IMG/VR virus record: IMGVR_UViG_2718218131_000011
Coordinates: 1 to 64,000 of that record
Source of the DNA: a virus
Taxonomy: Duplodnaviria; Heunggongvirae; Uroviricota; Caudoviricetes
Strand: one strand, 5' to 3'
DNA length: 64,000 bases
The notes beneath the pieces were generated by a model, which saw only the letters and a list, made by a program, of their open reading frames with translations, made no database searches and had not been told where the DNA came from. Below are positions 1-64,000 of this stretch, piece by piece (positions within the stretch are counted from its first letter, which is position 1; each line of letters opens with the position of its first letter). The translations under genes were made by a program, and so were the position numbers.

Positions 1-1014
1 ATGAAAACCGCCACTGCGCCGTTACCACCGCTGCGTTCGGTCAAGGTTCTGGACCAGTTGCGTGAGCGCATACGCTACTTGCATTACAGCTTACCAACCG
101 AACAGGCTTATGTCCACTGGGTTCGTGCCTTCATCCGTTTCCACGGTGTGCGTCACCCGGCAACCTTGGGCAGCAGCGAAGTCGAGGCATTTCTGTCCTG
201 GCTGGCGAACGAGCGCAAGGTTTCGGTCTCCACGCATCGTCAGGCATTGGCGGCCTTGCTGTTCTTCTACGGCAAGGTGCTGTGCACGGATCTGCCCTGG
301 CTTCAGGAGATCGGAAGACCTCGGCCGTCGCGGCGCTTGCCGGTGGTGCTGACCCCGGATGAAGTGGTTCGCATCCTCGGTTTTCTGGAAGGCGAGCATC
401 GTTTGTTCGCCCAGCTTCTGTATGGAACGGGCATGCGGATCAGTGAGGGTTTGCAACTGCGGGTCAAGGATCTGGATTTCGATCACGGCACGATCATCGT
501 GCGGGAGGGCAAGGGCTCCAAGGATCGGGCCTTGATGTTACCCGAGAGCTTGGCACCCAGCCTGCGCGAGCAGCTGTCGCGTGCACGGGCATGGTGGCTG
601 AAGGACCAGGCCGAGGGCCGCAGCGGTGTTGCGCTTCCCGACGCCCTTGAGCGGAAGTATCCGCGCGCCGGGCATTCCTGGCCGTGGTTCTGGGTTTTTG
701 CGCAGCACACGCATTCGACCGATCCACGGAGCGGTGTCGTGCGTCGCCATCACATGTATGACCAGACCTTTCAGCGCGCCTTCAAACGTGCCGTAGAACA
801 AGCAGGCATCACGAAGCCCGCCACACCGCACACCCTCCGCCACTCGTTCGCGACGGCCTTGCTCCGCAGCGGTTACGACATTCGAACCGTGCAGGATCTG
901 CTCGGCCATTCCGACGTCTCTACGACGATGATTTACACGCATGTGCTGAAAGTTGGCGGTGCCGGAGTGCGCTCACCGCTTGATGCGCTGCCGCCCCTCA
1001 CTAGTGAGAGGTAG
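1..1014 (+). CDS. intI1: Class 1 integron integrase IntI1 (tyrosine recombinase), complete 337 aa
   Basis: Translation [29 protein letters not shown]... with C-terminal [16 protein letters not shown] recombinase motif matches IntI1 as I recall it; ORF starts at window position 1. Confidence 0.95.
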
Positions 1015-1191
1015 GGCAGCGCAAGTCAATCCTGGCGGATTCACTACCCCTGCGCGAAGGCCATCGGTGCCGCATCGAACGGCCGGTTGCGGAAAGTCCT
1101 CCCTGCGTCCGCTGATGGCCGGCAGCAGCCCGTCGTTGCCTGATGGATCCAACCCCTCCGCTGCTATAGTGCAGTCGGCTTCTGACGTTCA

Positions 1192-1216
1192 GTGCAGCCG
1201 TCTTCTGAAAACGACA
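1192..1216. repeat. 25-bp IRi terminal inverted repeat of class 1 integron
   Basis: GTGCAGCCGTCTTCTGAAAACGACA is the reverse complement of the IRi sequence TGTCGTTTTCAGAAGACGGCTGCAC. Confidence 0.8.
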
Positions 1217-1567
1217 ATGGAGGTGGTAGCCGAGGGTGTGGAAACACCCGACTGCCTTGCGTGGTTGCGGCAGGCGGGTTGCGACACGGTGCAGGGTTTC
1301 CTGTTCGCCAGGCCGATGCCGGCGGCGGCCTTCGTCGGCTTCGTCAACCAATGGAGGAACACCACCATGAACGCCAATGAACCGAGCACCAGTTGCTGCG
1401 TGTGCTGCAAGGAAATCCCGCTCGATGCCGCCTTCACGCCGGAAGGGGCCGAGTACGTGGAGCATTTCTGCGGGCTGGAGTGCTATCAGCGCTTCCAGGC
1501 GCGGGCCAGCACTGCGACCGAAACCAGCGTCAAACCGGACGCTTGTGATTCGCCGCCGCCAGGTTGA
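1217..1567 (+). CDS. tnpM: TnpM / urf2 C-terminal EAL-domain remnant
   Basis: 116-aa [31 protein letters not shown]... starting immediately after IRi, as in Tn21 where In2 interrupts urf2. Confidence 0.75.
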
Positions 1568-1692
1568 GGCATACCCTAACCTGATGTCAGATGCCATGTG
1601 TAAATTGCGTCAGGATAGGATTGAATTTTGAATTTATTGACATATCTCGTTGAAGGTCATAGAGTCTTCCCTGACATTTTGCAGGGAATTCC
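1568..1692 (+). promoter_or_regulatory. res resolution site region of Tn21 family
   Basis: Intergenic segment directly upstream of tnpR containing TGTCAGATGCCATGTGTAAATTGCGTCAGGATAGGA-type subsites; position as in Tn21/Tn501. Confidence 0.55.
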
Positions 1693-2253
1693 ATGACTGG
1701 ACAGCGCATTGGGTATATCAGGGTCAGCACCTTCGACCAGAACCCGGAACGGCAACTGGAAGGCGTCAAGGTTGATCGCGCTTTTAGCGACAAGGCATCC
1801 GGCAAGGATGTCAAGCGTCCGCAACTGGAAGCGCTGATAAGCTTCGCCCGCACCGGCGACACCGTGGTGGTGCATAGCATGGATCGCCTGGCGCGCAATC
1901 TCGATGATTTGCGCCGGATCGTGCAAACGCTGACACAACGCGGCGTGCATATCGAATTCGTCAAGGAACACCTCAGTTTTACTGGCGAAGACTCTCCGAT
2001 GGCGAACCTGATGCTCTCGGTGATGGGCGCGTTCGCCGAGTTCGAGCGCGCCCTGATCCGCGAGCGTCAGCGCGAGGGTATTGCGCTCGCCAAGCAACGC
2101 GGGGCTTACCGTGGCAGGAAGAAATCCCTGTCGTCTGAGCGTATTGCCGAACTGCGCCAACGTGTCGAGGCTGGCGAGCAAAAGACCAAGCTTGCTCGTG
2201 AATTCGGAATCAGTCGCGAAACCCTGTATCAATACTTGAGAACGGATCAGTAA
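1693..2253 (+). CDS. tnpR: Serine resolvase TnpR
   Basis: 186 aa, N-terminal [11 protein letters not shown] catalytic serine motif and C-terminal HTH; Tn21 TnpR-like. Confidence 0.95.
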
Positions 2254-2255
2254 AT

Positions 2256-5222
2256 ATGCCACGTCGTTCCATCCTGTCCGCCGCCGAGCGGGAAAGCCTG
2301 CTGGCGTTGCCGGACTCCAAGGACGACCTGATCCGACATTACACATTCAACGATACCGACCTCTCGATCATCCGACAGCGGCGCGGGCCAGCCAATCGGC
2401 TGGGCTTCGCGGTGCAGCTCTGTTACCTGCGCTTTCCCGGCGTCATCCTGGGCGTCGATGAACTACCGTTCCCGCCCTTGTTGAAGCTGGTCGCCGACCA
2501 GCTCAAGGTCGGCGTCGAAAGCTGGAACGAGTACGGCCAGCGGGAGCAGACCCGGCGCGAGCACCTGAGCGAGCTGCAAACCGTGTTCGGTTTCCGGCCC
2601 TTCACCATGAGCCATTACCGGCAGGCCGTCCAGATGCTGACCGAGCTGGCGATGCAAACCGACAAAGGCATCGTGCTGGCCAGCGCCTTGATCGGGCACC
2701 TGCGGCGGCAGTCGGTCATTCTGCCCGCCCTCAACGCCGTCGAGCGGGCGAGTGCCGAGGCGATCACCCGTGCTAACCGGCGCATCTACGACGCCTTGGC
2801 CGAACCACTGGCGGACGCGCATCGCCGCCGCCTCGACGATCTGCTCAAGCGCCGGGACAACGGCAAGACGACCTGGTTGGCTTGGTTGCGCCAGTCTCCG
2901 GCCAAGCCAAATTCGCGGCATATGCTGGAACACATCGAACGCCTCAAGGCATGGCAGGCACTCGATCTGCCTACCGGCATCGAGCGGCTGGTTCACCAGA
3001 ACCGCCTGCTCAAGATTGCCCGCGAGGGCGGCCAGATGACACCCGCCGACCTGGCCAAATTCGAGCCGCAACGGCGCTACGCCACTCTCGTGGCGCTGGC
3101 CACCGAGGGCATGGCCACCGTCACCGACGAAATCATCGACCTGCACGACCGCATCCTGGGTAAGCTGTTTAACGCTGCCAAGAATAAGCATCAGCAGCAG
3201 TTCCAGGCGTCAGGCAAGGCCATCAACGCCAAGGTACGTCTGTACGGGCGCATCGGTCAGGCGCTGATCGACGCCAAGCAATCAGGCCGCGATGCGTTTG
3301 CCGCCATCGAGGCCGTCATGTCCTGGGATTCCTTTGCCGAGAGCGTCACCGAGGCGCAGAAGCTCGCGCAACCCGATGACTTCGATTTCCTGCATCGCAT
3401 CGGCGAGAGCTACGCCACCCTGCGCCGCTATGCACCGGAATTCCTTGCCGTGCTCAAGCTGCGGGCCGCGCCCGCCGCCAAAAACGTGCTTGATGCCATT
3501 GAGGTGCTGCGCGGCATGAACACCGACAACGCCCGCAAGCTGCCAGCCGATGCACCGACCGGCTTCATCAAGCCGCGCTGGCAGAAACTGGTGATGACCG
3601 ACGCCGGCATCGACCGGCGCTACTACGAACTGTGCGCGCTGTCCGAGTTGAAGAACTCCCTGCGCTCGGGCGACATCTGGGTGCAGGGTTCACGCCAGTT
3701 CAAGGACTTCGAGGACTACCTGGTACCGCCCGAGAAGTTCACCAGCCTCAAGCAGTCCAGCGAATTGCCGCTGGCCGTGGCCACCGACTGCGAACAATAT
3801 CTGCATGAGCGGCTGACGCTGCTGGAAGCACAACTTGCCACCGTCAACCGCATGGCGGCAGCCAACGACCTGCCGGATGCCATCATCACCGAGTCGGGCT
3901 TGAAGATCACGCCGCTGGATGCGGCGGTGCCCGACACCGCGCAGGCGCTGATAGACCAGACAGCCATGGTCCTGCCGCACGTCAAGATCACCGAACTGCT
4001 GCTCGAAGTCGATGAGTGGACGGGCTTCACCCGGCACTTCACGCACTTGAAATCGGGCGATCTGGCCAAGGACAAGAACCTGTTGTTGACCACGATCCTG
4101 GCCGACGCGATCAACCTGGGCCTGACCAAGATGGCCGAGTCCTGCCCCGGCACGACCTACGCGAAGCTCGCTTGGCTGCAAGCCTGGCATACCCGCGACG
4201 AAACGTACTCGACAGCGTTGGCTGAACTGGTCAACGCTCAGTTTCGGCATCCCTTTGCCGGGCACTGGGGCGATGGCACCACATCATCATCGGACGGACA
4301 GAATTTCCGAACCGCTAGCAAGGCAAAGAGCACGGGGCACATCAACCCAAAATATGGCAGCAGCCCAGGACGGACTTTCTACACCCACATCTCCGACCAA
4401 TACGCGCCATTCCACACCAAGGTGGTCAATGTCGGCCTGCGCGACTCAACCTACGTGCTCGACGGCCTGCTGTACCACGAATCCGACCTGCGGATCGAGG
4501 AGCACTACACCGACACGGCGGGCTTCACCGATCACGTCTTCGCCCTGATGCACCTCTTGGGCTTCCGCTTCGCGCCGCGCATCCGCGACCTGGGCGACAC
4601 CAAGCTCTACATCCCGAAGGGCGATGCCGCCTATGACGCGCTCAAGCCGATGATCGGCGGCACGCTCAACATCAAGCACGTCCGCGCCCATTGGGACGAA
4701 ATCCTGCGGCTGGCCACCTCGATCAAGCAGGGCACGGTGACGGCCTCGCTGATGCTCAGGAAACTCGGCAGCTACCCGCGCCAGAACGGCTTGGCCGTCG
4801 CGCTGCGCGAGTTGGGCCGCATCGAGCGCACGCTGTTCATCCTCGACTGGCTGCAAAGCGTCGAGCTACGCCGCCGCGTGCATGCCGGGCTGAACAAGGG
4901 CGAGGCGCGCAATGCGCTGGCCCGTGCCGTGTTCTTCAACCGCCTTGGTGAAATCCGTGACCGCAGTTTCGAGCAGCAGCGCTACCGGGCCAGCGGCCTC
5001 AACCTGGTGACGGCGGCCATCGTGCTGTGGAACACGGTCTACCTGGAGCGTGCGGCGCATGCGTTGCGCGGCAATGGTCATGCCGTCGATGACTCGCTAT
5101 TGCAGTACCTGTCGCCACTCGGCTGGGAGCACATCAACCTGACCGGTGATTACCTATGGCGCAGCAGCGCCAAGATCGGCGCGGGGAAGTTCAGGCCGCT
5201 ACGGCCTCTGCAACCGGCTTAG
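2256..5222 (+). CDS. tnpA: Tn3/Tn21-family transposase TnpA
   Basis: 988-aa ORF directly downstream of tnpR in the same orientation, ending inside the terminal inverted repeat. Confidence 0.95.
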
Positions 5223-5255
5223 CGTGCTTTATTTTCCGTTTTCTGAGACGACCCC
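5218..5255. repeat. 38-bp terminal inverted repeat of Tn21-family transposon
   Basis: CTTAGCGTGCTTTATTTTCCGTTTTCTGAGACGACCCC is the reverse complement of the Tn21 IR GGGGTCGTCTCAGAAAACGGAAAATAAAGCACGCTAAG. Confidence 0.85.
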
Positions 5256-5511
5256 AAGAAGCACGGCGCGGTTTTGCTAAAGTGATGTCTGAGTTTGGCG
5301 AATTTTTGGGGCACGTTGACAAAGCCCTCTCAATCAGTTCAGCAAGGTCCAAAGCATTAACAGCTTCCATGATGAAATAAAAAAAGCCTGGCAAGGAGCC
5401 AGGCTGCACAAAAGAGCGGGTTTGTATTCCGCATCCAATCAATCAAGAAGGAGTATAGCACACAGGTACTGAAGTGAAAAAATGTGATTCGCGATAAACA
5501 AAATATCTACC

Positions 5512-5528
5512 ATTGCTCTAATTGATCG
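5512..5528 (+). promoter_or_regulatory. C1 repressor operator-like site upstream of ref
   Basis: ATTGCTCTAATTGATCG matches the P1 C1 operator consensus ATTGCTCTAATAAATTT at about 13 of 17 positions. Confidence 0.45.
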
Positions 5529-5595
5529 CTATAATTGAGCCGCAGTTTTTGTCAACTACGAAGACGTTGCCATTACTTAACTCCTTGACATCATT

Positions 5596-5621
5596 GGCGG
5601 CCATCAGGCCGCCTTTTTTTT
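5596..5621 (+). terminator. Terminator-like hairpin plus T-tract in the ref leader
   Basis: GGCGGCC-ATCA-GGCCGCC stem-loop followed by eight T residues, ending 6 bp before the ref ATG. Confidence 0.4.
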
Positions 5622-5626
5622 GCCAT

Positions 5627-6187
5627 ATGAAAACAATCGAACAAAAAATTGAACAGCACCGTAAGTGGCAGAAGGCAGCCAGAGAACGAGCGATCGCTCG
5701 GCAACGGGAGAAGTTGGCTGATCCGGCCTGGCGAGAATCTCAATATCAGAAAATGCGGAATACTATCGACCGCCGTATCGCTAAACAGAAAGAGCGCCCA
5801 CCAGCCAGCAAAACGTGGAAAAGCGCGGTAAAAATAAAATCTCGTGGCTTGAAGGGACGAACACCGACGGCGGAGGAGCGGCGCATAGCCAATGCTCTTG
5901 GCGCTCTCCCCTGCATTGCCTGCTATATGCATGGAGTAATATCTGAAGAGGTGTCTCTGCACCATATCTCCGGTCGTACCGCGCCTGGTTGTCACAAAAA
6001 GCAATTGCCACTTTGTAGATGGCACCACCAGCATGCAGCACCGGCTGAAGTAAGAGAAAAATACCCCTGGCTGGTCCCTGTTCATGCCGATGGTGTGGTT
6101 GGAGGCAAGAAAGAATTCACCTTGCTGAACAAGTCAGAGATGGAGTTGCTGGCTGACGCCTATGAGATGGCAAACATAATGCACTAA
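5627..6187 (+). CDS. ref: Recombination enhancement function Ref (HNH endonuclease family)
   Basis: 186 aa starting MKTIEQKIEQHRKWQKAARERA; Cys/His-rich HNH-like core CYMHGV...LHHISGR...CRWHH; recognised as P1 Ref. Confidence 0.85.
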   Translation: MKTIEQKIEQHRKWQKAARERAIARQREKLADPAWRESQYQKMRNTIDRRIAKQKERPPASKTWKSAVKIKSRGLKGRTPTAEERRIANALGALPCIACYMHGVISEEVSLHHISGRTAPGCHKKQLPLCRWHHQHAAPAEVREKYPWLVPVHADGVVGGKKEFTLLNKSEMELLADAYEMANIMH

Positions 6188-6376
6188 TAAATATATTATT
6201 TTTAATCTGAAATAATTGACAACTGACAAGTGACTTCAGTCAGAATCATCACATGCCCGGTACGGATGGATCCCTTTTCAAATATTCCATGGACGGCACA
6301 GTCTGAGTACCGGGCGCTACCTTCAGTTGTATTGCTAAGCCGCCGCTGGTGGCTTTTCTTTTTTATAAGGGGCGCT

Positions 6377-7018
6377 ATGGATAAGAAAATATGCGTTGTT
6401 TCGATGAGCGTCGGCAAACCGGCGTCAATGACTGCCGCATGGATCAACAATGAGCTGATAATGGCTGAGCGGACCAGCTACCCTGAACGCCGCCGCGATA
6501 TGGAACTCCAGCTGCTGCGCGAATTGCGAGAAAAAGAGGAAAAGGGTTTTATCGTGCTGGTGGAAGAGGAAAACAGCTTTATTACGGGTCGAGTTGGCCA
6601 GCGTGTAAGGTTGCGCGATCCCTTCATGAACGGCAGGCCGGTACTAATTGAAGCAATGCAGATTTACAAGGAGCTGGAACGCCAGAAAGCGATCAAGTTA
6701 CCGCGCAAAGAATCCGGCAAATACATCCTCCACCAAAGCATCTTCGATTCCGAACACGACAAAAAAGGCGATGAATTTTTCAACATCAACTGGAGCGAAA
6801 TAACGACAGAGCACGTTCTGTCGTTGTTATGCTGCTTCGCAACGGAATATAACAACGTTGCAAGCGCCGACTACATCAGGGCAATGGCTGGAGAAGTTGA
6901 GGCTCGCCAGGAACCATCGTTACTAAGCCCTCTGATTAACATAATTCGCGGAACCCAATGTCTAGCCGACAAGCGAGTTCCTCAAGGCTTACTTACCGGC
7001 AAAGAAAACTATTTATAA
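6377..7018 (+). CDS. Hypothetical protein at the position of P1 mat
   Basis: 213-aa ORF from MDKKICVV; backbone-like base composition; no recognisable motifs. Confidence 0.4.
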   Translation: MDKKICVVSMSVGKPASMTAAWINNELIMAERTSYPERRRDMELQLLRELREKEEKGFIVLVEEENSFITGRVGQRVRLRDPFMNGRPVLIEAMQIYKELERQKAIKLPRKESGKYILHQSIFDSEHDKKGDEFFNINWSEITTEHVLSLLCCFATEYNNVASADYIRAMAGEVEARQEPSLLSPLINIIRGTQCLADKRVPQGLLTGKENYL

Positions 7019-7047
7019 TTAATTACGTCAGTAGCCAATAGAGATTT

Positions 7048-7080
7048 TTGTTGTGGAACAAAAATATATATTTTACAATC
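7048..7080 (+). promoter_or_regulatory. Putative sigma70 promoter of the two-gene cassette
   Basis: TTGTGG (-35), 17-bp spacer, TACAAT (-10) about 30 bp upstream of the cassette start; GGGGGA ribosome-binding site before the ATG. Confidence 0.3.
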
Positions 7081-7108
7081 TAGTAACTTTGGGTGGGGGA
7101 TTATTACA

Positions 7109-8149
7109 ATGATGAATATTAAGCCGCTGAAAATTAGGAACAAGGTCATGAAGCCTCATAAAGCATTATTAAACCCTGACCTAACCGCAAGGAATGTACT
7201 TACATACAGTCATTGGGATTTTGTCGAACTCTGGTTAAAGCGAAACGAAAAAGATGAGGCTCTTTTTTATTGGGAGCAAGCAAAAGTATTTAATCAGGCG
7301 GCCAATGGTTTACCCAACCAATCAGCCCCACTTTTGCACTATTATTCATTCATGAATGCAGTAAAGGCGTTACTTTCATCTCGCAATATAAACTTCAAAC
7401 AGCATCATGGTGTTGCTAGGGGTGAAAATGCAGCCCAAATTGATAACTTATCTGATATAAAAGTAAAAATAAAAAATGAGGGTATACTTCCGTCTTTTTC
7501 AAAATATATTGACGGCACCTCTCATGAGGGGGTGTACAATATAAAAAACCTTTTTTCTGGATTGCCATATATTCATCGTACATATTGCCTTACTTATGAT
7601 GTAACTGATGATATATTTATTCCACTGATCGATGCTGAGTTCGTTTTGAATGAGTCAGACAATAGCCTGTTTTTCACTGCGATTTTATCCAAGGATTTTC
7701 GGTTCGACACAGTTTTCGACATTCTACCGCCAGCGTTCGAATTGTTTGAAAGAGAAAAGTACAAAATAAAATCAGTAGAATCATTACTTGATTATAATGA
7801 AAATCAATCGTCCAACATGCCGCAATTAACTGAATTTCATAAAAAAATAAGAAGAAATCTTTACTATATCAATGGCGCAGAGACTCTTTGGTATCTCAAA
7901 CGTAAAAACAATCAATCTGAGCATACTTCTGTTTCAATATCGCCATTGGTTATAACCCTAGCAGCTATGCATCGATTAAGTGAGCTATGTCGGTATGACC
8001 CACTTAAGCTAAGACAGTTACTAAATGAAAAAGAAAACTGGATTATTGCTGAATTTATTCAACAATCTCCGTCACAGTTTATAGATGCAATTTCATCTGA
8101 AATTACTGGACACCAATTTCTTATCCCAAACGTAAGGTCTGCTTCTTAA
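7109..8149 (+). CDS. Hypothetical 346-aa protein, cassette component A
   Basis: Long ORF in strongly AT-rich DNA with a good RBS; predicted largely helical, no TM segment; no family recognised by eye (a weak R-x6-H element near residue 250 is the only HEPN-like hint). Confidence 0.7.
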   Translation: MMNIKPLKIRNKVMKPHKALLNPDLTARNVLTYSHWDFVELWLKRNEKDEALFYWEQAKVFNQAANGLPNQSAPLLHYYSFMNAVKALLSSRNINFKQHHGVARGENAAQIDNLSDIKVKIKNEGILPSFSKYIDGTSHEGVYNIKNLFSGLPYIHRTYCLTYDVTDDIFIPLIDAEFVLNESDNSLFFTAILSKDFRFDTVFDILPPAFELFEREKYKIKSVESLLDYNENQSSNMPQLTEFHKKIRRNLYYINGAETLWYLKRKNNQSEHTSVSISPLVITLAAMHRLSELCRYDPLKLRQLLNEKENWIIAEFIQQSPSQFIDAISSEITGHQFLIPNVRSAS

Positions 8150-8658
8150 TGAATATATATATCGCATGCGCTTTAACTCATGTTCCAAGGGAAATTTTCC
8201 ATGAGTACAGTAATTGGATTCACAGCCTTGCAAAAGGTCTATCTCAAAATAACAACGTAAAATATGCTTTGATAAATAGTGACCCAGAATTATCAAAGCG
8301 CCCTGAAAGTAACAAATCTAGACTTTGTTACATTTGGGACAGAGATATGGTTGAGAAATCTGATGTAATAATTGCAGAATGTAGTTTTCCATCAACAGGG
8401 CTAGGAATAGAGTTGCAGATTGCTGAACAGAAGAACATTCCTGTAATCATCTGTTATAAAGATTATGGGATAAATAAAACTAAAACCATTGAATACGTGA
8501 ATCCAGATGAGACTACCCATAATCTACAAGTTGGCGAGGGTTTCATTTCTCATATGGTATTAGGACTACCAAACATCCTTGATGTCATATTATGTAAAGA
8601 TATTGATAACACATGCAGGAAGCTAAAAATACTGTTAGATATGATTAACCATAATTAA
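8149..8658 (+). CDS. Nucleoside 2-deoxyribosyltransferase / DNPH1-like fold protein, cassette component B
   Basis: 169 aa; N-terminal MNIYIACAL strand and PSTGLGIELQIAEQKNIPVI motif resemble the NDT/DNPH1 signature (GLGMELGYA in Lactobacillus NDT, recalled from memory); start codon overlaps the stop of component A (TAATG). Confidence 0.65.
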   Translation: MNIYIACALTHVPREIFHEYSNWIHSLAKGLSQNNNVKYALINSDPELSKRPESNKSRLCYIWDRDMVEKSDVIIAECSFPSTGLGIELQIAEQKNIPVIICYKDYGINKTKTIEYVNPDETTHNLQVGEGFISHMVLGLPNILDVILCKDIDNTCRKLKILLDMINHN

Positions 8659-8688
8659 AAATTAACACCCACTTAAGATGTCTAAACC

Positions 8689-8708
8689 AGCCCGGTATTA
8701 ACCGGGCT
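8689..8708. terminator. Stem-loop between the convergent cassette and lxc-like gene
   Basis: AGCCCGGT-ATTA-ACCGGGCT 8-bp perfect stem; no clear T-tract. Confidence 0.35.
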
Positions 8709-8716
8709 AGACAAAC

Positions 8717-8965
8717 TTAATCAGCATTCAGGAGCAATGCATTATCTATGATGATTTGCTCCCATTCTTCGAATGCCCGGTCGCGGACGCCCTGGGGAAC
8801 GCTGTTAGTTTTGAAATCGACGACCGTACGCCATTTCCCGTCCGGACGGTACATGCGCAGAGCTTTACTTCCCCCCTCCCTGCGCACCTCAACGTTATGC
8901 TTATCAGCAAACTCTTGTAATGCTCGTAGCGTCCCATGCTTTACTGTGTAGTATCGCTTTTTCAA
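8717..8965 (-). CDS. Small protein at the P1 Lxc position
   Basis: 82-aa ORF last in the darB-containing leftward operon; name by position and size only. Confidence 0.45.
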   Translation of the reverse strand: MKKRYYTVKHGTLRALQEFADKHNVEVRREGGSKALRMYRPDGKWRTVVDFKTNSVPQGVRDRAFEEWEQIIIDNALLLNAD

Positions 8966-9402
8966 GTTTTCTCTCCAGCCTGTGCTAAGGCTTCAACTTC
9001 CAAATCGTAAGACTCAAACTCATAGTCCTGGTCGTCAACCTCTTCAGGCACTGGCAGTAAATGCCAGGCTGAGTATATCTGACCATTATCAAAACGCTCC
9101 TGGCTGTAGAGCGTCGCGGCTATGAGCGTCAGCGCCGGGCGGTCATAACGGTAAATTTTGCGAACGTCACGGTCAACGAGACGACCGAAATTACCATAAC
9201 CGCGCTCCAGTAATAATTTTTTAATTTCCGGCCAGTATGGACCATAGCTGCGGTACAGACGGGGATTTTTCAGTAATCGCCCGCGTAGCCCTGACAGGAA
9301 GAAATCAACGTATTCGTCTTCTGTCTTTCCTAACAACGCTGTACGGAGCACCGCCTCAAGATATGTTTTATTCGGTTTTATTGTATCAGATAGTGTGGCC
9401 AT
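8962..9402 (-). CDS. P1 Ulx-like protein
   Basis: 146-aa ORF between darB and the lxc-like gene on the same strand; name by position and size only. Confidence 0.45.
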   Translation of the reverse strand: MATLSDTIKPNKTYLEAVLRTALLGKTEDEYVDFFLSGLRGRLLKNPRLYRSYGPYWPEIKKLLLERGYGNFGRLVDRDVRKIYRYDRPALTLIAATLYSQERFDNGQIYSAWHLLPVPEEVDDQDYEFESYDLEVEALAQAGEKT

Positions 9403-9435
9403 ATTATGCGACGCCCGGCGAACCGGGCGCTCCTG

Positions 9436-12400
9436 TTATGCGTATTGTTGGATGACGGCCAGAACGTCCGCCACGTTGTGTTTTGTCTCGATAATCCACC
9501 AGTTACCCGGGAAATCGCTGTTCTTCGCCTTCGCTGGCAGCCAGCGAGCGCCGAATTTCGCCTTGATTGCGTCTTTCGCACGGAAAAGAATGCCTTTCAT
9601 GCCGGAGGCTTCCTGAAGCCCAAATACCTCGCCAGCGGCGAATTTTGGTGCGTACATCATCTTCAGGTCGGCGGTGGATACGCGATAATTCAGACCAAGA
9701 GACTGAGCTATGCTGGTGGCATCACCCTGTATTGATGATAACTCTTCTTGTTTCTCGTTTCTGGCGGCAATTTCTTCCTCCGTGATGTTGCCAAGGGCCA
9801 GGTTTATCCGATCAGCGTCTGCCTGTTTCTCTTCATCGGTGCGACCGGCAAGTGCCGTGTTAATTCTCTGCAATATCTCCACATGATTCTTGCGCATGCT
9901 GAGCAATTCCGGCGTAACCTCGTTAAGGTCCACCAGCCCAAGAATGGCAAGGTCAGAAAACATTGATACCAGGTTGTAGGTCATGCGATAGCTGAGTTGA
10001 CCATAGGCTGATGGCAACTTCACCGCATCCATTTGATAGGCATCCATAAATTTAGAGCCGTCGTTTACGACATCCGCAATTGCAGGTGTGATTTTCCCTG
10101 TGGTGGCGGCCTCCCTGATTGCTGTTACCCACGATTGAGTCAGCGCGGCGACTGCATGATTCAGATTGGCTTCCCGTTCTGCTGCAATGCGCGCACTTGC
10201 TGCGTCCATTGCCTGCTTGATCTCGTCTTTATTGCTGTAAATGCCAATGGTGCCAAACTGTGCTGTGGTGATCTCATAATCTGACGCCCGGAACTCATTG
10301 GTACCGAAAATGGCATTGGTGACTTCAAGTTCAGAATCCCCGTTACGAGTAGCCCCCTGGCTTGTTTTTTCCGGCATTCTGGCGATCGCATCCGCTATTT
10401 TCTCCTGAATTGCTTCAGGGGATAGCGTATCTCCGTATGACGCGATTACATCGCCATAATTGGAGCCAAACAATTCAACCAGGAATGTTTCTGCCGAACG
10501 GATCTGGCGGTTATTCCCTTCCGACATCATACCAAGCACCCATTTTGCAATTGACGACTTCAGCGCGCCGTCACGGCGATCCGGGTAAATCGCATGCTTC
10601 AGTGGGTCCGTATAGGTACCAACAAAATCAATGCTATAGCCTGACTCTGTAGTCTGAACGCCGTATGAGTCAGTGATTTTGATCATGCCGCGCTGCTGGA
10701 AACGGTAGAAATCGTCACAGGAAATGATGTCGTTAATCCCGGCGATGGAGACGCCACCACTGATTTTCTGCATAACAGCATCTTCATCGGGAGTTACATC
10801 AACCTGTTTATCCAGCGTCTTCACATCCCAGTTACCCGATTTGGTGCCTTTGAAGGTAAAGATGATCTCCACGTCTGCGCGCTGGCTGTCGAAGTCCAGC
10901 GACTTAATGCGAAAGATATCACCGGCACAATCGTAGTATTGGCCTACACGCCATGAGCGATCGCCGATAACAAGGAACTCATTCGCATGGTTAACCAGAT
11001 CAGGATCAACATCCAGAATGCCTTTATTTATTGCATCCTCCACCAGCGGGCGCAGGCGTTTGATATCCGTCGCGGCCTTCTGAGTACGGTTCAATAATTT
11101 CTCATAGCGGGAGATGGCCTGAGAGATATTAGCCTTGCGCTGAATGGCGCTTTTCAACGACGCGCGATACTGTGCTAACAACATACGGTCTGTGTGATGG
11201 ACACTCCCCCAGCGGGCCTTCCAGTCTGCGTTATCCGCTGCCTTGGCCATTGCCGCCTGTTTGAATTTAGCTACCTCGGCGGTGGTCTTTTCAAGTTCCG
11301 CTTTGCTTCGCTCTAATTCAGCGGTAAGTACCTCCACATCCTCGCCAGCTGCGTGCTGCGCCTTGATGTAGTTCTGAAGGTCGATAGTAGCCTGTTCTTT
11401 CTGGCGAGCGCGTTTCGCAGCTTTCGCCTTATCCATTTGAACCTGCATCATTGCCAGACGTTCGCCGTCATCCTTCGCGGTATACATCTGCATTTCGATC
11501 ATGTCATTGGCGTCGGCGTTCTCCATTTCTGACTTATCTGAACGGAGGATATCGGAGATCCAGCCTGCTTTACGCTTCAGCGTCTTCAGTCGGTATTCAT
11601 CGAAAGACCCCTTGCCGCAGTAGTAGTGAACGCGAACGCTTGCACGGTTGGAACCAACTCGGGCACCGCGACCGTTACGCTGTGCGATACTGGCTGGTGT
11701 CCACGGCAACGTCAGGTGGTGGATATCCGTCGTTCCTCGATGCAGGTTGATACCCACCTCTGCCTTTTTGTTGCAGATGATGATCGGAGTCCGGCCCTCC
11801 TGGAAGTCGGCTGCAATCTTTTCCAGACCGCCCAACGACATTTCATTTTGCTGCGCGATATAGGCGTCATACAGAGCCATTTGCTCGTTGTATTTCGCTA
11901 TCTGTGCATCTGTTGGTTCATCCGGTAGCTCTTTCGGCGGTTTAACCGCTTTCAGTTTCTTACCGGTTTTACCTGCCTCGGCAACCGTCTGAGCATTCAG
12001 GATCCCCACCTTTGAAGGTTCAAGGTTTAGAGCATTGCAGATAATGCGCTTGAGCTTCTGGTGCTGCGTTTTTTCATCGGTGAAGATGATTTGCTTACCT
12101 TCCGGGAAAAACTCCTTCAGCGTGGCGATCAGCTTCGCGTATTTCGGCGTAACGGGGTGAGTTACGGTCTGTTCGTCAATGCCAAACCTGGCCAGGCGCT
12201 TATTCACTTCCTGCTCGAACGCTTCCGGAACCTGCAACTGAATAAACTCGCCCTTATCTATCAGGGAGTATTGCGATTGCTGCGTGATTGAATCATCACT
12301 GTCGTCGTCTTCGCTGGTGGCTTGTTTAGGCAAACTGTCCGCCAGCTGCTGCACCGCATCGGCGTACTCCGGCAGGAAACGATAGGTGATCCGGCGATAG

Positions 12401-15400
12401 TACAGGTCCATGTCAGTACATACGCGGTCCATATCCCTGATTATTGAGAAGATCGGACGGGCTTTCTCGTGCTCAATCACGCCGTCTTCATTGACCGAGG
12501 TCGTTACGCCATTGTTGGCTTTTGCCGCCGCTTCCGCCTGCTGACGCAATTCTTCATACGCCGCCAGTTGTTCTTCAGTAAGTGGTGCATCCTGCTGGTG
12601 TTCGTCCAGCTCCGGGATCTCCACGGTATCCTTAACGTCTTCCGCCGTTTTAAGCGTTACCCAGCGATGGAATATACCGCGCAGCGCATCAAGGTTTTCA
12701 AAGCCCACCAGCGCCATTTTTTCTTCAACTTCACCGCTGATTTTCTGTACCGTTTCCAGCCTGGTCTTGCCGAAGAATTTAACGAAGTCATCAGGACCGT
12801 AGATCCCCATGTTCTGCCAGTATTCCTTCGGCAGAACATGAGAAAGCATGTTGTATGCATCGATCGGGGTGTTAACGACTGGCGTTGCAGTCAGGAGAAC
12901 CGGCCCGCGCCCGCCATTCTTTTTCATCAGGTACGCGTTTTTAATTGCCATATCTCGCGCCGATTGCGCCACCGCGCTGGTGGGCAGATAGGCCAGTTGT
13001 GACGCTTCGCGACCATTTTTATAGCTATTGCGGTAGTTGTGACCTTCGTCAGCGATCACACTATCGAAGCCCATATCCTCAAAGTACGGATACTTCTCTG
13101 CTTTTTCGGTGCCGGTATCTGAATACTCCGACAATACCCGGCGACGCGCAGCCTCTTTGCGGTGGGAGTCGGAGTCCATTGCGCTGGCTACGCGCCCGGC
13201 GGCAACGAAGTCATAAAGCATATCCTGTGCATGCTCATCTACGGTGTCATCACGTAGCGGAATGCGGGCGTATTGTTCTTTGGTAAACACGACTGCACGG
13301 TAATTTGAGTGCGGGATCGCGTTCATCCGCGCCGTGATAGTGGCTTCATCTGCCAGCTTAAGAGCATCGCGCATAACTGGAGTGCCATCAGTACCAAGAA
13401 CAGGTTTACCGTTCTCATCGAGCACCGGCACCTGGCGAATCTGATCGCCATCCATCAGCACATCAAGACCGACGAACAGGTAGTTACTGAATGCCTCTTC
13501 ACTCAGGAACTCTTTTGCTTCGTAATACCAGTTTTCCAGCACTGCTTTAGGCACTACATAAGCAGTACGGGTGGAGCGACCGTTCTCATAGTTGAACGCC
13601 TCAAGCGCCAGCGCGGTCGTCGTTTTACCCAGCCCGGTGCCGAAGCCCAGGATGCCGCGCCCATCTTCGGACAGTCGGCGCACCTCGCTATTCTGGTAAT
13701 CAAATGGCTGGCGCTTACCGCTTAATCCCTTCAACCCAAGCGGATCGCCAGAGTGTTCATACGGGATATTGCTATTGAACACATCGTTGTATTTGGCAAC
13801 CAACTCATCGTAGCGATCGTGCGTCTTGATCCACTTATTGAACTGGTCCTCAAGCAGTGCCATCTGCTCGCGGTAGCCGTTCGCCGTCGCGCTATCTTTA
13901 CCACCGATACGCGCACCATTGAGATACTTTTCCAGCTGTGCCGGGAACCCGGTCGCGTTTTCACCTGATTTACGGTCCCACTCATAGCGGATCTCGCCTG
14001 TTTCTTTATCCTTGCGCTGGACGACACCGTATCGGTGCCCGACGAACAGACCATCACCACCGTGATAGGTGTCAGAAACCATTTCGTCGCCTTCCAGCTG
14101 CACTGACTGCACATAGCGCAGATCCGGATAGCCGTTTTCCTGCAAAAACTCCAGAATGACGGAGCGGTCGAACCAACGGCTATTGAGCTTAAAGCGGATA
14201 TTCTCTGCTGGCGTCTTGATGCGCTTCTCTTCGATCGCTGCCAGCTGATTAAGGACGTTGTTCTTTACTGGACCATCGGGGAGCGTGGCGAGAAATTCCT
14301 GTTTTGGAGCTACTATCTCGTTAATGTCGCCGCTGGTGGCGCGGGCGAACGGAACAATCCCGCCATACGGCGAAACCGCAATACCAGGGGTGCTGGCCAA
14401 TAAATTAAGCAACTCTTCATCACTGGCTGGCAGTTCGCCGGTAAACGCAAGGCGGAAATCATCGAGCTGGATTGGATCGCGGGTAAGATCGCTATAGAGA
14501 TAACGCAAGGTGTCCTGATAGCTGGTGGAGTCATAACTTGCGCTGGAATCATGCGTAACCAGATTTCCTGTCAGCTCGTCAGAAATAGTGCCATCCAGCT
14601 TAATTGCACCACGGAAAGCAAACCAAGCGCGCGCACCGCTTCCCGATAATTTAGCTATCGGACCGCGACCGGGGTTACCAAAACGGTCAATCTCTGCCTG
14701 CAAACGGGATACCAGAGAAAGGCGCTGCTGTTCGATTTGTTCAGCACTATGCCCGGCGGCCTTCATATCCTGATATTCAATTAACATCCGGCCAATCATC
14801 GCCCCGCGATACAAGCGTTCACGGTATTTTTCAGGCTGGCTGTTAATCCAGTCCACCAGTTGCACCATATCGTCGCTGATTGATGTGGTGTACTTATCGC
14901 GGACATTTGCCATCTGGGTAAATGTCATGCCGAGACGACCTTCTGTGGTAGTCAGGTTACGCTGAAGAGCCTCCCAGCTATCCGCGCCATAACTGGCAAC
15001 ATCAATCTTCAGCTCCTTCCCGGCATCAGCTTCAATCCAGCGACCACCAGCATATTTTTGCCATACGCCATTAATCAGGCGCATTTCCCCTTCATCAACA
15101 ACATCTGCGGTCGGTGACGGTTCAGCCATATCGAGCAAAGACCAGTCGATACGACTTTCGAAACGATGAATCAGCTTCGCTTTAAGAGCCTGGTTATCAA
15201 TCTGCCCGTCGGCACGAACCTCAATACGCCCCTGGAATCCCTTCTCCTGAGTGCCATGAACAAACCGGCGGCCGTCCTTTTCAAACCACTTGCCAGAAAT
15301 AAACGTTGGCCAAAGCACATTTGCCGATTCAAGAGTGCCTTCATCCACCAGGGGGATTTTCTCAGCCATCTCTGCCGGATGTTTACGCATCAGCACCACA

Positions 15401-16203
15401 TCAACGACCGTACTGGTCCCGTTTGCGTCAAAAGTACCGGTAGGCAAGCGGTGAGCGCCAAGAAATTCAGCTTTACGGGATAGGCGCAGGCGTAACCGCT
15501 TCATGTTTGAACCTGAAACAATGGACGGCGGCACAATCACGCACATGAATCCGCCAGGCTTTATCTTGTCCAACATGCGGAGCATGAAGTAAGACCCCAT
15601 GTCCGTTTCTTCTGCGTAAGGTTTATCGATGTTGCGTGTGTTATCACGACCACCGAACGGAACGTTACCCACCACATGGTCGAATGAATCGTTAGGCGTG
15701 CTTACAGCCAGTTGTTCGAACGGGGAAATCTGTACGCTGTCTTCCGGATGTAACAGCTGGTTTATACGACCGGAAACACTGCTGATCTCAGTCGCGGTCA
15801 TCACCGTGCCAACCGGTTTTGTCTCATTAAAAACGCCGGTGCCCGCCGATGGTTCCAGAGTGTTACCTACGTCCGCGCCGTAGAGCTTCATGATCTCCCA
15901 GACACCTTCAGCTATCGGCTTTGGTGTGTAATATTCGGAGACGGACCCGCCAATGCCGCCTTCACCGGTGTACCCAGCCAGGATCTGGCGCTGTTCATCT
16001 GTCAGTGTCGCGCCGTCCACCAGCGAATTAAGCAAATCTATCGCCTTCTGATTCGCCTCACGGCGCAGTCGGTCATAGCTTTTGCCTTCCACCTTTTCCA
16101 CGCCGTATTTAATCGGCGCTCGGTGAGATGTTATTGCCCTAATGTATTTCAATATTTCGCTGACACTTGAACAGCGAAACACCCCCATAGATAGCTTATT
16201 CAT
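9436..16203 (-). CDS. darB: DarB antirestriction protein (methyltransferase plus helicase domains)
   Basis: 2255-aa ORF, the size I recall for P1 DarB; NVPFGG methyltransferase-like motif and DEGH helicase motif (VIADEGHNYRNS) visible. Confidence 0.85.
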   Translation of the reverse strand: MNKLSMGVFRCSSVSEILKYIRAITSHRAPIKYGVEKVEGKSYDRLRREANQKAIDLLNSLVDGATLTDEQRQILAGYTGEGGIGGSVSEYYTPKPIAEGVWEIMKLYGADVGNTLEPSAGTGVFNETKPVGTVMTATEISSVSGRINQLLHPEDSVQISPFEQLAVSTPNDSFDHVVGNVPFGGRDNTRNIDKPYAEETDMGSYFMLRMLDKIKPGGFMCVIVPPSIVSGSNMKRLRLRLSRKAEFLGAHRLPTGTFDANGTSTVVDVVLMRKHPAEMAEKIPLVDEGTLESANVLWPTFISGKWFEKDGRRFVHGTQEKGFQGRIEVRADGQIDNQALKAKLIHRFESRIDWSLLDMAEPSPTADVVDEGEMRLINGVWQKYAGGRWIEADAGKELKIDVASYGADSWEALQRNLTTTEGRLGMTFTQMANVRDKYTTSISDDMVQLVDWINSQPEKYRERLYRGAMIGRMLIEYQDMKAAGHSAEQIEQQRLSLVSRLQAEIDRFGNPGRGPIAKLSGSGARAWFAFRGAIKLDGTISDELTGNLVTHDSSASYDSTSYQDTLRYLYSDLTRDPIQLDDFRLAFTGELPASDEELLNLLASTPGIAVSPYGGIVPFARATSGDINEIVAPKQEFLATLPDGPVKNNVLNQLAAIEEKRIKTPAENIRFKLNSRWFDRSVILEFLQENGYPDLRYVQSVQLEGDEMVSDTYHGGDGLFVGHRYGVVQRKDKETGEIRYEWDRKSGENATGFPAQLEKYLNGARIGGKDSATANGYREQMALLEDQFNKWIKTHDRYDELVAKYNDVFNSNIPYEHSGDPLGLKGLSGKRQPFDYQNSEVRRLSEDGRGILGFGTGLGKTTTALALEAFNYENGRSTRTAYVVPKAVLENWYYEAKEFLSEEAFSNYLFVGLDVLMDGDQIRQVPVLDENGKPVLGTDGTPVMRDALKLADEATITARMNAIPHSNYRAVVFTKEQYARIPLRDDTVDEHAQDMLYDFVAAGRVASAMDSDSHRKEAARRRVLSEYSDTGTEKAEKYPYFEDMGFDSVIADEGHNYRNSYKNGREASQLAYLPTSAVAQSARDMAIKNAYLMKKNGGRGPVLLTATPVVNTPIDAYNMLSHVLPKEYWQNMGIYGPDDFVKFFGKTRLETVQKISGEVEEKMALVGFENLDALRGIFHRWVTLKTAEDVKDTVEIPELDEHQQDAPLTEEQLAAYEELRQQAEAAAKANNGVTTSVNEDGVIEHEKARPIFSIIRDMDRVCTDMDLYYRRITYRFLPEYADAVQQLADSLPKQATSEDDDSDDSITQQSQYSLIDKGEFIQLQVPEAFEQEVNKRLARFGIDEQTVTHPVTPKYAKLIATLKEFFPEGKQIIFTDEKTQHQKLKRIICNALNLEPSKVGILNAQTVAEAGKTGKKLKAVKPPKELPDEPTDAQIAKYNEQMALYDAYIAQQNEMSLGGLEKIAADFQEGRTPIIICNKKAEVGINLHRGTTDIHHLTLPWTPASIAQRNGRGARVGSNRASVRVHYYCGKGSFDEYRLKTLKRKAGWISDILRSDKSEMENADANDMIEMQMYTAKDDGERLAMMQVQMDKAKAAKRARQKEQATIDLQNYIKAQHAAGEDVEVLTAELERSKAELEKTTAEVAKFKQAAMAKAADNADWKARWGSVHHTDRMLLAQYRASLKSAIQRKANISQAISRYEKLLNRTQKAATDIKRLRPLVEDAINKGILDVDPDLVNHANEFLVIGDRSWRVGQYYDCAGDIFRIKSLDFDSQRADVEIIFTFKGTKSGNWDVKTLDKQVDVTPDEDAVMQKISGGVSIAGINDIISCDDFYRFQQRGMIKITDSYGVQTTESGYSIDFVGTYTDPLKHAIYPDRRDGALKSSIAKWVLGMMSEGNNRQIRSAETFLVELFGSNYGDVIASYGDTLSPEAIQEKIADAIARMPEKTSQGATRNGDSELEVTNAIFGTNEFRASDYEITTAQFGTIGIYSNKDEIKQAMDAASARIAAEREANLNHAVAALTQSWVTAIREAATTGKITPAIADVVNDGSKFMDAYQMDAVKLPSAYGQLSYRMTYNLVSMFSDLAILGLVDLNEVTPELLSMRKNHVEILQRINTALAGRTDEEKQADADRINLALGNITEEEIAARNEKQEELSSIQGDATSIAQSLGLNYRVSTADLKMMYAPKFAAGEVFGLQEASGMKGILFRAKDAIKAKFGARWLPAKAKNSDFPGNWWIIETKHNVADVLAVIQQYA

Positions 16204-16270
16204 TGGTAATCCTTAACAAGTGACTAGTGTTAAATTTCCGTTCAAACACGATGCGAATTATTCTAATTAA

Positions 16271-19001
<2,731 letters not shown>

Positions 19002-19012
19002 CCACCAAAAAT

Positions 19013-19040
19013 AACCCCGGCGGCTGCCGGGGTTCTCGTT
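19013..19040 (+). terminator. Rho-independent terminator after the protease gene
   Basis: AACCCCGG-CGGCTG-CCGGGGTT hairpin followed by a T-rich tract. Confidence 0.5.
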
Positions 19041-19045
19041 AACTA

Positions 19046-19300
19046 TTATCGCCTTCGCCTGCGTGCCATATATTTGCGCACCGCGCGGCGTGGACAATCT
19101 GAAGCGGTTTCTTTCTGCTGCATCAATCTTGCAGCCATGCTCAAAAATGTCAGGCACAGCCGAAGCCCAGCATACAATAGCGGTTCCAGTGGCCACGTCT
19201 CATTGAGCACATATACCGCCATGAAAATCGAGTCGAAAACTATCGCCGCCAGCGATAACTTCATTGTCGAAAGTCGGCGGAGCTGCCGGAGTTTATTCAT
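19046..19300 (-). CDS. Small membrane protein downstream of lyz
   Basis: 84-aa ORF with two hydrophobic segments and a basic C-terminus, co-oriented with lyz. Confidence 0.35.
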   Translation of the reverse strand: MNKLRQLRRLSTMKLSLAAIVFDSIFMAVYVLNETWPLEPLLYAGLRLCLTFLSMAARLMQQKETASDCPRRAVRKYMARRRRR

Positions 19301-19850
19301 TGACCGGCCCCGTCAGGCAAAGCTGGCGTTCTTTTTCACGGCGAATCTTTAACCCGGGCAGGGGGACGCCGTTACTGTTCACAAAATCAGGGAGATGGTT
19401 ACACATATTCACCCATTCCCCTTTCTGCGCCCACTTGTGGATGGACGTTTCGACTCGCATGCCTCGCGCTTTGCTGTAGTAGGTCCGTAAACTATTGCAT
19501 CCCATATTGAATGCCGCGCTTGTCATTGCGCTGAAGGCATTATCGGGCATGTCTTTGCCCCGGAAGTGCTGATTAATGCAGCGTTCAGCGATCAGGATAT
19601 TCTTTTCCCAATCAGCGGCGATTTGCTGGTCGGTTTTTCGCACGCCTGGCGTTACCCCGTGTGTATTACCAATCCCGTCAGTCCATACACCCGCCGGGCA
19701 CATGTATGGGTCACGTCGGCAACCTTCAGCGTTTCCGATAAGCTCAAGCCCCGCCTGGTTGGTTCGCACATTGCCATTACCCATCACGATGGTAATCATC
19801 ACCGCGATAGCGCAAATTGCACCGCCTCCTGCGGCTGTTTTTCCCTTCAT
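19293..19850 (-). CDS. lyz: SAR endolysin Lyz
   Basis: 185 aa from MKGKTAAGGGAICAIAVMITIVMG (signal-anchor-release N-terminus) followed by a T4-lysozyme-like domain; size equals P1 Lyz. Confidence 0.85.
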   Translation of the reverse strand: MKGKTAAGGGAICAIAVMITIVMGNGNVRTNQAGLELIGNAEGCRRDPYMCPAGVWTDGIGNTHGVTPGVRKTDQQIAADWEKNILIAERCINQHFRGKDMPDNAFSAMTSAAFNMGCNSLRTYYSKARGMRVETSIHKWAQKGEWVNMCNHLPDFVNSNGVPLPGLKIRREKERQLCLTGPVNE

Positions 19851-20019
19851 AAAGACCTCATAAGCGAATTTTTTACGCTCCAGGACAAATACCCATTCAC
19901 AGTCAATACCGACTGACTCGATCCCTTTAGAAGGCACAGGATAATGCAAATCACTTGTTAGCTACGTTTCAAAGATATACATTATTGCTCTAATCATTTT
20001 ATTTTATTAGGTAAGATAA

Positions 20020-20508
20020 GTGGCACAACGCGGTGTAAACAAAGTCATCCTGATTGGTACCCTGGGGCAAGACCCGGAGATCAGGTATATACCAAATGGC
20101 GGCGCTGTCGGAAGACTCAGCATCGCAACGAATGAATCATGGCGCGACAAGCAAACGGGCCAACAGAAAGAGCAGACAGAATGGCATAAAGTCGTTTTGT
20201 TCGGAAAACTTGCTGAAATTGCGAGTGAGTATTTACGAAAAGGTTCTCAGGTCTACATCGAAGGGAAACTTAAAACCCGTAAGTGGACAGATGAGGCCGG
20301 TGTAGAACGCTACACGACGGAAATTATCGTCAGCCAGGGCGGCACCATGCAAATGATCGGCGCTCGCCGTGACGATTCACAGTCCTCAAATGGCTGGGGG
20401 CAATCAAACCAACCTCAAAACCACCAGCAATACAGTGGCGGCGGTAAACCTCAGAGCAACGCCAATAACGAACCTCCAATGGACTTTGAAGACGATATTC
20501 CATTTTGA
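20020..20508 (+). CDS. ssb: Single-stranded DNA-binding protein
   Basis: OB-fold N-terminus [20 protein letters not shown] and acidic C-terminal tail DFEDDIPF. Confidence 0.95.
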
Positions 20509-20741
20509 GAGGGCTGAAAGTTGCTCGATTACTTAAAAATAACTTTACCTAATTGGTGTAAAAAAATGGGCGCAACAAAGCGCCCCAACAATAGAGTTTC
20601 AAATTAATAAAAGGGTAATAAATAACATGAAGTTAAATTGAGAAGAGGCAATTTTATTGCCTCTTCAAAGGTGGCATGAGGGTGCCACCTATATGCGGGC
20701 AGTGACATCACTCCCTTCCCGCATATTCTTACCTACCAAAA

Positions 20742-21854
20742 TTAGAATTGGTAGGTCATACCAACAGCAACGATGTTGTCGGTTGCAACCTCAGATGCTT
20801 TGGTAAATTCACTTTCATCAATCAGGTTGATCTTGTAGTCAACGAAAGCGGACATATTTTTGTTGAAGTAATAAGTCGCGCCTACGTCGATGTATTCAAC
20901 TAGATCCTGGTTACCGAACGCACCAATATTTTCACCGCGAGAGTGCAGGTAAGCGATGGACGGACGCAGGCCGAAATCAAACTGGTATTGAGCAACAGCT
21001 TCAAAGTTTTTCGCTTTGTTTGCGATAAAGTCATCACCGAAGACTGTCATATTCTGAGTTTCAGAATAAGTTGCAGCCAGGTAAATGTTGTTTGCGTCAT
21101 ATTTCAGACCAGTAGCCCATACTTCAGCTGTTTTACCAGAAGCATTCAGAGAGCTTGCATTAGCATAGGATACCTGTCCATCAGTACGGTCAGATTTTGC
21201 ATAAGTTGCGCCAATGCCAAATCCTTCATAATCATAAGTAGCTGACAGACCGAAGCCATCACCATTAGATTCAACTACGTCGCGGCCTTTCCAGTTGTTC
21301 ACTTTTGCAGCACTATCATTTTTACCCTGATACTGCAAAGCAAAGTTCAGACCATCAACCAAGCCGAAGAAATCATTGTTACGATAGGTCGCGACGCCAG
21401 TAGCACGCTGGGTCATAAATACATCAGTCTGAGTCCAGGTATCTCCACCAAACTCCGGCAGCACGTCAGTCCAAGCGCCAACATCATACGCTACACCGTA
21501 GTTGCGACCATAGTCGAGCGAACCATAATCGCCAAAGCGAAGCCCTGCAAACGCAAGACGAGTTTTGTCTTTATCAGAACCTTCAGTTTCAGTACGGTTA
21601 CCTTTAAATTCGTACTCCCACTGACCAAAACCGGTTAACTGGTCATTAATCTGAGTTTCACCTTTGAAACCCATACGAGCATAAGTTTTATCCCCGTCAT
21701 CACTAGCTGAAGAAGAGAAGTAATGCTCTGCATTAACTTTGCCGTACAGATCCAGTTTGTTACCGTCTTTGTTATAGATTTCTGCCGCTTGTGCAGACAT
21801 TGCCATCAGGACTGATGCTGCAACCGCAGAAAGTGCCACTGTGATTTTTTTCAT
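20742..21854 (-). CDS. General bacterial porin, OmpC/NmpC/Lc type
   Basis: 370 aa with signal peptide [40 protein letters not shown] start of mature protein and C-terminal VAVGMTYQF. Confidence 0.9.
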
Positions 21855-22560
21855 TTTTTTGCCCTTTAGATTGAACTTTTCAGTAGAAAAGAGGTCACTG
21901 CGGACAAATGTTTATCTTTTTTGGATTCGTGTTTCAAGTTTTGCAAATAAAAATCAAGGTATTTTTGTGATCAAAATCACAAATAATAACCTTGAAAACC
22001 CAATGGACTATTAGAAAAATCTCAATTCACAGAATAAAAATTGACAAAATAGAACAAAACACAATCAACAATAAGCACAAAAGACAAACAATTAAATTAG
22101 CACAAAAATAATAACTGCAAAAATAGATAGCCTGTTAATTAATAGGGTTTTAATGGATGTGGATTTGAAATCTACTTAAAAAGTAGAGTCAAATTAATTA
22201 CTGTCGATTGGGTATTAAACTGAATCTATATTGTGAGAGTTAAAGACGATGTGTTTTAGTTATACATGTTATTCCCTAAAATGGAGTAGTCTCATCGAAT
22301 TCTGATTAATAACGAGCTAAGCCAATTCATTTTAGTATGTGTATATCTTTACCCTCTGAATATGCAATGACGAAGAGATATTAAACAATATGTAGCTTCA
22401 GGATTGACTCTGGAAGAATTAAAAGATCGGCTAAAGTGTTCAATATGTGGTGAGCGAAACGCAAAAATTAAAATTTTTTGATCTAACATATTAGGCAATA
22501 GCTTGCTTCCATAACCTAAAGCAAGCCACTACGCGTTTACTTTAAGTACACAATTAACAT
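21855..22560 (-). promoter_or_regulatory. AT-rich regulatory region upstream of the porin gene
   Basis: About 700 bp without ORFs, extremely AT-rich, with TTTGAAATCTAC-type elements resembling OmpR boxes of ompC. Confidence 0.35.
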
Positions 22561-22593
22561 ATCAGAACAGATTATTTGTGCACTATCAGGGAG

Positions 22594-22899
22594 TTAATAT
22601 ACGATCTGGTCTACATGATCCCCAAAATCATCGTCGTCCTCATCGCCACCCTCTACTGCTGGCCAATCGACAAACCAGCCAGCGTAAAGATGCAGCGTTC
22701 GGAGAACATCACTTGCGGGAGCATCAAGGGTGTTAACGAATCCCATATAGCTATTGGGATTTGCCCCAGCTATGGCTTCAGCGATCATGTCCTCGGTAAT
22801 GTCACCGGAGATAATGCTTAAACGCCCGGAAACTTCTTCATTATCATCAAATTCGATAATGGCATCTCCGCCTAATGGCGCTGCGATTTTAATCTGCAT
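22594..22899 (-). CDS. Acidic hypothetical protein at the distal end of the darA operon
   Basis: 101-aa ORF co-oriented with the ddrB-like gene; acidic C-terminus. Confidence 0.45.
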   Translation of the reverse strand: MQIKIAAPLGGDAIIEFDDNEEVSGRLSIISGDITEDMIAEAIAGANPNSYMGFVNTLDAPASDVLRTLHLYAGWFVDWPAVEGGDEDDDDFGDHVDQIVY

Positions 22900-25876
22900 T
22901 ATTTAGCTCCTTTGCCACACCTAATAACAGTTCCAGCAATCCGTCACCATTCATCAGTGATGCGGCAGCGGCCTCTTTGTCATGATACAACTGAAGAGCC
23001 ATAGAGAATACTTCCGTTGCTGATGTTTTTGAAATAGTCGGTGCTTTCTGCCGAATTTTCCCGGAGTTACTCACTGAGGCTGGCGGGTATACCTTCGCCA
23101 TATAAATATTACTCAATCGAGATCTGAAGCACCATTCAGGCTTGCCACGCCCACCGATATTAACGAAAGATGGCTTATCCCCTTCAACATTGGCCTTCAG
23201 GAATGACCGGGCTTTCTCTAACAAACCAGGGTTACTGTACTCAAGATGATGACCCAGCTCGTGCCACAGTGCACTTGCATTTTCATCGTTCAAATTGACA
23301 GCAACAACACCATTAAGATTTGCATATGCCCTTCCCTGGTGGTGAACCACCTTTGATAAGGTCGAAATTTTACCGCCGGTCAGGCGATAAATATCAGCAA
23401 GTTCCTTGCGCAGGTCTATCCCACCATTCTGTCCAGCGCGGGCTTCTTCCACTTCTTCCGTGATAAAAGAGTCGGCCCACTCAAGAGCTTTTTCTTCAGA
23501 TACGGATGAGTTTGCGATCGCACTGTTCATGGCAGATAACACTTTCTCGTGGACCGAACCCATACTTCGCTGATTCATTTGCCAGCGTGTCTGCGGGTTA
23601 TATGAGAATCGCTTAAGTAGTTGGTCAAGCTGCTCAAGTTCTTCTTCACTGACATACCTTTTAGCCTCACCAATAATGCCAGGGAGAATATTGCCGTTAG
23701 GATTAAACGCTCGCGAAAGGAAGAGTTTCAGCGCCCCCATGCCCTCCGATGCTTCAATATCACCAATAACCCGGTTAACAATGGCCGCACTCTTCGGATT
23801 AGCATCCGCCAACCCTCTGGCTACAATTTGCAGGGACGATACGACCTCACGCTGCATATCCGTCCTGATCTCATCAATAAACTCTGGCGTTATGCCGTGC
23901 TCTTTAAGGATATCCCTGCCTTCCGCCGTTACCCCATCGATATCACCGACATGTTTATTAACCCGACTTTGCAATGCCTTAAATGCCTTCAGAATTCCAC
24001 GGGCATCATCCGCTTTACTAACGGCCTTCCTGAATGCTGGCAAGAAGTCTGAGTTAACCTCATTTTGTTGATCGGCCCACTGAATGGAGGCTTCTTTCAT
24101 CTCGTCCAGAGTCAGATCACCCAACGCAGTATGGTCTGTGAATATGAGCGACAACCTCTGAACCATTTCTGCCAATGGTGATGCCGAATGCGCCGCGCTA
24201 AGGAATGCTTTCACCCTGGTTGGGCGAATGGAAAACCAGTCAATAGCTGGTGGCATATCTCCGTTTTTTATCGCCTGCGCTATCTCGTCAAAGCCATCGC
24301 GCCCAAGGGAGGATGCGTGATTTAACAAGCCGCGAAGTAACGAATTGCTGATACCGAATAATCGGCACCATTTTTTCACGTCGGCAACAGGCATTCGAAC
24401 AAAATGCGCAAGCACTTGTACAAGCTGTTCATCCTGGGGATCTGTACGGGAAAGCAGCCTGATCAGATGAATAATGTCTTTGATGCCGGATGCCCGATGT
24501 AATAGCAAACTGGTATATGGAGCAACACCGTTGTAACTACCGCCGGAAACGGACTCGAAAAGACCGCCGGATATCCCTTGCATGCCTTCGTTTTCCAGTT
24601 CCTGAGACACCTGGCGAAGGATATCCTGTAACGACACATCACCACCACCAAACATATCCCCCAGCGCCTGGCCCTGGTGCTGTAACTCATCATTGATACG
24701 TTGAGCCATCAATTTAAAAGCGGTGGCCATACGCTTCGCGCTACGGTTATTCGCGACGATGAACAACGCGAGAGCTTTCACTTCCGGGGCTGTTTCGCTG
24801 AACATATCCCCCTGAGCAATAACATCGGTAATATGTTGGCCTGACTCCTTCGATTGCCTTACCAGGTCTACCGCATCTTTCAATGCCGCCAGCGCCTTTT
24901 TATCGAGGCTATCCGCTGTCTCAATGCCATCAACAATAGTTGTCACAGCCTGCTTGTGCGCTTCTCCTGATAAAGCCTGCATCTGGACAAAATCATTGGC
25001 TGCCGCATTAAGCGCCGTCAGAACATTACGCATATCCGGATCAGCTTCTTCTGCAACCATCCTTACCAGGCGCGCATCCTTATATGCCTTGGCAAAGATC
25101 GCGTTTTGTATACGGTCTACAAGTTGCCGTGTTGGTCGCCCATCTTCCGTTACAAGGCCAGCAGCCTGTGTGGCACCAACTTGCGTCATGAATCCGCGAA
25201 TAAACGCGTCATTACTGCGGCTAAGCAGATCTCCGCTTTCTGATGGGTTAAACAGCGCCATCATCGCCGGAGTTATGCTGTCAGCATCAACAAAAGCCTT
25301 TTCACTGGCTGCCATTTCCTGAAGATCAGAAATATTTGAGTCCTTGGCAAACTGAACGCGGTCAACCTTAGTTAACCGGCGGCGCACCAGTACCGGAGCC
25401 GCCATTGATTCAACCTTTTCAGGTCGTATGCCGAATTCGGTCGCATGATCAATCAGGTACTCACGATACCGATCCGCATTGCCGTCCTGATAGGCTTTGA
25501 TGATCCCCATGGTCCGTCCATTACCTGACTCAACGGCATTGTCCTCACCAATTATCGGCGCGCCATGGCTGGATAAACCGGAATCGGTAAGCTGGGCAGG
25601 ACGCAAATCCTTGGATATCTGGTTGACCTGAAGAAGACTGGATGCGCGGGTCCGGTCGCGCGGCTGAAGTTCCTGGGGATAGTCAGGGTTAATTTTCCCG
25701 TCCAGAGTATTGGATACCAAAAGAGCTGAGGCATCGACGATATCAAACGCTGTTTTTACCTCGTCTCCCTTCGCTGTCACCACATACGAAACCCGCCCGT
25801 AATTGGGCAGGTTTTTTAGCAGCTCGATCAGCGTTTCTATGCTGGTGGCCATTACCACCTGATCGCTTAAGCTCAT
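22889..25876 (-). CDS. ddrB: DdrB-like antirestriction-associated protein
   Basis: 995-aa ORF in the darA operon; name by size and synteny. Confidence 0.6.
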   Translation of the reverse strand: MSLSDQVVMATSIETLIELLKNLPNYGRVSYVVTAKGDEVKTAFDIVDASALLVSNTLDGKINPDYPQELQPRDRTRASSLLQVNQISKDLRPAQLTDSGLSSHGAPIIGEDNAVESGNGRTMGIIKAYQDGNADRYREYLIDHATEFGIRPEKVESMAAPVLVRRRLTKVDRVQFAKDSNISDLQEMAASEKAFVDADSITPAMMALFNPSESGDLLSRSNDAFIRGFMTQVGATQAAGLVTEDGRPTRQLVDRIQNAIFAKAYKDARLVRMVAEEADPDMRNVLTALNAAANDFVQMQALSGEAHKQAVTTIVDGIETADSLDKKALAALKDAVDLVRQSKESGQHITDVIAQGDMFSETAPEVKALALFIVANNRSAKRMATAFKLMAQRINDELQHQGQALGDMFGGGDVSLQDILRQVSQELENEGMQGISGGLFESVSGGSYNGVAPYTSLLLHRASGIKDIIHLIRLLSRTDPQDEQLVQVLAHFVRMPVADVKKWCRLFGISNSLLRGLLNHASSLGRDGFDEIAQAIKNGDMPPAIDWFSIRPTRVKAFLSAAHSASPLAEMVQRLSLIFTDHTALGDLTLDEMKEASIQWADQQNEVNSDFLPAFRKAVSKADDARGILKAFKALQSRVNKHVGDIDGVTAEGRDILKEHGITPEFIDEIRTDMQREVVSSLQIVARGLADANPKSAAIVNRVIGDIEASEGMGALKLFLSRAFNPNGNILPGIIGEAKRYVSEEELEQLDQLLKRFSYNPQTRWQMNQRSMGSVHEKVLSAMNSAIANSSVSEEKALEWADSFITEEVEEARAGQNGGIDLRKELADIYRLTGGKISTLSKVVHHQGRAYANLNGVVAVNLNDENASALWHELGHHLEYSNPGLLEKARSFLKANVEGDKPSFVNIGGRGKPEWCFRSRLSNIYMAKVYPPASVSNSGKIRQKAPTISKTSATEVFSMALQLYHDKEAAAASLMNGDGLLELLLGVAKELNNAD

Positions 25877-25888
25877 CCCTGTTACGCC

Positions 25889-26254
25889 TTATTCTGCCTC
25901 TTTAATGTTGGCGGCTATCCATGCCGCCGTGTGCTGTTTAACCTGGTCCAGGTCGATGTATGTGCCAACATATTGACTCAAGTCCTGTAACGTACCGATA
26001 AATGCATCAGTGCTCTGATCGACGAATTTATCAGCCAGGAAATCAGCAACCAGTTTTGGCACACCATCATGTACCGAAGGTTGTTTTTCCTCGCCACTAC
26101 CGCTGCCGGACGCGCCGTACCCCATCTGTTGCATGATCTGGTCAATTTCATCGCTGATATCCAGCAACTCCATGCCACTCGCGGTCGCCGCTTTGGACAT
26201 TAGAGCATCCAACTTATCGCTGAGATCCATTAACTCAATAGCTGATAGTGTCAT
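25889..26254 (-). CDS. DdrA-like small acidic protein
   Basis: 121-aa ORF between the darA-like and ddrB-like genes. Confidence 0.5.
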   Translation of the reverse strand: MTLSAIELMDLSDKLDALMSKAATASGMELLDISDEIDQIMQQMGYGASGSGSGEEKQPSVHDGVPKLVADFLADKFVDQSTDAFIGTLQDLSQYVGTYIDLDQVKQHTAAWIAANIKEAE

Positions 26255-28170
26255 GCCGCTACCCCCGCTTTCTGGATTGCTACCAACAGATCAGCCAGGT
26301 GGCGAGCTGCGCCGTTAACCAGCTCTTCGTTTTCCTCAAAACGTTCGGCAGCCTGAAGGGATGCAATCGCTTCCCGGACATTGCCCCGGGCGTTACGGAT
26401 CTCCGCCATGTCAGTGCTTTGCATATCCATCACGTTATTGAGATATTCAATGGCTTTATTAGCCTCTGCATCTGCTTCGCTAACCGTTTCATCAGGCTGT
26501 GCCGGGGCCGGTTCTGGCTGAGTAATCTCACCGACTTCGGCCTGCAATGCATTGATCATGCTCTGCAACATTTTCTCGGTGCCAGCGCCACCCGGAAACG
26601 CAATATTGGGGAAAGTTTTTTGAAACTGAGTTTTCAGCATTACGCGGAACTCGTCTGGTGAGCTGGTGGCCAGCTCCAGAGCTTTTTGTGCATATTTGCC
26701 AAACGGACCATTAGTAAGTGTCTTCGCCAGGAAGTCGAAAGAATCCTCGCGAGGCAATAACTTCAGGTCGTACTCACTCATTTGCTGATCAGAAAGCGGG
26801 GTATCATAAGTAGCAATGCCGTAGCGTGCATATTCATAATACGGATCACCTTCATCAGGGCGCGGCAGAATTGCTTTGTTACCTTCAGGTATTGCGCCAG
26901 GGGCCGCCGGACGCATTTGCAGAGCATATCGATATGCACCTACAGAGACTTCTGGTTCAGGCGAAGAGCTACCGGTATCCTCCGCTGGTTCAGGTTCGAC
27001 GTTTTCCGGTTTATGTTCTTCTGGTTGGACCAGATATTCCGATACATTACCCGCTTTATAGGCTTTAAACAGCTTGCCGATTGCATCTGCCATGTCCACA
27101 CCCTGTATGGATTTAGCCTTGATCATATATACGCTGCCATCCGGATCGGTTAACTGGATATACCCTTCGCCATCCCCAATGAATTGCTTCATTGATGCAC
27201 CATTACTGAGCGTCGCTTCACCGTCCATATGCATGCGATTTTTGATACTGGCAAGGCGATCCGTCAACGCGCGTGAGTGCCCACCAGTTATTGTCACTGG
27301 AGCAATGGTATCGCGCCCACCTGTTCGATTGAGCTGATCAATCTCCGTCTGCAAACGCTCATTCTCTTCATAAAGAGAATCCGCTTCCGATGCAACAGCG
27401 TTAATTTTCTGCTCCAGATCTGCCTTCTGCCCTTCTACCGCTGCCACCTGATCCGCGAGGTCGCTCATGGCATCCTCTTTCTGGTCACTGTCAGCCTGTA
27501 GTTGGGTTATTTCATCAACAAGGGCTTTTTTCTTCTTCTGCGCACGCTGGAATTTTGCCGAGTTTTTCTCTGCAAGGTTGGCAAGTTTCATGGTGACCTG
27601 CGCCAGCGTCATATCACGTCCACTCATCGGAGCAACGGTGTGAGTAACGTCTTTTTTATTCAGTAAGAACTGGAAAGCAACCAGCGTATCGCTATTGGTG
27701 ATCCGGTTTTCCGCTGTCGGGCTATGAAACAGAATGCTGATAGTCTGACCATCACTGAGCGGAATAATGGCTGGCAGGACTGGCAGCCCGTTAACGTTAC
27801 GTGCCCGGCCAATTTCAGCGCCGCCGATCGCGCGCGCGCCGCTCTGGGCCACATCCCCCGTTTTATCACTCCCCGCAGAGATTCCAGTACCATTCAGCTT
27901 CTGGTTCAATGCCCGGACAAATGCCTGCATGGTCCGGTGTAACTGCAAACGAGTAGAACTAATCGCCTCCAGTAAATCCGTAGCACACCAGTGGATCGGC
28001 GTGTCATAGAAGAACGTAGCCTCGATTTCCTCCAGGGTGTTGGATTCCGTCATCAGATAGCGGTCCTCACCGGCCATTAATGCGCGATATTCATCATCAG
28101 TCACTGGCGGGGGAAGCACGTCAAGCCCAGGTTTGATCGTCACCCCTTTATTGATATTGAACTGTTCCAT
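26251..28170 (-). CDS. darA: DarA-like antirestriction protein
   Basis: 639-aa ORF in an operon headed by holin/antiholin-like genes, as in the P1 darA operon. Confidence 0.65.
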   Translation of the reverse strand: MEQFNINKGVTIKPGLDVLPPPVTDDEYRALMAGEDRYLMTESNTLEEIEATFFYDTPIHWCATDLLEAISSTRLQLHRTMQAFVRALNQKLNGTGISAGSDKTGDVAQSGARAIGGAEIGRARNVNGLPVLPAIIPLSDGQTISILFHSPTAENRITNSDTLVAFQFLLNKKDVTHTVAPMSGRDMTLAQVTMKLANLAEKNSAKFQRAQKKKKALVDEITQLQADSDQKEDAMSDLADQVAAVEGQKADLEQKINAVASEADSLYEENERLQTEIDQLNRTGGRDTIAPVTITGGHSRALTDRLASIKNRMHMDGEATLSNGASMKQFIGDGEGYIQLTDPDGSVYMIKAKSIQGVDMADAIGKLFKAYKAGNVSEYLVQPEEHKPENVEPEPAEDTGSSSPEPEVSVGAYRYALQMRPAAPGAIPEGNKAILPRPDEGDPYYEYARYGIATYDTPLSDQQMSEYDLKLLPREDSFDFLAKTLTNGPFGKYAQKALELATSSPDEFRVMLKTQFQKTFPNIAFPGGAGTEKMLQSMINALQAEVGEITQPEPAPAQPDETVSEADAEANKAIEYLNNVMDMQSTDMAEIRNARGNVREAIASLQAAERFEENEELVNGAARHLADLLVAIQKAGVAA

Positions 28171-28171
28171 G

Positions 28172-28783
28172 TTAATTTCCTGCTTTCAGTTGCTTAAGAC
28201 GGCGTTTGAGTTCGCCATTCCGTGCCTTTTCGTTATTGAGTCGGCCTGTCTCCTTATCCAGCTTCGCCCGCAAATCAGTGATCTGCTGTTGAGTGAAAGA
28301 CACCGAGTTCTGCGCTGATTTATAAGCGGCAACCACCTGAGCATTCCGCTGTTTTGCTTCTTGCAGGCGCTGAAAGTTGGATTTAACTGCCGGTTTCTTG
28401 TCTACCGGATTGGCAACACGCTTCGCTTTGGCGGTCAGTGATTTCTGGAATTTTGCGGAGTTTTTGCGGGCCGCCTGTCCCATGACGGTACCAAGCGTCT
28501 TGATATCCGGCGACTGAGCGTTAGGAATAGCTTTTCCATTCAGTTTCACAGACGATATATCGCCAGTATCGTTTACCTGTATGGCAAGAATTTGTCCGTC
28601 GTTAAGAACCAGCTTTGCGGTTTTAACTTTAACGCCATCTTTCGTTGTTGCGCGGTTGCTGGAGTCAACCTCAATTACCGTAACCCCGGTTTTATTGATC
28701 GCCGCGATAAGGGATTTCAGCCCCTTTTCATTAACCTGGTCAAAATCGACCGTTGCATACTTATTTTTCGTCATCTGACACAT
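28172..28783 (-). CDS. Hdf-like protein
   Basis: 203-aa ORF between the lydB-like and darA-like genes; name by synteny. Confidence 0.5.
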   Translation of the reverse strand: MCQMTKNKYATVDFDQVNEKGLKSLIAAINKTGVTVIEVDSSNRATTKDGVKVKTAKLVLNDGQILAIQVNDTGDISSVKLNGKAIPNAQSPDIKTLGTVMGQAARKNSAKFQKSLTAKAKRVANPVDKKPAVKSNFQRLQEAKQRNAQVVAAYKSAQNSVSFTQQQITDLRAKLDKETGRLNNEKARNGELKRRLKQLKAGN

Positions 28784-29204
28784 CCTGTGCGAGATTTATT
28801 ACGTAACTTCTGCGGATTTGCTGAGTAACAGGGAAAATCCGATACAACGGGTTAATGAACGAGTCACCATGCGTAACCATGACGTTGAAATGCCACAGCC
28901 GTTCTCCTTTACCCATATATTCAGTGGGTATGTACAACCATTCACTGTTTTCGCCCTGTTCAGCCGACGTCAGACAACGTTGTTCGCCTTCAATCACTGT
29001 CGTTGGCTTCTGAACATCGCGGATCCAATATCTGACCGTTGCGCCGCGCAAAAACGGGAATTTAGACCGGTATTTGAACGGCACCCGGATGAAGCCCTGT
29101 TTAATTTCCACATCACCAAGTTCTAAATGCGTGATGTCCTTGCGTTTTAGCAAATAGCGATCGGCTAAGGCTAACGCAAGAACGCATACACCCCAGCCAA
29201 TCAT
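28761..29204 (-). CDS. LydB-like antiholin
   Basis: 147-aa ORF directly downstream of the holin-like gene. Confidence 0.5.
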   Translation of the reverse strand: MIGWGVCVLALALADRYLLKRKDITHLELGDVEIKQGFIRVPFKYRSKFPFLRGATVRYWIRDVQKPTTVIEGEQRCLTSAEQGENSEWLYIPTEYMGKGERLWHFNVMVTHGDSFINPLYRIFPVTQQIRRSYVINLAQDVSDDEK

Positions 29205-29530
29205 TTCCCACCTCCCTTTTTCACCAAACTTGTAAGAACATTCAGAATGCTATCGATATTCACTCGTTTCATCCCTGAAATCACCTCATGACCGTTATTG
29301 CTGGCTATCGTTACCATTAAGTACGTAATTGATAACTCCCAGCCCTCGTGTTGCCCCAATAGGTACGCCACCGCGCCAGCTGTCACTGCAACAAAGATCT
29401 CCGTAACCAATCCCAACAAATTGCCAGACTGGCGACCATCTCGGACATCCATCAGGAACGTGCCTATCCCACCAATTACTGAAAGCAGGAGCGCAATAGC
29501 AACTGGAGCTAATTCCTGTGTGTCAAGCAC
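29201..29530 (-). CDS. LydA-like holin
   Basis: 109 aa with hydrophobic helices (APVAIALLLSVIGGIGTFL, IFVAVTAGAVAYLL) and a charged C-terminus. Confidence 0.6.
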   Translation of the reverse strand: MLDTQELAPVAIALLLSVIGGIGTFLMDVRDGRQSGNLLGLVTEIFVAVTAGAVAYLLGQHEGWELSITYLMVTIASNNGHEVISGMKRVNIDSILNVLTSLVKKGGGK

Positions 29531-29599
29531 AAGTTCCCTCCTACGTTGTCAGGAGGTAATGGTATGCAAAGTAACTTCTCAACCGGTCATGTTGCTTGA

Positions 29600-29631
29600 C
29601 ATCCTCCACGTCCTTTAGAGCGTGGAGGATG
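29600..29631. repeat. Perfect 11-bp inverted repeat hairpin immediately before the intron-like segment
   Basis: CATCCTCCACG-10 nt-CGTGGAGGATG seen directly in the sequence. Confidence 0.7.
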
Positions 29632-29632
29632 T

Positions 29633-30430
29633 GTGCGCCCAGCATGGGCGCGATCTTGGAGGTGAAAGCCCTCCCGCGAGCTGACCACAGCGAGCGAAAT
29701 GAAGTGCAACTGCGTGAGGGCGACCGGGCGTGGGGAGGAAGCACGGAATGAACCCGTGAGCCGATGAACGAGAATCGGATATGAGGCGCGATGGAGCAAG
29801 GCGAGCAGGCACATCACTGCGAAGCTTTCGTGGTCAAGTCGAAGTCGCGCAGATCCGACGGTTGTGCGGGGAAGGATCGCGTTCTTACCTGGGGAGTTCT
29901 CGCCTCATGCCTGAAAGGGCAACGTCGTAAGACGGAGCGAGAAGTCAGCAGAGGCCGTAGTAGTCAGGACTCCGACGAAGGGCCGAACGAGAAGGAAAGC
30001 CAGAAGATATGACTCTTGACAGGACATTGCGTCAGAAGCCGGGGAAGCCCGGTACGGACCCGCATGCCGGGTGGTGTGGCAGGGGCGCAGCCCTTGTGCT
30101 CCCCCCTATGCCGATCAAGCAGAACATTGTGCTGGGCCTCTGACGCAGCTCCTTGATGGTCTTGGCATCGTGCTTAAGTGGATTGGTGTCGTCCCTGATA
30201 GGATCATGGAGGCAGAATGAAACTCAAAAATCCGGGATAGCACGCAAAACAGGCTGCACAAAAAGCGCAGGTTGCGTAGGAGTGAAATCCCGCTCCCAAA
30301 AAATGGTGCAGAAGTTGCGGCAGTGGTCATCCGACGCACTGGAAAATAACAAACCCGCCGTGACCAGAATCGGAGGCCTGAGGGAGTGACCGAAAAACCG
30401 GACAACCCAGGCAGCAAATACCCGCTGGAT
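29633..30430 (+). mobile_element. 5' fragment of a group II intron, no intact reverse transcriptase
   Basis: Begins GTGCGCCCAG (GUGYG boundary); purine-rich, GC-rich, no long ORF; motifs AGCACGG, CGATGA, AATCGGATATGAGG and CGTAGTAGTC resemble domain I-III strings of bacterial introns such as Ll.LtrB (recalled); short ORF at 30153-30389 may be a degenerate maturase start. Confidence 0.5.
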
Positions 30431-30535
30431 GAGGCATGGTTCCGGCAGATAATACCGAAAACCGCCAGACACACTGGATAATCAGTAGAAATAATCCATT
30501 AAAGTTATTATAATAATTGGTCACATTATTATATT

Positions 30536-31099
30536 ATGCTGAACAATAGAAATATGACTATTAATGAACTTAAAGACTGTATTCACTATGAAGTAATTGG
30601 TAGCGAGCGTCCTTTCTCTTGGCGAAAAGCAATTGTTCGCGCAATAAAACATAGAAGAGTTCGTTATTTATTTTGGTGGCGCATATCAAAATATCTTTTT
30701 GATAAAGGCGGATACAGGCGAAAGGTTGCAGGGAAAATAGAACGCTTCATTCTTGACAAATACAATGTAACCGTTCCCTTAACGGTAAATATAGGGAAAG
30801 GGTTTGACATATCTTATCTCAATGGCGTTGTTATCGCTCACAAAGTCACAATCGGTGAAAATTGTTCAATTAAGCCCGGAGTAACTATTGGACTTCGCGG
30901 GGAATTTAATGACATGGATATTGTTATAGGAGATAATGTGACCATTGGTTGTAATGCCACCATTCTTGGTGGCAAAGTGCGTATAGGAAACAATGTCACA
31001 ATAGGTGCTCATGCATTGGTATTGCATGATATTCCTGATGATTCAACATTCATCACTAAATTTCAGTCTGAAGTTATCTGCTCGTCCTCCCGCACATAA
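30536..31099 (+). CDS. Hexapeptide-repeat (left-handed beta-helix) acetyltransferase, WcaB/CysE-like
   Basis: 187 aa with tandem hexapeptide repeats [19 protein letters not shown]...[34 protein letters not shown]; AT-rich; own AT-rich upstream region. Confidence 0.8.
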
Positions 31100-31680
31100 C
31101 CCTGATTCATCAGCTCTGGCCATACGATATCCGGAGCTGTACTGGTATCAATTCGACTCACTAATACTCTGTATTTTCTCCAGGAGTCCAGTTGTGAATT
31201 TTCCTCGTTTGTTGCTATTTCAAGATTAACTGCGTCCTGCAGAATTGCGATGTTATCTGTTGCCTCCTGGATCAACCTTGCCTTTTTCTCTTCCGCTTCC
31301 CGTATCCGAAACAGTTTTTCTGCTTCCTCATCCTTCACCCAGGATACGCCGTCCCACTTCTGATACTCCCCTGCTGGCGACAACCAGGTGACATTCTCTG
31401 GTAGCGGTCCGGGTTCAGAAATAAACAACGCGTCCCCCGATGCCACCTCATAGACCGTTTTACCACGATGGTCTTCAACAATATTCCACGATTCATTTTC
31501 ACTGTTGAAAACTGCCACAAAGCCAGTAGGAATTTCCGGTGGGGCGATATCTGTAGAATTAGCTGGCAGCCCTGTATGAGGTGGAATATATGCGTCATCT
31601 TCACCAATAAACTCATTAGTTCCGGCCAGCAGGTTATAAATTTTTACTGTACGTGATTGTTCACTCATTCTGAATGCCAT
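31063..31680 (-). CDS. Tail fibre assembly chaperone (U/Tfa family)
   Basis: 205-aa ORF immediately downstream of the tail fibre gene. Confidence 0.7.
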
Positions 31681-34600
31681 TATGCAAGCCTCACAATATA
31701 ATTAAATGCGATGTTTTTAACGGTGTTTTCCGCGTTACCAGCAGCATTAACGGTGATGGTATGTCCATGTGAACCAATCGCAACAGAGTGCGTATGAGCG
31801 CCAATACCAACTGTATGTGCATGCGCCCCTGCACTTGCAGCAGTGCCTGATACTGAGTGGGTGTGTGCACCAGAAGAAGGCACTGTTCCATTCCCCACGA
31901 CCGTGCCACTTGATGAACCATCAAGCCAGTCGAAATTCATACCTCCACTGTTTGGTCTCCTTAATGGAACGGTATGAGTATGTGCGCCAGCACTATTTGC
32001 AGTACCAGATACATTGTGGGTATGTGCACCTGTGTTATTCGTTGGTTTAGTACCGTAATCAAACGACGATGTGGTTTTCGTCCCCAAATCCGTACTGGAT
32101 GCGCTGGCGCTGTGGGTGTGCGATTTAATGCCGTCCTGTTCCTGAGACAATACGGCACGACCACTGGCAGGTTTGCCCTTAATCGTCCAGCCACGCATAT
32201 CAGGGATCACGCCTGACGGATAAGCGGCTGCAAGTTTCGGGTAAGCAGATTTGTCAAAAGTCTGCCCCTGCATTAGGGCATAACCAGACGGAACGGTATC
32301 TGATGGCCACGGGATTGGTGCGCCGACTGGGTAGCTTTCTGGTGGAAGATTTTTCGAGGTATAAACTTCTGCCCAGTCTTCTTCAAAACCATAACCGTCT
32401 CTTGAAGAACGGTAGAACAGACCACCATTTCTGTAATGCGCCTTCATCTGCAATGTCCGGCAACTTCCGACTCCGGTATAGAAGTTAACCAGAATATAGC
32501 TGTCGCCAGAGCGGGTGACATTGTAAGCGCCTGATTCGGCATTCCAGGGAACGCCACCATCCGCATCGGCATATGTATCCGTTGCCCTTCTGGCAAAAGC
32601 AGCCACATGCGCGGCGGTTAAAGTGATATCAGTAGAACCATCAAATGGAACACCGGATATTTTTCTTGCAGTCTGAAGTTTTGTAGCAGTTGCAGCATTA
32701 CCGTTCAAACTACCATTGATGCCGCCAGTAACATTGAGTCCATTACCGATCGTAACAGCACCATTGGCATTGTTAATGATAAGCGGCCTTAACCTATTAT
32801 AGGTTCCTAGGCTGTTACCCGAATCGGTCAACATGAAATATGTGTTTGAACCATCGTTTCGGATAAAGAATCCGTAGTTTCCGTAGGCAATGCGCAGACC
32901 ATTCGCCGATTTGGAAATAATCTCGCCAGCAGCAGTTAATCCGCCAGTTAACGCTCCTCCAGATAGTGGTAAAGCTCCGACATCAGCCGCAGTAGGCTTG
33001 TTTTTAGTGTTATACGCTCTGCGCCATCCTGGTGAATAGCTCGTCCCGTTAAACACATAGACAAACTCCGCATTAGTGAGTGCGCCAGAGACACCTGTCG
33101 TTGTTGCCGTTGTTATACGAATCGTATAATTGTTTGAGCTACTGCCGTTATTAAATACCTCAATAACTGCGCCAGCCAGTGGAATAATGCCGCATCCTGT
33201 TTCGCTGTCTGGTATGGATGCACTATTTGCATACGCCCAGGCACAACGCGCTATCCATGCCTTTGCATTAAAAGCACCATTATCTCGTAGCAGAGTCACT
33301 AATTGCTCTGTTGTTATTGAAGCTCCATTATCACCTGTTACAAGCCAACCAGTAGGAGATGCCGGGCAACCAATATTTGCTGGTGACAGTGAAATATTCG
33401 CAGAACCGTCAAATGAAACCCCATTAATGGTACGCGCTGTTAGCAATTTGGTAGCCGTAGCTGCATTACCGGTTGTGTTCTGGTTACCAGCAATGTTTAC
33501 ACCCGGCAGATTGATATTGGCGGAGCCATCGAATGATACGCCGCCTATTGTGCGTGCTGTTTGCAGTTTTGTTGCAGTTGCAGCATTGCCAGTAGTGCTC
33601 TGATTACCTGTTTTATTCACACCTGGCAGGTCGATGTTTGCGGTACCATTAAATGAAACGCCACCAATGGTTCTTGCCGTTTGTAATTTCGTGGCAGACG
33701 CCGCATTTCCTGTTGTGTTCTGGTTGCCCGTTGTATTTACGCCCGGTATGGAGTCTTTCGATGTATAGACCTGTGCCCACTCAGACCATGCCGCATCTGT
33801 GTTATCTCTTCGGGAGCGAATGAAAACTGGCGCATGTGCACCGCTCGTACCACTCCAGCCAATAAGCAACTCGCCCTCACCAGCAGCACTCGCACCTTTC
33901 ATGTGCAATACGTTGCCATACGTGGTCGGGTAGCTATTGTTGTACGCCTCGTACATTTGAATGCCAGCAGTGCCTTGAGTAGAGCCGCTTAACGCCGTAA
34001 CTCGGCCACGAGATACCAATGTATTAATGTTGATATCGCCTGAGCCATCAAACTTAACACCGTTGATGTTTCTTGCCGTCGCAAGTTTTGTCGCGGTAGC
34101 AGCATTCCCCGTGGTGTTCTGGTTACCTGTTGTATTTACACCTGGAAGATTGATATTGGCCGAGCCATCAAATGCCACACCGCCAATCGTGCGTGCTGTT
34201 TTCAATTTCGTCGCGGTGTCGGCGTTCCCTGTCAGCGCCCCGGTGATCCCGCCGTTGAAAGTCTGGCGCGCACTCCATGTGTTAGCCGTGCTCAACAGGG
34301 GGATCTTTTCACCGCTGGTACCGAGTTCTCTTAAACCAAGGTATTGGATAACGGCCAGTGTGCTTGTTTTAGCCAGAATATCGCGACCGACTGACGTTAA
34401 ATCAGTCTGCGCTACCGTATCCTTACCAGTGAAATAAGGCAGTTTGTTTGCACCAGTCGCAAGGGCAGCGAGCGCGGTTAAAGTTGCATCCAGAGGCTGT
34501 TTGCCTGCCAGCGCATTTGTCATTGTTGTCGCAAAGTTCGGGTCATTGCCCAGTGCTGCTGCAAGCTCATTCAGAGTATCAAGAGCTTCAGGTGATGAGC

Positions 34601-35699
34601 CGACCAATGCAGAGATAGCAGCTCTTACATAAGCGGTCGTAGCAATCTGCGTGTTATTCGTACCCTGTGCAGCGGTAGGCGCAGTAGGTATTCCCGTTAA
34701 TGCAGGACTTGCTAAAGGAGCTTTAAGAGCCAGAGCATTGTTGATAGTTGTGCTGAAATTCGGGTCGTTATTGATCGCAGCAGCTATTTCTTTAAGCGTA
34801 TCCAGTGTGCCAGGTGCACCGTTGATAAGTGCCGTTATAGCTGCCTTAACAAAGGCTGTATTTGCGATCTGCGTGCTGTTTGTACCTTGCGCTGCCGTCG
34901 GCGCGGTTGGCGTTCCTGTCAGACTCGGGCTTTCTATTGGCGCTTTGGTATCAGCCAGCTCTTTTACAGACTTAACGGCTTTAGGGGTAGCCGCCATTGT
35001 TTCGCTGTCGCTGTTAGTTGCGCTACTGAGCTGAACTAATCCCTTTTGTGTTGTGCTTGCATCCTGCGCCGTATACTTGCTTTTAGCCAGATCGTAGGCT
35101 TTTTTAACTGCCAGCGAACTCGCAGCAACATCACTTCTGGTACTGGTTACAGAGTCTGAAATATCAATGCCGATCGTGCGGTTGATACGCTTGGATGTAT
35201 CAATCATCTCCTGGGTAATGGCAGATACACCAGCAGGGATATTCACCGTACAAACAAGCAGCTCCCCATCTCCTAACTGATATGAATCGGTATAGGTTCT
35301 GGAAACAAATTCAGCCGCATGAATATGTGACGCGGTATTCACCTGATAGGTATCTTCTCCAAGGAGGTATCTTCCCTTCAGCACAATTGCATATTTCTTG
35401 CCTGCACTAAGTGCAAGAGAAATATCCTTACGTTGCTGAATAGTTACCTGGTAGAATTCACCAATATCCACCGACGCCGCGCCTGCGGTTTTATCACCAT
35501 CCACTGAGGTGATTAACAGGTTCATCCCACCGCCAGGCTTAGGTAAGAAACCGGCATAAAATCCCGGGTCAACAATCCCCCTGAATTTTCGGTTTAGCGC
35601 GGCTGACAGATATGGTTCGTGGTATTGCACATCAGCCACCAGAGCCAACGACTCGGGTGATGGGTAAGTAACCGATGTGACAACTGTAACGTCATTCAT
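31680..35699 (-). CDS. Tail fibre protein (S-like), non-invertible
   Basis: About 1340 aa from [10 protein letters not shown]; internal phage tail-fibre repeats ([26 protein letters not shown]) and C-terminal His-rich GAHTH repeats. Confidence 0.85.
33400..34270. repeat. Imperfect tandem repeats of about 120 bp inside the tail fibre gene
   Basis: Three units at about 33400-33759 and two at about 34039-34270, visible as repeated peptides in both the sense and antisense ORF tracks. Confidence 0.6.
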
Positions 35700-35710
35700 C
35701 AAGCATATCC

Positions 35711-36145
35711 TTATGCTGTAGTCGTGTTTATGGCCATAACTGCGGTATATGTTTTGCCCACATACAGCGAGTCTTCCTGGACACAAATAATGGCGATTGG
35801 CTTGTTCTCGTTATCCAGAACAACCAGAGTGTTGAATGGGTAGTTTTTCCCTTCCTGCAACTGGCTTTGATCAAGGTCCATTCGGACAGTTATTATCCCG
35901 CCTGAGTAGGTTGGGACGAGGTTGATGGTGCAAAATTGACTGGTCAGTTCTGCCAGATCGAAAGCCTTTGGCAGTTCTCCAATCTCATAAGTGCCATCTC
36001 CTTTCTTAGTAACCAGTGAACTGGTACCGAAAACGGCCTTGCTGATTAAAAATCGAGAGCCTTTGTTAATGGACGATTCAGCGCGCCGCTGATAGTAATA
36101 GTCCAACAACTGACTCTTATAGAGGTTTGTTGAGACGTCAGACAT
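35711..36145 (-). CDS. Tail fibre structural protein (P1 R-like)
   Basis: 144-aa ORF directly upstream of the tail fibre gene on the same strand. Confidence 0.5.
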
Positions 36146-36223
36146 GATTTTCCCTAATCAATGTTGTGAAGCCTCATTGTAAGAGAAGTAACTTGTCACC
36201 CCGCCCTGCGGACGGGGTGATTG

Positions 36224-37063
36224 TCAGGCGTCGCTATCCAGCAACAAATCATCTGCGCGTGTGCGATCAAACGTAGGTGTCGCTTTCACAATAGTGCCAC
36301 CAGGCGTTGCGGTGATCGGGGCGCTAATCGACGTAACTCCAGTAAGCGAAGTTGTATCCGAAGTTTCAAACCAGCAGAATGCTTTTTCGGTATCAGAAAT
36401 CTCGTTCAAAGTGATCATGTCGGCCTGTTCATTTACAACAACCGACAAATAGAGCGTAAGCCCATCAAACACTATATGCAGTGGCAGTAAAGGCTTTACG
36501 AACTGATTAAACTTTCTGAGAATTTCTTCTGTAATTGCGGACTGATCTATCGTGCCAGTAATCCCCATTGTCCGGGCCAGGTCGTTTATGGGAATACTGA
36601 TCATCCCTCTGGAAGTCAGAAACATCTCGCCGAATGTGCCGCCGGTTATCTCCAGTGTGCTTTCTGGTATTAGAACCGTGCCATAGGGATGACGCTCAAG
36701 GTCCACCGGTGCATATATCGGATCCCATAAAACAGAAATACCGTTAAATTCGCGGTAAATTGTCTGGTTTATAGGGCGTTCAGTCCCCTTAAAGTGAATC
36801 TCATCAAGACGCTGTTGTAACAACATCGGAACGGAAGATGAGTTCGACGTTCTGATAGTAAAGAACTGGCCAAGTTCATTTGTCCTGGTCTCCAGATCCT
36901 CCTTGCTCATGGAAAAAATAGACTTCCGGTTGGTAATTCGCTCCAACCATGGGTCAACAAAGGTATCCATCATTGACTGAACCAAATCAGCCAATGATTT
37001 ATAGAGCAATGCCTTTTGCTTAGCTGATGTAAGCCGGTTATTAAACCAGGAACGCTGCATCAC
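36224..37063 (-). CDS. Baseplate/tail structural protein (P1 gp16-like position)
   Basis: 279-aa ORF in the tail module. Confidence 0.45.
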   Translation of the reverse strand: MMQRSWFNNRLTSAKQKALLYKSLADLVQSMMDTFVDPWLERITNRKSIFSMSKEDLETRTNELGQFFTIRTSNSSSVPMLLQQRLDEIHFKGTERPINQTIYREFNGISVLWDPIYAPVDLERHPYGTVLIPESTLEITGGTFGEMFLTSRGMISIPINDLARTMGITGTIDQSAITEEILRKFNQFVKPLLPLHIVFDGLTLYLSVVVNEQADMITLNEISDTEKAFCWFETSDTTSLTGVTSISAPITATPGGTIVKATPTFDRTRADDLLLDSDA

Positions 37064-38493
37064 TCCTCCTCATACGAAATATTAAAGGTGGAGTTTTCTG
37101 TATCCAGATAAACGAAATCGTAAAAGCCGTTGGACTCATTCCACTCGACAAATTCCAGATAAAAGTCGCGGAAATAACCCAGCGTTTCGATAAATGCCCA
37201 AACGTCTTTTTTCTTGATTAGGATGTACTTGCCGACACGGTTCGGATCAAAGAAAGTTGAGTCACGCCCAAATTTTGTTTCCAGTGCCGACTTCAGCTCA
37301 TCAGTCACGTTCTCAATGGTCAGGCTTGCCGATATCCGCCCGGTGATGGTGATCTTAAAGGGTAGTTTTCTGACCTCTTTATACGAGAATTTCTTGTTCA
37401 ACTCATTCGGCACCTTCTTAAAGGCAGCCAGGATCATTTCTTCAAGCTCTGACTGGCTTTTGTTTGGATGCCATCCTGAAATAAATATCTTATTGATATT
37501 CCGGACATTATAAGCACCATCTAATTTCTCTTGCTGGCCTTCGCCCCATGCCTTTACCCAGGACAGTCCCGGGATGTTACGCACCAGAAAATACGTATAG
37601 TCCCCGCCCCATACGACCTGATCATCATAGGCAAGGTAATATTGTGCACGATTACGTGTGATCTCCGTTGTTTCGGCATCGGTACCTGCGGTTATGGGTG
37701 TCGTTGTCTTAACTGAAATCAAATTAGCTAAATTAGCCGCAGAATCGACAGGCGTCAGATTTTGGCCAGCAACCAAGGTTATATCTCCGTTGGTGCACCA
37801 TACCTTAAGTGTAATGGTCGAGCCTTCTGGCGGTATTTGCCCAATTAGCCCATCACCGAATCGAACCCCCAACTGCTCGGATGGTTTATAAAACTCAACG
37901 TAGACCTGGCTTTTACTACCGGCTAACCGGAACATAGTGCTGGAAGACCACTGCGTGGTCTTACCATCGGTCGTCACGAATACTTCCAGCTTATAGCAGA
38001 CAGCAGTGAGAGCCTTTGATAACACGACTTCCAGAAATTCTTTGGCTGCCGTAACGGTATATGTCACCTCCTGGATTTCCAACTGTGCCACTTCTACCGT
38101 ACCGGTGCCGTCAACCAACCTGCATACATCCATAGTCATGTAAGGGTACTGGTCGTCAGATATTAAAGGCATGTTTTTGGGGATTACCGCTGGGGCATCT
38201 TCACTTGTGGCGGTGATCTCAATCATCCCCGATGACGGTGTTGGCTTGGTACCAACGTAACTATTCGTTTCTGCCGCTGCCAAGATAGAGGAACGCCGCG
38301 TCGCGGTCGATATAAAGCCTTCAGCCAGCGCCGCATCGGCATACTGAAAGCACCTGTAGACAATCTGGGTAATAAACAATGTCAGCATCGAGACAAATTG
38401 AGAGCCGACAAACTTCGACCAGAATGAATCTTTCTCGACAAGCTCTTCAAACTCTGCACGAATACTGTCTTTAGTCGGTGTTGTTTTACTCAT
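37060..38493 (-). CDS. Baseplate protein (BplA-like position)
   Basis: 477-aa ORF overlapping its neighbours by 4 bp in an operon. Confidence 0.45.
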   Translation of the reverse strand: MSKTTPTKDSIRAEFEELVEKDSFWSKFVGSQFVSMLTLFITQIVYRCFQYADAALAEGFISTATRRSSILAAAETNSYVGTKPTPSSGMIEITATSEDAPAVIPKNMPLISDDQYPYMTMDVCRLVDGTGTVEVAQLEIQEVTYTVTAAKEFLEVVLSKALTAVCYKLEVFVTTDGKTTQWSSSTMFRLAGSKSQVYVEFYKPSEQLGVRFGDGLIGQIPPEGSTITLKVWCTNGDITLVAGQNLTPVDSAANLANLISVKTTTPITAGTDAETTEITRNRAQYYLAYDDQVVWGGDYTYFLVRNIPGLSWVKAWGEGQQEKLDGAYNVRNINKIFISGWHPNKSQSELEEMILAAFKKVPNELNKKFSYKEVRKLPFKITITGRISASLTIENVTDELKSALETKFGRDSTFFDPNRVGKYILIKKKDVWAFIETLGYFRDFYLEFVEWNESNGFYDFVYLDTENSTFNISYEEE

Positions 38494-38849
38494 AGCACCA
38501 CGTCCTGTGTGATAGTTATATCCCTGATACGAATGGATATTTTCAACTTATCAAAAGCATCTCCCTCGGCTACTGACAAGCCAGAAATCGGTATGTCAGA
38601 TAAATCTACCGTCAGTTTTTGCAACAGCATTGCCTCAACCGCAATTTGAACATGCGACAAGTTGGTCGGTTCGTGTTTAAACTGCGGTAAAACATTGCCC
38701 CATGACGGATCTCCGTATACCTCACCCTGATAAGTGTTTAGCCACTCATATAAACGAGCGCCCCAGGCCTCCTCCTGGGACTCATACGTTTTTACGCCGG
38801 ATAACTCCAGCGTCAGCAAAGGATCAATTTCGTTATTGTTGGCCATCAA
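38490..38849 (-). CDS. Small structural protein
   Basis: 119-aa ORF between sit and the baseplate gene. Confidence 0.4.
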   Translation of the reverse strand: MMANNNEIDPLLTLELSGVKTYESQEEAWGARLYEWLNTYQGEVYGDPSWGNVLPQFKHEPTNLSHVQIAVEAMLLQKLTVDLSDIPISGLSVAEGDAFDKLKISIRIRDITITQDVVL

Positions 38850-41800
38850 TCAACTCTCGCGTAGTCATTCATCAACGGATCATCAATTGACAGTGGTACC
38901 GTGCGCATAACGCCCGGCTGAGGCGTGCTGACCTTTACGACAGTTCCCTGGCCTTTCGCCGAGTCTTTGGTGTGCTCTTCAATCCTGGCAAGTAATGAGG
39001 TCATCTGCGCAAACAGCCGCTTCGTTTCACCATCAAGTGAAACGGTATTATCAGCCAACTGCATTGTCGGCTTGGCACCGGAACCACCAAGGTCACTAAT
39101 AACCTGTCCGTCTATCTGCATACGACCGGTTGGTTGCTGCAAATCGTTGGCGGCAGTCGTCACCTGGGACGTGGAGGCTGGTTCAGGCGCATTATTTTTC
39201 CGCATCCCCGGCGAGTTGCGGAGTTTATCGAATAGTCCATCAATCCCCATTTGTGCGCCGAGTTGGTCAAAGTAACTTGAGTTGCTGGTCACCGGACGCG
39301 CCTCTTCAACTGGCATCGGAGTATCAACATACACATTGCCAGCTGCTGTTGCGGTCCCCTTCCCTCGTGCACGTTCTTCGAGCGTTCCCTGAACGACTTC
39401 CCGACGCATACCCCGGCCATTCATGAATTTGTTGACCAGATCGTTAACGCCAACAGCATTGCCGATTTTGTCTACCAGACCGCCTTTCTCAAACGGGCTA
39501 TCACCAGGGGTAAACGCCAGGCCAGTAGACTGATCGATAACAGCGTTATCAGGCAGTGGTCCCCTCACTCCATATTGCGCCCCACCCTGTGCTCCTGCTC
39601 CAGGTGTATAGATTTCACCACCTAAATAGCGAGCACGATGAGTATTGACCTTGATCGCGTACTCACGGTTTTCTTTCGATAAGTCACCTGTGCCTTTTTT
39701 CCACTTATTGATAGTGCCAAACCCAGCGTTATATGCAGTGATGGCCTCGTTTAAGTCTCCATTGGCTTGCTTCAGATACTTGCTCATGAGAAGAGCCGCA
39801 GCTTCTGCCGATTTCACAGGATCAAACGATTCACCTTCAGCTAAGCCAGTCTCTTCACGAGCAATCCCCGTGAACTGAAACATTCCCAGAGCACCGGTTT
39901 GGGATTTTGCATACGGATTACCACCAGATTCAGTTGCAGCAATCGCGTAAAGAGTGCCTTCTGGAAGACCATATTTATTCTCTAGTTCAGCAAAATACGG
40001 AGCCAACTTATCGAGATTTGCCTTACCTTCAGATCCAAGACTTCCGACTTTTACATCCAAGCGGCCATTGTTGTAGGTATCCGCAGCTTTCTGAATGTCA
40101 TTCCTGGTGCCAGTGGTATTAAGCGACGATGATGACGAGCTATTTTGACCAATAGCTTTATCAATTTTCTGCAACGCGCTATTGCCCGTTTCTGCGGCAT
40201 TTGCATTGATAATCTGATTCGCAGTTTCTTTAACTGTTTTATTGCTATCTTTCGCCGTGTCCAGTGCCGCATTTATCACGCGGGTAACAATATTAGTCTG
40301 TTTGGCATCGGATTCAGTTTTAGAATCAGATGTCTCCTGGTGGCTATTAACCGGAGCTTTTAACTCTGGAGCGATTTCTTTCGCATTAGCCTCGCTATTA
40401 ACCGGAGCTTTTAACTCTGGAGCGATTTCTTTCGCATTAGCCTCGCCGATCGGATTGGGTATTTTTGATACAATCATTGCCGCAGGGGTATTTTTAACGG
40501 CATCAACCGCTGCATCTAATGCTTTACCAGGTAAATTTTTAACCCCATCCCAAATATTACCAGCCGCCTCTTTAATGTGTTTCCCTGGGTTCTTAATGAA
40601 ATCAATTGCACTATCAATTGCATCACTGAAAACCTGTTTCAGGTTATCAACAGTAAAGAAGTCTTTGATGGCATCCAGCTTTTCAAGCAGCTTATTAGAT
40701 GTATCGCTAAACCATGCTGAAACAGCATCACCAATCTTTGCTGTGTAATCTTCGAACTTGGTAGAAATGGTGTCGCCAAGGTTAGAAATATATGTTTCTA
40801 AGTTGGTAATCCCACTATCAATGGCCTGGGCAATACTTTCCGTCGAAAATGATTGCAACATATTGCCGATATCCTCAAATCCAAGTGATTTGAGAACCTC
40901 ACCAATGGCGCTGCTAATACCAGATACCAGTCCCCCCATATCAAGAACATTGGCTAACGTATAAGCGGCTTTTTGCTGGAATGATGGATCTTGTCCTGAT
41001 TTAAGCCCAAACGCTCGACGTTGCGCTTCTGTATCATTCCAACCGGTTACCGCATCATAAATACCTCCAGCCACTGTGCCGACTAAGGGAATTGCGCGTA
41101 ACGCCCCTTTACCAACTGCCTTTAATCCAAGTTTACCTGCTGCCCGGGCAGCCAAATCTCCACCTTCATGGGCGATAGTCTTCTTGCCACCACCGCGTAG
41201 CATTCCTACAAGTTTCTTTGCCCCCAGAGCGCCAAAAGCGAGTGCTCCAGCTTTTTTCAGCATGCCACGCCCCATTAACAACGACGCGACGCCACCGGCC
41301 CCCTTCCCTAACAGGCTAAATAGTTTGGACAGCAAGCCGCCCTTCTTTTTCCCGGTGTTTTTGGCTATCTGATCAAGGGCGCTGAGAATCTTGTCATTGC
41401 CCTCTTTAATTTCGCTGGTCTGCTCCTGAAGTTCCTGAACTGTCCGTTTTTGGGTGTTAACCTGAACGACATCGGCACTATTTTGCGATTTACGCCTAAA
41501 AAAACCTTTTCTACGGCTGTTATCGTCATTGCCACAAATCACATCGGCAATAGACTTTCTGGCACCATTAAGCGATCCACCAACTTCTTTTGATATCCCG
41601 CCAAGCTCCTTCCCTGCTGCCCACAATGGACCAGCAACGGCATAACCTAACGCATCAACGGCACGAGTCTCTGAAGGGTTACCTATGCCTTCAGCTACTT
41701 TTGACAGTTTTTTTAATAAACCTGATTCAGCATTTAGACGCTCATCATCCTCTTTGCGCCTGGCCTTTTCAGCACGTTCAGCACGGGCATCTTCCGCTGC

Positions 41801-42586
41801 GGCCTTACTCCCTGACTTTCCAATAAAACGACCACGCGCATCGCGTTGGTTTTGGCTTTTTTGCGCACCGCCTTTTTGATCGAACATTTCGCGAGCGTGT
41901 TCGGCTGCTTCGGTCCGTTGTGCCTTTATATCCTCTGGTATAGCCTTCCTGCGTCGTTTTTTACCCTTTGGTGTAGTTGATTTGGCCTGCTGTTCCTGTT
42001 GAGCAATGCCCTCCTGAACTACACGAGAAACGTCCCCTAAATTAAGCCGTTTCATTGCGTCAACAATAGGGTCTACTGATGGCGCATTGGCCACAAAGTC
42101 TGGCCGGGAATTTTCGATTGTTCGATTTAATGCCGACACACTGCGAGATACTGGGTCAACCGTTGCAACGCGTTCCCCTTTCAAATCACGAGCGAGTTTG
42201 ACCGTTTCTAACCGCTGTGCTTTAACATCCTCTGTTATTGCCTCTCTTCGTCTATTTGGGGGATTGTGCGCTGTTGGTGCAGCCTGCTGTGCACGGTTAG
42301 TGACTTTGTCCTCCCGTATACGAGAAACGTCCCCTAAATTAAGCCGTTTTATTGCGTCAACAATAGGGTCCACTGATGGCGCATTGGTCACAAAGTCAGG
42401 ACGTGAATTTTCGATTGTGCGATTTAATGCCGACACACTGCGAGAGACAGGATCAACAGTTGCAACTCGTTCCCCTTTCAAATCTTCAACAGCTTCCCGA
42501 ATACCTGCAAGCTCTTCCAGCTCTTTCGCGCTGGCGGTTTCAACTGTCCTTATAACATCGTCAATATTGGCGTTTTTTCTTTCCAT
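38846..42586 (-). CDS. sit: Sit-like structural injection transglycosylase / tape-measure-like protein
   Basis: 1246 aa with a lytic transglycosylase core (GALGMFQFTGIAREETG...AYNAGFGTINKW) and long Gly/Ala-rich and coiled-coil regions. Confidence 0.8.
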   Translation of the reverse strand: MERKNANIDDVIRTVETASAKELEELAGIREAVEDLKGERVATVDPVSRSVSALNRTIENSRPDFVTNAPSVDPIVDAIKRLNLGDVSRIREDKVTNRAQQAAPTAHNPPNRRREAITEDVKAQRLETVKLARDLKGERVATVDPVSRSVSALNRTIENSRPDFVANAPSVDPIVDAMKRLNLGDVSRVVQEGIAQQEQQAKSTTPKGKKRRRKAIPEDIKAQRTEAAEHAREMFDQKGGAQKSQNQRDARGRFIGKSGSKAAAEDARAERAEKARRKEDDERLNAESGLLKKLSKVAEGIGNPSETRAVDALGYAVAGPLWAAGKELGGISKEVGGSLNGARKSIADVICGNDDNSRRKGFFRRKSQNSADVVQVNTQKRTVQELQEQTSEIKEGNDKILSALDQIAKNTGKKKGGLLSKLFSLLGKGAGGVASLLMGRGMLKKAGALAFGALGAKKLVGMLRGGGKKTIAHEGGDLAARAAGKLGLKAVGKGALRAIPLVGTVAGGIYDAVTGWNDTEAQRRAFGLKSGQDPSFQQKAAYTLANVLDMGGLVSGISSAIGEVLKSLGFEDIGNMLQSFSTESIAQAIDSGITNLETYISNLGDTISTKFEDYTAKIGDAVSAWFSDTSNKLLEKLDAIKDFFTVDNLKQVFSDAIDSAIDFIKNPGKHIKEAAGNIWDGVKNLPGKALDAAVDAVKNTPAAMIVSKIPNPIGEANAKEIAPELKAPVNSEANAKEIAPELKAPVNSHQETSDSKTESDAKQTNIVTRVINAALDTAKDSNKTVKETANQIINANAAETGNSALQKIDKAIGQNSSSSSSLNTTGTRNDIQKAADTYNNGRLDVKVGSLGSEGKANLDKLAPYFAELENKYGLPEGTLYAIAATESGGNPYAKSQTGALGMFQFTGIAREETGLAEGESFDPVKSAEAAALLMSKYLKQANGDLNEAITAYNAGFGTINKWKKGTGDLSKENREYAIKVNTHRARYLGGEIYTPGAGAQGGAQYGVRGPLPDNAVIDQSTGLAFTPGDSPFEKGGLVDKIGNAVGVNDLVNKFMNGRGMRREVVQGTLEERARGKGTATAAGNVYVDTPMPVEEARPVTSNSSYFDQLGAQMGIDGLFDKLRNSPGMRKNNAPEPASTSQVTTAANDLQQPTGRMQIDGQVISDLGGSGAKPTMQLADNTVSLDGETKRLFAQMTSLLARIEEHTKDSAKGQGTVVKVSTPQPGVMRTVPLSIDDPLMNDYARVD
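40343..40444. repeat. Perfect 51-bp tandem direct repeat (two copies) inside sit
   Basis: GCTATTAACCGGAGCTTTTAACTCTGGAGCGATTTCTTTCGCATTAGCCTC repeated head to tail; in frame, encoding EANAKEIAPELKAPVNS twice. Confidence 0.8.
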
Positions 42587-42667
42587 GATCTTATCGCCTA
42601 CCGTTTCGGTTTAAGTTTTTCTTCCAGTTTCTCCAACAGGAAAAACGCATAGGATTCAGTAAGCCTT

Positions 42668-43549
42668 TCAGCGTCCTGAATCGGTATACCCCCATACAAA
42701 ACCAGGTTGGACACTAAGGTCTGATAGCTTTTCAATCCCCACCTGTGGAATGAAGTCGGTAGCCCGAAAGGGCACCCACAGACGGGTATATGCACCCTCT
42801 GTGGACTCCTTTTTATCCTGATTTGGGCATTTATGCGGCGGGAGACGAAGACGCATTTCACCTTTATCGATGTAGCACGGTAAACCATGTTCGAGCTTTT
42901 CATGAGCCAGTCGGATGTGTGCCGCCAGCTTCATAAATTCAGTATCAATGGCCATCCGTTTAATCGTTTCATAACGACGCTCAGCCTGATCTTCACGAGT
43001 ACCGCTAACATCGTTATAAAGCTCACACTGATAAGCGAATTCCCAAAAACGCAAATCAACGATCGCTTCTTTGAATTCCGCGTCGTCTTCAGGTGGCAAT
43101 GCTGCACGGCGCATCTCCAGCATTTCCATTGCCCAACCATTAAGCGGCACGATACGCCATTGATAAGGTACTCCCTCTACAGACACCTCAATATCGTCAA
43201 TGAAAGGTTCCACTTCCAGGACCTGGATATCTTCAGCCAGAGCATTCATATCGCAATCGTAATAATGCTCTTTACCGCAATGTTTACAGGTGTAGGTGAA
43301 TGTCTCAACCGGTGTTTCACGGGAGCCGGTAAATATCCACCATAACGCGGTAATCCGGTCCTGCGCCGTCCATGTCAGGGGATCATGTTTCGCGGGTTCA
43401 GCCAGCAAGGCTTTTAAATACGCCGTTGTCTGTTGTTCTTGTTCCTCCGGTGTTATCGAGTTGAAACGCATCGCATCAGCAATATTTGGCTGACGGAACT
43501 GGATCAATTCAGTTGGCCGCGATGGTAGCGGGAAAAGAGGTAAAAGCAT
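42668..43549 (-). CDS. Hypothetical protein (PmgB-like position)
   Basis: 293-aa ORF downstream of sit. Confidence 0.4.
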   Translation of the reverse strand: MLLPLFPLPSRPTELIQFRQPNIADAMRFNSITPEEQEQQTTAYLKALLAEPAKHDPLTWTAQDRITALWWIFTGSRETPVETFTYTCKHCGKEHYYDCDMNALAEDIQVLEVEPFIDDIEVSVEGVPYQWRIVPLNGWAMEMLEMRRAALPPEDDAEFKEAIVDLRFWEFAYQCELYNDVSGTREDQAERRYETIKRMAIDTEFMKLAAHIRLAHEKLEHGLPCYIDKGEMRLRLPPHKCPNQDKKESTEGAYTRLWVPFRATDFIPQVGIEKLSDLSVQPGFVWGYTDSGR

Positions 43550-43563
43550 CCTTGCTCCTTAAT

Positions 43564-44175
43564 TCAAAGAGAAAAGCTAAAGCCCAGAAGGGAAGCCAAA
43601 GAACTTGAGGATTGGTTAAACGTGCTGTGCAATGCGAAGGTCATTGGGAATGACTTAAATTCCGTAACCTGATCCCGCGCATAGGTGACATCGCCGGTAG
43701 TGACCGGAAATACAGTCATCTCATTTTCCAGTTTGGTTAAGCCGGAAGACAACAACCGATAAATACGCACATTGAGCAAATATTTAGACGGTATATTCCC
43801 GGTACCGTCTGGATTAATCACCCGACTTTTTGCCGTCTTAAACCAGTCCAAAACGAGGCCATCAACGGTATCCCTGACCATCATTGTTATCTGCCCAGGC
43901 GAACGCTCCGTTGGTTGAAGGATATTCCCTCCGCCGATTTTAATCGTTTCATATTCGATGCTGTAATCGTGGTAGGTAATATCTTTGGCAAAGAAGTCTG
44001 CCCCCTCCAGTCCATCAACTTCGACAGAGAACTGCCATCCTTGCGCGAACAGCATTTTGTTCATGATGATTGACGTCAGCTTACCAACTTCCCGCTCACC
44101 AACGCCGGAGCCAAATAATGTCGTCGTTAATGCCGAAGATACATAAGACTTTACTGAAGCAACATTAAGCCCCAT
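43564..44175 (-). CDS. Putative tail structural protein
   Basis: 203-aa ORF in the tail module. Confidence 0.4.
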   Translation of the reverse strand: MGLNVASVKSYVSSALTTTLFGSGVGEREVGKLTSIIMNKMLFAQGWQFSVEVDGLEGADFFAKDITYHDYSIEYETIKIGGGNILQPTERSPGQITMMVRDTVDGLVLDWFKTAKSRVINPDGTGNIPSKYLLNVRIYRLLSSGLTKLENEMTVFPVTTGDVTYARDQVTEFKSFPMTFALHSTFNQSSSSLASLLGFSFSL

Positions 44176-44185
44176 ATCAGCCCCC

Positions 44186-44776
<591 letters not shown>

Positions 44777-44832
44777 TTAACAGATTCTACGAGTTGTCAT
44801 TTGTGACAGTATGCTCGCAATCGTAGCGATTA

Positions 44833-45372
44833 CTACCACCAACTGCTAGCTTTCTTCTCTCTAGCTTTTCCTTCGCTTTGCAGTAAATCTTTACTTCCTG
44901 TAGAAATATTTCTATTTGCATCAGCCTCAGACTGAATTACATCTGTCTTAGCTGCTCTCTCCTTCAACTCCTGCTCTATAAAATCGTTTTCTCGCTGGAC
45001 ACGAGCCGCTTTTGCTTGCAGTTCGAGTTTCATGCTTTCGAGTTGCAGCTTGCGAAGCTCATCCTCATAAGCTTGATCTCGCTTCTTGTCATTTGCTAGC
45101 TCGGCTTCTCGTTTCGCTCTACGTTCATTTTCTGCAGCAACACGCTGTTTTTCGCGTGCAGCAGCGGCAGATGCTGCTTTTTCTCTTCTAATACGTTCAG
45201 CTTGTGCTTGTTGGCGAATAAGTTCTTTTCTGGCATCCTCAGCTTGCTGCTCTTTAGCTCGCCCTTCATTTTCCGCTTGAGCAATAGCAGCAATTTGACT
45301 TTGCAACGAGTTAGCCAAGGCAGTGCCTACACTAAACGTAGAAAAGATTAGAAATAAAATAATTTTATTCAT
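44833..45372 (-). CDS. Secreted coiled-coil protein
   Basis: 179 aa with signal peptide MNKIILFLIFSTFSVGTALA followed by an A/E/K/R/Q-rich coiled coil (TolA-like composition). Confidence 0.5.
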   Translation of the reverse strand: MNKIILFLIFSTFSVGTALANSLQSQIAAIAQAENEGRAKEQQAEDARKELIRQQAQAERIRREKAASAAAAREKQRVAAENERRAKREAELANDKKRDQAYEDELRKLQLESMKLELQAKAARVQRENDFIEQELKERAAKTDVIQSEADANRNISTGSKDLLQSEGKAREKKASSWW

Positions 45373-45375
45373 AAA

Positions 45376-45888
45376 TTATTTCTTTTCTGGACAAGTAGCA
45401 TTTGGCTGAATTCGAGTTTCATTATCTTTAGTTGAAATAAGCACAGCAAGCCCCGTTGTAAACTGGCATGCTTTACCAACTTGAGTTGAAGTGAACACCT
45501 TAGTTCCTTCTTTATAAGTCAGTGAAACACCTTCAACAATTGTTTTATCACTAACCAAAGAACCAGCCGCTGCACCAAGAGCCGCACCACCAGTACCGCC
45601 AGCTACAGCACCCAGTGTCGATGTGCCTTTAACATTATAACCGGCAACGCCCCCAGCAACAGCTCCCAGTACCGCACCAAATGTCTGTGCCGCTTCTTTA
45701 TTAGCTTTATTATCAACTTTCACTTTAGCTGGAAGCACAGAGATAATATTGACTGTCTTTGTTTCCTGCTTCGAATTCAATTGAGCGGTATCATAAACAT
45801 CGGCAGCATAATCAGCACCGCTAGATTGACACCCAGAAAGAAGAATTGCAGATACAACAAGAGCGCATAAAGTATACTTTTTAGACAT
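45376..45888 (-). CDS. Outer-membrane lipoprotein with glycine-zipper motif
   Basis: Lipobox LLSGC after a hydrophobic signal; Gly-zipper segment GAVLGAVAGGVAGY...GAVAGGTGGAALGAAAGS. Confidence 0.6.
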   Translation of the reverse strand: MSKKYTLCALVVSAILLSGCQSSGADYAADVYDTAQLNSKQETKTVNIISVLPAKVKVDNKANKEAAQTFGAVLGAVAGGVAGYNVKGTSTLGAVAGGTGGAALGAAAGSLVSDKTIVEGVSLTYKEGTKVFTSTQVGKACQFTTGLAVLISTKDNETRIQPNATCPEKK

Positions 45889-46178
45889 AAGAATCATCCC
45901 AGAAAAACAAAAACCGGCGAGAAGTTACCACGAGAACGGAAAGTAAACAAGAATACTCCCATTGACTTATATCAATTAATCAACTTTTTATAAGCTATCC
46001 CTAACTTATTGTGTATAGCTGAAAAGTCAGAGACAAGTTCACCATCTGCATTATTTCTTAAGGTAATAGTTTATTGCTAACTTAATTTATGTATCGACTA
46101 TTGATATCCATCTTAAAGTTACAATATCCCTCTGCATTATTTTTCATCACAAATAATATATCTATTGCACGACACTCA

Positions 46179-46195
46179 TCTGCTCTAATAAATTT
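46179..46195 (+). promoter_or_regulatory. C1 operator-like site upstream of the c4-icd-ant region
   Basis: TCTGCTCTAATAAATTT matches the consensus ATTGCTCTAATAAATTT at about 15 of 17 positions. Confidence 0.55.
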
Positions 46196-46379
46196 GTATT
46201 TTTAAGTCGCGAATGCTATCTTTTCGCATCATATTGACCTTTTAATCGTTCAGGCTTATAGTTCCGCCGTCGTAGCAAATTCTGCGACCGGGTTTAGCAG
46301 CCTGAATACTTACGCGGACAACCGCAGATTTCCGATATTGCGGTATTTTTGTGTCCGTAAACCACGTTACGCCCGAATT

Positions 46380-46460
46380 ATGGTGGGGCGTGATGGGGAG
46401 GCTTCGGCCTGCTGGTTTCGTAAGTGCCAGTCTGCTAACCCCGTCACGTCCTGCCACCTG
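46380..46460 (+). ncRNA. Putative c4-like antisense immunity RNA
   Basis: Structured GC-rich segment (GGTGG...CCACC) between the operator and icd at the position of P1 c4; boundaries approximate. Confidence 0.3.
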
Positions 46461-46507
46461 TTTAGCAGCGGGTCGCAGGTTGTTTATCAACTTACGAGGC
46501 CGTAACT

Positions 46508-46729
46508 ATGGTTAATGCCAATCCTTGCGCACGCCAAGAATTCATCTGGCGTTTCTATTCCTGTAAAAAACACCACTATCACTTCGTTATCGCAGCAACA
46601 GAAGACGAAGCACGCTCTCAATTGCCTGATGGCCCCTGCATTTTTACTGCCCGTTTTTCAACTAACTCGCGCAATTCACTTAGTTACTGGAACCTCCCCT
46701 TCTCTGCCGACGTTCAGGGGGATTTATGA
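46508..46729 (+). CDS. icd: Icd-like protein (interference with cell division)
   Basis: 73-aa ORF whose stop overlaps the ant start; size and position as P1 icd. Confidence 0.55.
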   Translation: MVNANPCARQEFIWRFYSCKKHHYHFVIAATEDEARSQLPDGPCIFTARFSTNSRNSLSYWNLPFSADVQGDL

Positions 46730-47760
46730 AAAAACCTCTCGTCACCCGTAATGAAATAGCCGAAGCGATCGCCCTGCATACAACCTGTATGCCGACACGG
46801 GAGATCCCCGGCGCAATTGCCAACTATTTCATCATAACCAGACGTTTTTATACCCGAACAGATAAGGCTGTGATCAACAAGCTACTGATAGCCGAGATCA
46901 GGGATTATTTGATTGAACAAGGACGTCTACGTTACGCAACAGTGGCAGCAGAAATGAGAAAGGAGGCACACAGAGTGACCGGTAAAAATTTGAATATTGA
47001 AAAACCAGCACCTGTTACGTCAGCTACGCCAACACCAGCCGTGAATGTCATCCCCAACATCGGAGACACAATCGACAGCCAAACATTGTTGAAGATGGTC
47101 AATGAGGCACGGAAATTATGTAGCGAAAAACCAGTTCGCAATAATGATTTCATTGCCAGAGTTAAGGATGAACTTGAAGGAGAAACCTACGAAATTTTCG
47201 TAGGTCAAAAAAACGGCGCAGAAATAGATATTATAACAATGACCTACAAACAAGCCCTGCGAGTTGCCGCGCGCGAATCAAAAGCTGTCCGCCGTTCGCT
47301 GATCGACAAACTGGAAGAATTACAGCAGGCAAACTCCCCTACCCCACCGATCCCCCAAACATTACCAGAAGCCCTACGCCTGGCTGCCGAGTTGGCAGAA
47401 CAGAAATTGCAGCTGGAACAACAGCTGGTGGCCGCAGCCCCTAAAGTCGATTTTGCCGACCGGGTATCAGTGGCTAATGGAATCCTGATCGGGAACTTTG
47501 CAAAGGTCGTTGGACTTAAGCAAAACGCCCTTTTCTCATGGTTGCGCCAGAACGGCATTCTCATGGCTTTTGGTGCGCGCAAAAACGTACCGCACCAACA
47601 GTACATCAACGCCGGGTATTTCACGGTGAAAGAAGTGGTGTTGGATGATGAAAATGGCTACCAGATACGGCTGACGCCCCAATTAACGGGTAAAGGCCAG
47701 CAGTGGTTAACTCGCAAGCTACTTGATGCTGGTTTGTTAAAACCAGTAGCAATAGGTTAA
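46726..47760 (+). CDS. ant: Antirepressor Ant
   Basis: 344 aa; C-terminal antirepressor domain shared with the downstream paralogue; position after icd. Confidence 0.8.
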   Translation: MKKPLVTRNEIAEAIALHTTCMPTREIPGAIANYFIITRRFYTRTDKAVINKLLIAEIRDYLIEQGRLRYATVAAEMRKEAHRVTGKNLNIEKPAPVTSATPTPAVNVIPNIGDTIDSQTLLKMVNEARKLCSEKPVRNNDFIARVKDELEGETYEIFVGQKNGAEIDIITMTYKQALRVAARESKAVRRSLIDKLEELQQANSPTPPIPQTLPEALRLAAELAEQKLQLEQQLVAAAPKVDFADRVSVANGILIGNFAKVVGLKQNALFSWLRQNGILMAFGARKNVPHQQYINAGYFTVKEVVLDDENGYQIRLTPQLTGKGQQWLTRKLLDAGLLKPVAIG

Positions 47761-47837
47761 CAAAAGAAAAAACCTGCCAGCAAACTGGCAGGTTTCTGAG
47801 CAGATCGACCAACCCGATCTGGATCGAGTTAGAAAAA

Positions 47838-47854
47838 TTTGCTCTAATAAATTT
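47838..47854 (+). promoter_or_regulatory. C1 operator-like site upstream of kilA
   Basis: TTTGCTCTAATAAATTT matches the consensus at 16 of 17 positions. Confidence 0.55.
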
Positions 47855-47923
47855 CGTTTTCTAAGTGCAAAGAATCACCATTTCGAGCTGGTGATTGAAG
47901 GTTGATGCAAATTTGGAGAAAAA

Positions 47924-48724
47924 ATGCAACAAACATTCAATGCGGATATGAATATATCAAACCTTCATCAAAATGTCGATCCTTCAACCACCCTGCCTGT
48001 TATTTGTGGTGTTGAAATTACGACCGACCGCGCTGGCCGTTACAACCTTAATGCTCTACACAGAGCGAGCGGACTCGGTGCCCATAAAGCGCCAGCTCAA
48101 TGGCTAAGAACGCTGTCAGCCAAACAGCTCATCGAAGAGCTTGAAAAAGAAACTATGCAGAATTGCATAGTTTCGTTCGAAGGCCGTGGCGGCGGCACTT
48201 TTGCCCATGAATTGCTCGCAGTGGAGTACGCTGGTTGGATTTCTCCCGCGTTTCGGCTGAAGGTAAACCAGACATTTATCGACTATCGAGCTGGAAGATT
48301 ACAACCTGCTATTCCGAAGAGCCTCCCAGAAGCTCTCCGTTTGGCTGCTGACCTGGCAGAGCAAAAGCAACGGCTGGAGCAAAAAATGCTGATGGATGCA
48401 CCTAAAGTCGAATTCGCCGAACGCGTTGCTACCGCCAGCGGGGTTCTAATCGGCAACTATGCCAAAGTGCTCGGCCTGGGCCAAAACTATCTCTTCACCT
48501 GGTTGCGTGATAACGGAATTCTGATCGCAACCGGTGAACGCAGAAACGTCCCCAAACAAGAATACATATCCCGTGGGTATTTCACCCTTAAAGAAACCGT
48601 GATCGATACAAGCAATGGAAGCAGGATTTCTTTCACGACTCGTATAACCGGCAAAGGTCAGCAGTGGCTGATGAAGCGATTGCTTGATGCTGGTGTGCTG
48701 GTACCTGTCGCGGCAACGCGCTAA
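47924..48724 (+). CDS. kilA: KilA-like protein
   Basis: 266 aa, the size I recall for P1 KilA; directly upstream of repL; C-terminal half similar to the Ant C-terminus. Confidence 0.7.
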   Translation: MQQTFNADMNISNLHQNVDPSTTLPVICGVEITTDRAGRYNLNALHRASGLGAHKAPAQWLRTLSAKQLIEELEKETMQNCIVSFEGRGGGTFAHELLAVEYAGWISPAFRLKVNQTFIDYRAGRLQPAIPKSLPEALRLAADLAEQKQRLEQKMLMDAPKVEFAERVATASGVLIGNYAKVLGLGQNYLFTWLRDNGILIATGERRNVPKQEYISRGYFTLKETVIDTSNGSRISFTTRITGKGQQWLMKRLLDAGVLVPVAATR

Positions 48725-48753
48725 CAGACGTAGTAAGAACCACCAGTATTGTA

Positions 48754-49599
48754 ATGCTGGCTAAAGTCACTTTCCTGAGCTGTATAACGATGAGCGATTT
48801 TACTTTTTCCGGCTATGAATTGGCCTGCTTTGTAACACACTCCGGTCTATCCCGTAGCGCCGGGCATATCCTGTCGCAATGTGCAAATCTCGCGGCAACA
48901 ACCAGTGAATACTTCATTCACAAGCCTCACCGCCTGATCGCGGCAGAAACTGGTTATAGCCAATCAACCGTCGTTCGTGCATTCCGTGAAGCTGTAAACA
49001 AAGGAATTCTGTCTGTAGAGATTGTTATCGGCGATCACCGTGAACGTCGCGCTAACCTGTACCGGTTTACGCCATCCTTTTTGGCCTTCGCACAACAAGC
49101 CAAAAATGCGCTGATTGAAAGCAAATTAAAGATCTCTTCAGCGGCAACCAAGGTTAAAGCTGTTCTCGCTAAGACATTGGCTTTATTTAATTTTTTATCC
49201 ACACCCCCATGTCAAAATGATACCCCCTCCCCCTGTCAGGATGACGTGGCAATAAAGAATAAGAAGTCACAAGTTAAAAAAACAAAAAGATCAGTTTCCG
49301 GCGGTGCCGGAACGACCAGACTCAAAAAATTGACTTCATGGATCGCTGAGGCAAAAGCAAAGGCTGACAATCTGCGGTTATCCAAAAAACGCGCTCAAAA
49401 ACATGAGTTCAAGCAGAAAGTAGAGGCGGCAGCGCGGAAATATGCTTACCTGAAGAACAAGCGTTCTCCTGATATTGGCGGGGTATCAAACTTCGATAAT
49501 CTGCCGCATTGCATGACGGTAAACGAAGCTCTTAATGCGGTTTTAGCCAAAAATAAAGATAACGAACAATGGGGTATACCGGCAGGATTCAGAGGGTGA
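48754..49599 (+). CDS. repL: Lytic replication protein RepL (contains oriL)
   Basis: 281 aa, the size I recall for P1 RepL; downstream of kilA under the same operator. Confidence 0.8.
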   Translation: MLAKVTFLSCITMSDFTFSGYELACFVTHSGLSRSAGHILSQCANLAATTSEYFIHKPHRLIAAETGYSQSTVVRAFREAVNKGILSVEIVIGDHRERRANLYRFTPSFLAFAQQAKNALIESKLKISSAATKVKAVLAKTLALFNFLSTPPCQNDTPSPCQDDVAIKNKKSQVKKTKRSVSGGAGTTRLKKLTSWIAEAKAKADNLRLSKKRAQKHEFKQKVEAAARKYAYLKNKRSPDIGGVSNFDNLPHCMTVNEALNAVLAKNKDNEQWGIPAGFRG

Positions 49600-49649
49600 T
49601 AGATTGCTCTAATCTGGAGTCACCTGGCGTTTTCAGTTTGAGGTCGGAG

Positions 49650-49895
49650 ATGCAATCTGATTTTTTACAGTTAGCGATCGCTTTTGCAGGATATGTTTGT
49701 ATTGGCTTCTGTGTATACATGATCAGCCGAAAAATGCTTGTCGATATCGACCGCAAAGAACAAGCAGAGGAGATCTTAGTATGGATTTTCTTTGGCGTGG
49801 TCTGGCCATTAGGGATCATGTTTGCTGCAACATTTCTTCTGATGTGGATATTCACCCTTCCAGGTGATTTCTATAGAAAAAAAGCCAGACATTGA
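49650..49895 (+). CDS. Small membrane protein (rlfA position)
   Basis: ORF with two hydrophobic helices (LAIAFAGYVCIGFCVYMI, VWPLGIMFAATFLLMWIF); start uncertain. Confidence 0.35.
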   Translation: MQSDFLQLAIAFAGYVCIGFCVYMISRKMLVDIDRKEQAEEILVWIFFGVVWPLGIMFAATFLLMWIFTLPGDFYRKKARH

Positions 49896-50018
49896 TACAA
49901 TCGTTGCGGGTGCTTGAGGCTATCTGCTTCAGGCATTACCCGAAAAGCAGATAGAAGAAAGCCCCAGATAACATTACGCGTCCTGCAAGACGCTTAACAT
50001 TAATCTGAGGCCATATCT

Positions 50019-50225
50019 ATGCTTAGCATACGTAGATTAGCCTCTTACCGACCAAAAGGTCAAGGAGAAGCAGGCTATGAAGCAGCAAAAAGCGATGTTA
50101 ATCGCTCTGATCGTCATCTGTTTAACCGTCATTGTGACGGCACTGGTAACGAGGAAAGACCTCTGCGAGGTACGAATCCGAACCAGCCAGACGGAGGTCA
50201 CTGTCTTCACAGCCTACGAATCTGA
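50019..50225 (+). CDS. mok-like reading frame overlapping hok
   Basis: 68-aa ORF overlapping the hok CDS in a different frame, as in hok/mok/sok loci. Confidence 0.35.
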   Translation: MLSIRRLASYRPKGQGEAGYEAAKSDVNRSDRHLFNRHCDGTGNEERPLRGTNPNQPDGGHCLHSLRI

Positions 50226-50232
50226 AAGGTAA
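50077..50232 (+). CDS. hok: Hok/Gef-family type I toxin
   Basis: 51-aa translation MKQQKAMLIALIVICLTVIVTALVTRKDLCEVRIRTSQTEVTVFTAYESER closely parallels Hok ([40 protein letters not shown], recalled); below the ORF-track size cutoff. Confidence 0.8.
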   Translation: MKQQKAMLIALIVICLTVIVTALVTRKDLCEVRIRTSQTEVTVFTAYESER

Positions 50233-50304
50233 GAGACCTGGCGGGGAGAGATCCCCGTCACTCTTCGTGTGTCAGGTATCCTCAATGCACCCTTTCCTCT
50301 CCAA

Positions 50305-50330
50305 ATAAAAAAGCTCCCGAAGGAGCTTTA
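50305..50330. terminator. Bidirectional rho-independent terminator
   Basis: AAAAAA-AGCTCC-CGAA-GGAGCT-TT between the convergent hok and tail tube-like genes. Confidence 0.6.
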
Positions 50331-50348
50331 AAATACAAGGGATGACTC

Positions 50349-50858
50349 TTAATCCCACTCAATCCAGTTGTAGACGATACGAAGTGACGGGCGCACAGCG
50401 GCAGTCACATCTTCGGTACTAAAGTCGATTGCATCACTGTAGATTTTGCAGTCCAACATTTCAATTGTTGTAGCAGCTTTTGTCACAGCGTTAACCCCGG
50501 AAGATTTGGATTCAGGGGTCGCAGCCATCGTGATATCAACATAGTCCTTCGCCGCAATGCGATCTTTAATGAACTGAAGAATATCGCCTTCGATAGTCTC
50601 CACGCACTGGACCTGGATTTCCCCAGAGTTTCGAATTGGACCGTGCTGGTTGAACTTCACACCATTCGGACCATAGTCCTCCACATCCTCGCGGGTCATT
50701 TCAGGAATTTGCGACGTGCGAACCAGTACGCTGATATCTTCATGGCCTGCAAAAGTGAGCTGGAATTCAGAAGATACCAGTCGTTCGCCTTTGGCCGCGT
50801 TGGCAGTATAGCGGCCCTTAATAAATTTACGGTTTCCCTTAGTGTTATTGTGCCCCAT
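50349..50858 (-). CDS. Tail tube-like protein
   Basis: 169-aa ORF with a C-terminal LRIVYNWIEWD resembling the T4 gp19 tube C-terminus (recalled); in the tail/head cluster. Confidence 0.45.
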   Translation of the reverse strand: MGHNNTKGNRKFIKGRYTANAAKGERLVSSEFQLTFAGHEDISVLVRTSQIPEMTREDVEDYGPNGVKFNQHGPIRNSGEIQVQCVETIEGDILQFIKDRIAAKDYVDITMAATPESKSSGVNAVTKAATTIEMLDCKIYSDAIDFSTEDVTAAVRPSLRIVYNWIEWD

Positions 50859-50869
50859 ATAAAATCCTT

Positions 50870-51451
50870 TTACTGGAACGCCCGAACAATATCGGAGCTG
50901 TTATATATCGAAGAACCGGTCAACTGGAGGTTGACGGTGTTTTTCAGGAAATGCCCATTGCTGTCCCTGGGCGCATCGAGATCGAAACTTATGTCCTGGA
51001 TAGCGACATCAATGATGTTGATCCGGCGACCAATGTTTAGCGTCACACGCTCCGGGATTCGACCACCAATGCTGGCATCTTTAAGTTCCGGGCTAATCAT
51101 CGCTGACAATGCGGCGATAGCTCCTGAAACCTCCGTGAATGGGTCAAACAAAGCGATGAAAGTTACAGGCAGCGTGAAAGTCGGCGGTGTTCCCCCCTCC
51201 CAAACCATTAAGCTGTTCCAACGGGCCACCGACGTTGTTTCAGTACCAACCTGCGCAAAACCACTGAAAGCACCAGCAACAGACCCCATGGACATACCGG
51301 TAAACGGCGCTTCCCAATTCTGGGCCATGTTCATTGCTGCCCCCTGGCTGATATATCCGGTAACCTGGTACTGAGAGTTCGTTAAAGTAACTTTCAGAAA
51401 TGGCGATACACCGTCAGCCTGGCTGTAAACCCCATAAGGAATAGGTGCCAT
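50870..51451 (-). CDS. Virion structural protein
   Basis: 193-aa ORF in the structural operon. Confidence 0.4.
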   Translation of the reverse strand: MAPIPYGVYSQADGVSPFLKVTLTNSQYQVTGYISQGAAMNMAQNWEAPFTGMSMGSVAGAFSGFAQVGTETTSVARWNSLMVWEGGTPPTFTLPVTFIALFDPFTEVSGAIAALSAMISPELKDASIGGRIPERVTLNIGRRINIIDVAIQDISFDLDAPRDSNGHFLKNTVNLQLTGSSIYNSSDIVRAFQ

Positions 51452-51486
51452 TCAAGTTAAAGGCCGGAGTTCTCCGGCCTCCTCCT

Positions 51487-52302
51487 TTAGCCAAGGCGCT
51501 TACGGCGCAGTTTCATTGACTTTTTGCGGGCAAGTTTTGCCGCGCCGGTCTGGGCTTTTCGACGCGCTTTTTTCAGCGCCGATTTTTGAGCCGCAGTCAG
51601 ACGTTTTTTACGCAGGCGTTTACGGATGAGTTTGATCTCACCGTTACGAACAACCTTCTTAAATGCTTCAGTCAGCATTTCATCAGAAGTGCCAGCAACA
51701 ACAAACGCCGCTTCCAGTTCGTCGCGGTCGTCGCTATCTAAACCAGCGATAGAGGCACCAACATCAGCAGCTGCGTCGTCGTCTTCATCGTCAGCCAGTG
51801 CTTCGATCAGGTCATCATCTACACCGCATGCTGCGAGGAAGTCAGCAACATTTGCCCATGCTTCGTTATAGGCATCGTCCTGTTCTTCTGTAACTTCGGA
51901 GTCGTCGTCATCAGAGATACCAGCGATAGCCTGAACGAAACCATCAAGGGAGTCGAAAGTCAGATCACCGCTATCAGCCCAGGCGAAAACGGCGTCGGCC
52001 GCATCACTCAACGCATTCTGCATAGCACTTCGATTTGCGGCTTCCAGAATCATCTGGTGCGCCTGTTCGACGGTCCATTCTTTACCGTCTTTCCCTTCCA
52101 GGATTTGCTCAGGAGCCGGGGCAGATGGAACGTTATCGTAAGTCTGTGCCGCCGGTTCCTGATTATTATTAATAACCGGATCTGTTGGCGGTTCGGCGCT
52201 TGCTCGGGCAGACTCCATCAGCTGCACAGGATCAGAGTTCAAAGCGAAACGAGACAGTCCATTCCCCAAAAATGCCCCGGATTGAAAAAAGTTTTTGCTC
52301 AT
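51487..52302 (-). CDS. Acidic structural or scaffold-like protein with basic C-terminus
   Basis: 271 aa with an Asp/Glu-rich centre and Lys/Arg-rich tail. Confidence 0.4.
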   Translation of the reverse strand: MSKNFFQSGAFLGNGLSRFALNSDPVQLMESARASAEPPTDPVINNNQEPAAQTYDNVPSAPAPEQILEGKDGKEWTVEQAHQMILEAANRSAMQNALSDAADAVFAWADSGDLTFDSLDGFVQAIAGISDDDDSEVTEEQDDAYNEAWANVADFLAACGVDDDLIEALADDEDDDAAADVGASIAGLDSDDRDELEAAFVVAGTSDEMLTEAFKKVVRNGEIKLIRKRLRKKRLTAAQKSALKKARRKAQTGAAKLARKKSMKLRRKRLG

Positions 52303-52311
52303 TGTATTCCC

Positions 52312-53901
52312 TTACTTAATAAGCAGCGGTACGCCCTGGATACGACGGGCTACGCCAGTCGGGCAGCAGGCCCAGACTACTTCCCATTTATCGAATTCCG
52401 CCTGCGTAACTTTCAGCACATACGGTTCTGTACCGTCAGCATCAGGATCACGAGGAGCCACCAGAGCGCCGGAGGCGACAAAGCGATCTAAAAGTTTGGT
52501 CATCCCTTTAGTCAGGCCAGCCGCAGTAATACCGTCCGGGCTATGCTTCATCTGTCGGGCTAACTGGACAAAGAAACGGCTGATTGCATTCATCAGGGAT
52601 GGGACGTGCTGGAAGTGCAGATAGTTATCCTGCGTGCAGCAAGTTAAAGCATCGTCGATGATCATCTGGCCAGAAGTACCTACAGATACTTTATTGAGTC
52701 GGCCCTTGACCATAGCTTCTTCGTCCGGGGTGTCTTCCGGATACAGCGGTTGAAGTGATGCACGAGCAATGACGGCACGTTCTTCACCAGCCGGTGAGTA
52801 ATGCCAACCGCCGACATCGGAGTTTTTCTTGACGCCACGAGCTTTCGCTGCATACGCCGCGCCAGACAGACCGAAGACCACGCGGGATTGGGTCCATTTG
52901 TCTTTGCAGGAGAACGGGAAATGATAGACAGCACAGCTTACATAATCGGTACCAAGTAAACCGGTATCTTCAACAGCAGAGATCGCTTCCGTGTACGTCA
53001 ATGTCGGTTTGACATCAAAGAAGCCATCAATCAAGCGATCAGAACAGATATTACCTAACGCAGTGATCGCCGCATTGTCATAGCAACCCAGGCCGAGAAC
53101 AGCGGTGTACATGTACGGCGCATTGTTCAGCACTTTCACCGCACGCAGGTAAGCAGCAGTGGAAATGTTCGACTGATCGCCGTTGGTACCGCCAGTGAAC
53201 GCCAGCGATTTTTTATTTGTTACTTTCGCCGTCGAAATCAGCTCTTCATTAACAACCGCGCGCAGATATTTAGAACGGGCTTCCAGAGCCGTAGGCAGAT
53301 AACACAAGCGGCCCATGTCATCTTTCGCTTCTTCCGCCAAAGACACAGTGTGTGTCTCCAGGGTCGTTACCACGCCGAGCGAAGTCGTCTGGGTCAGTTT
53401 CAGGAGGAAGCGTTCATTACCTGCGCTGTCCGCTGTTGCCGTTTCGATGGTTAACTCACGGGTAGGTGAAATACACGGATCACCATCATCAACGTAGATA
53501 GCAAAGGCTTCGCCGCTATCAAGTTCAATTTCAGAACCGTATGGCAACGCACTGTAAGCCGGTTCGCCTGATTCATCGAACATAATAATCGGGAACTTCG
53601 CATCATCCGGAACAGCACGAACAATATAACCTGACGTTTGCTGAATAGCTTCGTATACATGGCGAATTGGTTCGAACTGTGAGCCGGAAGACGGCTTCAG
53701 CGGTTCGCCGAGAACATCTTCGTAATTGGACTCAGTAACCGCAAGAACAGTAAACGGCTTGCCACGCGCAAATACGCCAATACCAGCCCACAAGCTGCTA
53801 TTTAATGCAACACCGGTAGATAACGTCGCATCGGCATTGATCGGGCTAACCGCAACGCCGGATGCATTACCTAATGACTGTTGAATTGAATATTGAGACA
53901 T
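52312..53901 (-). CDS. Contractile tail sheath protein (P1 gp22-like)
   Basis: 529-aa ORF adjacent to the capsid gene; size and position consistent with the P1 sheath gene. Confidence 0.55.
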   Translation of the reverse strand: MSQYSIQQSLGNASGVAVSPINADATLSTGVALNSSLWAGIGVFARGKPFTVLAVTESNYEDVLGEPLKPSSGSQFEPIRHVYEAIQQTSGYIVRAVPDDAKFPIIMFDESGEPAYSALPYGSEIELDSGEAFAIYVDDGDPCISPTRELTIETATADSAGNERFLLKLTQTTSLGVVTTLETHTVSLAEEAKDDMGRLCYLPTALEARSKYLRAVVNEELISTAKVTNKKSLAFTGGTNGDQSNISTAAYLRAVKVLNNAPYMYTAVLGLGCYDNAAITALGNICSDRLIDGFFDVKPTLTYTEAISAVEDTGLLGTDYVSCAVYHFPFSCKDKWTQSRVVFGLSGAAYAAKARGVKKNSDVGGWHYSPAGEERAVIARASLQPLYPEDTPDEEAMVKGRLNKVSVGTSGQMIIDDALTCCTQDNYLHFQHVPSLMNAISRFFVQLARQMKHSPDGITAAGLTKGMTKLLDRFVASGALVAPRDPDADGTEPYVLKVTQAEFDKWEVVWACCPTGVARRIQGVPLLIK

Positions 53902-53961
53902 AACTTTCCCTGTTATGCGCCCCGCACGGGGGCGCTATGTTAAACGGAGAACTTCCCCTGA

Positions 53962-55689
53962 TTACTCAGAGTCACCGGCATCAATCGTGTCGCCGCTTAT
54001 GAAGTTAAGCCCGCCTTTTTTGGCCATTGTCAGCGTTACACGAGTGAAGTAATCAGCGCCGTTGCGTGGGTGCATATCGTTGATAGCCGAACCCCACAGC
54101 GTGGTACGGTTGACCAGCGCCGGAGTGGTCGGATGCTGGAACGGGATGGCCGGGACAGCATCACCAGTCACGAAGCCTGCTTTACCCGGATTTTCATCAC
54201 GGACGTAGCACAGCACATCCATCGAGCTGAACTGAATGTTCTCTGTCGTTAAGTTCTTACAAATACCAGCAGGTACTTCGTACACTTTCACGTTACCGAA
54301 CAGGGTACCGATGTAGTGAACATACGGAGTCTGGATATAGTCTTCGGCTGGCTGGAAGAAATCCTTCGGCAACTGTTTGAAGAAAGATGCTGCATCAGCA
54401 CCAGCAAACATCCCCATCGCACCAGAAGATTTAACGCGCTCAATAATGTCGCGATATACAGTCTGGAATTTGCCACGAATGATGGTTGCCCATACATCAA
54501 AGGACTGGTTAACCGGCAGAGCGATGTCAAAGGAGTCGGTCGCAAGAGTACGCCAGATCATAATGCGAAGACGCAGCATATCCTGTTCATGAGACAGGTA
54601 TTCCTTCAGGGTGCGGAACTGTAGGGAACCCAGGTCCAGACCAAACTCACGCTGTGCTTCATACGCCGCCTGTACAGTGTGCTCAGCCGCGATAACGAAC
54701 TGACTTGGGAACAGGGTGTATTTCTTCATTTCGTGGTTGATCAGCGGGATCAGCTCAGGAGCGGCTTCAATATTGATTTCCGTCTCAATTGCGATCTCAG
54801 TGCCTTTATCCGGCGCTTTGGAGAACGACAGGGCAATCTGACCAATGTTGTAGTTCAGAGAGCAGGTAACAGTGATTTGCTCACCAGCAGCATTAGTAAA
54901 CGAGTGAAGTAGGCTGCCGGAACCGTTATCAACAACAGACTTAATACGGTTAACGTAGATGTTAGTGCGACCTTTTCGGATTGGTACATTCTGGCCTTCG
55001 AAGTCTTCCATCTTGAAGGTTGCGGTTTTGCTAGTGCCATCGGAGCTTGCCACCAGCACATAGCGGCGACGTAACTGGCTGTACACACCGACGGATTGCA
55101 TGTCCAGAACATCACCAGCAGCATAAGAACCAAAAGAGGAACCTGCCACGTTAAAGACTTCATAGATGTCGGACTGGTCACGCGTAACCGGAATGAAGGT
55201 ACACGCATCAGCGGTAGCTGCCCCCAACTGAACAGGCAGGATCATCGCGAGGAATAAAGGCAGACGCATAACACCGTCAGAAACGCTCATCATCTCTGCT
55301 GCGACGGATTCCAGCATCGCTTTATTAGTGGCATCCATGCTATTGCGGGTGGACTCTATCAGGCAGTTTTCCAGCGTCTGGTGGCAGGAGGCCAGAATTT
55401 CCGGACGCGGCATAGATTTATGTGCTGCGGCGTAGTCAGCCAGTGCACTTGCCCACGCTGTAGCGATTTGAGCGGTGGCATTATCAGAGATACCCGCAAA
55501 AACCGGGTCTTTACGTGCAGCTTCAAGGATAGATGCGGCACGCGCGGCATCATCTTTAATGAATTGGTTATCAGTACCGAACTGCGCAGTGCTTGCCCAG
55601 CCAAGCACAGCTTTAGAGCGTTTTGCGATATCTGCAATACGATTCTGGTATTCGCGTAAGTTACTCAATTTACTCTTCCTTAAACACAA
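53962..55689 (-). CDS. Major capsid protein (P1 gp23-like)
   Basis: 575-aa ORF adjacent to parS, as gene 23 is in P1. Confidence 0.55.
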   Translation of the reverse strand: MCLRKSKLSNLREYQNRIADIAKRSKAVLGWASTAQFGTDNQFIKDDAARAASILEAARKDPVFAGISDNATAQIATAWASALADYAAAHKSMPRPEILASCHQTLENCLIESTRNSMDATNKAMLESVAAEMMSVSDGVMRLPLFLAMILPVQLGAATADACTFIPVTRDQSDIYEVFNVAGSSFGSYAAGDVLDMQSVGVYSQLRRRYVLVASSDGTSKTATFKMEDFEGQNVPIRKGRTNIYVNRIKSVVDNGSGSLLHSFTNAAGEQITVTCSLNYNIGQIALSFSKAPDKGTEIAIETEINIEAAPELIPLINHEMKKYTLFPSQFVIAAEHTVQAAYEAQREFGLDLGSLQFRTLKEYLSHEQDMLRLRIMIWRTLATDSFDIALPVNQSFDVWATIIRGKFQTVYRDIIERVKSSGAMGMFAGADAASFFKQLPKDFFQPAEDYIQTPYVHYIGTLFGNVKVYEVPAGICKNLTTENIQFSSMDVLCYVRDENPGKAGFVTGDAVPAIPFQHPTTPALVNRTTLWGSAINDMHPRNGADYFTRVTLTMAKKGGLNFISGDTIDAGDSE

Positions 55690-55805
55690 GGCACTTGTGT
55701 GAATCCCTTTTCGGAAGAGATTTTATTGAAAGTCACTTGTTGACTTTCTCGTGACAAGCAATTTTTTTATTTTTTTCGGGAGGAGGGGAGGAAGGTAAAA
55801 TCCAA

Positions 55806-55888
55806 GGTGAAATCGTGGCGATTTCACCTTGAAATTTTAGAGTAATTTACTTTAAAAACAGTCAGTTAATAGTGAAATTTGAATGGCG
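55806..55888. other. parS partition site
   Basis: GTGAAATCGTGGCGATTTCACC...TAATAGTGAAATTTGAATGGCGA with ATTTCAC heptamers flanking an AT-rich central segment; matches P1 parS as recalled; directly downstream of parB. Confidence 0.85.
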
Positions 55889-55893
55889 AAAGT

Positions 55894-56895
55894 TTAAGGC
55901 TTCGGCTTTTTATCGAGGCTCTTTCTAAGGATATGCCCAATCATCCTGTCGAGTTCTTCCTGTAACTCTTTTGAGAGTCGATTAAACTCATAAGAAAATG
56001 CACGGCCTTTCACGCGCTTCCTTGCAAAGCGATCCTTGTCCTCAAATTTCCATAATTCAGTAACTACGGACTTATCTTTAGAACCTTTATCCGTGAGTAG
56101 TGAGGCTTCCTTTGTTATCAAGCGCAGGATTTTATTTTTAACTTCATCTTCGGCCATTTCTTCAATGGATAAGATGTCGTTTATTTCCGGGGATATGTTT
56201 TGAATAAGCTGATCAAACTCTAAATTCTTGTTCCCCATTTCGTCGCCAACAGCACAAAGCGTTTTGTAGTCCGAAAAGGTTAATTCCGACTGCACAGGGA
56301 AAAGGGCGACTAATTCTTCCGGAGCACTCGCTGCCTGGAGAGCACGCGTGACCTTCGCCTGAGACAGCCCTTCTTTGGCTGCAATATCCTTCTGACTCAT
56401 CCCATCATTTTTCATTCGCATCAAACGCAGACCTATTTCTCGAATGCTGTGCTGCAATGCTGTCTGAACGTCTTTCGCTAAATTTTGCGCTTCCTGAACG
56501 CTGATCTCCTGGTCCGTGACTAAAACCCGCAACCCTACGTTCTCTAAGATGGCAGAAGCTCGACGCCGGGAACCATCCAAAATTTCAATTTTCCCTGTAG
56601 CCCGTCTAACACCTATTGCAGGGTAAAATTGCTGATGCTTAATAGTGCTTCGGATACTTTTTAATGATTTTGGCGTAAGAGATGCCTGGTCACGCCCGTT
56701 GTTATGCTGATCAACAAAGGTATCGCTTTCTACCTGGTTCGGAGGTATTACCTCTTCAATAAATGTGGCCTGGCGACCAGTTGATAACTTGAATACCTGC
56801 TCGACTCGATCGCCAGAGGCTGAAGAACTATCAAATCCGCTTAATATTGAAGGATTAAGGGTTCGCCCAATTGTTGGTCTGTTTTTCTTTGACAT
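55894..56895 (-). CDS. parB: Partition protein ParB
   Basis: 333 aa, the size I recall for P1 ParB; ParB-type HTH region. Confidence 0.9.
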   Translation of the reverse strand: MSKKNRPTIGRTLNPSILSGFDSSSASGDRVEQVFKLSTGRQATFIEEVIPPNQVESDTFVDQHNNGRDQASLTPKSLKSIRSTIKHQQFYPAIGVRRATGKIEILDGSRRRASAILENVGLRVLVTDQEISVQEAQNLAKDVQTALQHSIREIGLRLMRMKNDGMSQKDIAAKEGLSQAKVTRALQAASAPEELVALFPVQSELTFSDYKTLCAVGDEMGNKNLEFDQLIQNISPEINDILSIEEMAEDEVKNKILRLITKEASLLTDKGSKDKSVVTELWKFEDKDRFARKRVKGRAFSYEFNRLSKELQEELDRMIGHILRKSLDKKPKP

Positions 56896-56911
56896 GGGGG
56901 TTTCTTACTCC

Positions 56912-58108
56912 TCAGTTAGATCTGATAAATTCAATACGGTCAAAAACTGCTTTAGCAAAATCTTCCGCGGCAATTCGCGCGTTCTTCAATGCATCAGCAC
57001 TACCAACATACGTTGCCGGGTTAGCTGAAATAACAGTGTCAAAAGACTCGCCGCAACGTTCAAAACCGTCAAGGCGAGGGAGGACGACATCGAGCATATC
57101 CCCACCGAACACTTCTTTAGCCAGGCTATGGCAATACTTATGATCTGCCTTGTTACTCAACTTGGACATAAAACCAATGTTAGTCGCAAGCTGGCACTCG
57201 CAGCCTTCATCCGAAATGAGTTTCACCAACTCAGGAAGGCGGGCAACGTATTTAAGCGATGAGTGGAAATCGACAGTTGCTGGCGGCAGAGGTGTAAACA
57301 GTATATTGGCCGAGGCCAAAGCATTTTTCAGGAAGGCGTCAAGGTGAGGACCACTATCAACGAGGATAAAATCATAATCGCTCTTCAGCTTATCAATCAC
57401 ATTTTCTTTCAGGACAGCATGGATGTTCTGACCCGGTAGATGCTCATTGCACAGCTCTCTCCAATCGGATGCAATAAAGGCATCGTCAATCGACGCAGGC
57501 ATAACGTCAACCCCAGGTACAACAGAAGGAACAATAAACTCCTCTAACAGCTCTTCACGGCTTACATTCTGCAACATAGCCTGTGCAGATGTTGCGTTTA
57601 CGATACCAATAGAGTGTTTATGGCTTAAAAACATCGTTGCTGAAGATTGCGGATCAAGGTCAATAACCAGAATCCTTAAATCTTCCATCAGAAGATGAGG
57701 GTGGGCACGCATTGCATGCGCCAGAGAAACCGTCGATACAGTTTTTGACACACCGCCTTTAAGATTGGAGATGAAAATCACATACGCTTCGCTGTAGCGA
57801 TCCCGGTATTTTGGCACTCCGCGATGTTCATATATGTCAATGATGTTCTGAATTGACATCGCATATTTCATTGAAGAGCCAGCAGGACGTTTATCGAAAA
57901 CATAACCCTTTTCTTCCATTTCACTTACGGCATAGTCAACGTTCGCTCGAGTCAGTAGAGGCAATTTTGCCAGTGCCGCTTTCGCATAGACCTGGTAAAA
58001 CTCGTTCGCGTGTAGCTCATCCTTTTGCAACTGTACTTGTTCAGTCAGAACATTGAGCATTCTGTTTGCTCTTTGAGCAACCTTGTGAAGCTGGCTGGAA
58101 TCACTCAT
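56912..58108 (-). CDS. parA: Partition ATPase ParA
   Basis: 398 aa with deviant Walker A KGGVSKTVST and an N-terminal extension typical of type Ia ParA. Confidence 0.9.
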   Translation of the reverse strand: MSDSSQLHKVAQRANRMLNVLTEQVQLQKDELHANEFYQVYAKAALAKLPLLTRANVDYAVSEMEEKGYVFDKRPAGSSMKYAMSIQNIIDIYEHRGVPKYRDRYSEAYVIFISNLKGGVSKTVSTVSLAHAMRAHPHLLMEDLRILVIDLDPQSSATMFLSHKHSIGIVNATSAQAMLQNVSREELLEEFIVPSVVPGVDVMPASIDDAFIASDWRELCNEHLPGQNIHAVLKENVIDKLKSDYDFILVDSGPHLDAFLKNALASANILFTPLPPATVDFHSSLKYVARLPELVKLISDEGCECQLATNIGFMSKLSNKADHKYCHSLAKEVFGGDMLDVVLPRLDGFERCGESFDTVISANPATYVGSADALKNARIAAEDFAKAVFDRIEFIRSN

Positions 58109-58381
58109 CGAAAGTCATCCTTTATGCTGTATTTTTGAATTTAATTAAAAATGCTGCATAAAATAATAATGTATGCGTAGATGCTTGTACATAGCATTCT
58201 CTGCATGTTTACTCCTTTGCCAAGTGTGTCACAACATGCTTTGGCATCCTCCTCGTATAAAGGACGCGGATTTCTTCTATGTTCAGGTTGTAGCCTAAAT
58301 CATTTTGGTGATTTCCTGCTTCAACGGGCTGCCAGGCTTCACTCTCTATCAACTGGTGTGAACGGCTTGCCCGGCAGCTTC

Positions 58382-58667
58382 GATGTGTGCTGGAGGGAGA
58401 ATAAAAGTCTAAGATGTGCGATAGAGGGAAGTCGCATTGAATTATGTGCTGTGGAGGGATCGCTGGTATCAAATATGTGTACTGGAGGGAAAGACAGAGA
58501 ATTACATGTGCACTGGAGGGAAAAACGGATGGACAGATGTGTGCTGGAGGGAAAGTCTGGGCAAACTGCGGGGCGTCCCCCTCCAGCGCACATCAAAAAC
58601 AGGAAATTGGACAAGCCTTCCCGTCAGCACACATTTTTTTAATGCAGCTTCCCTCCAGCACACACTT
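58382..58667. repeat. incA copy-control iterons (nine 19-bp repeats, six in one orientation and three in the other)
   Basis: Repeated GATGTGTGCTGGAGGGA and its reverse complement between repA and parA. Confidence 0.8.
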
Positions 58668-59526
58668 ATTCGGGAAGTTTCAGCTTTGGATTGCGAGAAT
58701 GGACGATTACAAAACTTTCCCGGCCTTTCTTCTCAATTGAACAGTCGAGATAACCGATTGTTTTAAGCTGTTCTATCGCTTTCTTAATGATACGGTTTTG
58801 CTCGCCAACAGCTGACTGCAAAGCCAGGCGCTCACGGATTCGCGCGAACGATAGCGGCAACGGGTTCTGCGGAAGGCTTTCGATGAAAGTGTAAATGGCT
58901 TGTGCAGCTTCTTTCTTCGGAAGGGCACGCAAGGCGTGGTGTTGCAACAGAACGCGATAATCAAGCTGGAACAGCTCCCACAGCTTCGAATCAGCCTCCA
59001 GCTCTATCAGATCAAGGTCAGCATCAAAACGCCCGACCTTAAGCAGACCAGTCTGATAGCCGCCTTTAGCATCTTTTCCGCGCTTAAAAGCGATACCCTT
59101 GTTACGCAAGCGTCCAAGTGATTCATGAATGGTTAAACGCAGTTTCGCATCCAGACGTTTTGAGGGGAAACCACAGGCTTTAGCGAATTCCTGAAACGAT
59201 AACTGGATGGTGTTTGAGGACAAGCCGTATTTGCTGAACGCGTAGATGACACCGATCCACGTTTTGAAATCAGTATCCATATCGAGTCGAGGACCGGTGA
59301 TTTTAATATCATCGTAACCCTCGGCTTTAGCTATCTCCAGCTGGGAAAACGCTTTGGTGGCATCAATCTCTTTACCTTCTCCTTTGCTCTTTGATGGCTT
59401 CGGCACGAATACCCCCAAGCGCATCAACGCTACAGGCTGCACAGTGTTGTTTGAATTAACTGTTAGTTCTTTTGCCTTACTTTCAATGTCTGCGTAAAGA
59501 ATATCGGAGATAAATGATTGATTCAT
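58666..59526 (-). CDS. repA: Plasmid replication initiator RepA
   Basis: 286 aa, the size I recall for P1 RepA; flanked by iteron arrays. Confidence 0.9.
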   Translation of the reverse strand: MNQSFISDILYADIESKAKELTVNSNNTVQPVALMRLGVFVPKPSKSKGEGKEIDATKAFSQLEIAKAEGYDDIKITGPRLDMDTDFKTWIGVIYAFSKYGLSSNTIQLSFQEFAKACGFPSKRLDAKLRLTIHESLGRLRNKGIAFKRGKDAKGGYQTGLLKVGRFDADLDLIELEADSKLWELFQLDYRVLLQHHALRALPKKEAAQAIYTFIESLPQNPLPLSFARIRERLALQSAVGEQNRIIKKAIEQLKTIGYLDCSIEKKGRESFVIVHSRNPKLKLPE

Positions 59527-59584
59527 ATTACTTTTTCCGAATTATGTGGATAGTTTTTATAAGCGGTGATAACTACCCAGGCTT

Positions 59585-59687
59585 TCCCGTCAGCACACAT
59601 CCTATATCCCGCCAGCACACATTAGCAACCCGTCAGCACACATTTTTTTCCCTCCAGCGCACATCATTTTCCCTCCAGCACACATCG
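59585..59687. repeat. incC origin iterons (five 19-bp repeats)
   Basis: Five copies of TCCC(T/G)(C/T)CAGCACACAT upstream of repA. Confidence 0.8.
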
Positions 59688-59725
59688 CGAAAGGCTTCTA
59701 AGCCAGACGGGGCGCGGCCTACGAC

Positions 59726-59806
59726 GATCAGGGATCTATATGGATCTAATTGGGATCTGTATGGACCTGATTATTGGATCTATCCAGTGGATAATGTGGA
59801 TAAGTG
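59726..59806. other. oriR core: five GATC sites and tandem DnaA boxes
   Basis: GATCAGGGATCTATATGGATCTAATTGGGATCTG...GGATC followed by TGGATAATGTGGATAAGTG (two TTATCCACA-like boxes). Confidence 0.6.
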
Positions 59807-59844
59807 AAAAACCGGCCAACAAAGCCGGTTGGAAGGAAACCGTA

Positions 59845-60237
59845 TTATTCTACGCTTTCGATAAGAAGACCATGTTCATAACATTTAAGCTCATCGCCTT
59901 CATACAGGAATTGGTATCCAACACCACCACCTTCCGGAACATTAGGGAATAAATCATCACTTACCGAAGAACAAATCACACCAATGCAGCGATCAACGCC
60001 TTCTCGTTCTTCAGTGCTGAAAAAATCCTCTTCAATAAGCACTTGATTACATTGCTCATCAGCATAAGTTGGAAATACATGCTCGATACAATCTGGATGT
60101 TTTAAACCAAGCTGATCGGCAAGTTCGAAAGCATGACGGTATTGTTCAGATCCTGGCTTGCCAACAGTGATTTGCTCAATTTTATAGATTGAAGTCGCTT
60201 TGTTGATAGTTTGCTTAACTGTTACTTTATCAGACAT
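59845..60237 (-). CDS. Hypothetical protein (UpfA-like position)
   Basis: 130-aa acidic ORF next to oriR. Confidence 0.4.
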   Translation of the reverse strand: MSDKVTVKQTINKATSIYKIEQITVGKPGSEQYRHAFELADQLGLKHPDCIEHVFPTYADEQCNQVLIEEDFFSTEEREGVDRCIGVICSSVSDDLFPNVPEGGGVGYQFLYEGDELKCYEHGLLIESVE

Positions 60238-60248
60238 AAAAATCCCTT

Positions 60249-60581
60249 TTAGTTACCGCTGATAGCGCGGTTGTAATCATTAACGTTGCGATTCTTCCTG
60301 TTAATCCCCATCAGCATCGTTTCTGTATCGAGGATATACGCTGGCAGATCATCAAAATATTCACTGCTAAACTCCGGCATCCTGCACATAAATGCACTTT
60401 TGGGGGCAGGGTGGTTAACCTTTGTCGGCGTCGGCGTTAAATTCGCTGATCGACTCCCGGAGCAACCGCTGAGTGTCAGCAGGAATGCGCTGGCGAACAT
60501 TACCCGCCGCAACCAGTTGTTTCTGAACTTCTGCTTTTCGTTCCATTTGCCTGTCAGCATACTTGGCTTGCTCTGATTCAT
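60249..60581 (-). CDS. Lipoprotein (P1 Mlp-like), candidate o-spanin
   Basis: Lipobox LLTLSGC; overlaps the next gene in another frame. Confidence 0.5.
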   Translation of the reverse strand: MNQSKPSMLTGKWNEKQKFRNNWLRRVMFASAFLLTLSGCSGSRSANLTPTPTKVNHPAPKSAFMCRMPEFSSEYFDDLPAYILDTETMLMGINRKNRNVNDYNRAISGN

Positions 60582-60864
60582 TTTTCACTTCCTGGCTGTG
60601 AAAATGTTGATCTGCTTTGTTCATCGTCTCAATGGTCTGGTTAAGATCCATTATTGACTTATCACGTTCCTTAACAGCCTGATCAAGACTGCCAATTTTC
60701 TCGATGGCTTGCTTTAGCTGATGACGTTCCCATGCAAACCCAGCACCAACAAGTGCGCAAATCAGAACAAGAACACCAGTAGCAGCAAGTTTCTCCTTCA
60801 AAGACAAAGCTGCTTTTAACGTAGAAAAGAATGACATGTCTTCCTCCTGAAGAAAAATTATCAA
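60415..60864 (-). CDS. Membrane-anchored coiled-coil protein (P1 PpfA-like), candidate i-spanin
   Basis: N-terminal TM segment GVLVLICALVGAGFAW then coiled coil; 3' end overlaps the lipoprotein gene. Confidence 0.45.
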   Translation of the reverse strand: MIIFLQEEDMSFFSTLKAALSLKEKLAATGVLVLICALVGAGFAWERHQLKQAIEKIGSLDQAVKERDKSIMDLNQTIETMNKADQHFHSQEVKNESEQAKYADRQMERKAEVQKQLVAAGNVRQRIPADTQRLLRESISEFNADADKG

Positions 60865-60876
60865 TGAAGTCCTTTG

Positions 60877-61722
60877 TTACTGTGCCGCTTTGTTTAATTC
60901 ATCAAGAACAGAATCAGGAACCAAAGCAGCAACTGCGCTGGCTGTGCTGGCCTTATTTGCTGATGCTTCCGCAAGCGCAGTACCGATAGCATGGTTATAA
61001 GCAGTTATGGCTACATTGGCGCTTTCATTCGCTCGTTCATACTGCTGTTGTAACGCAGTTGTGGGCGCTGTTGTCTGGTTGAAAACAACCCCAAACTGTT
61101 CAGTTGCTACTTTCAGAGATTCAATTTGCTCTTCTGTTAGTGCTGGTGGGGGAGTGGCAGTGCCGCCGCCTGAACCAGAGCCTGACGAGCTTCCTAAGCC
61201 AGTGTTAAGGGTCTGGTTAATCTCCCCCATAGCAGCGATTAAACTTGATGTATTAAGCGCGTTTACAGCGTCCTCAAGCGATTTAGTAATAGTCACATCA
61301 CCAATGGCAATAGAGATCGGCAGTTCTGATACTTCTCGCTCATTAGCACGGCAGTAAACATCCCAACCAATATCGAGTTGAAGCAGCATTGACAGATCTG
61401 CATAACCAGCCAACAGGTCCGCGTGCTTAGTTGCCAGTTCTCCAATGTTCGTTAAGCCGGTTGTGGTTGTTCTGATCGTTGAAACATAGCTGGTAATAGT
61501 GTCGGGATAGACAATTGTATCCAGAATTAATCCGGTCAATTCTTCTGCAAGCAGTTTTGCTGTGTTAGCACTGTTTCGTGCCGATGTTATGGCACCAGGT
61601 GTTTTCATCCCACCGGCGGCGGCCAATTTTTTATATGCGGATAACTGGTAGTCTTTTTCCAGCATGATATCTCCTAACTTACCTGAACCAGGCCGTCTCC
61701 GGACGCTACGGTAGATCCGCAT
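60877..61722 (-). CDS. Hypothetical protein
   Basis: 281-aa ORF with a Ser/Gly-rich linker. Confidence 0.4.
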   Translation of the reverse strand: MRIYRSVRRRPGSGKLGDIMLEKDYQLSAYKKLAAAGGMKTPGAITSARNSANTAKLLAEELTGLILDTIVYPDTITSYVSTIRTTTTGLTNIGELATKHADLLAGYADLSMLLQLDIGWDVYCRANEREVSELPISIAIGDVTITKSLEDAVNALNTSSLIAAMGEINQTLNTGLGSSSGSGSGGGTATPPPALTEEQIESLKVATEQFGVVFNQTTAPTTALQQQYERANESANVAITAYNHAIGTALAEASANKASTASAVAALVPDSVLDELNKAAQ

Positions 61723-61958
61723 GAAACAGGGTCACCAACGCATACGATCCCTTTACCATTGACGGTAAACCATGCCCTGGTTGATATAGCTTGCCCACCG
61801 TGCGTACTGTTTCCATCGGTATGCTGTGCATATTGCTTACCATCAACTAATACTTCGACTCCGTTGACTTTAAGTAGTGGTTCACTCTCTACAGGAGGCC
61901 TGGATGGGAATCCTCCGTGCCCCGAACAAATGCTGTCTTTTGTTGCAATACTTGCCAC
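61674..61958 (-). CDS. PAAR-like repeat protein
   Basis: 94 aa with CSGHGG, VNGVEVLVDG and GDPVSCGSTVASG elements resembling PAAR motifs. Confidence 0.45.
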   Translation of the reverse strand: MASIATKDSICSGHGGFPSRPPVESEPLLKVNGVEVLVDGKQYAQHTDGNSTHGGQAISTRAWFTVNGKGIVCVGDPVSCGSTVASGDGLVQVS

Positions 61959-62039
61959 GTCATCACCAATTATTTGCTCTGATTTTCGTTATTTTAACTC
62001 AGGTTATTTGTGGTCTACATGGAGTTCAACTATTGCAAA

Positions 62040-62056
62040 ATTGCTCTAATAAATAT
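62040..62056 (+). promoter_or_regulatory. C1 operator-like site upstream of uhr-rdgC
   Basis: ATTGCTCTAATAAATAT matches the consensus at 16 of 17 positions; coordinates within 1 bp. Confidence 0.5.
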
Positions 62057-62128
62057 TGTTTTTTTATGTCGTATTTTCGGTACCATTCAGCCATCGCCCT
62101 TCAATGGGCATTTGTTTGGAGTCGTCAG

Positions 62129-62413
62129 ATGCAGATGGAGCTAATAAGCCGCAAAGAGTTCGATAGCCGTGTAACCAGCGGTGAACTCGACAACTTGCAG
62201 GCTATCAAGGTGAAAGAAGGCTTTTGCCTCATTGGGAATCAGAGCGGAACAAATCGCGTTTTTATGCTTCGCCGTACGGATTTGAAGCCATTTGTCTGGA
62301 AGAACGAAATTGGTCCCAGCTCATACGCTCAAACGAGGGGGTGCCACAACCTGGCCTTTTTCTACAAAGACGAGCTTTCTGTGGTTGATATTCAAGGGTT
62401 ACAACATGTTTAA
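62129..62413 (+). CDS. Small protein upstream of rdgC (P1 Uhr-like)
   Basis: About 94-aa ORF from [11 protein letters not shown] between the operator and rdgC. Confidence 0.45.
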
Positions 62414-63311
62414 GCACTGGAAAAACATTACTATTTATAAACTTTCTCGTGAGGCGGATCTGACCGACTTAGAAGATAAAAAGAAAATGATCCTTTTCAC
62501 GCCATGCGGTAGTCAGGATATGGCCAAGTTCGGTTTTGTATCTCCATTTGGTGATAATTCCGAAGTTATCGCTATGCATGGAAATGGTTTTATCCTTGTT
62601 GAAGCAAAGCGCGAAACAAAAATTCTTCCCCCGCCGGTTATCCAGCGAGCTATTCAAGAAAAAATTGAAAAACTTGAGCAAGAACAAGCGCGTAAACTGA
62701 AGAAAACAGAGAAGGACTCCCTGAAAGACGAAGTTCTGCATTCTCTTCTGCCACGGGCTTTTTCAAAGTTTTCTGTTATCCAGGCGATCTACGACGGTTC
62801 AACTAAACGTATCTATATCAATGCCAGCGCGCGGCAGGCAGAGGATATGCTCGCGCTTATGCGTAAGTCTCTGGGTTCTCTTCCTGTTGTTCCCCTGAGT
62901 GTTGAAAATCCCATTGAATTAACGCTGACCGACTGGGTACGTGATGGTAGTGCTCCACAGGGATTTCAAATGGGGGATGCGGCAGAACTTAAGGCAGTGC
63001 TTGAGGATGGCGGTATTGCCCGAGTGAAAAAGCAGGATTTGGGAAGCGATGAAATTTCCACACACCTGGAAGCTGGCAAGCTCGTCACTAAGTTGGCACT
63101 CGACTGGCAGAACCGCATTAAATTTACACTGGACCATAACTTCAGCCTTACCAGCGTCAAATTTGCGGATGAATTGCTTGAGCAGAACTCTGATATTGAT
63201 AGTGAAGATGTTGCGCAGCGACTGGACGCAGATTTCTTCCTGTTGACCAGTGAAATTTCGTGCCTGGTTGATGCTCTGGTAAATGCCCTTGGTGGAGAGG
63301 CTAAGCAGTGA
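62406..63311 (+). CDS. rdgC: Recombination-associated protein RdgC homologue (P1 hrdC)
   Basis: 301 aa from [16 protein letters not shown]; [13 protein letters not shown] and [21 protein letters not shown] segments match RdgC as recalled. Confidence 0.85.
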
Positions 63312-64000
63312 AAGAGCTGTGCTATGGATCTGTTTGCAGTGGAATTGAAGCCGCGAGTATTGCCTGGGAACCGTTGGGTATGCGTCCGGCGTGGTTTGCT
63401 GAAATCGAGCCTTTTCCATCTGCCGTTCTTGCGCACCGCTGGCCCCATGTCGCCAACCTTGGCGACATGACAAAACTTGCCAAAAAAGTCCTGGCTGGGG
63501 AAATCGAATCCCCTGATGTGCTCGTCGGGGGTACGCCTTGTCAGGCATTCAGTATCGCGGGCTTACGTGGTGGGCTTGATGATGAACGCGGCGCGCTAAC
63601 TTTGAAGTATGTGGAGCTTGCAAATGCAATTGACGACAAACGGTCTGAGTCCTTCCTCAAACCGACAGTTATCGTCTGGGAAAATGTCCCAGGAGTCCTG
63701 TCATCGGCAGATAACGCCTTCGGATGTTTCCTTGCCGGATTGGCTGGAGAAGATGCGCCATTTGAACCAGGTGATCGACCTGAATCAGGAAAAAGTAACG
63801 CGTTCTGGCGGTGGGATGGCAAAACCGGTTGCCATGCTCCAAAGTGGCCGCAGTGTGGTTGTATTTATGGACCGCAGCGAAAGGTGGCCTGGAGAATCCT
63901 TGATGCCCAATACTTCGGAGTGGCACAACGACGCCGACGCGTGTTTGTTGTCGCAAGTGCTCGAACAGACCTCGATCCCGCAACGGTACTTTTTGAGTTC
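63308..64000 (+). CDS. DNA cytosine-5 methyltransferase, 3' end beyond the window
   Basis: [12 protein letters not shown] (PCQ motif IV) and VIVWENVPG (ENV motif VI); probable GTG start overlapping the rdgC stop. Confidence 0.8.

Follow-up and report, generated by a model that had tools for sequence, protein, structure and literature searches.

Probable Transposition of Tn21 into the c8 Gene of a P1-like Phage-Plasmid

We find that a stretch of viral DNA of 64,000 nucleotides (IMGVR_UViG_2718218131_000011:1-64000; hereinafter, the window) opens with the right-hand arm of Tn21, a well-known transposon of mercury and antibiotic resistance, whose terminal repeat is joined directly to the backbone of a P1-like phage-plasmid. 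The configuration is very probably the outcome of a transposition of Tn21 into the small gene c8, with a class 1 integron lodged in the urf2 gene of the transposon and the 5-bp target AAGAA duplicated. Briefly, we advance the following course of events: Tn21 would have entered codon 63 of c8 in a P1-like (IncY) element by the ordinary replicative transposition of the Tn3 family, duplicating the 5 bp AAGAA and bringing along the integron at its canonical urf2 site, with the integron promoter Pc presumably driving the cassettes just left of the window. The arrangement of Tn21 within a P1-like phage-plasmid is real, ordinary and already present in public genome records and the literature; the insertion in c8 opens no new mechanism.

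The Right Arm of Tn21 and its Integron

Window positions 1–5255 match Tn21 of plasmid R100/NR1 (NC_002134.1, 14476–19730) at 5252 of 5255 positions (99.94%), the three mismatches being at nt 95, 627 and 1559, and constitute an intact right-hand arm comprising intI1, Pc, IRi, tnpM, res, tnpR, tnpA and IRtnp. A preliminary description of this DNA had recognized a Tn21-family transposon with a complete transposition module; the comparison with R100 bears this out and, at the sequence level, narrows it to Tn21 itself. The tnpR gene (1693–2253, + strand), detected by serine-recombinase matches, codes for a serine resolvase of 186 aa, and tnpA (2256–5222, + strand) for a full-length Tn3-family transposase of 988 aa (NF033527, 1329 bits), both identical to their R100 counterparts. 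The segment 5′ of tnpR (1568–1692), likewise identical to R100 Tn21, is what we take to be the resolution site res. The 38-bp terminal inverted repeat IRtnp (5218–5255, − strand) is an exact match present in one copy in the whole window, with a chance expectation of 0. The placement in the Tn21 subgroup of the Tn3 family draws on the single orientation shared by res, tnpR and tnpA, on the 38-bp terminal repeat and on the near-identity to the reference transposon. Given that the arm is nearly identical to that of functional Tn21, its transposition module is predicted to have kept the capacity for transposition and resolution.

The integron side of the arm begins with intI1 (1–1014, + strand), which, as had been stated at the outset, starts at window position 1. 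Its product, a class 1 integron integrase of 337 aa (the P32/H39 variant), scores 797 bits over its full length against the integron-integrase equivalog NF011946 (cut-off 435). It departs from the R100 gene only at nt 95 and 627: the latter change is silent, while the former converts R32 of IntI1 to P32 and also furnishes an extended −10 for Pc. This cassette promoter (88–116, − strand; TGGACA-N17-TAAGCT, located by regex scan) lies inside intI1 and has TGG directly upstream of its −10 box, and is hence a predicted PcW with an extended TGN −10, whereas R100, with G at nt 95, has the plain PcW; the variant name follows what we take to be established usage (Jove et al. 2010). The integron is terminated by the 25-bp inverted repeat IRi (1192–1216, − strand), an exact match again found once in the window against 0 expected by chance. 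Immediately after it comes ATGGA (1217–1221), the right copy of the 5-bp duplication flanking the integron in urf2, and then tnpM (1217–1567, + strand), the C-terminal remnant of Tn21 urf2. This succession of IRi, ATGGA and the urf2 C-terminus is the position of the class 1 integron characteristic of Tn21. At the opposite integron end, three related records (L003, L004 and L005) show GGCATGGA directly followed by IRt, and the left ATGGA copy is seen in such related records only. The tnpM remnant encodes an EAL C-terminus with a DUF3330 region (Pfam PF11809, 129 bits, and the tail of PF00563, along with NCBIfam matches to the C-terminus of EAL phosphodiesterases) and bears a single amino-acid change relative to R100, S to P, resulting from nt 1559. 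Thus, the identification of a class 1 integron stands, by virtue of the intI1 gene and the matching Pc sequence within it; the window, however, starts at the intI1 ATG and holds just a part of the integron, namely intI1, Pc and IRi.

The closest relatives of the arm are not the same on either side of res: those of the integron side, on its left, differ from those of the tnp side, on its right. Such a pattern is consistent with Tn21 copies having swapped arms at res or close by.

The Insertion Site in c8 and the Target Duplication

IRtnp ends at 5255 and homology to P1 sets in at the very next base, 5256 (P1 nt 1705), with the G+C content dropping from ~0.63 to ~0.46 across 5255. The terminal repeat therefore abuts the P1 backbone upstream of ref, as the preliminary description had it, at a distance of 371 bp from the start of that gene (5627). 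The same description had placed the insertion where P1 has cra/cre. Comparison of the 5255/5256 junction with P1 corrects this: the disrupted backbone gene is c8 (P1 1518–1829), broken at codon 63 of 103 (P1 nt 1705–1709), and both cra and cre are intact in a sibling plasmid. We take c8 to be a small putative lysogeny gene between cre and ref, its role coming from a GenBank note (‘establishment of lysogeny, putative’). The window retains the 3′ remnant of c8 with codons 63–103 (5256–5380, + strand; P1 annotation and translation). A hybrid ORF of 74 aa (5156–5380), which starts inside tnpA and runs in frame through the tnpA tail and IRtnp into the c8 C-terminus, was considered as a gene; it has no family matches, and we take it to be mechanical.

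The right copy of the target duplication, AAGAA, occupies 5256–5260 (P1 nt 1705–1709): in the window, IRtnp is directly followed by AAGAAGCA, and P1 has one AAGAA at this position. Beyond the left edge of the window would lie the mer arm, IRmer and the other copy of the duplication. All three are present in the sibling pZ1323CEC0001-2 (NZ_CP148508.1), where the left junction reads ...GAGGAAGAA followed by GGGGGCACCTC (IRmer; the sibling L005 is read as AGGAAGAA preceding IRmer), IRmer adjoining the c8 5′ portion, with cre and cra intact beyond it. The far transposon end and the duplication anticipated in the preliminary description are hence found in this sibling, and via its sequence the 5-bp AAGAA target duplication is established. 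Joining the left flank of the sibling, one AAGAA and the right flank of the window reconstructs an empty site of 595 bp, which differs from nine Tn21-free P1-like contigs by 1–2 substitutions and no indels. The joined flanks thus recreate an uninterrupted c8, a clean empty site of the kind expected from transposition.

These observations bear on a different origin of the junction, whereby the resistance region was gained by recombination with another plasmid, either homologous or mediated by an IS element, as in a cointegrate, rather than by transposition of Tn21. IS26 is described as bringing resistance regions into P1-like plasmids in passages of PMC6906374 and PMC9600943, and the different nearest relatives of the integron and tnp sides might be taken as a trace of such recombination. 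Yet, recombination would account for the exchange of arms within Tn21 and not for the P1 junction, where the backbone takes over as soon as the 38-bp repeat ends; moreover, the sibling presents the matching IRmer end with the 5-bp duplication, and the reconstructed empty site is perfect and free of indels. We regard this origin as very improbable. An assembly chimera, in which a Tn21 copy from another replicon was joined to a P1-like plasmid, also merits consideration, as many strains hold Tn21 and intI1 in several copies and the exact start of the window at the intI1 ATG might mark a record boundary. However, the identical 100-bp junction recurs in three complete PLSDB plasmids and in two further complete RefSeq Escherichia coli records, which come from independent projects and other countries, making a chimera exceedingly improbable. 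The exact junction had no match in IMG/VR, the GTDB representative genomes or the JGI metagenome contigs.

The P1-like Backbone

To the right of the transposon, window positions 5256–64000 are collinear with P1 nt 1705–67104 over 58.7 kb at 95–98% identity, confirming the earlier assignment of this region to a P1-like backbone; relative to P1, only known variable slots are replaced, the regions that vary among P1-like elements having been catalogued (PMC9603915). The cargo ORFs in these slots gave no matches in a PADLOC scan, and a search of the literature on YaaC and phage defence returned nothing relevant. Nearest to the insertion, ref (5627–6187, + strand) codes for an intact RecA-dependent nuclease of 186 aa that aligns to P1 Ref; PF16786 matches an identical protein, and sibling records annotate a Ref family protein. 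It is followed by an intact mat gene (6377–7018, + strand) for maturation control, P1-collinear to nt 3468 and annotated in the siblings. Farther along, ORFs of P1 length occur at the collinear positions of the lytic replicon gene repL (48754–49599), parB (55894–56895), parA (56912–58108) and repA (58666–59526), while the lengths of DarB (2255 aa) and the portal protein (569 aa) equal those of their P1 counterparts. Together with the head, tail and lysis genes and the c4-ant immunity region, these genes present an apparently intact backbone. Its collinearity with P1 and its combination of plasmid replicon, lytic replicon, partition, head, tail and lysis genes mark a P1-like phage-plasmid (Punavirus, IncY), and the sibling plasmids are typed IncY. 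The remaining P1 functions, c1, pacAB and lox-cre (P1 nt 67105–94800 and 1–1704), map beyond the window and are present in the sibling.

Relatives Sharing the c8 Junction

The five public records with the c8 junction, pZ1323CEC0001-2, pZ1323CEC0006-2, CP148475, the PK8241 chromosome and the E3 plasmid, derive from poultry E. coli of South Korea, Pakistan and China, and share the backbone lineage of the window, as seen in Ref, Mat, the YaaC island and DarB. Among them, pZ1323CEC0001-2 has a right junction 100% identical to that of the window and shows 1 mismatch in 18 kb across window 2001–20000. It differs from the window at nt 627 and 1559, carries a sul1-type integron and departs from it over the right half of the backbone, the best matches for 40000–64000 being other records. 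Neither PLSDB nor RefSeq E. coli contains a record spanning at least 80% of window 1–8000.

All five of these records bear rearrangements due to insertion sequences, IS26 or another, in contrast to the unrearranged arm of the window. The three South Korean plasmids and the Pakistani chromosome record display IS26 inversion or truncation in tnpR: in pZ1323CEC0001-2, IS26 lies in tnpR, the integron segment is inverted and the backbone is split, whereas pZ1323CEC0006-2 and the PK8241 chromosome have IS26 truncations. The Chinese E3 record, for its part, has IS4321 in IRtnp and a fusion to a large plasmid. The arm of the window looks like the ancestral, unrearranged state. With the siblings all rearranged, an intact left arm in the source of the window is not to be assumed. 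This raises the alternative that what we see is a stranded right arm of Tn21, IS26 or some other insertion sequence having removed, inverted or replaced the cassettes, mer and IRmer; the transposon would then be incomplete, and the P1 backbone perhaps divided. The uniform rearrangement of the public c8-junction records speaks for such a history, as does the part of Pfeifer et al. 2022 (PMC9600943) that names IS26 as the commonest neighbor of resistance genes in P1-like phage-plasmids. On the other hand, tnpR, res, tnpM, IRi and intI1 are uninterrupted in the window, unlike in the siblings, and match R100 apart from the three mismatches, and 58.7 kb of backbone remain collinear with P1. On balance, we consider a stranded arm rather unlikely, and retain transposition of Tn21 into c8 as the preferred reading.

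The Predicted Cassette Content

As attI1 and the cassettes would map before window position 1, their content can be predicted from related arms. Window 1–1700 is 100% identical to 12 PLSDB records, and the four inspected records that carry the nt 95/627/1559 haplotype (L026–L028 and L032, two of which belong to those 12) all have the array dfrA12-gcuF-aadA2-cmlA1-aadA1-qac-IS440-sul3; a single SNP across the 5255 bp separates one of them, L032, from the window. The integron array expected in the preliminary description is also found in the sibling pZ1323CEC0001-2, in the form dfrA12-gcuF-aadA2-qacEdelta1-sul1, accompanied by chrA, mph(A) and mer. The candidate contexts accordingly diverge past aadA2, being of the sul1 type in the sibling as against the sul3 type in the best sequence matches. 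Following the latter, the cassettes left of the window are most probably dfrA12-gcuF-aadA2-cmlA1-aadA1-qacL, then IS440-sul3, and, judging by the nearest matching Tn21 arms, the element is likely to confer multiresistance. In R100, the integron In2 has the single cassette aadA1, and the array of the window is probably another one: In2 is thought unlikely given that nt 95 specifies the P32/extended −10 variant and not the R100 type, and that the identical haplotype goes with sul3-type arrays. Arrays with dfrA12 and aadA2 are listed as common in P1-like phage-plasmids in a portion of PMC9600943, and a passage of Venturini et al. 2019 (PMC6906374) describes pTZ20_1P, in which a sul3-type array adjoins a Tn21 end.

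Other Tn21 Insertions and the Spread of Resistance

A P1-type element is at once a stable plasmid and a phage, by means of which a multiresistance transposon could spread without cell contact. Such a concern has been recorded before for P1-like phage-plasmids that carry class 1 integrons, the material available from PMC9600943 reporting 11 cases of IntI1 integrons on P1 subgroup 1 backbones and listing a Ref-family gene as a neighbor of resistance regions. The preliminary description had called the present element transducing, which it may be; at ~111 kb, the predicted replicon comes close to the limit of what P1 can package, and its size may strain packaging. The published P1-like cases, as far as excerpts of PMC9600943 and PMC6906374 go, stress IS26-bounded regions, and those excerpts do not single out a whole-transposon insertion in c8 with its duplication. 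What is added here is a clean, unrearranged example of c8::Tn21, otherwise represented by IS-scrambled relatives in Asian poultry E. coli, the precise insertion point of Tn21, and a hint of repeated hits in the c8-ref-mat segment.

This hint comes from Tn21 insertions in other P1-like plasmids, in ref (duplication TATCA) and at two sites in mat (AACAA and AGCTT). One of the mat insertions is that of p2017.02.03CC_1 (NZ_AP027749.1), where Tn21 with a sul3-type integron sits in a P1-derived segment of a 162-kb mosaic replicon (IncHI1B by MOB-suite). It is an independent event with the duplication AACAA at the window equivalent of 6446–6450; nevertheless, its Tn21 right arm differs from that of the window by 1 SNP in 5255 bp, the transposon points the same way with respect to the P1 genes as in the window, and the element is complete from mer to tnpA. 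All four independent insertions share one orientation, with their mer ends facing cre and their tnp ends facing mat, for which the chance is 1 in 8; the queries consisted of Tn21 with adjacent backbone, such that insertions elsewhere in P1 would not surface and the apparent clustering is subject to ascertainment bias. We therefore suggest only tentatively, and as a somewhat doubtful proposition, that the 1.3-kb c8-ref-mat segment is a preferred landing site of Tn21 with a preferred orientation. Were such a preference true, it would imply target selection by the transposase or strong selection for the viability of the phage-plasmid, and would make this segment a predictable entry point of multiresistance into a transducing phage.

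Structure of the Tn21 arm and its integron end

In the leftmost part of the window, intI1 (1-1014, plus strand) encodes a 337-aa protein with a full-length hit to NF011946, the equivalog for integron integrases (797 bits; cut-off 435). It is followed by an exact match to IRi, the 25-bp integron end (1192-1216), a 116-codon tnpM (urf2) remnant combining an EAL-domain C-terminus with DUF3330 (1217-1567), tnpR (1693-2253) and tnpA (2256-5222), whose 988-aa product is hit at 1329 bits by the model for Tn3-family transposases. The arm closes with an exact copy of IRtnp, the 38-bp Tn21 terminal repeat of the tnp side (5218-5255), which occurs once in the window against an expectation of zero by chance; at this boundary G+C drops from ~0.63 to ~0.46. 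R100 (NC_002134.1) is the plasmid in which Tn21 was defined, and its segment 14476-19730 differs from window 1-5255 by three mismatches, at nt 95, 627 and 1559. The integron, moreover, occupies the Tn21-specific urf2 site, with IRi directly followed by ATGGA in the window and ATGGA directly followed by IRt, the opposite integron end, in related complete copies. Taken together, these two features identify the element, called a Tn21-family transposon in the preliminary description, as Tn21 proper and not just one of its relatives. The transposition module, having the same sequence as R100's, is presumably active.

Of the three substitutions, that at nt 627 is silent and that at nt 1559 alters one residue of the tnpM remnant. 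The change at nt 95 switches IntI1 residue 32 from R in R100 to P in the window and, on the opposite strand, places a TGG directly before the -10 box of the Pc promoter (TGGACA-N17-TAAGCT, 116 to 88), a form known as PcW with an extended -10. Of the class 1 integron that had been proposed, intI1, the Pc promoter sequence and IRi are visible, and the remainder would lie outside the window. The window opens on the very first base of the intI1 ATG, which points to a source record that was trimmed or rotated at this gene and not at an arbitrary point; were the record circular, the cassettes would lie at its far end.

Insertion into c8 by transposition

Homology to P1 begins at window 5256, which corresponds to P1 nt 1705. 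With cra at 207-428, cre at 436-1467, c8 at 1518-1829 and ref at 2077-2637 of the P1 record, this is the second base of codon 63 of 103 in c8; hence, c8 is split by the insertion. The junction of the terminal repeat with P1 backbone at 5255/5256, just upstream of ref, was correctly placed, ref being intact and starting at 5627, 371 bp downstream (mat is likewise intact). However, the site is not that of cra/cre, both of which are undisplaced. The P1 record annotates c8 as 'establishment of lysogeny, putative'; going by this annotation, its loss may lower the establishment of lysogeny after infection and should leave plasmid maintenance unaffected. The tail of c8 is in frame with a 74-codon ORF (5156-5380) that starts inside tnpA; this hybrid ORF had no family match and is treated as a mechanical ORF.

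The other transposon end and the 5-bp duplication proposed as a check could be read in the sibling plasmid pZ1323CEC0001-2 (NZ_CP148508.1), an IncY plasmid of a chicken E. coli from South Korea, which has an identical junction and a single mismatch in 18 kb to window 2001-20000. Its gene order runs through cra, cre and the 5' part of c8 to ...GAGGAAGAA/GGGGGCACCTCAG... (slash, junction), that is, IRmer, the mer-side end of Tn21, and then merR. The right junction in the window reads IRtnp/AAGAAGCA. AAGAA is single in P1, at 1705-1709, and is apparently the expected 5-bp target duplication, its left copy being read in the sibling. When 300 bp from the left of the sibling's insertion were fused to the right flank in the window, minus one AAGAA, the result was a reconstructed empty site of 595 bp, which differs by 1-2 substitutions and no indels from nine Tn21-free P1-like contigs whose Ref protein and neighbouring genes are the same as the window's. 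This match indicates a clean insertion, without backbone deletion.

Probable cassettes and the history of the arm

In the sibling, dfrA12-gcuF-aadA2-qacEdelta1-sul1 is accompanied by chrA, IS6100, mph(A) and IS26; nt 627 and 1559 are not the same there as in the window. Public assemblies often encode the tnpM-remnant protein found in the window, and the loci returned for it carry dfrA12-gcuF-aadA2-cmlA1-aadA1-qac-IS440-sul3; three of them have all three of the window's variant bases. Further, 12 PLSDB records are 100% identical to window 1-1700, among them p2017.02.03CC_1 (NZ_AP027749.1), whose complete 22.7-kb Tn21 bears a sul3-type array and differs from the window by 1 SNP in 5255 bp. From these relatives, we predict that the first cassettes to the left are very likely dfrA12-gcuF-aadA2, most probably within a sul3-type structure.

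The two sides of the arm have different nearest relatives: the integron side (1-1700, including nt 95, 627 and 1559) matches Tn21 copies with sul3-type integrons, whereas the tnp side (2001-5255) is identical to the c8 insertion lineage, in which the sibling's integron is of the sul1 type. The changeover falls between 1559 and 2001, an interval that includes res, and suggests that arms were exchanged between Tn21 copies at or near this site, a known behaviour of Tn21-type elements.

A 100-bp junction query was found in three plasmids of PLSDB, each from a chicken isolate of South Korea, and in two RefSeq E. coli records. In one, the PK8241 chromosome (chicken, Pakistan), a copy truncated by IS26 lies with P1 DNA beside hemL, suggesting that the phage-plasmid was integrated, in whole or part, by IS26; in the other, a 271-kb plasmid of strain E3 (poultry, China), IS4321 adjoins the tnpA end. 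All five public records are rearranged, and among the copies of the junction seen only the window has tnpR, res, tnpM, IRi and intI1 all intact; hence, it looks like the ancestral arrangement. The PK8241 locus (NZ_CP080139.1, 4.99-5.01 Mb) retains at least 12 kb of P1-like DNA with the junction, and IS26 links it to a truncated gene for an iron ABC permease beside hemL.

Replicon size and comparison with known P1-like resistance plasmids

Provided that the third of the backbone outside the window is also P1-like, the backbone comes to ~88 kb; with a transposon of ~23 kb (22.7 kb for the sul3-type Tn21 of p2017.02.03CC_1), the estimated replicon is ~111 kb. The P1 headful is ~105-115 kb, and a genome larger than it would be expected to lack terminal redundancy and to be poorly transferred; with the estimate so close to it, we hold 'transducing' to be unproven for this element. 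Pfeifer et al. 2022 (PMC9600943) showed that resistance-bearing phage-plasmids are inducible and able to convert new hosts, and noted that large insertions can outgrow capsid packing; they describe 11 P1-like phage-plasmids with class 1 integrons, dfrA12 and aadA2 arrays being common, and resistance genes at a few loci, with a Ref-family gene among the neighbours. Venturini et al. 2019 (PMC6906374) described a P1-like plasmid with a sul3-type integron adjoining a Tn21 end. The preliminary observation is confirmed and, corrected as to c8, the partial view of the integron and the unproven phage transfer, its interpretation is supported; the finding is already known: the window is a further, tidy case of a known kind, its exact junction being in public records.

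Complete Tn21 copies were found at three further positions in other P1-like plasmids, all in the window's orientation: in ref of pHI1B-o111 (window-equivalent 5744-5748, duplication TATCA), in mat of p2017.02.03CC_1 (6446-6450, AACAA), and in mat of Canadian and UK pig plasmids (6574-6578, AGCTT). Counting the window's, this makes four independent events within 1.3 kb. As the query comprised Tn21 and its adjacent backbone, such that insertions elsewhere in P1 would not have ranked, we regard the repeated hits in c8-ref-mat as a lead and not a result.

The P1-type backbone and its variable slots

To the right of 5255 the DNA is of the P1 family, as had been proposed, being collinear at 95-98% identity to the window end (P1 nt 67104). 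ORFs of P1 length encode darB, portal, pro, lysozyme, ssb, ddrB, darA, sit, the tube and sheath proteins, the major capsid protein, ant, kilA, repL, parB, parA and repA. Given this collinearity and these ORFs, the visible backbone has the appearance of a complete P1-type phage-plasmid, with c1, pacAB and lox-cre expected outside the window. Collinearity is broken only at the res-mod, isaA-IS1-isaB, tail-fibre C segment, simABC and rlfAB slots, already listed as variable among P1-like elements (PMC9603915).

Where P1 has the EcoP1I res-mod genes, the window has a low-G+C (0.34-0.37) insert (7019-8716) with two plus-strand ORFs (7109-8149 and 8149-8658). Of the two products, one is YaaC-like (PF14175, 156 bits); the other, from the overlapping 169-aa ORF, shows a weak, sub-threshold match to nucleoside 2-deoxyribosyltransferase (22 bits, cut-off 28.8). 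PADLOC gave no match for either ORF, and the pair is common in P1-like contigs. Since the same slot holds SIR2, RelA/SpoT or DUF2971 genes in other P1-like plasmids, the pair may, by analogy, constitute an undescribed defence module.

The simABC superimmunity slot is replaced at 44805-46180 by two minus-strand ORFs (44833-45372 and 45376-45897), for a DUF5384 protein and a small protein with weak TraT and glycine-zipper matches, both under Pfam cut-offs. At the isaA-IS1-isaB slot, the replacement (20509-22372) encodes on the minus strand (20742-21854) a full-length Gram-negative porin of 370 aa (PF00267, 495 bits), possibly a lysogenic-conversion or receptor-masking gene.

Follow-up and report, generated by a model that had tools for sequence, protein, structure and literature searches.

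Between the mat and lxc genes of a P1-like phage-plasmid (IMG/VR record IMGVR_UViG_2718218131_000011, of which positions 1 to 64,000, the whole 64,000-nucleotide stretch analysed, are called the window here) there is a 1.7-kb segment with two translationally coupled genes, and the question arises what these genes encode and what they do for the element or for its bacterial host. The original prediction, made from the nucleotide sequence, described the segment as an acquired and strongly AT-rich module at the site where P1 carries the EcoP1I res and mod genes, and proposed that it was a candidate undescribed defence or counter-defence cassette. The cassette was found at 7019-8716 with both open reading frames in place. 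It begins with a leader (7019-7108, plus strand), followed on the same strand by ORF A (7109-8149), encoding a protein of 346 aa, and ORF B (8149-8658), encoding a protein of 169 aa. The two frames meet in a TAATG stop/start overlap (8146-8150, plus strand), in which one A is common to both and which provides the translational coupling that had been claimed.

In BLAST comparisons with eight P1-like elements the backbone homology stops at 7018 on the left and picks up again at 8716-8719 on the right, so that 7019-8716 were taken as the boundaries of the cargo. The homology on the left reaches 7018 in P1 and in the alleles encoding SIR2 and DUF2971 proteins, the exceptions being RCS47 (6958) and SJ46 (7031). 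The end of mat, its last ~20 codons (6959-7018, plus strand), varies with the cargo allele and was assigned as the left recombination boundary on the basis of allele sequence comparison and BLAST. The right backbone, outside the cassette, consists of lxc (8717-8965), ulx (8962-9402) and darB (9436-16203), all on the minus strand and identified from their ORFs and from the annotation of identical plasmids and P1, and is 97-99 % identical to P1-like elements. The GC content is 0.34-0.37 over 7050-8700 in comparison to 0.48-0.51 in mat and approximately 0.50 in lxc/ulx/darB. The cassette can be recognised as acquired cargo by its AT-rich composition, as the original prediction had it, and by the abrupt ends of the backbone homology on either side. 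Transposition was considered as the route of arrival and rejected, as the cassette has no flanking direct repeats. Since the breakpoints coincide with the ends of backbone genes and direct repeats are lacking, exchange of cargo by recombination appears more likely.

The site is indeed the one at which P1 (NC_005856) carries res and mod, accompanied there by an IS5. Other P1-like elements have different genes between mat and lxc: a SIR2 family protein is encoded at this position in CP088811 and CP057753, further P1-like plasmid alleles encode a DUF2971 protein, an EAL-domain protein or glgS together with DUF1449, SJ46 has a RelA/SpoT gene, and in RCS47 the interval is empty. Phage SJ46 encodes the validated CapRel-SJ46 system (PMC9712102), and we infer that the RelA/SpoT gene found here in SJ46 is CapRel. 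The mat-lxc interval is a variable cargo hotspot of P1-like elements, as had been anticipated, and its conserved flanks and differing cargo, which includes validated defence systems, place it among prophage defence hotspots. The EcoP1I type III restriction-modification (R-M) and CapRel-SJ46 alleles are like the cassette in their insertion site, their flanks and the possession of their own hairpin before lxc, but their proteins and mechanisms are unrelated to those of the cassette.

The leader contains an inverted repeat with 16-nt arms (7037-7052 and 7057-7072) and a G-rich Shine-Dalgarno stretch (7091-7099). The promoter-like element claimed for it was retained as a weak −35/−10 pair visible by eye, TTGTGG (7051-7056) and TACAAT (7074-7079) with a 17-nt spacer (8/12 positions), and not as a consensus site, since the promoter scan detected no sigma-70 consensus promoter upstream of ORF A. 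The hairpin that had been noticed before lxc is real: a GC-rich structure occupies 8680-8712, where ORF B and lxc converge, with core arms at 8689-8696 and 8701-8708 and a folding energy of -21.2 kcal/mol (z -5.9) for the plus strand and -25.4 kcal/mol (z -4.7) for the minus strand. It has no T-run and was not called by the terminator scan. Both RCS47 and SJ46 have their own, different hairpin at the equivalent place before lxc. Control of the cassette by the P1 C1 repressor was rejected because the six operator-like sites of the window are all situated elsewhere, the nearest being an Omat-like site at 6178. No Rfam families were found in 6000-9600 and no meaningful tandem repeats were detected, which argues against a hidden RNA component.

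ORF A had been described as impossible to place in any family; this was wrong. Its product matches Pfam PF14175 (YaaC) with E 1.5e-45 and 156.4 bits against a gathering cut-off of 27, residues 34-332 corresponding to model positions 18-307 of 307, and RefSeq names the protein 'YaaC family protein'. The predicted structure consists of a HEPN-like four-helix core (helices 49-65, 73-91, 279-296 and 310-333) split by a large alpha/beta domain at approximately 100-265. The insert of about 170 residues has no recognised relative, and the core helices follow the up-and-down arrangement of the HEPN fold, so that ORF A, according to the structural model, is a HEPN-fold protein. The R-x(4-6)-H motif (Rx4-6H) of canonical HEPN RNases is not conserved in the ORF A family, hence the protein is termed HEPN-fold and not a canonical HEPN RNase. 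Conserved instead, in the solo clade as well as in the paired one, is a helix with the sequence M287-H288-R289-L-S291-E292-x-x-R295-Y296-x-P298 (MHRLSExxRYxP). The tail of YaaC (D326, Q336, N341, R343) is specific to the pair.

The link to HEPN is structural only because the sequence-profile searches were empty. Pfam searches at E<=1 to 10 gave YaaC alone and no HEPN family, the spliced core of ORF A, scanned against Pfam, likewise returned only YaaC, and profile searches of PDB sequences found nothing with either the full-length protein or the insert-spliced helical core. The DefensePredictor data contain an HHblits match of YaaC to the Retron_IX HEPN with probability 52 and coverage of 16 %. 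HEPN abortive-infection proteins of the PrrC/RloC, AbiV, AbiU2 and pEK499_p136 type are encoded in R-M and defence loci (PMC3710099), and ORF A differs from them in the lack of a profile link, the lack of the Rx4-6H motif and the interruption of its core. YaaC is not mentioned in that survey of HEPN proteins (Anantharaman et al. 2013).

The nucleoside 2-deoxyribosyltransferase (NDT)/DNPH1-like signature attributed to ORF B was confirmed by fold matches and by conserved Glu, Asp and Ser residues. The single-domain protein has the Rossmann-like NDT fold and its best fold matches are NDT, MilB, BcmB and DNPH1. The Pfam model Nuc_deoxyrib_tr scores 22.1 bits on ORF B, under its gathering cut-off of 28.8, and some ORF B homologues have a precomputed PF05014 match. 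All of 38 homologues have E88, D64 and Y4, and S82 is at least 90 % conserved. In the HMMER alignment E88, D64 and S82 align with residues of Rcl in 'D..W...PSLGVGYELG', and Y4 corresponds to position 2 of the Pfam model. The 5'-phosphate-binding Ser, from the P-S-x-G loop that precedes the catalytic Glu, lies in PSTGLGIELQIA of ORF B, which aligns with PSLGVGYELGRA of Rcl. We take Glu88 to be the nucleophile and Asp64 and Tyr4 to have active-site roles, and a second Ser, presumably contributed by the dimer partner, may be matched by the conserved S/T-x-M-x-x-G at 134-139. From these features ORF B is predicted to be a nucleoside-5'-monophosphate N-glycosidase of the DNPH1/MilB type.

DNPH1 is a 2'-deoxynucleoside 5'-phosphate N-hydrolase that also acts as a 5-hydroxymethyl-dUMP N-hydrolase. 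DNPH1/Rcl and the bacterial CMP/hmCMP N-glycosidases MilB and BcmB are just 13-20 % identical to ORF B. The N-terminal loop of ORF B, ACALTHVPR, differs from the loop of DNPH1, which is a Gly-rich phosphate loop. ORF B is further distinguished from DNPH1 and MilB by an extra conserved beta-hairpin (Y116-x-NPD-x3-H-x-LQ-x-G-x-G), by its mobility and by its position almost always behind a YaaC gene. The ORF B family is tiny: of 1.84 billion representatives searched, 34 clusters reach E<=1e-30.

ORF B relatives are almost always linked to YaaC. In a search seeded with ORF B, YaaC was directly upstream in 71 of the 74 metagenome loci with enough sequence and in all five viral contigs (5/5). Seen from the YaaC side, an ORF B homologue was directly downstream in 42 of 79 loci from GTDB genomes, mostly with a 1- or 4-nt overlap; in 49 homologous loci the two genes overlap by 1 or 4 nt or lie not more than 54 nt apart. 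Fused YaaC-NDT proteins were looked for and none was found. The one clear exception to the pairing is locus L123, where a dCTP-deaminase homologue (E 2e-18) takes the place of YaaC beside the ORF B homologue.

The pair occurs in Enterobacteria, Bacteroidota, Planctomycetota and Alphaproteobacteria and is overwhelmingly chromosomal, with 80 genome loci, retained out of 125 confirmed, versus 5 IMG/VR contigs, three of which are the same P1-like element; none of the INPHARED phages has it. Its neighbours include proteins matching GajA/GajB (Gabija), PycC (Pycsar), dGTPase, RT-TIR, type III MTase, E1-E2 and PDC candidates, and integrases and transposases are also found nearby, although in this tally, made without a matched control, many neighbours are ordinary genes. 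An E. coli chromosomal variant, 59 % identical, is flanked on one side by an integrase, BrxR and Wadjet III and on the other by a Dpd cluster. YaaC without its partner was found inside a type I R-M operon in the order HsdM-YaaC-HsdS (locus L044), at one locus adjoining an Mrr nuclease and at another overlapping a PD-T4-6 kinase gene. The spread across phyla and the frequent known defence neighbours favour a defence role. Not every YaaC need be defensive, since yaaC of Bacillus subtilis adjoins guaB in a conserved, origin-proximal housekeeping region.

Neither protein matched any family in PADLOC-DB 2.0.0 at E<=1, or any entry in PHROGs and NCBIfam. The literature search found no paper joining YaaC with anti-phage activity or with HEPN and no mention of PF14175, 'YaaC-like' or 'YaaC family'. 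In Table S10 of DefensePredictor, a machine-learning screen, a 346-aa E. coli YaaC family protein is designated a 'Predicted novel defense gene', with a mean log-odds of 11.0, and it does not appear among the units that were screened experimentally there. The claim that the module was undescribed therefore stands as far as PADLOC models and papers on the family are concerned, and needs qualifying as regards the YaaC protein, already present in that table.

On balance the cassette is probably lysogenic-conversion cargo, a two-protein anti-phage module in the mat-lxc defence hotspot of the P1-like phage-plasmid, with an N-glycosidase effector gated by YaaC or working together with it. We infer an anti-phage function and with it a substrate, an assignment of the sensor and killer parts, and a physical interaction of the two partners. 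The module would be of the superinfection-exclusion or the abortive-infection type. The target of ORF B would be the N-glycosidic bond in nucleoside 5'-monophosphates, or in a nucleotide closely related to them, and its cleavage would deprive the infecting phage of nucleotides that it needs, for example dNMPs recovered from the broken-down DNA of the host or precursors in the form of modified dNMPs. YaaC would form the conserved core of the system, with its HEPN fold, its His/Arg-rich conserved site and the large inserted domain; its part would be to detect the infection and to gate the glycosidase. As relatives of YaaC are also found without a partner, it may in addition act as an RNase itself. 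The dCTP-deaminase pairing in L123 was counted as support for a nucleotide-pool logic. A more specific version, possible but doubtful, is that the DNPH1-like N-glycosidase, gated by YaaC, takes the bases off salvaged dNMPs or modified precursors (e.g. hm-dCMP, hm-dUMP) and that the synthesis of phage DNA breaks down as a result; the cassette would then be the founding example of immunity acting at the level of nucleoside monophosphates.

The roles of the two proteins could also be reversed, YaaC being the killing effector, a HEPN-type RNase, while ORF B binds a nucleotide as its sensor or regulator or restrains it as an antitoxin would. Such an arrangement can be likened to the CARF or SLOG domains that control HEPN or SIR2 effectors. 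It is unlikely, because the catalytic set of ORF B (Tyr, Asp, Ser, Glu) is invariant or nearly so, which argues for catalysis beyond binding, and because the canonical motif expected of a HEPN RNase is missing from YaaC.

The two genes could also be a toxin-antitoxin or addiction module, serving mainly to stabilise the element by post-segregational killing and not to exclude other phages, but this is improbable considering that most homologues are chromosomal and reside in islands that also contain R-M, Gabija, Pycsar or Wadjet genes, that both proteins are larger than those of typical toxin-antitoxin pairs and that sister elements have anti-phage systems in the same hotspot. Toxin-antitoxin and defence roles can coexist.

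The counter-defence role allowed by the original prediction, in which the N-glycosidase destroys host immune signalling nucleotides or repairs the nucleotide pool in aid of P1 infection, is suggested by the location of the genes on a phage beside the darB/ulx antirestriction genes and by the fact that N-glycosidases could in principle inactivate nucleotide signals. The darB operon does adjoin the cassette as predicted, but it is a backbone feature common to all alleles, and the sister alleles at the site are defence genes. The pair is rare in viral contigs and widespread in the bacterial chromosomes of many phyla, and because it is overwhelmingly chromosomal this explanation was considered very improbable. 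Hardly any weight was given to a nucleotide-metabolism or sanitation accessory removing non-canonical NMPs/dNMPs, as animal DNPH1 does, without a role in conflict, for although the closest solved relatives (DNPH1, MilB, BcmB and NDT) are metabolic enzymes and B. subtilis yaaC lies next to guaB, the patchy and apparently horizontal spread, the tiny ORF B family, the association with integrases, transposases and defence genes and the AT-rich setting in a prophage hotspot all argue against it.

The preferred reading, an anti-phage module with an N-glycosidase effector, can be compared with several known systems. Retron-Eco1 (Ec86), of type II-A, reportedly uses an NDT-fold protein as the effector of an anti-phage system. 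In the cassette, however, the partner is YaaC, and there is no adjoining reverse transcriptase or ncRNA, the neighbours being only mat and lxc. A likeness of ORF B to retron effectors was not found by PADLOC or among the top 50-60 structural matches. A sister clade of ORF B has an NDT-like domain with a long C-terminal extension. Its size suggested that its members could be retron effectors; this was dropped, as they have no PADLOC or Pfam match and no similarity to YaaC.

The effector of Thoeris type VIII, ThsI, has a 'CMP hydrolase' domain and TPR, and an action on the nucleotide pool has been put forward for it as a hypothesis (bioRxiv 10.64898/2025.12.03.692087). ORF B has the MilB/DNPH1-type domain in common with ThsI, the mechanism being hypothetical in both cases. 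ThsI is controlled through its TPR by a cADPR signal made by a TIR protein, whereas the cassette has no TIR gene and no TPR but a HEPN-fold YaaC partner. Phage defence by nucleotide depletion is provided by dCTP deaminase and dGTPase. The cassette would share with them the logic of starving the phage of DNA precursors, but these enzymes act on dNTPs, by deamination and triphosphohydrolysis, while ORF B would remove the base, most likely at the monophosphate level.

If the cassette does defend, the widespread and functionless YaaC family (PF14175) gains its first function, the nucleotide-pool defences gain a new effector chemistry, in which a relative of human DNPH1 takes the base off nucleoside monophosphates, and mat-lxc is documented as a site at which immune cargo is swapped, including type III R-M, the SJ46 RelA/SpoT gene, SIR2 and YaaC/NDT. 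Should the stripping of dNMPs prove true, bacterial immunity would be linked to human DNPH1. Of the complete E. coli genomes about 2 % have the cassette, as do about 11 % of P1-like plasmids in PLSDB, and many of the plasmids bearing it also carry resistance transposons; because of this frequency and these transposons it may affect phage therapy and phage typing in clinical and farm isolates.

The cassette extends over positions 7019-8716, from the stop codon of mat (7016-7018) to that of the convergent lxc gene (8717-8719, minus strand), and comprises two genes on the same strand, ORF A (7109..8149, 346 aa) and ORF B (8149..8658, 169 aa), which are coupled as had been proposed, the stop codon of ORF A overlapping the start codon of ORF B in TAATG. 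The GC content of the insert is 0.34-0.37, in comparison to 0.48-0.51 for mat and about 0.50 for lxc, ulx and darB. The boundaries of the cargo were taken from BLAST alignments of the window with eight P1-like elements. The left edge of backbone homology was found at 7018 (6958 for RCS47 and 7031 for SJ46) and homology returned at 8716-8719, so the coordinates of the original prediction are the boundaries of the cargo. The hairpin expected ahead of lxc is strong (arms 8689-8696 and 8701-8708, between ORF B and lxc; -21.2 kcal/mol, z -5.9); it lacks a T-run and was not called by the terminator scan. RCS47 and SJ46 have their own, differing GC hairpins at the equivalent position. Of the promoter-like element postulated upstream of ORF A, a consensus scan found no match, and what stood is a weak pair picked out by eye, TTGTGG and TACAAT with a 17-nt spacer, adjoining a 16-nt inverted repeat. 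Searches of the cassette for Rfam families, meaningful tandem repeats, flanking direct repeats and C1 operators gave none.

The interval between mat and lxc was correctly recognized as the position of the P1 restriction genes and as a variable hotspot. P1 (NC_005856) carries EcoP1I res and mod plus IS5 there, and the other P1-like elements compared carry differing cargo or none: nothing in RCS47, a 373-aa RelA/SpoT gene in SJ46, a SIR2 family protein in CP088811 and CP057753, a DUF2971 protein in CP057851, an EAL-domain protein plus a hypothetical protein in CP099125 and CP098980, and glgS plus DUF1449 in CP057289. Phage SJ46 encodes the validated CapRel-SJ46 system (PMC9712102), and its RelA/SpoT gene at this site is probably CapRel. 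The last ~20 codons of mat vary with the hotspot allele (6959-7018 in the window, 3408-3467 and 5670-5729 in the compared loci L089 and L090); therefore the left recombination boundary lies inside mat, and so the C-terminus of Mat moves with the cargo. A similar mat end, AACTATTTATAAT, is common to the window and SJ46. At locus L105 (CP057289.1, 4166-7500) both cassette ends are kept, the first ~170 nt (7019-7188) and the last ~214 nt (8503-8716), separated by about 2.95 kb of other DNA with glgS and DUF1449. The arrangement suggests that a copy of the cassette decayed or was overwritten here, so the hotspot alleles are replaceable from within.

The NDT/DNPH1-like signature ascribed to ORF B was borne out by profile, alignment and Foldseek. 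The protein scored 22.1 bits against Pfam Nuc_deoxyrib_tr, under the 28.8 threshold, and a profile of 38 homologues matched Rcl/DNPH1 among PDB sequences (E 4e-5), aligning D64, S82 and E88 with the Rcl/DNPH1 motif 'D..W...PSLGVGYELG'; going by the roles of those residues in Rcl/DNPH1, D64 corresponds to the Asp, S82 to the Ser that binds phosphate and E88 to the nucleophilic Glu. The top Foldseek matches of the structure model (pLDDT 95.9) were DNPH1, BcmB and MilB. Y4, D64 and E88 are invariant among the 38 homologues, and the family as a whole is tiny, with 34 clusters at E<=1e-30 in a set of 1.84 billion representatives. A sister clade (proteins P0293-P0363) joins an NDT-like domain as in ORF B, with the motifs GGITxVP, CYxxDQ, PSTGTGQELERA and SxMVxGNP, to C-terminal extensions of 100-350 residues; one extension type is common to 15 proteins, and these extended proteins had no Pfam or PADLOC match.

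ORF A had been considered impossible to place in any family, which is overturned by a match to Pfam YaaC (PF14175, E 1.5e-45); the RefSeq name is 'YaaC family protein'. In an AlphaFold model built from a 36-sequence alignment (pLDDT 91.3) the predicted fold has a core of four helices arranged as in HEPN proteins (49-65, 73-91, 279-296 and 310-333), interrupted by an alpha/beta insert of some 170 residues, for which no relative stood out among the matches. No sequence-profile link to HEPN proteins was found, and the canonical Rx4-6H motif is absent from the family; ORF A is labelled here as a HEPN-fold protein, not a proven HEPN RNase. The conserved helix of the family reads MHRLSExxRYxP, and H100, H156, R157, R248, E315 and E331 are also conserved family-wide (at least 90 % in the clades with and without ORF B). 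D326, Q336, N341 and R343 are conserved in the paired clade only, and disorder is predicted for the final residues 343-346; the C-terminal tail is a candidate docking tail.

Homologues of ORF B are 45-70 % identical across Enterobacteria, Bradyrhizobium, Rhodospirillaceae and Chryseobacterium, with a YaaC gene directly upstream in every context checked and a frequent one-base overlap. When GTDB was scanned with the YaaC profile, one genome for each species, 80 loci spread over many phyla were kept; an ORF B homologue lay downstream, at -20 to +54 nt, in 42 out of 79, the other 37 forming a more distant solo YaaC clade. YaaC was directly upstream in 71 out of 74 ORF B-seeded metagenome loci with enough upstream sequence. 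Therefore ORF B is almost obligately tied to YaaC, and YaaC is able to stand alone. Among the exceptions, L159 has an insertion sequence upstream of the ORF B homologue. In L123 (a metagenome contig, 1280-2811) YaaC is replaced by a 339-aa dCTP-deaminase homologue (PDB 2qxx, E 2e-18) that ends in a hydrophobic C-terminal extension and whose gene overlaps the start of ORF B.

Neighbours of the paired loci include matches to GajA/GajB, PycC, PycTM, dGTPase and RT-TIR, as well as type III methylases, E1-E2, PADLOC candidate systems, integrases and transposases. N6_Mtase and HsdM_N are the most frequent families near solo YaaC, which lies within a type I R-M operon, flanked by hsdM and hsdS (L044, 8367-12330), precedes an Mrr-type nuclease (L080, 9455-12104) or overlaps a PD-T4-6-type Ser/Thr kinase gene (L050, 1249-3656; E 2e-141). 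These three loci suggest that YaaC is a reusable module whose partners vary. An E. coli chromosomal pair (L091-L094), 59 % identical to that of the cassette, lies between a Dpd cluster and a group made up of an integrase, BrxR and Wadjet type III. This uncontrolled neighbourhood evidence for defence is supportive but not quantitative. The integrase-bounded L091-L094 island also holds a PDC-S11 candidate and an HNH nuclease. The Dpd (7-deazaguanine DNA modification) cluster, QueD included, is directly downstream of the pair, and a connection of a nucleotide N-glycosidase with deazaguanine chemistry is possible there.

Judged from sequence, the cassette would best be read as a prophage-borne anti-phage module, in support of the candidate defence cassette originally predicted. 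Given the strict conservation of its catalytic residues, ORF B would be the effector, a nucleotide N-glycosidase; it has also kept the phosphate-binding Ser of the DNPH1 type, so its most likely substrate is a nucleoside 5'-monophosphate. YaaC, the conserved core, would sense infection and gate the enzyme, and may cleave RNA as well. Phages such as T4, T5 and T7 reuse host DNA in the form of dNMPs, and in some phages bases are modified at the dNMP level; that a dNMP glycosidase would harm such phages more than the host is attractive but unproven. The main rival keeps defence and swaps the roles: YaaC would be the effector, as an RNase, and ORF B the sensor. An addiction module, counter-defence (the other function originally proposed) and plain metabolism are less likely.

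In a TIR-systems preprint, type VIII Thoeris effectors are described as having a 'CMP hydrolase' domain and are hypothesised to manipulate nucleotide pools. The 2013 HEPN survey records fusions of NDT to Abi N-terminal domains and proposes a toxin role for them. The literature search found no paper treating YaaC together with anti-phage function or HEPN and no mention of PF14175, 'YaaC-like' or 'YaaC family'. Table S10 of DefensePredictor (Science 2026, PMC13092281) lists WP_059338150.1, a 346-aa E. coli 'YaaC family protein', as 'Predicted novel defense gene' (mean log-odds 11.04); it is not in the tables of screened units or validated domains of that work. From the matching length, name and host we infer that it is the ORF A protein. 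The cassette newly combines parts of known kinds, a HEPN-fold protein with an NDT/DNPH1-fold enzyme; it is unnamed so far and has already been flagged by one machine-learning list.

For the allele of the window, 77 PLSDB plasmids cover at least 80 % of the 1.9-kb query, most of them with identities of >=99 %; lxc-ulx is present on 699. The cassette was found in 106 out of 5426 complete E. coli genomes, on a plasmid in almost every case, and was absent from all INPHARED phage records. Positions 1-5260 of the window are 99.9 % identical to CP057753.1, annotated there with the class 1 integron integrase intI1, a DUF3330 gene, a recombinase and a TnAs3-family Tn3 transposase (988 aa, GC about 62 %), and the P1 backbone restarts at about 5258, immediately upstream of ref; the defence hotspot therefore has a resistance-type transposon at a distance of about 1.8 kb. 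A related transposon, Tn1721, occupies the equivalent position in SJ46. The P1 C1 operator consensus has six matches in the window (6178-6194, 16133, 19984, 46179, 47838 and 62040) against about 0.3 expected by chance, one of them upstream of mat at the Omat position; this fits a P1-type immunity circuit that is intact in this element.

Follow-up and report, generated by a model that had tools for sequence, protein, structure and literature searches.

A conserved YaaC-partnered gene pair in the mat-lxc slot of a P1-like phage-plasmid is a candidate nucleotide-targeting defence module

Introduction

Between the mat and lxc genes of a P1-like phage-plasmid lies a low-GC insert of just two genes, one for a member of the uncharacterised YaaC family (PF14175) and one for a 169-aa protein that resembles nucleoside 2-deoxyribosyltransferases (NDTs) and DNPH1. 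What is the role of such a pair? The DNA analysed here (hereafter the window) comprises 64,000 nucleotides, positions 1 to 64,000 of the IMG/VR record IMGVR_UViG_2718218131_000011. The original prediction, made from its letters, took the smaller protein to be an NDT/DNPH1-fold enzyme with a candidate catalytic glutamate (E88) and the likely effector of the cassette, one that could act on nucleosides or nucleotides or, in counter-defence, degrade a nucleotide-derived immune signal. A scan with PADLOC 2023 (PADLOC-DB 2.0.0) gave no match for either protein at E<=1, NCBIfam and PHROGs scans returned nothing for either, and in the literature on YaaC, NDT-like proteins, the P1-like hotspot and CapRel/SJ46 no description of the pair was found. 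The predicted enzyme and the genomic context make the cassette a promising candidate for nucleotide-targeting defence of a new kind, most likely a new module in which an N-glycosidase is the effector.

The mat-lxc Slot and Its Cargo

The cargo as a whole spans 7019..8685 (the right end, ~8685, is approximate), as placed by GC content and by alignment with the empty mat-lxc slot of RCS47. Its GC content is ~35% vs ~49-51% in the flanks. The alignment sets the left junction directly after the mat stop codon (7016-7018) and the right junction just before a hairpin on the lxc side. The left flank is mat itself (maturation control; 6230..7018, + strand), which is 94-98% identical to the mat genes of P1, P7, RCS47, and SJ46 and whose real start probably lies within the ORF as listed. 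On the right are lxc (8717-8965) and ulx (8962-9402), together 8717..9402, and then the P1 backbone marker darB (9436..16203; 2255 aa), all on the - strand. A Tn21-like transposon with intI1 is also present in the window.

The cassette begins with a leader (7019..7108, + strand), read from the sequence, followed by the genes for YaaC (7109..8149, + strand; 346 aa) and the NDT-like protein (8149..8658, + strand; 169 aa), the latter with an ATG start and a TAA stop at 8656-8658. The two genes overlap by 1 nt, the YaaC stop codon sharing a base with the start codon of the NDT-like gene (TAATG, 8147-8151). In the leader are a palindrome with 9-bp arms (ATTTTTGTT-GTGG-AACAAAAAT, 7044-7065), a -10-like TACAAT (7074-7079) with a weak -35 element, TTGTGG, 17 nt upstream of it, and a Shine-Dalgarno-like GGGTGGGGG (7091-7099). 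The promoter is offered only as a suggestion because a consensus promoter scan flagged no + strand site in the leader. A GC-rich hairpin, AGCCCGGT-atta-ACCGGGCT (8689..8708), separates the NDT-like gene from the convergent lxc gene, and the empty RCS47 site carries an equivalent of it. The hairpin probably belongs to the backbone, as its terminator on the lxc side; a consensus terminator scan passed it over because it lacks a T run.

The NDT-like Protein Has the Fold and Predicted Active Site of DNPH1/NDT Enzymes

The single window sequence matches PF05014 (Nuc_deoxyrib_tr) with E=1.8e-4 and 22.1 bits, under the Pfam gathering score of 28.8; each of the 34 family members in the alignment also matches PF05014, with E<0.01 and a lowest value of 2.2e-8. 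Searched against the PDB, the family profile retrieved DNPH1/Rcl chains at E=8.6e-5, aligning PSTGLGIEL with PSLGVGYEL, and an hhalign comparison of the family with human DNPH1 (its sequence matching the PDB chain over the aligned region) gave a probability of 94% and E=9.6e-8. Across this D...PS.G.G.E block D64, S82, and E88 align residue for residue with D80, S98, and E104 of human DNPH1. E88 is the Glu of GLGIEL, which belongs to the motif PSTGLGIELQIA (residues 81-92), and the IYIACAL strand is made up of residues 3-9. E88, D64, and S82 are invariant in 54/54 sequences of the family and Y4 in 53/53. Y4 sits at the beginning of the Pfam match (residues 4-106 to PF05014 model positions 2-100), and its equivalence to the N-terminal Tyr of NDTs is based on the Pfam alignment only, the N-terminal region of the family being left unaligned by hhalign with DNPH1. 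Further invariant motifs are THVP (10-13), SDP (44-46), CYxWD (60-64), and LQxGxG (126-131), the last within an insert that is missing from DNPH1.

An AF2 model of the protein (pLDDT 95.8, pTM 0.89) is a single domain. Foldseek of this model against the PDB returned 74 matches at E<=1e-3, the best with E 1.2e-5 and probability 1.00, and TM scores reached 0.61 (query-normalised) and 0.75 (target-normalised). Among the best matches are DNPH1, the E. faecalis NDT-like protein 7m5h, the CMP N-glycosidase BcmB (4jen; E=4.6e-5, TM 0.72 target-normalised), and bona fide NDTs. The modelled protein therefore has the flavodoxin-like α/β fold of DNPH1/NDT enzymes, and Y4, D64, S82, and E88 form a predicted active site whose framework is intact. 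The fold proposed in the original prediction is borne out by profile, profile-profile, and structure comparison alike; its reading of the IYIACAL strand and the PSTGLGIELQIA motif as parallels to N-glycosidic-bond enzymes agrees with the NDT/DNPH1 active-site framework, and its choice of E88 as candidate catalytic residue coincides with an invariant position aligned to DNPH1 E104. The fold call by itself is not a discovery, since the identical protein already has the UniRef name 'Nucleoside 2-deoxyribosyltransferase'.

Which of these enzymes is the best guide to function? DNPH1/Rcl (dNMP N-hydrolase; 5-hydroxymethyl-dUMP N-hydrolase) is the best match by both profile and structure and is likewise a small, single-domain protein, but identity over the structural alignment is just 14-18%. 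Unlike DNPH1, the NDT-like protein has a conserved insert of ~30 residues (105-135) and the invariant SDP, CYxWD, and LQxGxG motifs, and its gene lies in mobile defence islands together with that of an obligate partner. NDTs (PF05014, e.g., L. leichmannii NDT) share the fold, the N-terminal Tyr strand, and the positions of the Asp and the Glu nucleophile, whereas their 5'-OH-binding Asp is replaced by Ser (S82) in the window protein. DNPH1 S98, the counterpart of S82, we take to be a phosphate-binding Ser that stands in for this Asp, and the exchange suggests a phosphorylated substrate. The N-terminal loop here is ACALTHVPR; the GSIRGG phosphate-binding loop of DNPH1 was not found, and because of this difference the substrate is not readable from the sequence. 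A fold match also links the protein to BcmB, which with BlsM and MilB makes up a set of CMP/hydroxymethyl-CMP N-glycosidases that hydrolyse nucleoside 5'-monophosphates; these belong to antibiotic biosynthesis clusters, and a match to them at the sequence level was not found. Longer second-tier relatives (250-565 aa) combine an N-terminal NDT-like domain with a coiled-coil-like tail; beyond PF05014 they have no Pfam or PADLOC annotation and give no functional clue.

Obligate Pairing and Exchange of the Partner

YaaC lies directly upstream of the NDT-like gene, with the 1-nt overlap, in 47 of the 50 assessable species genomes, which represent at least ten phyla. Its HEPN-fold helices (~35-91 and ~279-333) are split by an α/β insert of ~170 residues; the four-helix HEPN core is present. 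Invariant polar residues are N83, K86, H100, H156, R157, H288, S291, R295, and Y296. The canonical Rx4-6H motif was not found in YaaC: in H288-R289-x5-R295-Y296 neither Arg is followed by a His 4-6 residues later. Mean column identity across phyla is 56-58% for the NDT-like protein and YaaC.

In the remaining three genomes (L014, L027, and L057) the place of YaaC is taken by DCD-TM, a membrane-anchored dCTP-deaminase-like protein (PF22769, E ~1e-26). The same replacement is seen in Vibrio cholerae, at a cassette-array locus that is packed with small DUF645 cassette genes and is probably the superintegron. The membrane helices of DCD-TM are C-terminal and are predicted from hydrophobic stretches, the Pfam matches to membrane proteins being weak. 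The L014 enzyme is nested among YaaC-partnered enzymes and is 68% identical to that of L008. A docking module common to YaaC and DCD-TM was considered and rejected (hhalign probability 0.1%).

Which half of the pair is toxic? The NDT-like protein is a plausible effector because it is the sole partner with a recognisable, intact catalytic site, the HEPN domain of YaaC being without Rx4-6H. Interchangeable partners also fit a partner that is itself the toxic effector. The enzyme would then be upstream or regulatory, making (by glycosyl transfer or base exchange) or clearing a nucleotide-derived signal, and YaaC or DCD-TM would execute growth arrest. The analogy is with Thoeris, where the signal that swappable effectors read is made by a TIR enzyme, whose fold is related to that of NDT. 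One conserved enzyme with two unrelated partner types speaks for this explanation, and both partners can be seen as a binding domain joined to a toxic one, YaaC as a HEPN domain with a putative ligand-binding insert and DCD-TM as a nucleotide-binding dUTPase fold (the DCD domain) with predicted membrane helices. The order of partner then small enzyme is also that which we take thsA-thsB to have. Inside one type I R-M operon DCD-TM stands alone, without an NDT-like enzyme, and can thus work in defence by itself, but the same occurrence argues against dependence on a signal made by the enzyme. The missing RNase motif of YaaC counts against a killing partner, as does the lack of any SAVED, CARF, SLOG, or Macro domain detected in YaaC or DCD-TM, and ThsB and other known signal generators that sense infection are far less conserved than this enzyme. 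On balance a killing partner is possible but doubtful.

Thoeris (ThsB TIR enzyme, swappable ThsA) resembles the cassette in setting a small flavodoxin-like, N-glycosidase-type enzyme beside interchangeable partners, one type of which is membrane-anchored. It differs in that TIR, SIR2, SLOG, and Macro domains are not found in the cassette and in that the enzyme here is highly conserved, not diversified. A full Thoeris analogue, in which the NDT-fold enzyme would be the constant core of a signalling-type immune family and would, on infection, make or stop clearing a (deoxy)ribosyl-derived molecule read by HEPN-fold YaaC and the membrane-anchored dUTPase-fold protein, seems to us unlikely.

Distribution, Neighbourhoods, and the mat-lxc Hotspot

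The NDT-like family was found in 52 bacterial species genomes and is overwhelmingly chromosomal. In 2.9 million viral contigs there are only five NDT-like loci; three of the five are P1-like copies, and YaaC is kept in all five. This bears on whether the enzyme serves a P1-like phage in counter-defence, destroying a host immune signal or NAD-derived messenger. The cassette does adjoin the anti-restriction genes ulx and darB, and ADPR-derived signals are in principle cleavable by N-glycosidases, but a chromosomal family that is nearly missing from viral contigs, matches no PHROG family, and always requires its partner gene makes such a role highly improbable. The distribution favours defence over counter-defence on account of the 52 bacterial genomes vs five viral loci, the obligate pairing, the neighbouring defence genes, and the content of the P1 slot.

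Cassette relatives have Gabija-like AAA_15 and UvrD, PycTM, SoFic, and AbiD among their neighbours. A PADLOC scan of the 126 nearest neighbour ORFs, which were called by a crude longest-ORF heuristic, found type I R-M, PDC-M19, PDC-M45, and MADS; its output consists of per-family counts. BrxR, JetD, and Dpd lie near the E. coli chromosomal locus, and HicAB is adjacent in Nitrospina. Placement beside known defence genes and in mobile-element hotspots is thus a recurrent observation. The mat-lxc slot is occupied in P1 by EcoP1I res/mod and in SJ46 by a RelA/SpoT (CapRel-type) gene that matches PDC-S33 and is presumably the CapRelSJ46 described previously (PMC9712102); in RCS47 it is empty. With the cassette these occupants share the slot, their proteins and mechanisms being unrelated, and the analogy is positional only. 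Should the cassette protect against phage, the mat-lxc junction of P1-like phage-plasmids, elements that also spread antibiotic-resistance genes, would be a defence hotspot worth mining.

Alternatively, the cassette might have no part in phage defence and serve simply for addiction (toxin-antitoxin) or nucleotide salvage, stabilising plasmids and integron cassettes; such a role is referred to here as a stabilising module. Carriers include plasmid prophages as well as the Vibrio cholerae cassette-array locus, the genes are translationally coupled, and the HicAB neighbour would suit such a role. However, the recurrent neighbours are bona fide defence systems and not random genes, the P1 slot is otherwise occupied by defence genes, and a sporadic, horizontally moved, foreign-GC occurrence is unusual for housekeeping salvage enzymes; we consider a stabilising module quite improbable.

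A further explanation is immunity without suicide. A DNPH1/MilB-like hydrolase could be selective for nucleotides that only phages make (5-hydroxymethyl-dCMP/-dUMP or other modified dNMPs), or remove dUMP made by the DCD partner, so that phages with modified DNA would be starved and the host spared. The nearest solved relatives, which include DNPH1 entries for 5-hydroxymethyl-dUMP hydrolysis and the CMP N-glycosidase BcmB, are consistent with this, as are the phosphate-type S82 and the pairing with a dCTP-deaminase-family protein. The cassette is also stably carried, in 109 of 5,426 complete E. coli genomes (~2%), as a non-toxic enzyme would predict. The need for YaaC is left unexplained, and the tight translational coupling looks like that of toxin-antitoxin or abortive-infection modules; this explanation, too, has little probability in our estimate.

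A Proposed Mechanism

Our preferred reading, to which we assign a probability of roughly 45%, is an anti-phage module of two genes, abortive-infection or toxin-antitoxin-like in kind and carried as cargo in the mat-lxc slot, with the 169-aa protein as its catalytic half. The NDT-like protein would act as an NDT/DNPH1-type N-glycosidase, E88 attacking C1' of the (deoxy)ribose, D64 holding the 3'-OH, and Y4 and S82 positioning the sugar and 5'-phosphate. The base would most likely be cut from a 5'-phosphorylated nucleotide (a dNMP, NMP, or NAD-type substrate), and cleavage would drain or poison the nucleotide pool that phage replication needs. The translationally coupled HEPN-fold YaaC may keep the enzyme inactive or may license it once infection perturbs the cell. 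Since DCD-TM stands in place of YaaC in a minority of genomes, deoxynucleotide chemistry is indicated.

Several observations weigh against this reading. Column identity of 56-58% in both proteins is atypical for sensors of phage proteins. Signalling systems whose effector is the partner likewise combine one unchanging small enzyme with partners that are exchanged, and DCD-TM, with its predicted membrane helices, is also encountered where the enzyme is missing. The window protein falls under the Pfam gathering score, retron effectors were not retrieved, and PADLOC gave no match, so the case for defence is one of genomic context.

If the cassette does protect, it would be a compact system (~1.6 kb) outside current defence catalogues, with a testable chemistry, and a widespread one, present in at least ten phyla and in ~2% of complete E. 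coli genomes. Its glycosidase would be the first of the NDT/DNPH1 type in immunity outside retrons, and the YaaC family would gain a first functional context. Pairing with a dCTP-deaminase-like protein suggests a new route of immunity that is based on deoxynucleotides.

Relation to Retron Effectors and HEPN Proteins

Among described anti-phage systems, only type II retrons (Retron-Eco1/Ec86, Sen2) use an NDT-like catalytic domain. The Retron-Eco1/Ec86 effector depletes adenine nucleotides/NAD+ and is kept inactive by its partners until infection; an Asp and a Ser line its site beside the catalytic Glu (E106). By analogy, this effector may serve as a precedent for the mechanism proposed above. 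The retron protein consists of two lobes (14 helices and 7 strands in all), its NDT-like N-lobe being followed by a C-terminal lobe that binds nucleic acid, whereas the 169-aa protein is one domain, and retron NDT-like effectors were absent both from the PDB profile search and from the best 50 Foldseek matches. Retron effectors are also encoded with a reverse transcriptase and msr/msd RNA, neither of which the cassette has. Identity of the cassette as a retron was rejected: the genes around the NDT-like ORF are mat, YaaC, and lxc, a reverse transcriptase is missing, Rfam matched no ncRNA in the vicinity, and no PADLOC retron model matched.

YaaC shares its HEPN core with Abi and toxin-antitoxin proteins (HEPN-MNT, AbiD/F, HepS), but it has no Rx4-6H and contains a large insert, and its partner is NDT-like and not an MNT nucleotidyltransferase. 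The two kinds of domain do meet in a single polypeptide in the AbiJ-NTD1-NDT fusions, predicted conflict proteins that join an N-terminal domain shared with HEPN-Abi proteins to NDT domains (PMC3710099).

NDT/DNPH1 fold and active site

The 169-residue product of the ORF at 8149-8658 (+), hereafter the NDT-like enzyme, is by fold and active-site residues a member of the NDT/DNPH1 superfamily, as the original prediction held; Pfam, PDB profile searching, hhalign and an AlphaFold model with structure comparison all agree on this point. The two motifs from which the fold had been proposed are present as quoted, IYIACAL at residues 3-9 and PSTGLGIELQIA at residues 81-92. The single sequence matches PF05014 (nucleoside 2-deoxyribosyltransferase) at E=1.8e-4, under the gathering score, and all 34 homologues in an alignment with a mean column identity of 56% match it at E<0.01 (best 2.2e-8). 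A word-indexed search with a cutoff of E<=0.001 gave 238 homologues, of which the top 120 listed are all approximately 163-191 aa, several being already annotated PF05014. The exact protein is named "Nucleoside 2-deoxyribosyltransferase" in UniRef and is hypothetical in NCBI.

A PDB search with the family profile retrieves DNPH1/Rcl chains (E=8.6e-5), aligning PSTGLGIEL with PSLGVGYEL, and hhalign of the family against human DNPH1 (94% probability) pairs D64, S82 and E88 with D80, S98 and E104. The proposal that E88 is the catalytic glutamate is thus upheld by its pairing with DNPH1 E104 and by its invariance, shared with D64 and S82, in every one of the 54 sequences taken from the retrieved loci. 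Y4 is kept in all 53 sequences covering that position, and Y4, D64, G84, G86 and E88 are among the invariant residues of the 34-homologue alignment. PDB entry titles give DNPH1 D80 and Y24 as residues mutated by crystallographers. NDTs carry an aspartate at the position equivalent to S82. The serine is therefore DNPH1-like rather than NDT-like, which suggests a 5'-phosphorylated substrate.

The AlphaFold model (pLDDT 95.8) has as its top PDB matches DNPH1, the Enterococcus faecalis NDT-like protein 7m5h, the CMP N-glycosidase BcmB and true NDTs. With hm-dUMP and CMP hydrolases among these closest structures, the enzyme might hydrolyse modified nucleotides found only in phages without killing the host cell, a reading we rank as a lesser alternative. 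The N-terminal loop (ACALTHVPR) differs from that of DNPH1, and a family-specific insert of ~30 residues (105-135) contains an invariant LQxGxG. The enzyme lies outside DNPH1 proper and outside the retron effector family.

Among 1.84 billion representatives, no more than 34 clusters match the profile at E<=1e-30, rising to 615 when the cutoff is relaxed to E<=1e-3. Second-tier relatives of 250-565 aa retain the THVP, D and PSTGxGxE motifs in an N-terminal NDT-like domain; in P0412-P0435 (e.g., P0416 and P0418) this is followed by long, charged, coiled-coil-like tails to which Pfam and PADLOC give no annotation.

A conserved but exchangeable partner

The upstream ORF (7109-8149, +) encodes a 346-residue protein of the YaaC family (PF14175, E=1.5e-45), and its stop codon shares one base with the ATG of the enzyme gene (TAATG). 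YaaC has a mean column identity of 58% over 30 sequences. Its predicted model (pLDDT 91.6) has no significant Foldseek match, nor does its sequence match the PDB significantly. The canonical Rx4-6H RNase motif is missing from YaaC, the equivalent helix reading H288-R289-LSELC-R295-Y296.

Scanning one genome per species yielded 52 enzyme loci, from Bacteroidota, Alpha-, Beta- and Gammaproteobacteria, Planctomycetota, Cyanobacteria, Myxococcota, Acidobacteriota, Spirochaetota, Nitrospirota, Armatimonadota, Campylobacterota and Desulfobacterota. By HMMs of both families, 47 of the 52 have a co-directional YaaC gene directly upstream; two more are cut by contig ends. Among the 47, two YaaC copies are split by frameshifts (L009, 743-1659; L019, 6941-7975) and one is parted from the enzyme gene by a 1.4-kb insertion (L052, 109-2351). 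In one metagenome contig of E. coli (L075, 7251-7562) it is the enzyme gene that is cut short. These copies look degraded.

At the remaining three loci the start/stop-overlapping upstream gene encodes DCD-TM (L014, 7009-8004; L027, 6946-8004; L057, 7046-7996), a protein of ~320-350 aa whose dCTP-deaminase-like domain matches PF22769 (E about 1e-26) and whose C-terminus has hydrophobic helices predicted to be membrane-embedded. YaaC and DCD-TM have no detectable similarity. DCD-TM is also paired with the enzyme in a Vibrio cholerae locus, probably the superintegron, that is crowded with small DUF645 cassette genes. Neighbor joining places the L014 enzyme within the YaaC-partnered enzymes (68% identity to that of L008) and the other DCD-partnered enzymes in basal positions, a topology indicating more than one exchange of partner. 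The DCD-TM family, of proteins of about 330 aa, has at least 245 homologues, further members including L066 (5001-6002), L068 (5001-6026) and L069 (5001-5972), and away from the enzyme it occurs alone amid transposases or within a type I R-M operon. With no PADLOC match, DCD-TM may itself be a defence gene not described before.

Cargo of the mat-lxc slot

The window is a P1-like phage-plasmid in which ref (5522-6187, PF16786), mat, the YaaC and enzyme genes, lxc, ulx and darB follow a transposon segment in that order. Comparison of 6230-9402 with five related loci (L059, L060, L070, L071 and L072) shows that the mat-lxc junction is a slot whose cargo varies from one genome to another. EcoP1I res/mod fills it in P1. 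JL22 and Ro157c2YLVW have other small genes there, the former encoding a 315-aa protein that partially matches PDC-S34, the latter a 198-aa hypothetical protein and an HTH protein; in RCS47 the slot is empty. The SJ46 slot holds a 373-aa RelA/SpoT protein matching PADLOC PDC-S33, presumably the CapRelSJ46 encoded by that phage (PMC9712102). The limits of the cargo, taken from alignment with the empty RCS47 site, are 7019 and about 8685; its GC content is 35% vs ~50% in the flanks. The cassette leader contains a perfect palindrome (7044-7065; arms of 9 bp, ATTTTTGTT GTGG AACAAAAAT) that overlaps a putative -35 element and could be an operator.

The cassette occurs in 85 PLSDB plasmids, mostly non-mobilisable and from Escherichia and Salmonella, and 109 of the 5,426 complete genomes of E. 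coli have it, with plasmids accounting for 109 of the 112 places. In IMG/VR it is confined to five of 2.9 million contigs; three of these are P1-like copies, and YaaC is kept in all five. Its neighbors on the E. coli chromosome include BrxR, JetD and the Dpd cluster; elsewhere they include Gabija-like AAA_15 with UvrD, PycTM, SoFic, AbiD, type I R-M, PDC-M19, PDC-M45, MADS and HicAB. Phage counter-defence, a role also raised for the enzyme, is disfavored by this distribution, which is chromosomal, paired and in defence islands.

A putative nucleotide-targeting defence module

PADLOC 2.0.0, NCBIfam and PHROGs contain no match for either protein and the pair was not found described in the literature; this arrangement of two genes, the NDT-like enzyme with either HEPN-fold YaaC or DCD-TM, appears undescribed. 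The module is best classed as putative nucleotide-targeting defence. In the best-supported reading, to which we give a probability of roughly 45%, the enzyme would be an N-glycosidase acting as the toxic or depleting component, and YaaC would check or license it. There is precedent in retron Ec86, whose NDT-like effector, with E106 equivalent to the glutamate here, is freed by phage infection and depletes adenine nucleotides and NAD+. Since the alternative partner is dCTP-deaminase-like, deoxynucleotide chemistry is pointed to.

The main rival inverts the roles of enzyme and partner: a constant enzyme with swappable partners resembling "binding domain plus toxic domain" proteins is the design seen in Thoeris, CBASS and Pycsar, and we judge this unlikely, if the strongest competitor to a restrained N-glycosidase. 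That the pair is a plain addiction or salvage module carries less weight still. The enzyme and YaaC alike show unusual conservation between phyla, which argues, by inference only, for a conserved metabolite or host process as the cue rather than a fast-evolving phage protein.

Other elements of the window

A class 1 integron integrase gene, intI1 (1-1014), and Tn21-type tnpR (1693-2253) and tnpA (2256-5222) directly adjoin ref, the remainder of the transposon lying beyond the window; a resistance transposon is thus a probable component of this phage-plasmid. Rfam identifies group II intron domains D1-D4 at 29714-29983 (RF02001, 96.9 bits; RF01998, 46.8 bits), the P1 C4 antisense RNA with its a1/b1 target at 46256-46461, and the sok antitoxin RNA of a hok/sok module at 49908-50082.

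Follow-up and report, generated by a model that had tools for sequence, protein, structure and literature searches.

What could a compact pair of genes, set between two conserved backbone genes, be doing for the phage-plasmid that carries it? The question arises from gene A, whose 346-aa product an initial annotation had described as a partner protein of no recognisable family, and from the nucleoside 2-deoxyribosyltransferase (NDT)-like gene B that follows it. Both lie in a stretch of 64,000 nucleotides of viral DNA, referred to here as the window, and the features discussed are collected with their coordinates in Table 1. The ORF of gene A is present on the plus strand as originally stated, and the strong ribosome-binding site noted with it is GGTGGGGGA at 7092-7100, 8 nt 5' of the gene A ATG. 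The good coding signal reported at that stage also holds up, with gene A supported as a real gene by pN/pS and by 758 homologues (E<=1e-3 in a large protein collection). Relative to an allele with 96% identity carried by plasmid pfosA3 (L098), pN/pS is 0.28 for gene A and 0.05 for gene B, with zero stop codons. The gene A family comprises 1,217 cluster representatives among 1.84 billion. The TAA stop of gene A and the ATG of gene B share one base, in the string TAATG.

Upstream of the cassette, a consensus scan found no sigma-70 promoter, and a -10-like TACAAT hexamer, seen by eye, is the sole promoter-like feature in 7019..7108. A 16-nt AT-rich inverted repeat also falls in this interval, at 7037-7072 (AATAGAGATTTTTGTT / AACAAAAATATATATT, 88% complementary, with a 4-nt spacer); it could serve as an operator or mark where the mat transcript ends. 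When the window was scanned with the P1 C1-operator consensus ATTGCTCTAATAAATTT, six matches with three or fewer mismatches were obtained, versus 0.29 expected by chance. None of these operator-like sites stands directly 5' of the cassette, the nearest being that at 6178-6194, upstream of mat. No Rfam match was obtained in 6200-9500.

Cargo between mat and lxc

The window is a P1-like IncY phage-plasmid; across a 3.3-kb region, dozens of plasmids from E. coli and Salmonella match it at 99.5-100% identity. Annotation gives the order of the genes as pac-coi-cre-cra-ref-mat-[YaaC-169 aa]-lxc-ulx-darB, and homology to P1 restarts exactly at 8717, the stop of lxc. What lies between mat and lxc differs among P1-like elements. 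In P1 the interval is occupied by res and mod, the genes of the EcoPI type III restriction-modification (RM) system, plus IS5; vB_EcoM-673R5 and SJ46 have a RelA/SpoT-family protein and a hypothetical protein there, Ro157c2YLVW a hypothetical protein and an HTH protein, and JL22 a single hypothetical protein of 316 aa. The interval is a cargo hot spot of P1-like elements (window 6377-8965 versus L089-L092), and the other mat–lxc cargos are likewise uncharacterised candidates. The GC content of the cassette is ~35% versus ~50% in its flanks, and the cassette is found in 105 of 5,426 complete E. coli genomes (~2%), almost always on plasmids, as well as in 76 PLSDB plasmids. Since the content of the slot varies, the GC content is atypical and the distribution is accessory, the gene A-B pair is exchangeable cargo; the reference occupant of its slot, EcoPI, is a defence system.

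Two further parts of the window deserve mention. An intI1-like class 1 integron integrase at the start of the window (1-1014) is followed by tnpR (1693-2253) and tnpA (2256-5222) of the Tn21/Tn3 family. This integron/transposon block (1-5222, ~60% GC) is inserted just upstream of ref, so that a resistance-type transposon adjoins the cargo slot; pET6.1-IncY carries a 100%-identical cassette, but a TnAs1-type transposon is arranged differently there. A second GC dip, at 20001-24000 (0.43-0.44 versus ~0.51 in adjoining DNA), could be another cargo region of the phage-plasmid.

Table 1. Coordinates of the cassette, its flanking genes and the features discussed in the text (window numbering; residue numbers refer to the gene product).
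Feature	Coordinates	Strand	Basis
C1-operator-like matches	6178-6194, 16133-16149, 19984-20000, 46179-46195, 47838-47854, 62040-62056		scan with C1-operator consensus
mat (maturation control), left conserved flank of slot	6377..7018	+	annotation of near-identical plasmids and P1; phrog_1837
Intergenic region 5' of cassette	7019..7108	+	ribosome-binding site, inverted repeat, left end of low-GC cassette
Gene A (346-aa YaaC-family protein)	7109..8149	+	ORF, PF14175, homologues, pN/pS, AF2 model
N-terminal half of predicted split HEPN-type bundle, residues 35-91	7211..7381	+	helices 35-45, 49-65, 73-91; PLLxYYxxxNAxKxLL
Predicted alpha/beta insert, ~180 aa, residues 100-275	7406..7933	+	between HEPN helix 2 and helix 3
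RKNNQSEH, residues 265-272	7901-7924	+	variable insert stretch
C-terminal half of predicted HEPN-type bundle, residues 279-333	7943..8107	+	alignments, model
M-H288-R289-L-S-E-x-x-R295-Y296, family-invariant, end of helix 3	7967-7996	+	alignments, model
C-terminal P-N-V-R tail, residues 340-343	8126..8137	+	clade-specific conservation
Gene B (169-aa nucleoside 2-deoxyribosyltransferase / DNPH1-like)	8149..8658	+	PF05014, Rcl/DNPH1 profile match, pN/pS
Catalytic-type motif P-S82-x-G84-x-G86-I-E88 of gene B	8389-8412	+	family profile, alignment
lxc, right conserved flank	8717-8965	-	plasmid and P1 annotation, PHROG
ulx, right conserved flank	8962-9402	-	plasmid and P1 annotation, PHROG
darB, 2,255-aa methyltransferase-helicase anti-restriction gene, P1 backbone	9436..16203	-	ORF and annotation

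Gene A, a YaaC-family protein with a predicted HEPN-type bundle

Contrary to the initial annotation, gene A does have a recognisable family. It matches PF14175 (YaaC) with E=1.5e-45 and 156.4 bits against a cut-off of 27, residues 34-332 corresponding to positions 18-307 of a profile of 307, and its RefSeq label is YaaC family protein. YaaC (PF14175; B. subtilis YaaC) is a known but uncharacterised family. No papers on YaaC or PF14175 were found in the literature searched, the combination of YaaC and HEPN returned only chance matches (one of them the surname Bar-Yaacov), and YaaC is mentioned neither in the main text of the 2013 HEPN census nor in Rousset 2022. An NCBIfam scan gave noise only, and no informative domain fusions were found among longer YaaC proteins.

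The AF2 model of gene A (pLDDT 90.1, pTM 0.90) agrees in part with the earlier prediction of a helical protein: it contains ~12 helices but also ~10 strands and is mixed alpha/beta. HEPN models gave zero sequence-level matches to gene A; the assignment to HEPN comes from the model, in which a four-helix up-down bundle with HEPN topology is found. As modelled, the protein is an HEPN-type four-helix bundle split by a family-specific alpha/beta insert of ~180 aa, for which no match to a known fold was found. The 2H phosphoesterase Usb1, considered as a relative with HRT(Y) standing as HxT, was rejected (Foldseek probability 0.1, TM <0.2, no second HxT/S motif).

Motif conservation was read from an alignment of 21 diverse homologues and from one of 80 genome loci, and gene A carries every family-wide invariant YaaC motif. 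The conserved motif PLLxYYxxxNAxKxLL spans residues 74-89; the invariant residues of the insert are H100-G101, H156-R157 (within HRTYC), R248 and W261-Y262 (T-L-W-Y); and N310-W-x3-E315-F and the C-terminal P-N-V-R are conserved further on. The family has an invariant His/Arg/Tyr cluster made up of H100, H156-R157, R248 and H288-R289...R295-Y296.

Whether gene A could be a nuclease is a separate matter. Its fold is HEPN-like, and an R-x6-H element, RKNNQSEH, had been put forward in the initial annotation as a hint of HEPN-like activity. That gene A is an HEPN nuclease with RKNNQSEH as its active site is highly improbable, the motif being refuted by its lack of conservation. The element is present in none of 20 aligned homologues and is not conserved across the 80 genome loci; it lies in an insert loop, in a region with a 2-residue insertion unique to the gene A protein and with pLDDT <50 at residues 270-273; and the catalytic Rx4-6H motif of HEPN proteins is located elsewhere, at the end of helix 3 (PMC3710099). 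At the position of that motif YaaC reads HRLSExxRY, with the Arg present and the His absent, and no His occurs 4-6 residues after R289 in the 80 genome-locus sequences or in the window protein. Because the canonical HEPN catalytic motif is absent, RNase activity of gene A is doubtful. HEPN proteins of the AF0298 type and AbiV are likewise without the His, and a conserved His of the helix 2-3 insert may take its place (PMC3710099). In YaaC, conservation marks H100, H156 and H288 as candidates for an alternative active-site His.

Gene B and its linkage to gene A

Gene B alone matches PF05014 with E=1.8e-4 and 22.1 bits, below the curated cut-off of 28.8, and all 24 of its aligned relatives match the same family (best 2.2e-8). 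The gene B family profile matches Rcl/DNPH1 structures at E=1e-4 across the segment that contains the nucleophile Glu, where PSTGLGIELQ of gene B aligns with PSLGVGYELG of Rcl/DNPH1. In the catalytic-type motif (Table 1), G84, G86 and E88 are invariant within the gene B family and S82 is invariant or nearly so. The two marks of the DNPH1 superfamily, a PF05014 match and a conserved nucleophile Glu, are found for gene B by way of its relatives and its profile, and gene B is a DNPH1/NDT-superfamily N-glycosidase-like protein that has kept the nucleophile Glu. Since the family has invariant motifs of its own (NSDP, CYxWD and LQxGxG), which are not those of DNPH1, the substrate is not readable from sequence.

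The coupling of gene A to its NDT-like neighbour, to which the initial annotation had drawn attention, is strongly supported by a co-occurrence check centred on A and then on B. Among 80 genome loci encoding YaaC relatives, gene B is directly downstream on the same strand in 39, and a gene B family HMM found no partner in the other 41. Every locus of the closer YaaC clade (39/39) has the partner directly downstream, and neighbour-joining groups the YaaC proteins that have the partner in a single monophyletic clade of 40, with zero exceptions. In 38 of the 39 loci, the A stop and the B start are separated by -4 to +16 nt, and the pairwise identities of A and B are correlated (r=0.73). For the test centred on B, 80 metagenomic loci with gene B were found and 77 could be assessed; YaaC is immediately upstream in 74 of them. 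A further one (L106) has only the C-terminal end of YaaC upstream of gene B. L118, with 2.3 kb of upstream sequence, and L149 are the sole assessable loci with gene B and no YaaC upstream, and they could be degraded or re-partnered versions. In IMG/VR, gene B was found at four loci in 2.9 million viral contigs, all four with gene A and three of them the same P1-like element. The hosts of the pair belong to at least nine phyla, those named being Pseudomonadota (alpha, beta, gamma), Bacteroidota, Campylobacterota, Myxococcota, Planctomycetota, Nitrospirota, Spirochaetota and Armatimonadota. A and B are a near-obligate two-gene module. Homology to a phage structural or housekeeping protein, or absence of the pair elsewhere, had been named at the outset as evidence against a functional pairing; PHROG yielded no such homology, and A and B co-occur elsewhere.

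The partner-linked subclade of YaaC also has conserved residues of its own, for example T158, N341 and R343. N341 and R343 are kept only in this clade, while solo YaaC proteins end, for example, in PDAF or PG.R. The P-N-V-R tail is a candidate site of contact with the partner.

Two closely coupled genes in one operon, whose stop and start codons overlap and which are carried on a low-copy plasmid prophage in a slot that otherwise holds the addiction-like res/mod genes, could also be a toxin-antitoxin or addiction module. In such a module, A (as an HEPN-type RNase) or B (as a nucleotide hydrolase) would be toxic, the other would neutralise it, and post-segregational killing would stabilise the phage-plasmid. 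This seems rather unlikely: most copies of the pair are chromosomal and outside plasmids, neither protein resembles a known antitoxin or has a DNA-binding or MNT domain, and both are strongly conserved, unlike typical labile antitoxins. Toxin-antitoxin function and defence of the abortive infection type are nevertheless compatible and not mutually exclusive.

Neighbourhoods, proposed function and known systems

Copies of the pair in other genomes frame the question of function. An E. coli chromosomal copy, 59% identical, lies between BrxR with an integrase and the Dpd genes for 7-deazaguanine DNA modification. The Kangiella copy comes after an AbiTii gene, a metagenomic copy in a lambdoid prophage adjoins a DNA methylase and a HATPase_c_3 protein, and the Myxococcus copy is near integrase fragments. 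When the two nearest ORFs on each side of the pair were scanned in 39 genomes, the neighbours included type I RM, Gabija (GajA, GajB), a Pycsar cyclase and a dGTPase, as well as MADS, PDC-M19, PDC-M45, Mrr and OLD-like proteins. Several chromosomal copies are free of defence neighbours, among them the Aeromonas copy, which has metabolic neighbours only. The Yersinia copy is placed between the tail genes S and V of a P2-like prophage. As a side observation, a Gp49/HTH_37 (HigB/HigA-like) pair and an 8xMP membrane protein are encoded in the same inter-tail-gene region of that prophage (L087 13216-13879), several cargo genes being stacked in one slot.

YaaC genes without the partner are found in comparable company. 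They occur within type I RM operons as hsdM-hsdS-YaaC (L041 3251-7029), hsdM-YaaC (L035 4445-7038) and hsdS-YaaC (L070 376-2790), and one stands beside a DUF499/HEPN_Swt1 protein (L058 2634-7035); in Rhodoblastus, the A-B pair itself comes directly after hsdR (L047 2695-7530). By analogy, these arrangements suggest that the whole YaaC family may be conflict-associated. Since the YaaC loci without a partner are themselves embedded in RM systems, they provide no clean negative control for the defence context. The Bacillus orthologues of YaaC lack gene B, and yaaC of B. subtilis has a conserved chromosomal position near guaB, a hint that the family is not exclusively defensive.

The reading that we consider somewhat probable is that the A-B cassette is a defence or conflict module, directed against phages or other mobile genetic elements and carried as mobile cargo by a P1-like phage-plasmid. 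The support from defence context is guilt by association. The type of defence would probably be abortive infection or nucleotide depletion. A specific division of labour, with A as the sensor or regulator and B as the effector, can be offered only tentatively. In such a scheme, A and B would be translationally coupled and act as a complex, in which A would sense infection, or bind RNA or a nucleotide, and control B. B in turn would cleave the base-sugar bond of nucleotides (dNMP, NMP or NAD-type) and so starve phage replication. The effector role of B is supported by the precedents of retron Ec86 and the type VIII Thoeris protein ThsI. A might also, or instead, be an RNase with an alternative His, as has been proposed for HEPN proteins of the AF0298 type. 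A narrower version, in which A is a non-canonical HEPN-fold sensor and B selectively hydrolyses phage-specific or phage-induced deoxynucleotides (for example hydroxymethylated dNMPs, the class on which DNPH1 acts), would block phage DNA synthesis and need not kill the host. We think this version unlikely, though if true it would give the orphan YaaC family its first function, including its solo members within type I RM operons.

The neighbours of the cassette in the window itself invite a different thought. The adjoining P1 genes darB and ulx have anti-restriction functions, and the cassette rides on phages and prophages, as would be expected if it served the phage in counter-defence or lysogenic conversion, with B destroying the host's immune signalling nucleotides, or nucleotide pools on which its defences draw, and A acting as a specificity factor. 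Nucleotide-degrading enzymes are indeed a known class of phage anti-defence proteins. Many copies, however, reside in non-prophage chromosomal islands beside defence systems, the IMG/VR viral contigs yielded just the few loci given above, most of them one element, neither protein has a PHROG family, and EcoPI, the reference cargo of the slot, is a defence system. We therefore hold a counter-defence role to be quite unlikely.

It is also conceivable that the pair does no more than housekeeping in nucleotide metabolism or sanitation, B being a DNPH1-like hydrolase of non-canonical (d)NMPs and A its regulatory subunit. In favour are the alignment of B with DNPH1/Rcl, listed in the PDB as 5-hydroxymethyl-dUMP N-hydrolase, the metabolic genes that flank some of the chromosomal copies, and the position of B. 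subtilis yaaC next to guaB. We judge this very unlikely given the patchy, accessory distribution in E. coli genomes, a GC content atypical for backbone, the small size of the family, and the location of the pair, which is carried by P1-like, P2-like and lambdoid elements and found among RM or defence genes.

For the defence or conflict module that we favour, the present results tie the YaaC family structurally, by way of a model, to HEPN and lock one of its clades to a DNPH1/NDT-like enzyme. They also show the pair occupying cargo or variable slots in elements of the P1-like, P2-like and lambdoid kinds, as well as defence islands, across at least nine phyla. Should defence be confirmed, the nucleotide-depletion class would gain a new combination of sensor and effector, a conserved Bacillus gene family would have a function, and part of the cargo of clinically common, resistance-carrying P1-like phage-plasmids would be explained. 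The pair is easy to test since E. coli is a native host and the system spans just 1.7 kb.

Turning to known systems, PADLOC-DB 2.0 gave no match at E<=1 for A or B, neither protein matched a PHROG family, and tblastn of gene A against 50,697 phage records returned nothing. Within PF14175, which it matches over its full length, gene A differs in belonging to a distinct monophyletic subclade that is always trailed by an NDT-like gene, whereas YaaC proteins of the Bacillus type and those embedded in RM operons have no such partner. Set against HEPN-T domains of the AF0298/UPF0332 type (PDB 2hsb), the insert between helices 2 and 3 of gene A is, in the model, a whole alpha/beta module of ~180 aa. 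HEPN-MNT toxin-antitoxin systems need an adjacent minimal nucleotidyltransferase; no MNT gene was found in the cassette, and the partner is NDT/DNPH1-like instead. HEPN anticodon nucleases of the PrrC/RloC type are embedded in type I RM loci, which resembles the position of solo YaaC inside hsdM-hsdS(-hsdR) operons and that of the pair after hsdR in Rhodoblastus. PMC3710099 counts PrrC and RloC among the RNases of the HEPN superfamily. Gene A differs from them in having neither an ABC-ATPase N-domain nor Rx4-6H, and its neighbour in the window is not an RM system.

On the side of gene B, the likeness to DNPH1/Rcl and to nucleoside 2-deoxyribosyltransferases lies in the PSxGxGxE segment and in size (~150-170 aa), and the difference from DNPH1/Rcl in a weak PF05014 score of its own and in the family motifs given above. 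The NDT-like effector of retron Ec86 (Retron-Eco1) has been reported to deplete adenine derivatives, and the CMP-hydrolase domain of type VIII Thoeris ThsI has been hypothesised to manipulate the nucleotide pool. An NDT/DNPH1-family N-glycosidase effector restrained by a sensor component is the likeness proposed between these two systems and the cassette. Retron-Eco1 has a reverse transcriptase and an msr/msd ncRNA, both absent from the cassette, and no reverse transcriptase ORF was found between mat and lxc. Type VIII Thoeris has a TIR protein and a TPR domain; the cassette has neither, and no TIR gene was found in it. In the place of these controlling partners the cassette has a protein of the YaaC family with a predicted HEPN fold. 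Known kinds of parts, an HEPN-fold protein and an NDT-like N-glycosidase, are newly combined in the pair, which appears to be a candidate defence system absent from the catalogues.

Follow-up and report, generated by a model that had tools for sequence, protein, structure and literature searches.

In a P7-like phage-plasmid, the interval that separates ssb from the hxr/ddrB/ddrA/darA operon, analyzed here within a window of 64,000 nucleotides (the whole stretch of DNA under study), probably holds a self-contained porin-replacement cargo of ~1.5 kb (roughly 20518/20560–22041) that combines a CRP promoter, a porin gene, and an IpeX-like RNA, with a functional mechanism that we infer from these parts. 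The porin gene is already known: it is annotated as nmpC in phage P7 (AF503408 / NC_050152) and has stood in that GenBank record for two decades. What is newly recognized is the compact module, with its predicted CRP-dependent promoter and its 3′ IpeX homologue. Promoter, CRP site, porin, and IpeX-type RNA constitute the mobile unit, which moves among lambdoid phages, P1-family plasmids, IS-bounded chromosomal islands, and a conjugative plasmid. Of all parts of the locus, the 3′ hairpins tell the most. Features are collected in Table 1.

Table 1. Features of the porin module and of the DNA on either side, in window positions
Feature	Position	Strand	Basis or comment
ssb	20020–20508	+	left flank gene
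Left junction spacer, ssb stop codon to module terminator	20509..20559	.	sequence comparison
IpeX-type 3′ RNA element, 185 nt, porin stop codon to terminator U-run	20560..20744	-	homology, covariance model, fold
U-run; terminator stem; single-stranded linker	20560–20566; 20568–20585; 20586–20641	-	
Predicted seed in linker	20611..20631	-	duplex prediction
SL3; SL2; SL1	20642–20666; 20669–20690; 20691–20726	-	
Porin CDS, 370 aa, NmpC/Lc/OmpD clade	20742..21854	-	ORF, profile, and alignment
Mature protein; signal peptide codons	20745–21785; 21786–21854	-	
Inferred 5′ UTR, ~48 nt, with Shine-Dalgarno AAGGG (21862–21866) and invariant CGCAGTGAC block	21855..21903	-	alignment
Putative sigma-70 promoter	21908..21937	-	alignment of porin copies
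Perfect CRP core TGTGA-N6-TCACA	21966..21981	.	pattern search and comparison
Distal upstream DNA still moving with the porin	21982..22041	-	78–84% identity with chromosomal island copies
AT-rich segment, ~28–31% G+C	22042..22372	.	found only in P7-type plasmids
isaB remnant, last ~36 codons of P1 isaB, TGA at 22479–22481	22373..22481	+	
isaB/hxr hairpin, common to P1	22501..22527	.	"terminator" in a P1 record
hxr/odaA, ddrB/prt, ddrA, darA	22594–28170	-	right flank operon

Location and Boundaries of the Module

An earlier note on this DNA had described the porin gene as cargo placed between ssb and the darA operon, where P1 carries isaA–IS1–isaB. Comparison with P1 agrees on both counts, and the porin is an optional cargo of the P1-family phage-plasmid in the ssb–hxr interval. 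Among the P1-backbone plasmids of PLSDB, about 113 of ~484 (~23%) carry the module. Some copies of the module are split by IS elements or frameshifted. On the left, homology with P1 stops at ~20508–20511, and the sequence common to a chromosomal island copy reaches ~20518, beyond which the island copy abuts an IS3 end. On the right, positions 22373–22593 are P1 backbone, composed of the 3′ remnant of isaB and the isaB/hxr hairpin, and the remnant is recognized by this comparison as the right-hand replacement junction. The best explanation of these boundaries is that the module, together with ~330 bp of extra AT-rich DNA, replaces isaA–IS1–5′ isaB of a P1-family phage-plasmid. A search for a C1 operator across 20500–22600 found none in the module.

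The possibility that chromosomal porin DNA had been misjoined to phage DNA during assembly, which the earlier note had itself raised, is excluded by the occurrence of the same junctions in three independently sequenced phage genomes (P7, JL22, and phi456) and in >100 complete plasmids. The isaB remnant at the right junction also speaks against such an artefact, nothing was found in its favor, and its probability is practically nil.

The porin gene lies directly downstream of hxr–ddrB–ddrA–darA and on the same strand, an arrangement that would suit a passenger that owes most of its transcription, in lytic growth, to read-through out of the darA late operon. This account is highly improbable, as the conserved isaB/hxr hairpin separates the operon from the porin gene along with ~700 bp of spacer, and the block containing the CRP site and promoter is kept in lambdoid phages, chromosomal islands, and the conjugative plasmid, where the darA operon is absent.

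The Porin

The encoded protein matches the Pfam family PF00267 (Porin_1) over positions 1–337 of 337 (E 2e-148), and its residues 24–370 align with the entire chains of the solved OmpC/OmpK36 structures (E ~1e-135). The predicted signal peptide comprises 23 residues, the same length as in the P7 sig_peptide annotation, and ends at a SAQA cleavage site. The signal peptide, the PEFGGD motif of L3, and the C-terminal TYQF all fall in invariant alignment columns. The end-to-end Porin_1 match and the 23-residue signal peptide bear out the previous description of a full-length general porin with a signal peptide, and the gene reads as an intact gene for an exported-type general porin.

Protein identity is 79–82% to PA-2 Lc, NmpC, and the lambdoid protein labeled OmpD, 69–74% to the chromosomal OmpD orthologues, 64% to OmpC, and 60% to OmpF. 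Of OmpC, NmpC, and Lc, which the earlier note had proposed for comparison, NmpC and Lc are the closer by identity, and these identities place the porin in the NmpC/Lc/OmpD clade. The protein scores 531.7 bits against a cut-off of 484 in the NCBIfam subfamily "porin OmpC", a broad subfamily, and PGAP gives it the same label.

The porin gene is under purifying selection, with dN/dS of ~0.1: the ratio is 0.10 among P7-type alleles and 0.07 against lambdoid alleles, and all of the full-length copies examined (87/87) are intact. Early in the porin CDS is a 7-nt match to the RybB seed, which is without significance alone and is consistent with clade-wide control by sRNA. Control of the porin mRNA by MicC was also considered and rejected, the pairing being without significance.

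The Promoter and the Upstream Tract

Alignment of the porin copies points to a putative sigma-70 promoter composed of a −35 element, TTGAAA (21932–21937), that is kept in all lineages aligned, a spacer of 17–18 nt, and a weak −10 element, TAAACA/AAACAT (21908–21914), from which a transcription start near 21902 is suggested. This putative promoter is absent from the list returned by a consensus promoter scan. Upstream of it, the perfect CRP core is centered 119.5 bp from the porin ATG and is the sole match in the 64 kb window, in which 0.06 matches are expected. The PA-2 lc record (J02580) carries an annotated CRP site at the same offset from the ATG. In all mobile lineages, a CRP site is present at 117–120 bp from the ATG, with a perfect core in three separate lineages, and a related CRP-like site is found upstream of the chromosomal ompD orthologues. 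The conserved upstream element is predicted to be a CRP site. If transcription starts near 21902, as the weak −10 element would have it, the center of the site would lie at ~−71.5, which would correspond to one of the class I spacings (center near −61.5, −71.5, or −82.5 from the transcription start).

The tract between the porin gene and the darA operon (21855–22590, 736 bp) has a G+C content of 30%, or 28–33% in sliding windows, compared with ~42–55% in the flanking genes, and a search of the tract for ORFs gave none that is supported. The 700-bp AT-rich region described in the earlier note is therefore as AT-rich as claimed, but it is not as a whole the porin's own regulatory region, as only ~190 bp (21855–22041) is common to other porin copies. 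The adjoining P7-type segment, 22042..22372, may act as a silencer bound by H-NS or as a spacer.

The same tract had been thought to contain OmpR-box-like elements, and an osmoporin controlled by OmpR/EnvZ, with OmpR boxes in ~700 bp of AT-rich DNA and ompC-like behavior, would fit both the "porin OmpC" name given by NCBIfam and PGAP and the AT-richness that the tract shares with OmpR sites. The boxes do not withstand scoring. With a PWM built from six genuine K-12 ompC/ompF boxes, the best score in the tract is equaled by 59–86% of the dinucleotide shuffles that served as controls and lies well below the scores of genuine ompC and ompF. The best candidate for a tandem triple scores below the shuffle mean, tandem 20-bp boxes abutting the −35 element were not found, and a search of the tract for the C1 OmpR box with <=3 mismatches gave no match. 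Given also that DNA more than ~190 bp upstream is not common to the porin copies and that the protein is NmpC/Lc-like rather than OmpC-like by identity, control of this kind is very unlikely.

The 3′ RNA Element

The 185 nt that follow the porin gene fold at −66.1 kcal/mol (z = −5.6 against shuffles), in agreement with the downstream hairpins reported previously, and can be further read as a homologue of the small RNA IpeX. This region aligns with the 3′ flank of nmpC/lc in PA-2 and DLP12 (~70% identity to the DLP12 IpeX locus by blastn). A covariance model trained solely on P7/island sequences, with no lambdoid sequence, scores 238 bits at 20560–20744 and 81.8 bits (E 8.5e-17) at 574366–574531 of K-12 DLP12, and both this K-12 segment and PA-2 are matched over the full length of the model (E ~1e-16). 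Run on the DNA next to 79 porin loci in the chromosomes of other genera, the same model finds no IpeX-like element. By homology, 20560–20744 is assigned as a homologue of the DLP12/PA-2 IpeX sRNA. An identity with GcvB was considered as well; the full-length Rfam match is below threshold (30.4 bits against a gathering score of 42), and GcvB was rejected because the PA-2 IpeX region has no GcvB match and the present region is accounted for by its homology with the 3′ flank of nmpC/lc.

Covariation backs four helices, and all variants adopt one common fold of four hairpins. In the alignment used to count compensatory changes, which had been fitted to the structure, 95.6% of cells are paired and compensatory double changes occur at 16 of 38 pairs, compared with 0–2 when the partner is slid; most of these changes separate just two lineages and so represent few independent events. 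MAFFT/RNAalifold applied to the mixed alignment missed SL3 through a register shift of one column, and realignment to the covariance model recovered it. Identity of the 3′ RNA is 65% overall and 74% in the linker, compared with 46–51% at four-fold synonymous sites, and dS is saturated.

These observations bear on whether the module is a quiescent hitch-hiker, intact but silent in lysogens owing to H-NS-coated AT-rich DNA and a weak promoter, and persisting by way of a recombination/IS hotspot rather than through any use to the phage-plasmid. A tract of 28–33% G+C is the type of DNA silenced by H-NS, the −10 hexamer is poor and the promoter is missed by the consensus scan, the module is carried by a minority of P1-backbone plasmids, and some copies of it are IS-split or frameshifted. 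The available text of the sources describes nmpC as unexpressed in many E. coli strains and, with Prilipov 1998 and Highton 1985 as its citations, says of the relatives in E. coli B and K-12 that they are quiescent or disrupted. Quiescence is nevertheless unlikely, since dN/dS is ~0.1 even among close P7-type alleles, the full-length copies are all intact, three separate lineages have a perfect CRP core, compensatory changes keep the structure of the 3′ RNA, and conservation of the linker exceeds that of synonymous sites. Taken together, these patterns require selection on expression at some point in the recent history of the module.

Predicted Targets and Proposed Mechanism

Within the linker, UGUUAUUUAUUACCCUU (20611–20627) is predicted to form a 17-bp complement to ompF mRNA from −14 to +2, and UUCAUGUUAUU (20621–20631) an 11-bp Watson-Crick complement to ompC mRNA from −6 to +4. 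The predicted duplex energies, which leave out target accessibility and Hfq, are −33.7 kcal/mol with ompF, reached in 0 of 300 shuffles, and −27.0 kcal/mol with ompC, reached in 1% of shuffles. A like seed match was sought in the start region of the module's own porin, and none was found. On the strength of these duplexes, the 3′ RNA is predicted to shut off host OmpF and OmpC.

The mechanism that we favor is one of porin replacement. In the lysogen, cAMP-CRP would activate the weak sigma-70 promoter from a class I position at ~−71.5, and the mRNA would give rise to a general porin, exported by Sec and trimeric. Processing at the 3′ end of this transcript would release a stable IpeX-like RNA of ~185 nt, the route by which IpeX itself is reported to arise. 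The single-stranded anti-Shine-Dalgarno stretch of the ~185-nt RNA would pair with the initiation regions of host ompF and ompC and not with that of the phage porin, so that the host major porins would be replaced by the phage-borne one. Expected consequences are an altered permeability of the outer membrane and a lower number of OmpC/OmpF receptors available to colicins and to other phages. The receptor to which P1 and P7 adsorb is LPS, so any benefit would accrue to the host–plasmid pair and would not be a matter of self-exclusion. No expression data on P7 lysogens were found in the sources searched.

A more specific form of this proposal, which we advance tentatively as a serious possibility, is that of a porin-swap cassette in which a single CRP-driven transcript yields both the new porin and, from its processed 3′ UTR, a diverged IpeX-family sRNA. 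The re-tuned anti-Shine-Dalgarno seed of this sRNA would silence ompF (17 bp) and ompC (11 bp) and spare its own mRNA, and about a quarter of P1-family plasmids would remodel permeability and phage/colicin receptors according to carbon source. In the P7 type, the lambdoid type, and the L168 conjugative plasmid, the predicted anti-porin complementarity is kept via different nucleotides, which on the porin-swap reading would indicate that targeting is still under selection.

Should the RNA act in the predicted way, OmpF/OmpC levels would also be altered by a common class of E. coli phage-plasmid, whose members often carry mcr-1 or ESBL genes. Such an effect would bear on antibiotic permeability, on susceptibility to OmpC- or OmpF-dependent therapeutic phages and to colicins, and on the wider matter of 3′ UTR-derived sRNAs that are co-transferred with a gene whose product replaces their targets. 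Annotation pipelines gain a concrete unannotated RNA, as Rfam is without an IpeX model.

Comparison with Known Porin Modules

The closest relative is P7 nmpC, which occupies the same locus between the same neighbors (ssb; odaA/hxr, prt/ddrB, and darA) and differs by few substitutions, with 98.6% nucleotide identity over 20400–22700 and 98.1% protein identity. JL22, phi456, and P7-like plasmids carry the same gene at the same locus under the label "ompD". In the deposited records of this group, the CDS and the signal peptide are annotated, and the 5′ and 3′ flanks are without annotation.

The Lc porin of PA-2, which the earlier note had offered as a parallel, proves to be an apt one: the two proteins are 79% identical, and the flanks are homologous on both the 5′ and the 3′ side. 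Similar to the present porin, PA-2 lc is a lysogenic-conversion cargo and not a phage structural gene. PA-2 lc and nmpC of DLP12/qsr′ encode proteins of 79–81% identity, and they share with the present module a homologous promoter block, a CRP site equidistant from the ATG, and a 3′ IpeX region homologous to 20560–20744. The main differences are the carrier, the CRP core, the 3′ RNA, and one segment of the protein. The carrier here is a P1-family plasmid prophage with the module next to ssb and the darA operon, whereas the PA-2 type is carried by lambdoid phages, with Q on one side and the lysis genes on the other. The present CRP core is perfect, and that of PA-2 matches at 8 of 10 positions. 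The 3′ RNA is 185 nt in length compared with 164–165 nt in the lambdoid form, with a linker that is 21 nt longer and different stem sequences. An OmpC-like insertion in one variable segment sets the present porin off from PA-2 Lc and DLP12 NmpC. As dS is saturated, the split from the PA-2/DLP12 lineage is old. A lambdoid origin of the island copies was rejected, as the chromosomal relatives sit in IS-bounded islands and not in lambdoid prophages. A literature search on the PA-2 receptor found nothing.

According to the available text of PMC12197685 and PMC5069750, IpeX of DLP12 (Castillo-Keller, Vuong and Misra 2006) is a 167-nt RNA repressor of OmpC and OmpF that is transcribed from the phage porin promoter within the porin mRNA; that of PMC12197685 adds that it is processed out of the porin transcript. 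The lambdoid IpeX region measures 164–166 nt from stop codon to U-run, compared with the published 167 nt. The element described here resembles IpeX in its position directly after the porin stop codon, its four hairpins, a single-stranded UGUUAU(A/U)UAUUACCCUU, and an intrinsic terminator, and differs in that overall identity is ~65–70%. The predicted registers also differ: with ompC, the present RNA would pair at the AUG region and the lambdoid form at the Shine-Dalgarno region (−21 to −7), and the predicted ompF match is 17 bp here and 10 bp for lambdoid IpeX.

Salmonella OmpD and its Citrobacter and Enterobacter orthologues belong to the same clade (69–74% identity) and have an upstream CRP-like site. 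In contrast to the mobile copies, the chromosomal ompD orthologues have a 3′ UTR of only ~45 nt, which holds one terminator and lacks an IpeX-like element, and their 5′ UTR is longer. A functional analogy is provided by svsR of the lambdoid prophage NC-SV, a prophage sRNA that reduces a phage receptor of the outer membrane and confers protection on the lysogen (bioRxiv 10.1101/2025.05.06.652453). This RNA is unrelated to the present element, targets lamB and mal genes in place of the predicted ompF and ompC, and is without the linked replacement porin that accompanies the IpeX-type RNA.

The porin gene and its locus

The earlier note proposed an OmpC/NmpC-type porin as cargo, and an uninterrupted reading frame does encode a full-length general porin with a signal peptide. 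Its product matches the PF00267 Gram-negative porin domain end to end (E 2e-148), scores 531.7 bits with the NCBIfam 'porin OmpC' subfamily model (cut-off 484), and begins with a 23-residue signal peptide, in which …SAQA is followed by AEIYNK. Residues 24-370 align with solved structures of OmpC and OmpK36 across the entire chain (E about 1e-135), and the PEFGGD motif in L3 and the C-terminal YQF are present. The observation is confirmed, since the reading frame, domain, signal peptide, AT-rich tract, and 3' fold are all there. Protein identity places the porin in the NmpC/Lc/OmpD clade: it is 81% identical to NmpC of phage 434 (a DLP12-type allele), 80-82% to 'OmpD' of many lambdoid phages, 79% to Lc of PA-2, 69-74% to chromosomal OmpD orthologues (Salmonella, Citrobacter, Enterobacter), 64% to K-12 OmpC, and 60% to K-12 OmpF.

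The gene is real but already known as nmpC of P7. Window positions 20400-22700 are 98.6% identical to Enterobacteria phage P7, whose record annotates the corresponding reading frame as 'nmpC, NmpC precursor', signal peptide included. There it has ssb on one side and odaA(hxr)/prt(ddrB)/darA on the other. Phages JL22 and phi456 (95%) have this porin under the name 'ompD', and a P7-like Klebsiella plasmid with mcr-1, described in the literature, has ompD listed between hxr and ssb. In the literature searched, the function of the P7 porin is not the subject of any study.

In P1, this interval holds isaA-IS1-isaB, as the earlier note stated. Homology to P1 runs up to the stop codon of ssb (about 20508) and restarts at 22373, within the last ~36 codons of isaB. 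The truncated isaB remnant and the adjoining hairpin are the fossil of a replacement event, which therefore occurred at a known variable spot; the same breakpoints and the surviving isaB end rule out misassembly. The module (promoter block, porin, and 3' RNA) is carried by 113 PLSDB plasmids (108 Escherichia, 3 Klebsiella, 2 Salmonella), to be set against about 484 plasmids with the neighbouring ddrB backbone. It or a close relative occurs in 151 of 5426 complete E. coli genomes, in about 100 of them on plasmids. In two plasmid matches, NZ_MN510446.1 and NZ_CP043218.1 (H123 and H125), ISVsa5 or an IS3-family element interrupts the module, which is otherwise 100% identical, and the interval is therefore still an active insertion hotspot.

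Positions of features in and near the module, in the window unless another locus is named
Feature	Position	Strand	Remark
Op(ssb)	19984-20000		nearest P1 C1 operator
3' RNA	20560-20744		stop codon to terminator U-run
Rfam GcvB match	20560-20746	-	full length
ompF-pairing stretch	20611-20627		predicted
ompC-pairing stretch	20621-20631		predicted
Porin CDS	20742-21854	-	370 codons
P7-type-specific insertion	~21258-21299		porin codons ~186-199
RybB seed complement CAGUGGC	21836-21842		CDS +13 to +19
TTGAAA	21932-21937		conserved; weak -10 element 17-18 nt downstream
CRP core TGTGA-N6-TCACA	21966-21981		perfect; in shared upstream part
P7-type-only segment	22042-22372
P1 backbone DNA	22373-22593
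isaB 3' remnant of P1	22373-22481	+	own TGA kept at 22479-22481
isaB/hxr hairpin	22501-22527		common to P1; directly after isaB remnant
Chromosomal relative L004	9225-10337		in that locus
Chromosomal relative L005	9183-10280		in that locus
Chromosomal relative L169	4211-5307		in that locus

The promoter region

The upstream tract is AT-rich as described (30% G+C over 21855-22590; flanking genes roughly 42-55%), but it is composite rather than a 700-bp regulatory region of the porin's own. Only 21855 to about 22041 is common to other porin copies (78-84% identity with chromosomal island copies), and its promoter-proximal ~130 bp also aligns to PA-2 lc and DLP12 nmpC; the following segment is found in P7-type plasmids only, and P1 backbone DNA succeeds it. 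The CRP core in the shared part is the sole perfect match in the 64-kb window (0.06 expected) and is centred 119.5 bp upstream of the porin ATG. In the record for PA-2 lc, a CRP site is annotated with its centre 119 bp ahead of the lc ATG, and the site lies at 117-120 bp in all mobile lineages. Its core is complete (10/10) in the P7 type, in the E47 island, and in the variant on the conjugative plasmid, and reaches 8/10 in lambdoid phages. Chromosomal ompD orthologues have a related GATC…GATCACA site 150-161 bp upstream. The site would sit at about -71.5 from the inferred transcription start, and CRP control of the porin is supported at the sequence level. In a common lambdoid allele group (L116 and 17 identical loci), a 14-15-bp tandem duplication in the porin 5' UTR (GCAGTGACATCATTT twice) leaves the CRP site 133 bp away from the ATG.

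The OmpR-box-like elements read into this tract do not stand. A PWM was made from the six OmpR boxes of K-12 ompC and ompF, all of which occur verbatim upstream of these genes, with dinucleotide shuffles as the control. Across 21855-22590, nothing rises above the shuffles (59-86% of which reach the best score), the best tandem triple falls below the shuffle mean, against 30-57 bits for the true promoters, and a consensus search gives no C1 box match with ≤3 mismatches; these results leave OmpR control unsupported. The module itself contains no P1 C1 operator. Matches to the C1-operator consensus (≤3 mismatches) in the window, at 6178, 16133, 19984, 46179, 47838, and 62040, number six against 0.29 expected, consistent with the P1/P7 immunity network.

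The downstream RNA

The downstream hairpins are real: the stretch of 185 nt that follows the stop codon folds with -66.1 kcal/mol (z = -5.6 vs shuffles). This region was under-read in the earlier note and, judged by alignment and fold, is an IpeX-family 3' RNA. It aligns to the DNA 3' of lc in PA-2 and of nmpC in DLP12. IpeX is an sRNA of DLP12 that is reported to arise from the phage porin transcript and to repress OmpC and OmpF; its published size of 167 nt agrees with the 164-165 nt between stop codon and U-run in lambdoid copies. All 19 distinct variants, folded separately, yield stem-loops SL1-SL3, an AU-rich single-stranded linker, and a terminator. A covariance model trained on the P7/island lineage alone finds K-12 574366-574531 and PA-2 at full length (82 bits, E about 1e-16) and has no match beside 79 chromosomal porin loci of other genera; the 3' UTR of ompD orthologues there is only about 45 nt long and holds a single terminator. 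After realignment, pairing holds in 95.6% of cells, and changes on both sides are seen in 16 of the 38 pairs; sliding the 3' partner lowers these values to 35-50% of cells and 0-2 pairs. Most double changes divide just two lineages, and the alignment was fitted to the model. Independent compensations within lineages also occur: SL2 has them in the related loci L005 and L168, and the terminator has them in L168. Identity between the RNA and its PA-2 counterpart is 65% (linker 74%) vs 46-51% at the four-fold synonymous sites in the neighbouring CDS, which indicates selective constraint on the RNA itself.

The Rfam GcvB model also matches this region (30.4 bits, E 4.9e-5 in a 401-nt search; gathering score 42), covering an R2-like ACUUC.UGU stretch. 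Because the PA-2 IpeX region gives no GcvB match, GcvB identity was rejected, and the likeness is read as incidental to the longer variant of the P7 type.

The P7-type sequence UGUUAUUUAUUACCCUU is predicted to pair with ompF mRNA from -14 to +2 (GAGGGUAAUAAAUAAUG, Shine-Dalgarno through AUG) over 17 contiguous bp, including 3 G-U, and UUCAUGUUAUU with ompC mRNA from -6 to +4 over 11 Watson-Crick bp. In lambdoid IpeX, AACCUUCUGUUAUAU would pair with ompC from -21 to -7 (15 bp) and UAUUACCCUU with ompF from -14 to -5 (10 bp). Duplexes of the whole P7-type linker reach -33.7 kcal/mol with ompF, a value equalled by 0 of 300 shuffles, and -27.0 kcal/mol with ompC, equalled by 1% of shuffles; pairing with the module's own start region is not above shuffles. 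The divergent L168 variant is without UUAUUACCC and has another 11-bp complement, to ompC from -17 to -7. These pairings are exploratory predictions only, and according to a review, complementarity alone does not account for IpeX action on ompC (PMC12197685). The module would, on these predictions, silence host OmpF and OmpC; the main rival is a quiescent module, silenced by H-NS in lysogens.

Selection and origin

With a dN/dS of 0.10 among P7-type alleles and 0.07 between P7-type and lambdoid alleles, and with an intact porin in 87 of 87 full-length copies recovered, the gene is by these measures under purifying selection. The dS between P7-type and lambdoid alleles is saturated (1.3-1.7); the P7 type is therefore an old branch, and a recent lambdoid-phage transfer as its source is ruled out. 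Outside plasmids, the copies nearest to this porin (98% and 81% protein identity) are in IS-bounded chromosomal islands, none within a lambdoid prophage. Island copies have an IS3 end on the 3' side, a few bases from the position of the P7 junction, and TnpB, IS5, or IS1 on the 5' side. One of them belongs to a tRNA-Phe integrase island, and its porin is frameshifted. L005 (NZ_CP121151.1, 9001-10520) has an Lc-like CDS (dS 0.16 to PA-2 lc) in P7-type flanks, comprising the 3' RNA (93%) and the promoter region, and the lineages therefore recombine inside the module. L168 (NZ_CP055049.1, 3356-5267) is a porin locus of 78% identity on a plasmid with conjugative-transfer genes (TrbC); its CRP core is perfect, and its 3' RNA is IpeX-like and divergent. 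It directly adjoins that plasmid's own ssb, so that the porin is beside ssb on two unrelated backbones, which could be coincidence or recombination through ssb.

Comparison with Lc of PA-2

As read from sequence, the cargo is a three-part unit: a CRP promoter, an NmpC/Lc-clade porin, and an IpeX-family 3' RNA. This anatomy, with its specific testable prediction of OmpF/OmpC silencing, is what the analysis adds. CAGUGGC in the porin CDS is fully complementary to the RybB 5' seed GCCACUG, is also kept in PA-2 lc, and agrees with nmpC mRNA being a RybB target in the literature; the 7-mer match is not significant by itself. The likeness to Lc drawn earlier holds at 79% protein identity and extends to the 5' and 3' flanks. 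Differences from Lc are concentrated in a few segments, one of them a 14-residue insertion like the OmpC segment NNGRDALRQ. The variable segment that holds this insertion is probably a surface loop, and the likeness to K-12 OmpC hints at a mosaic loop in the porin.
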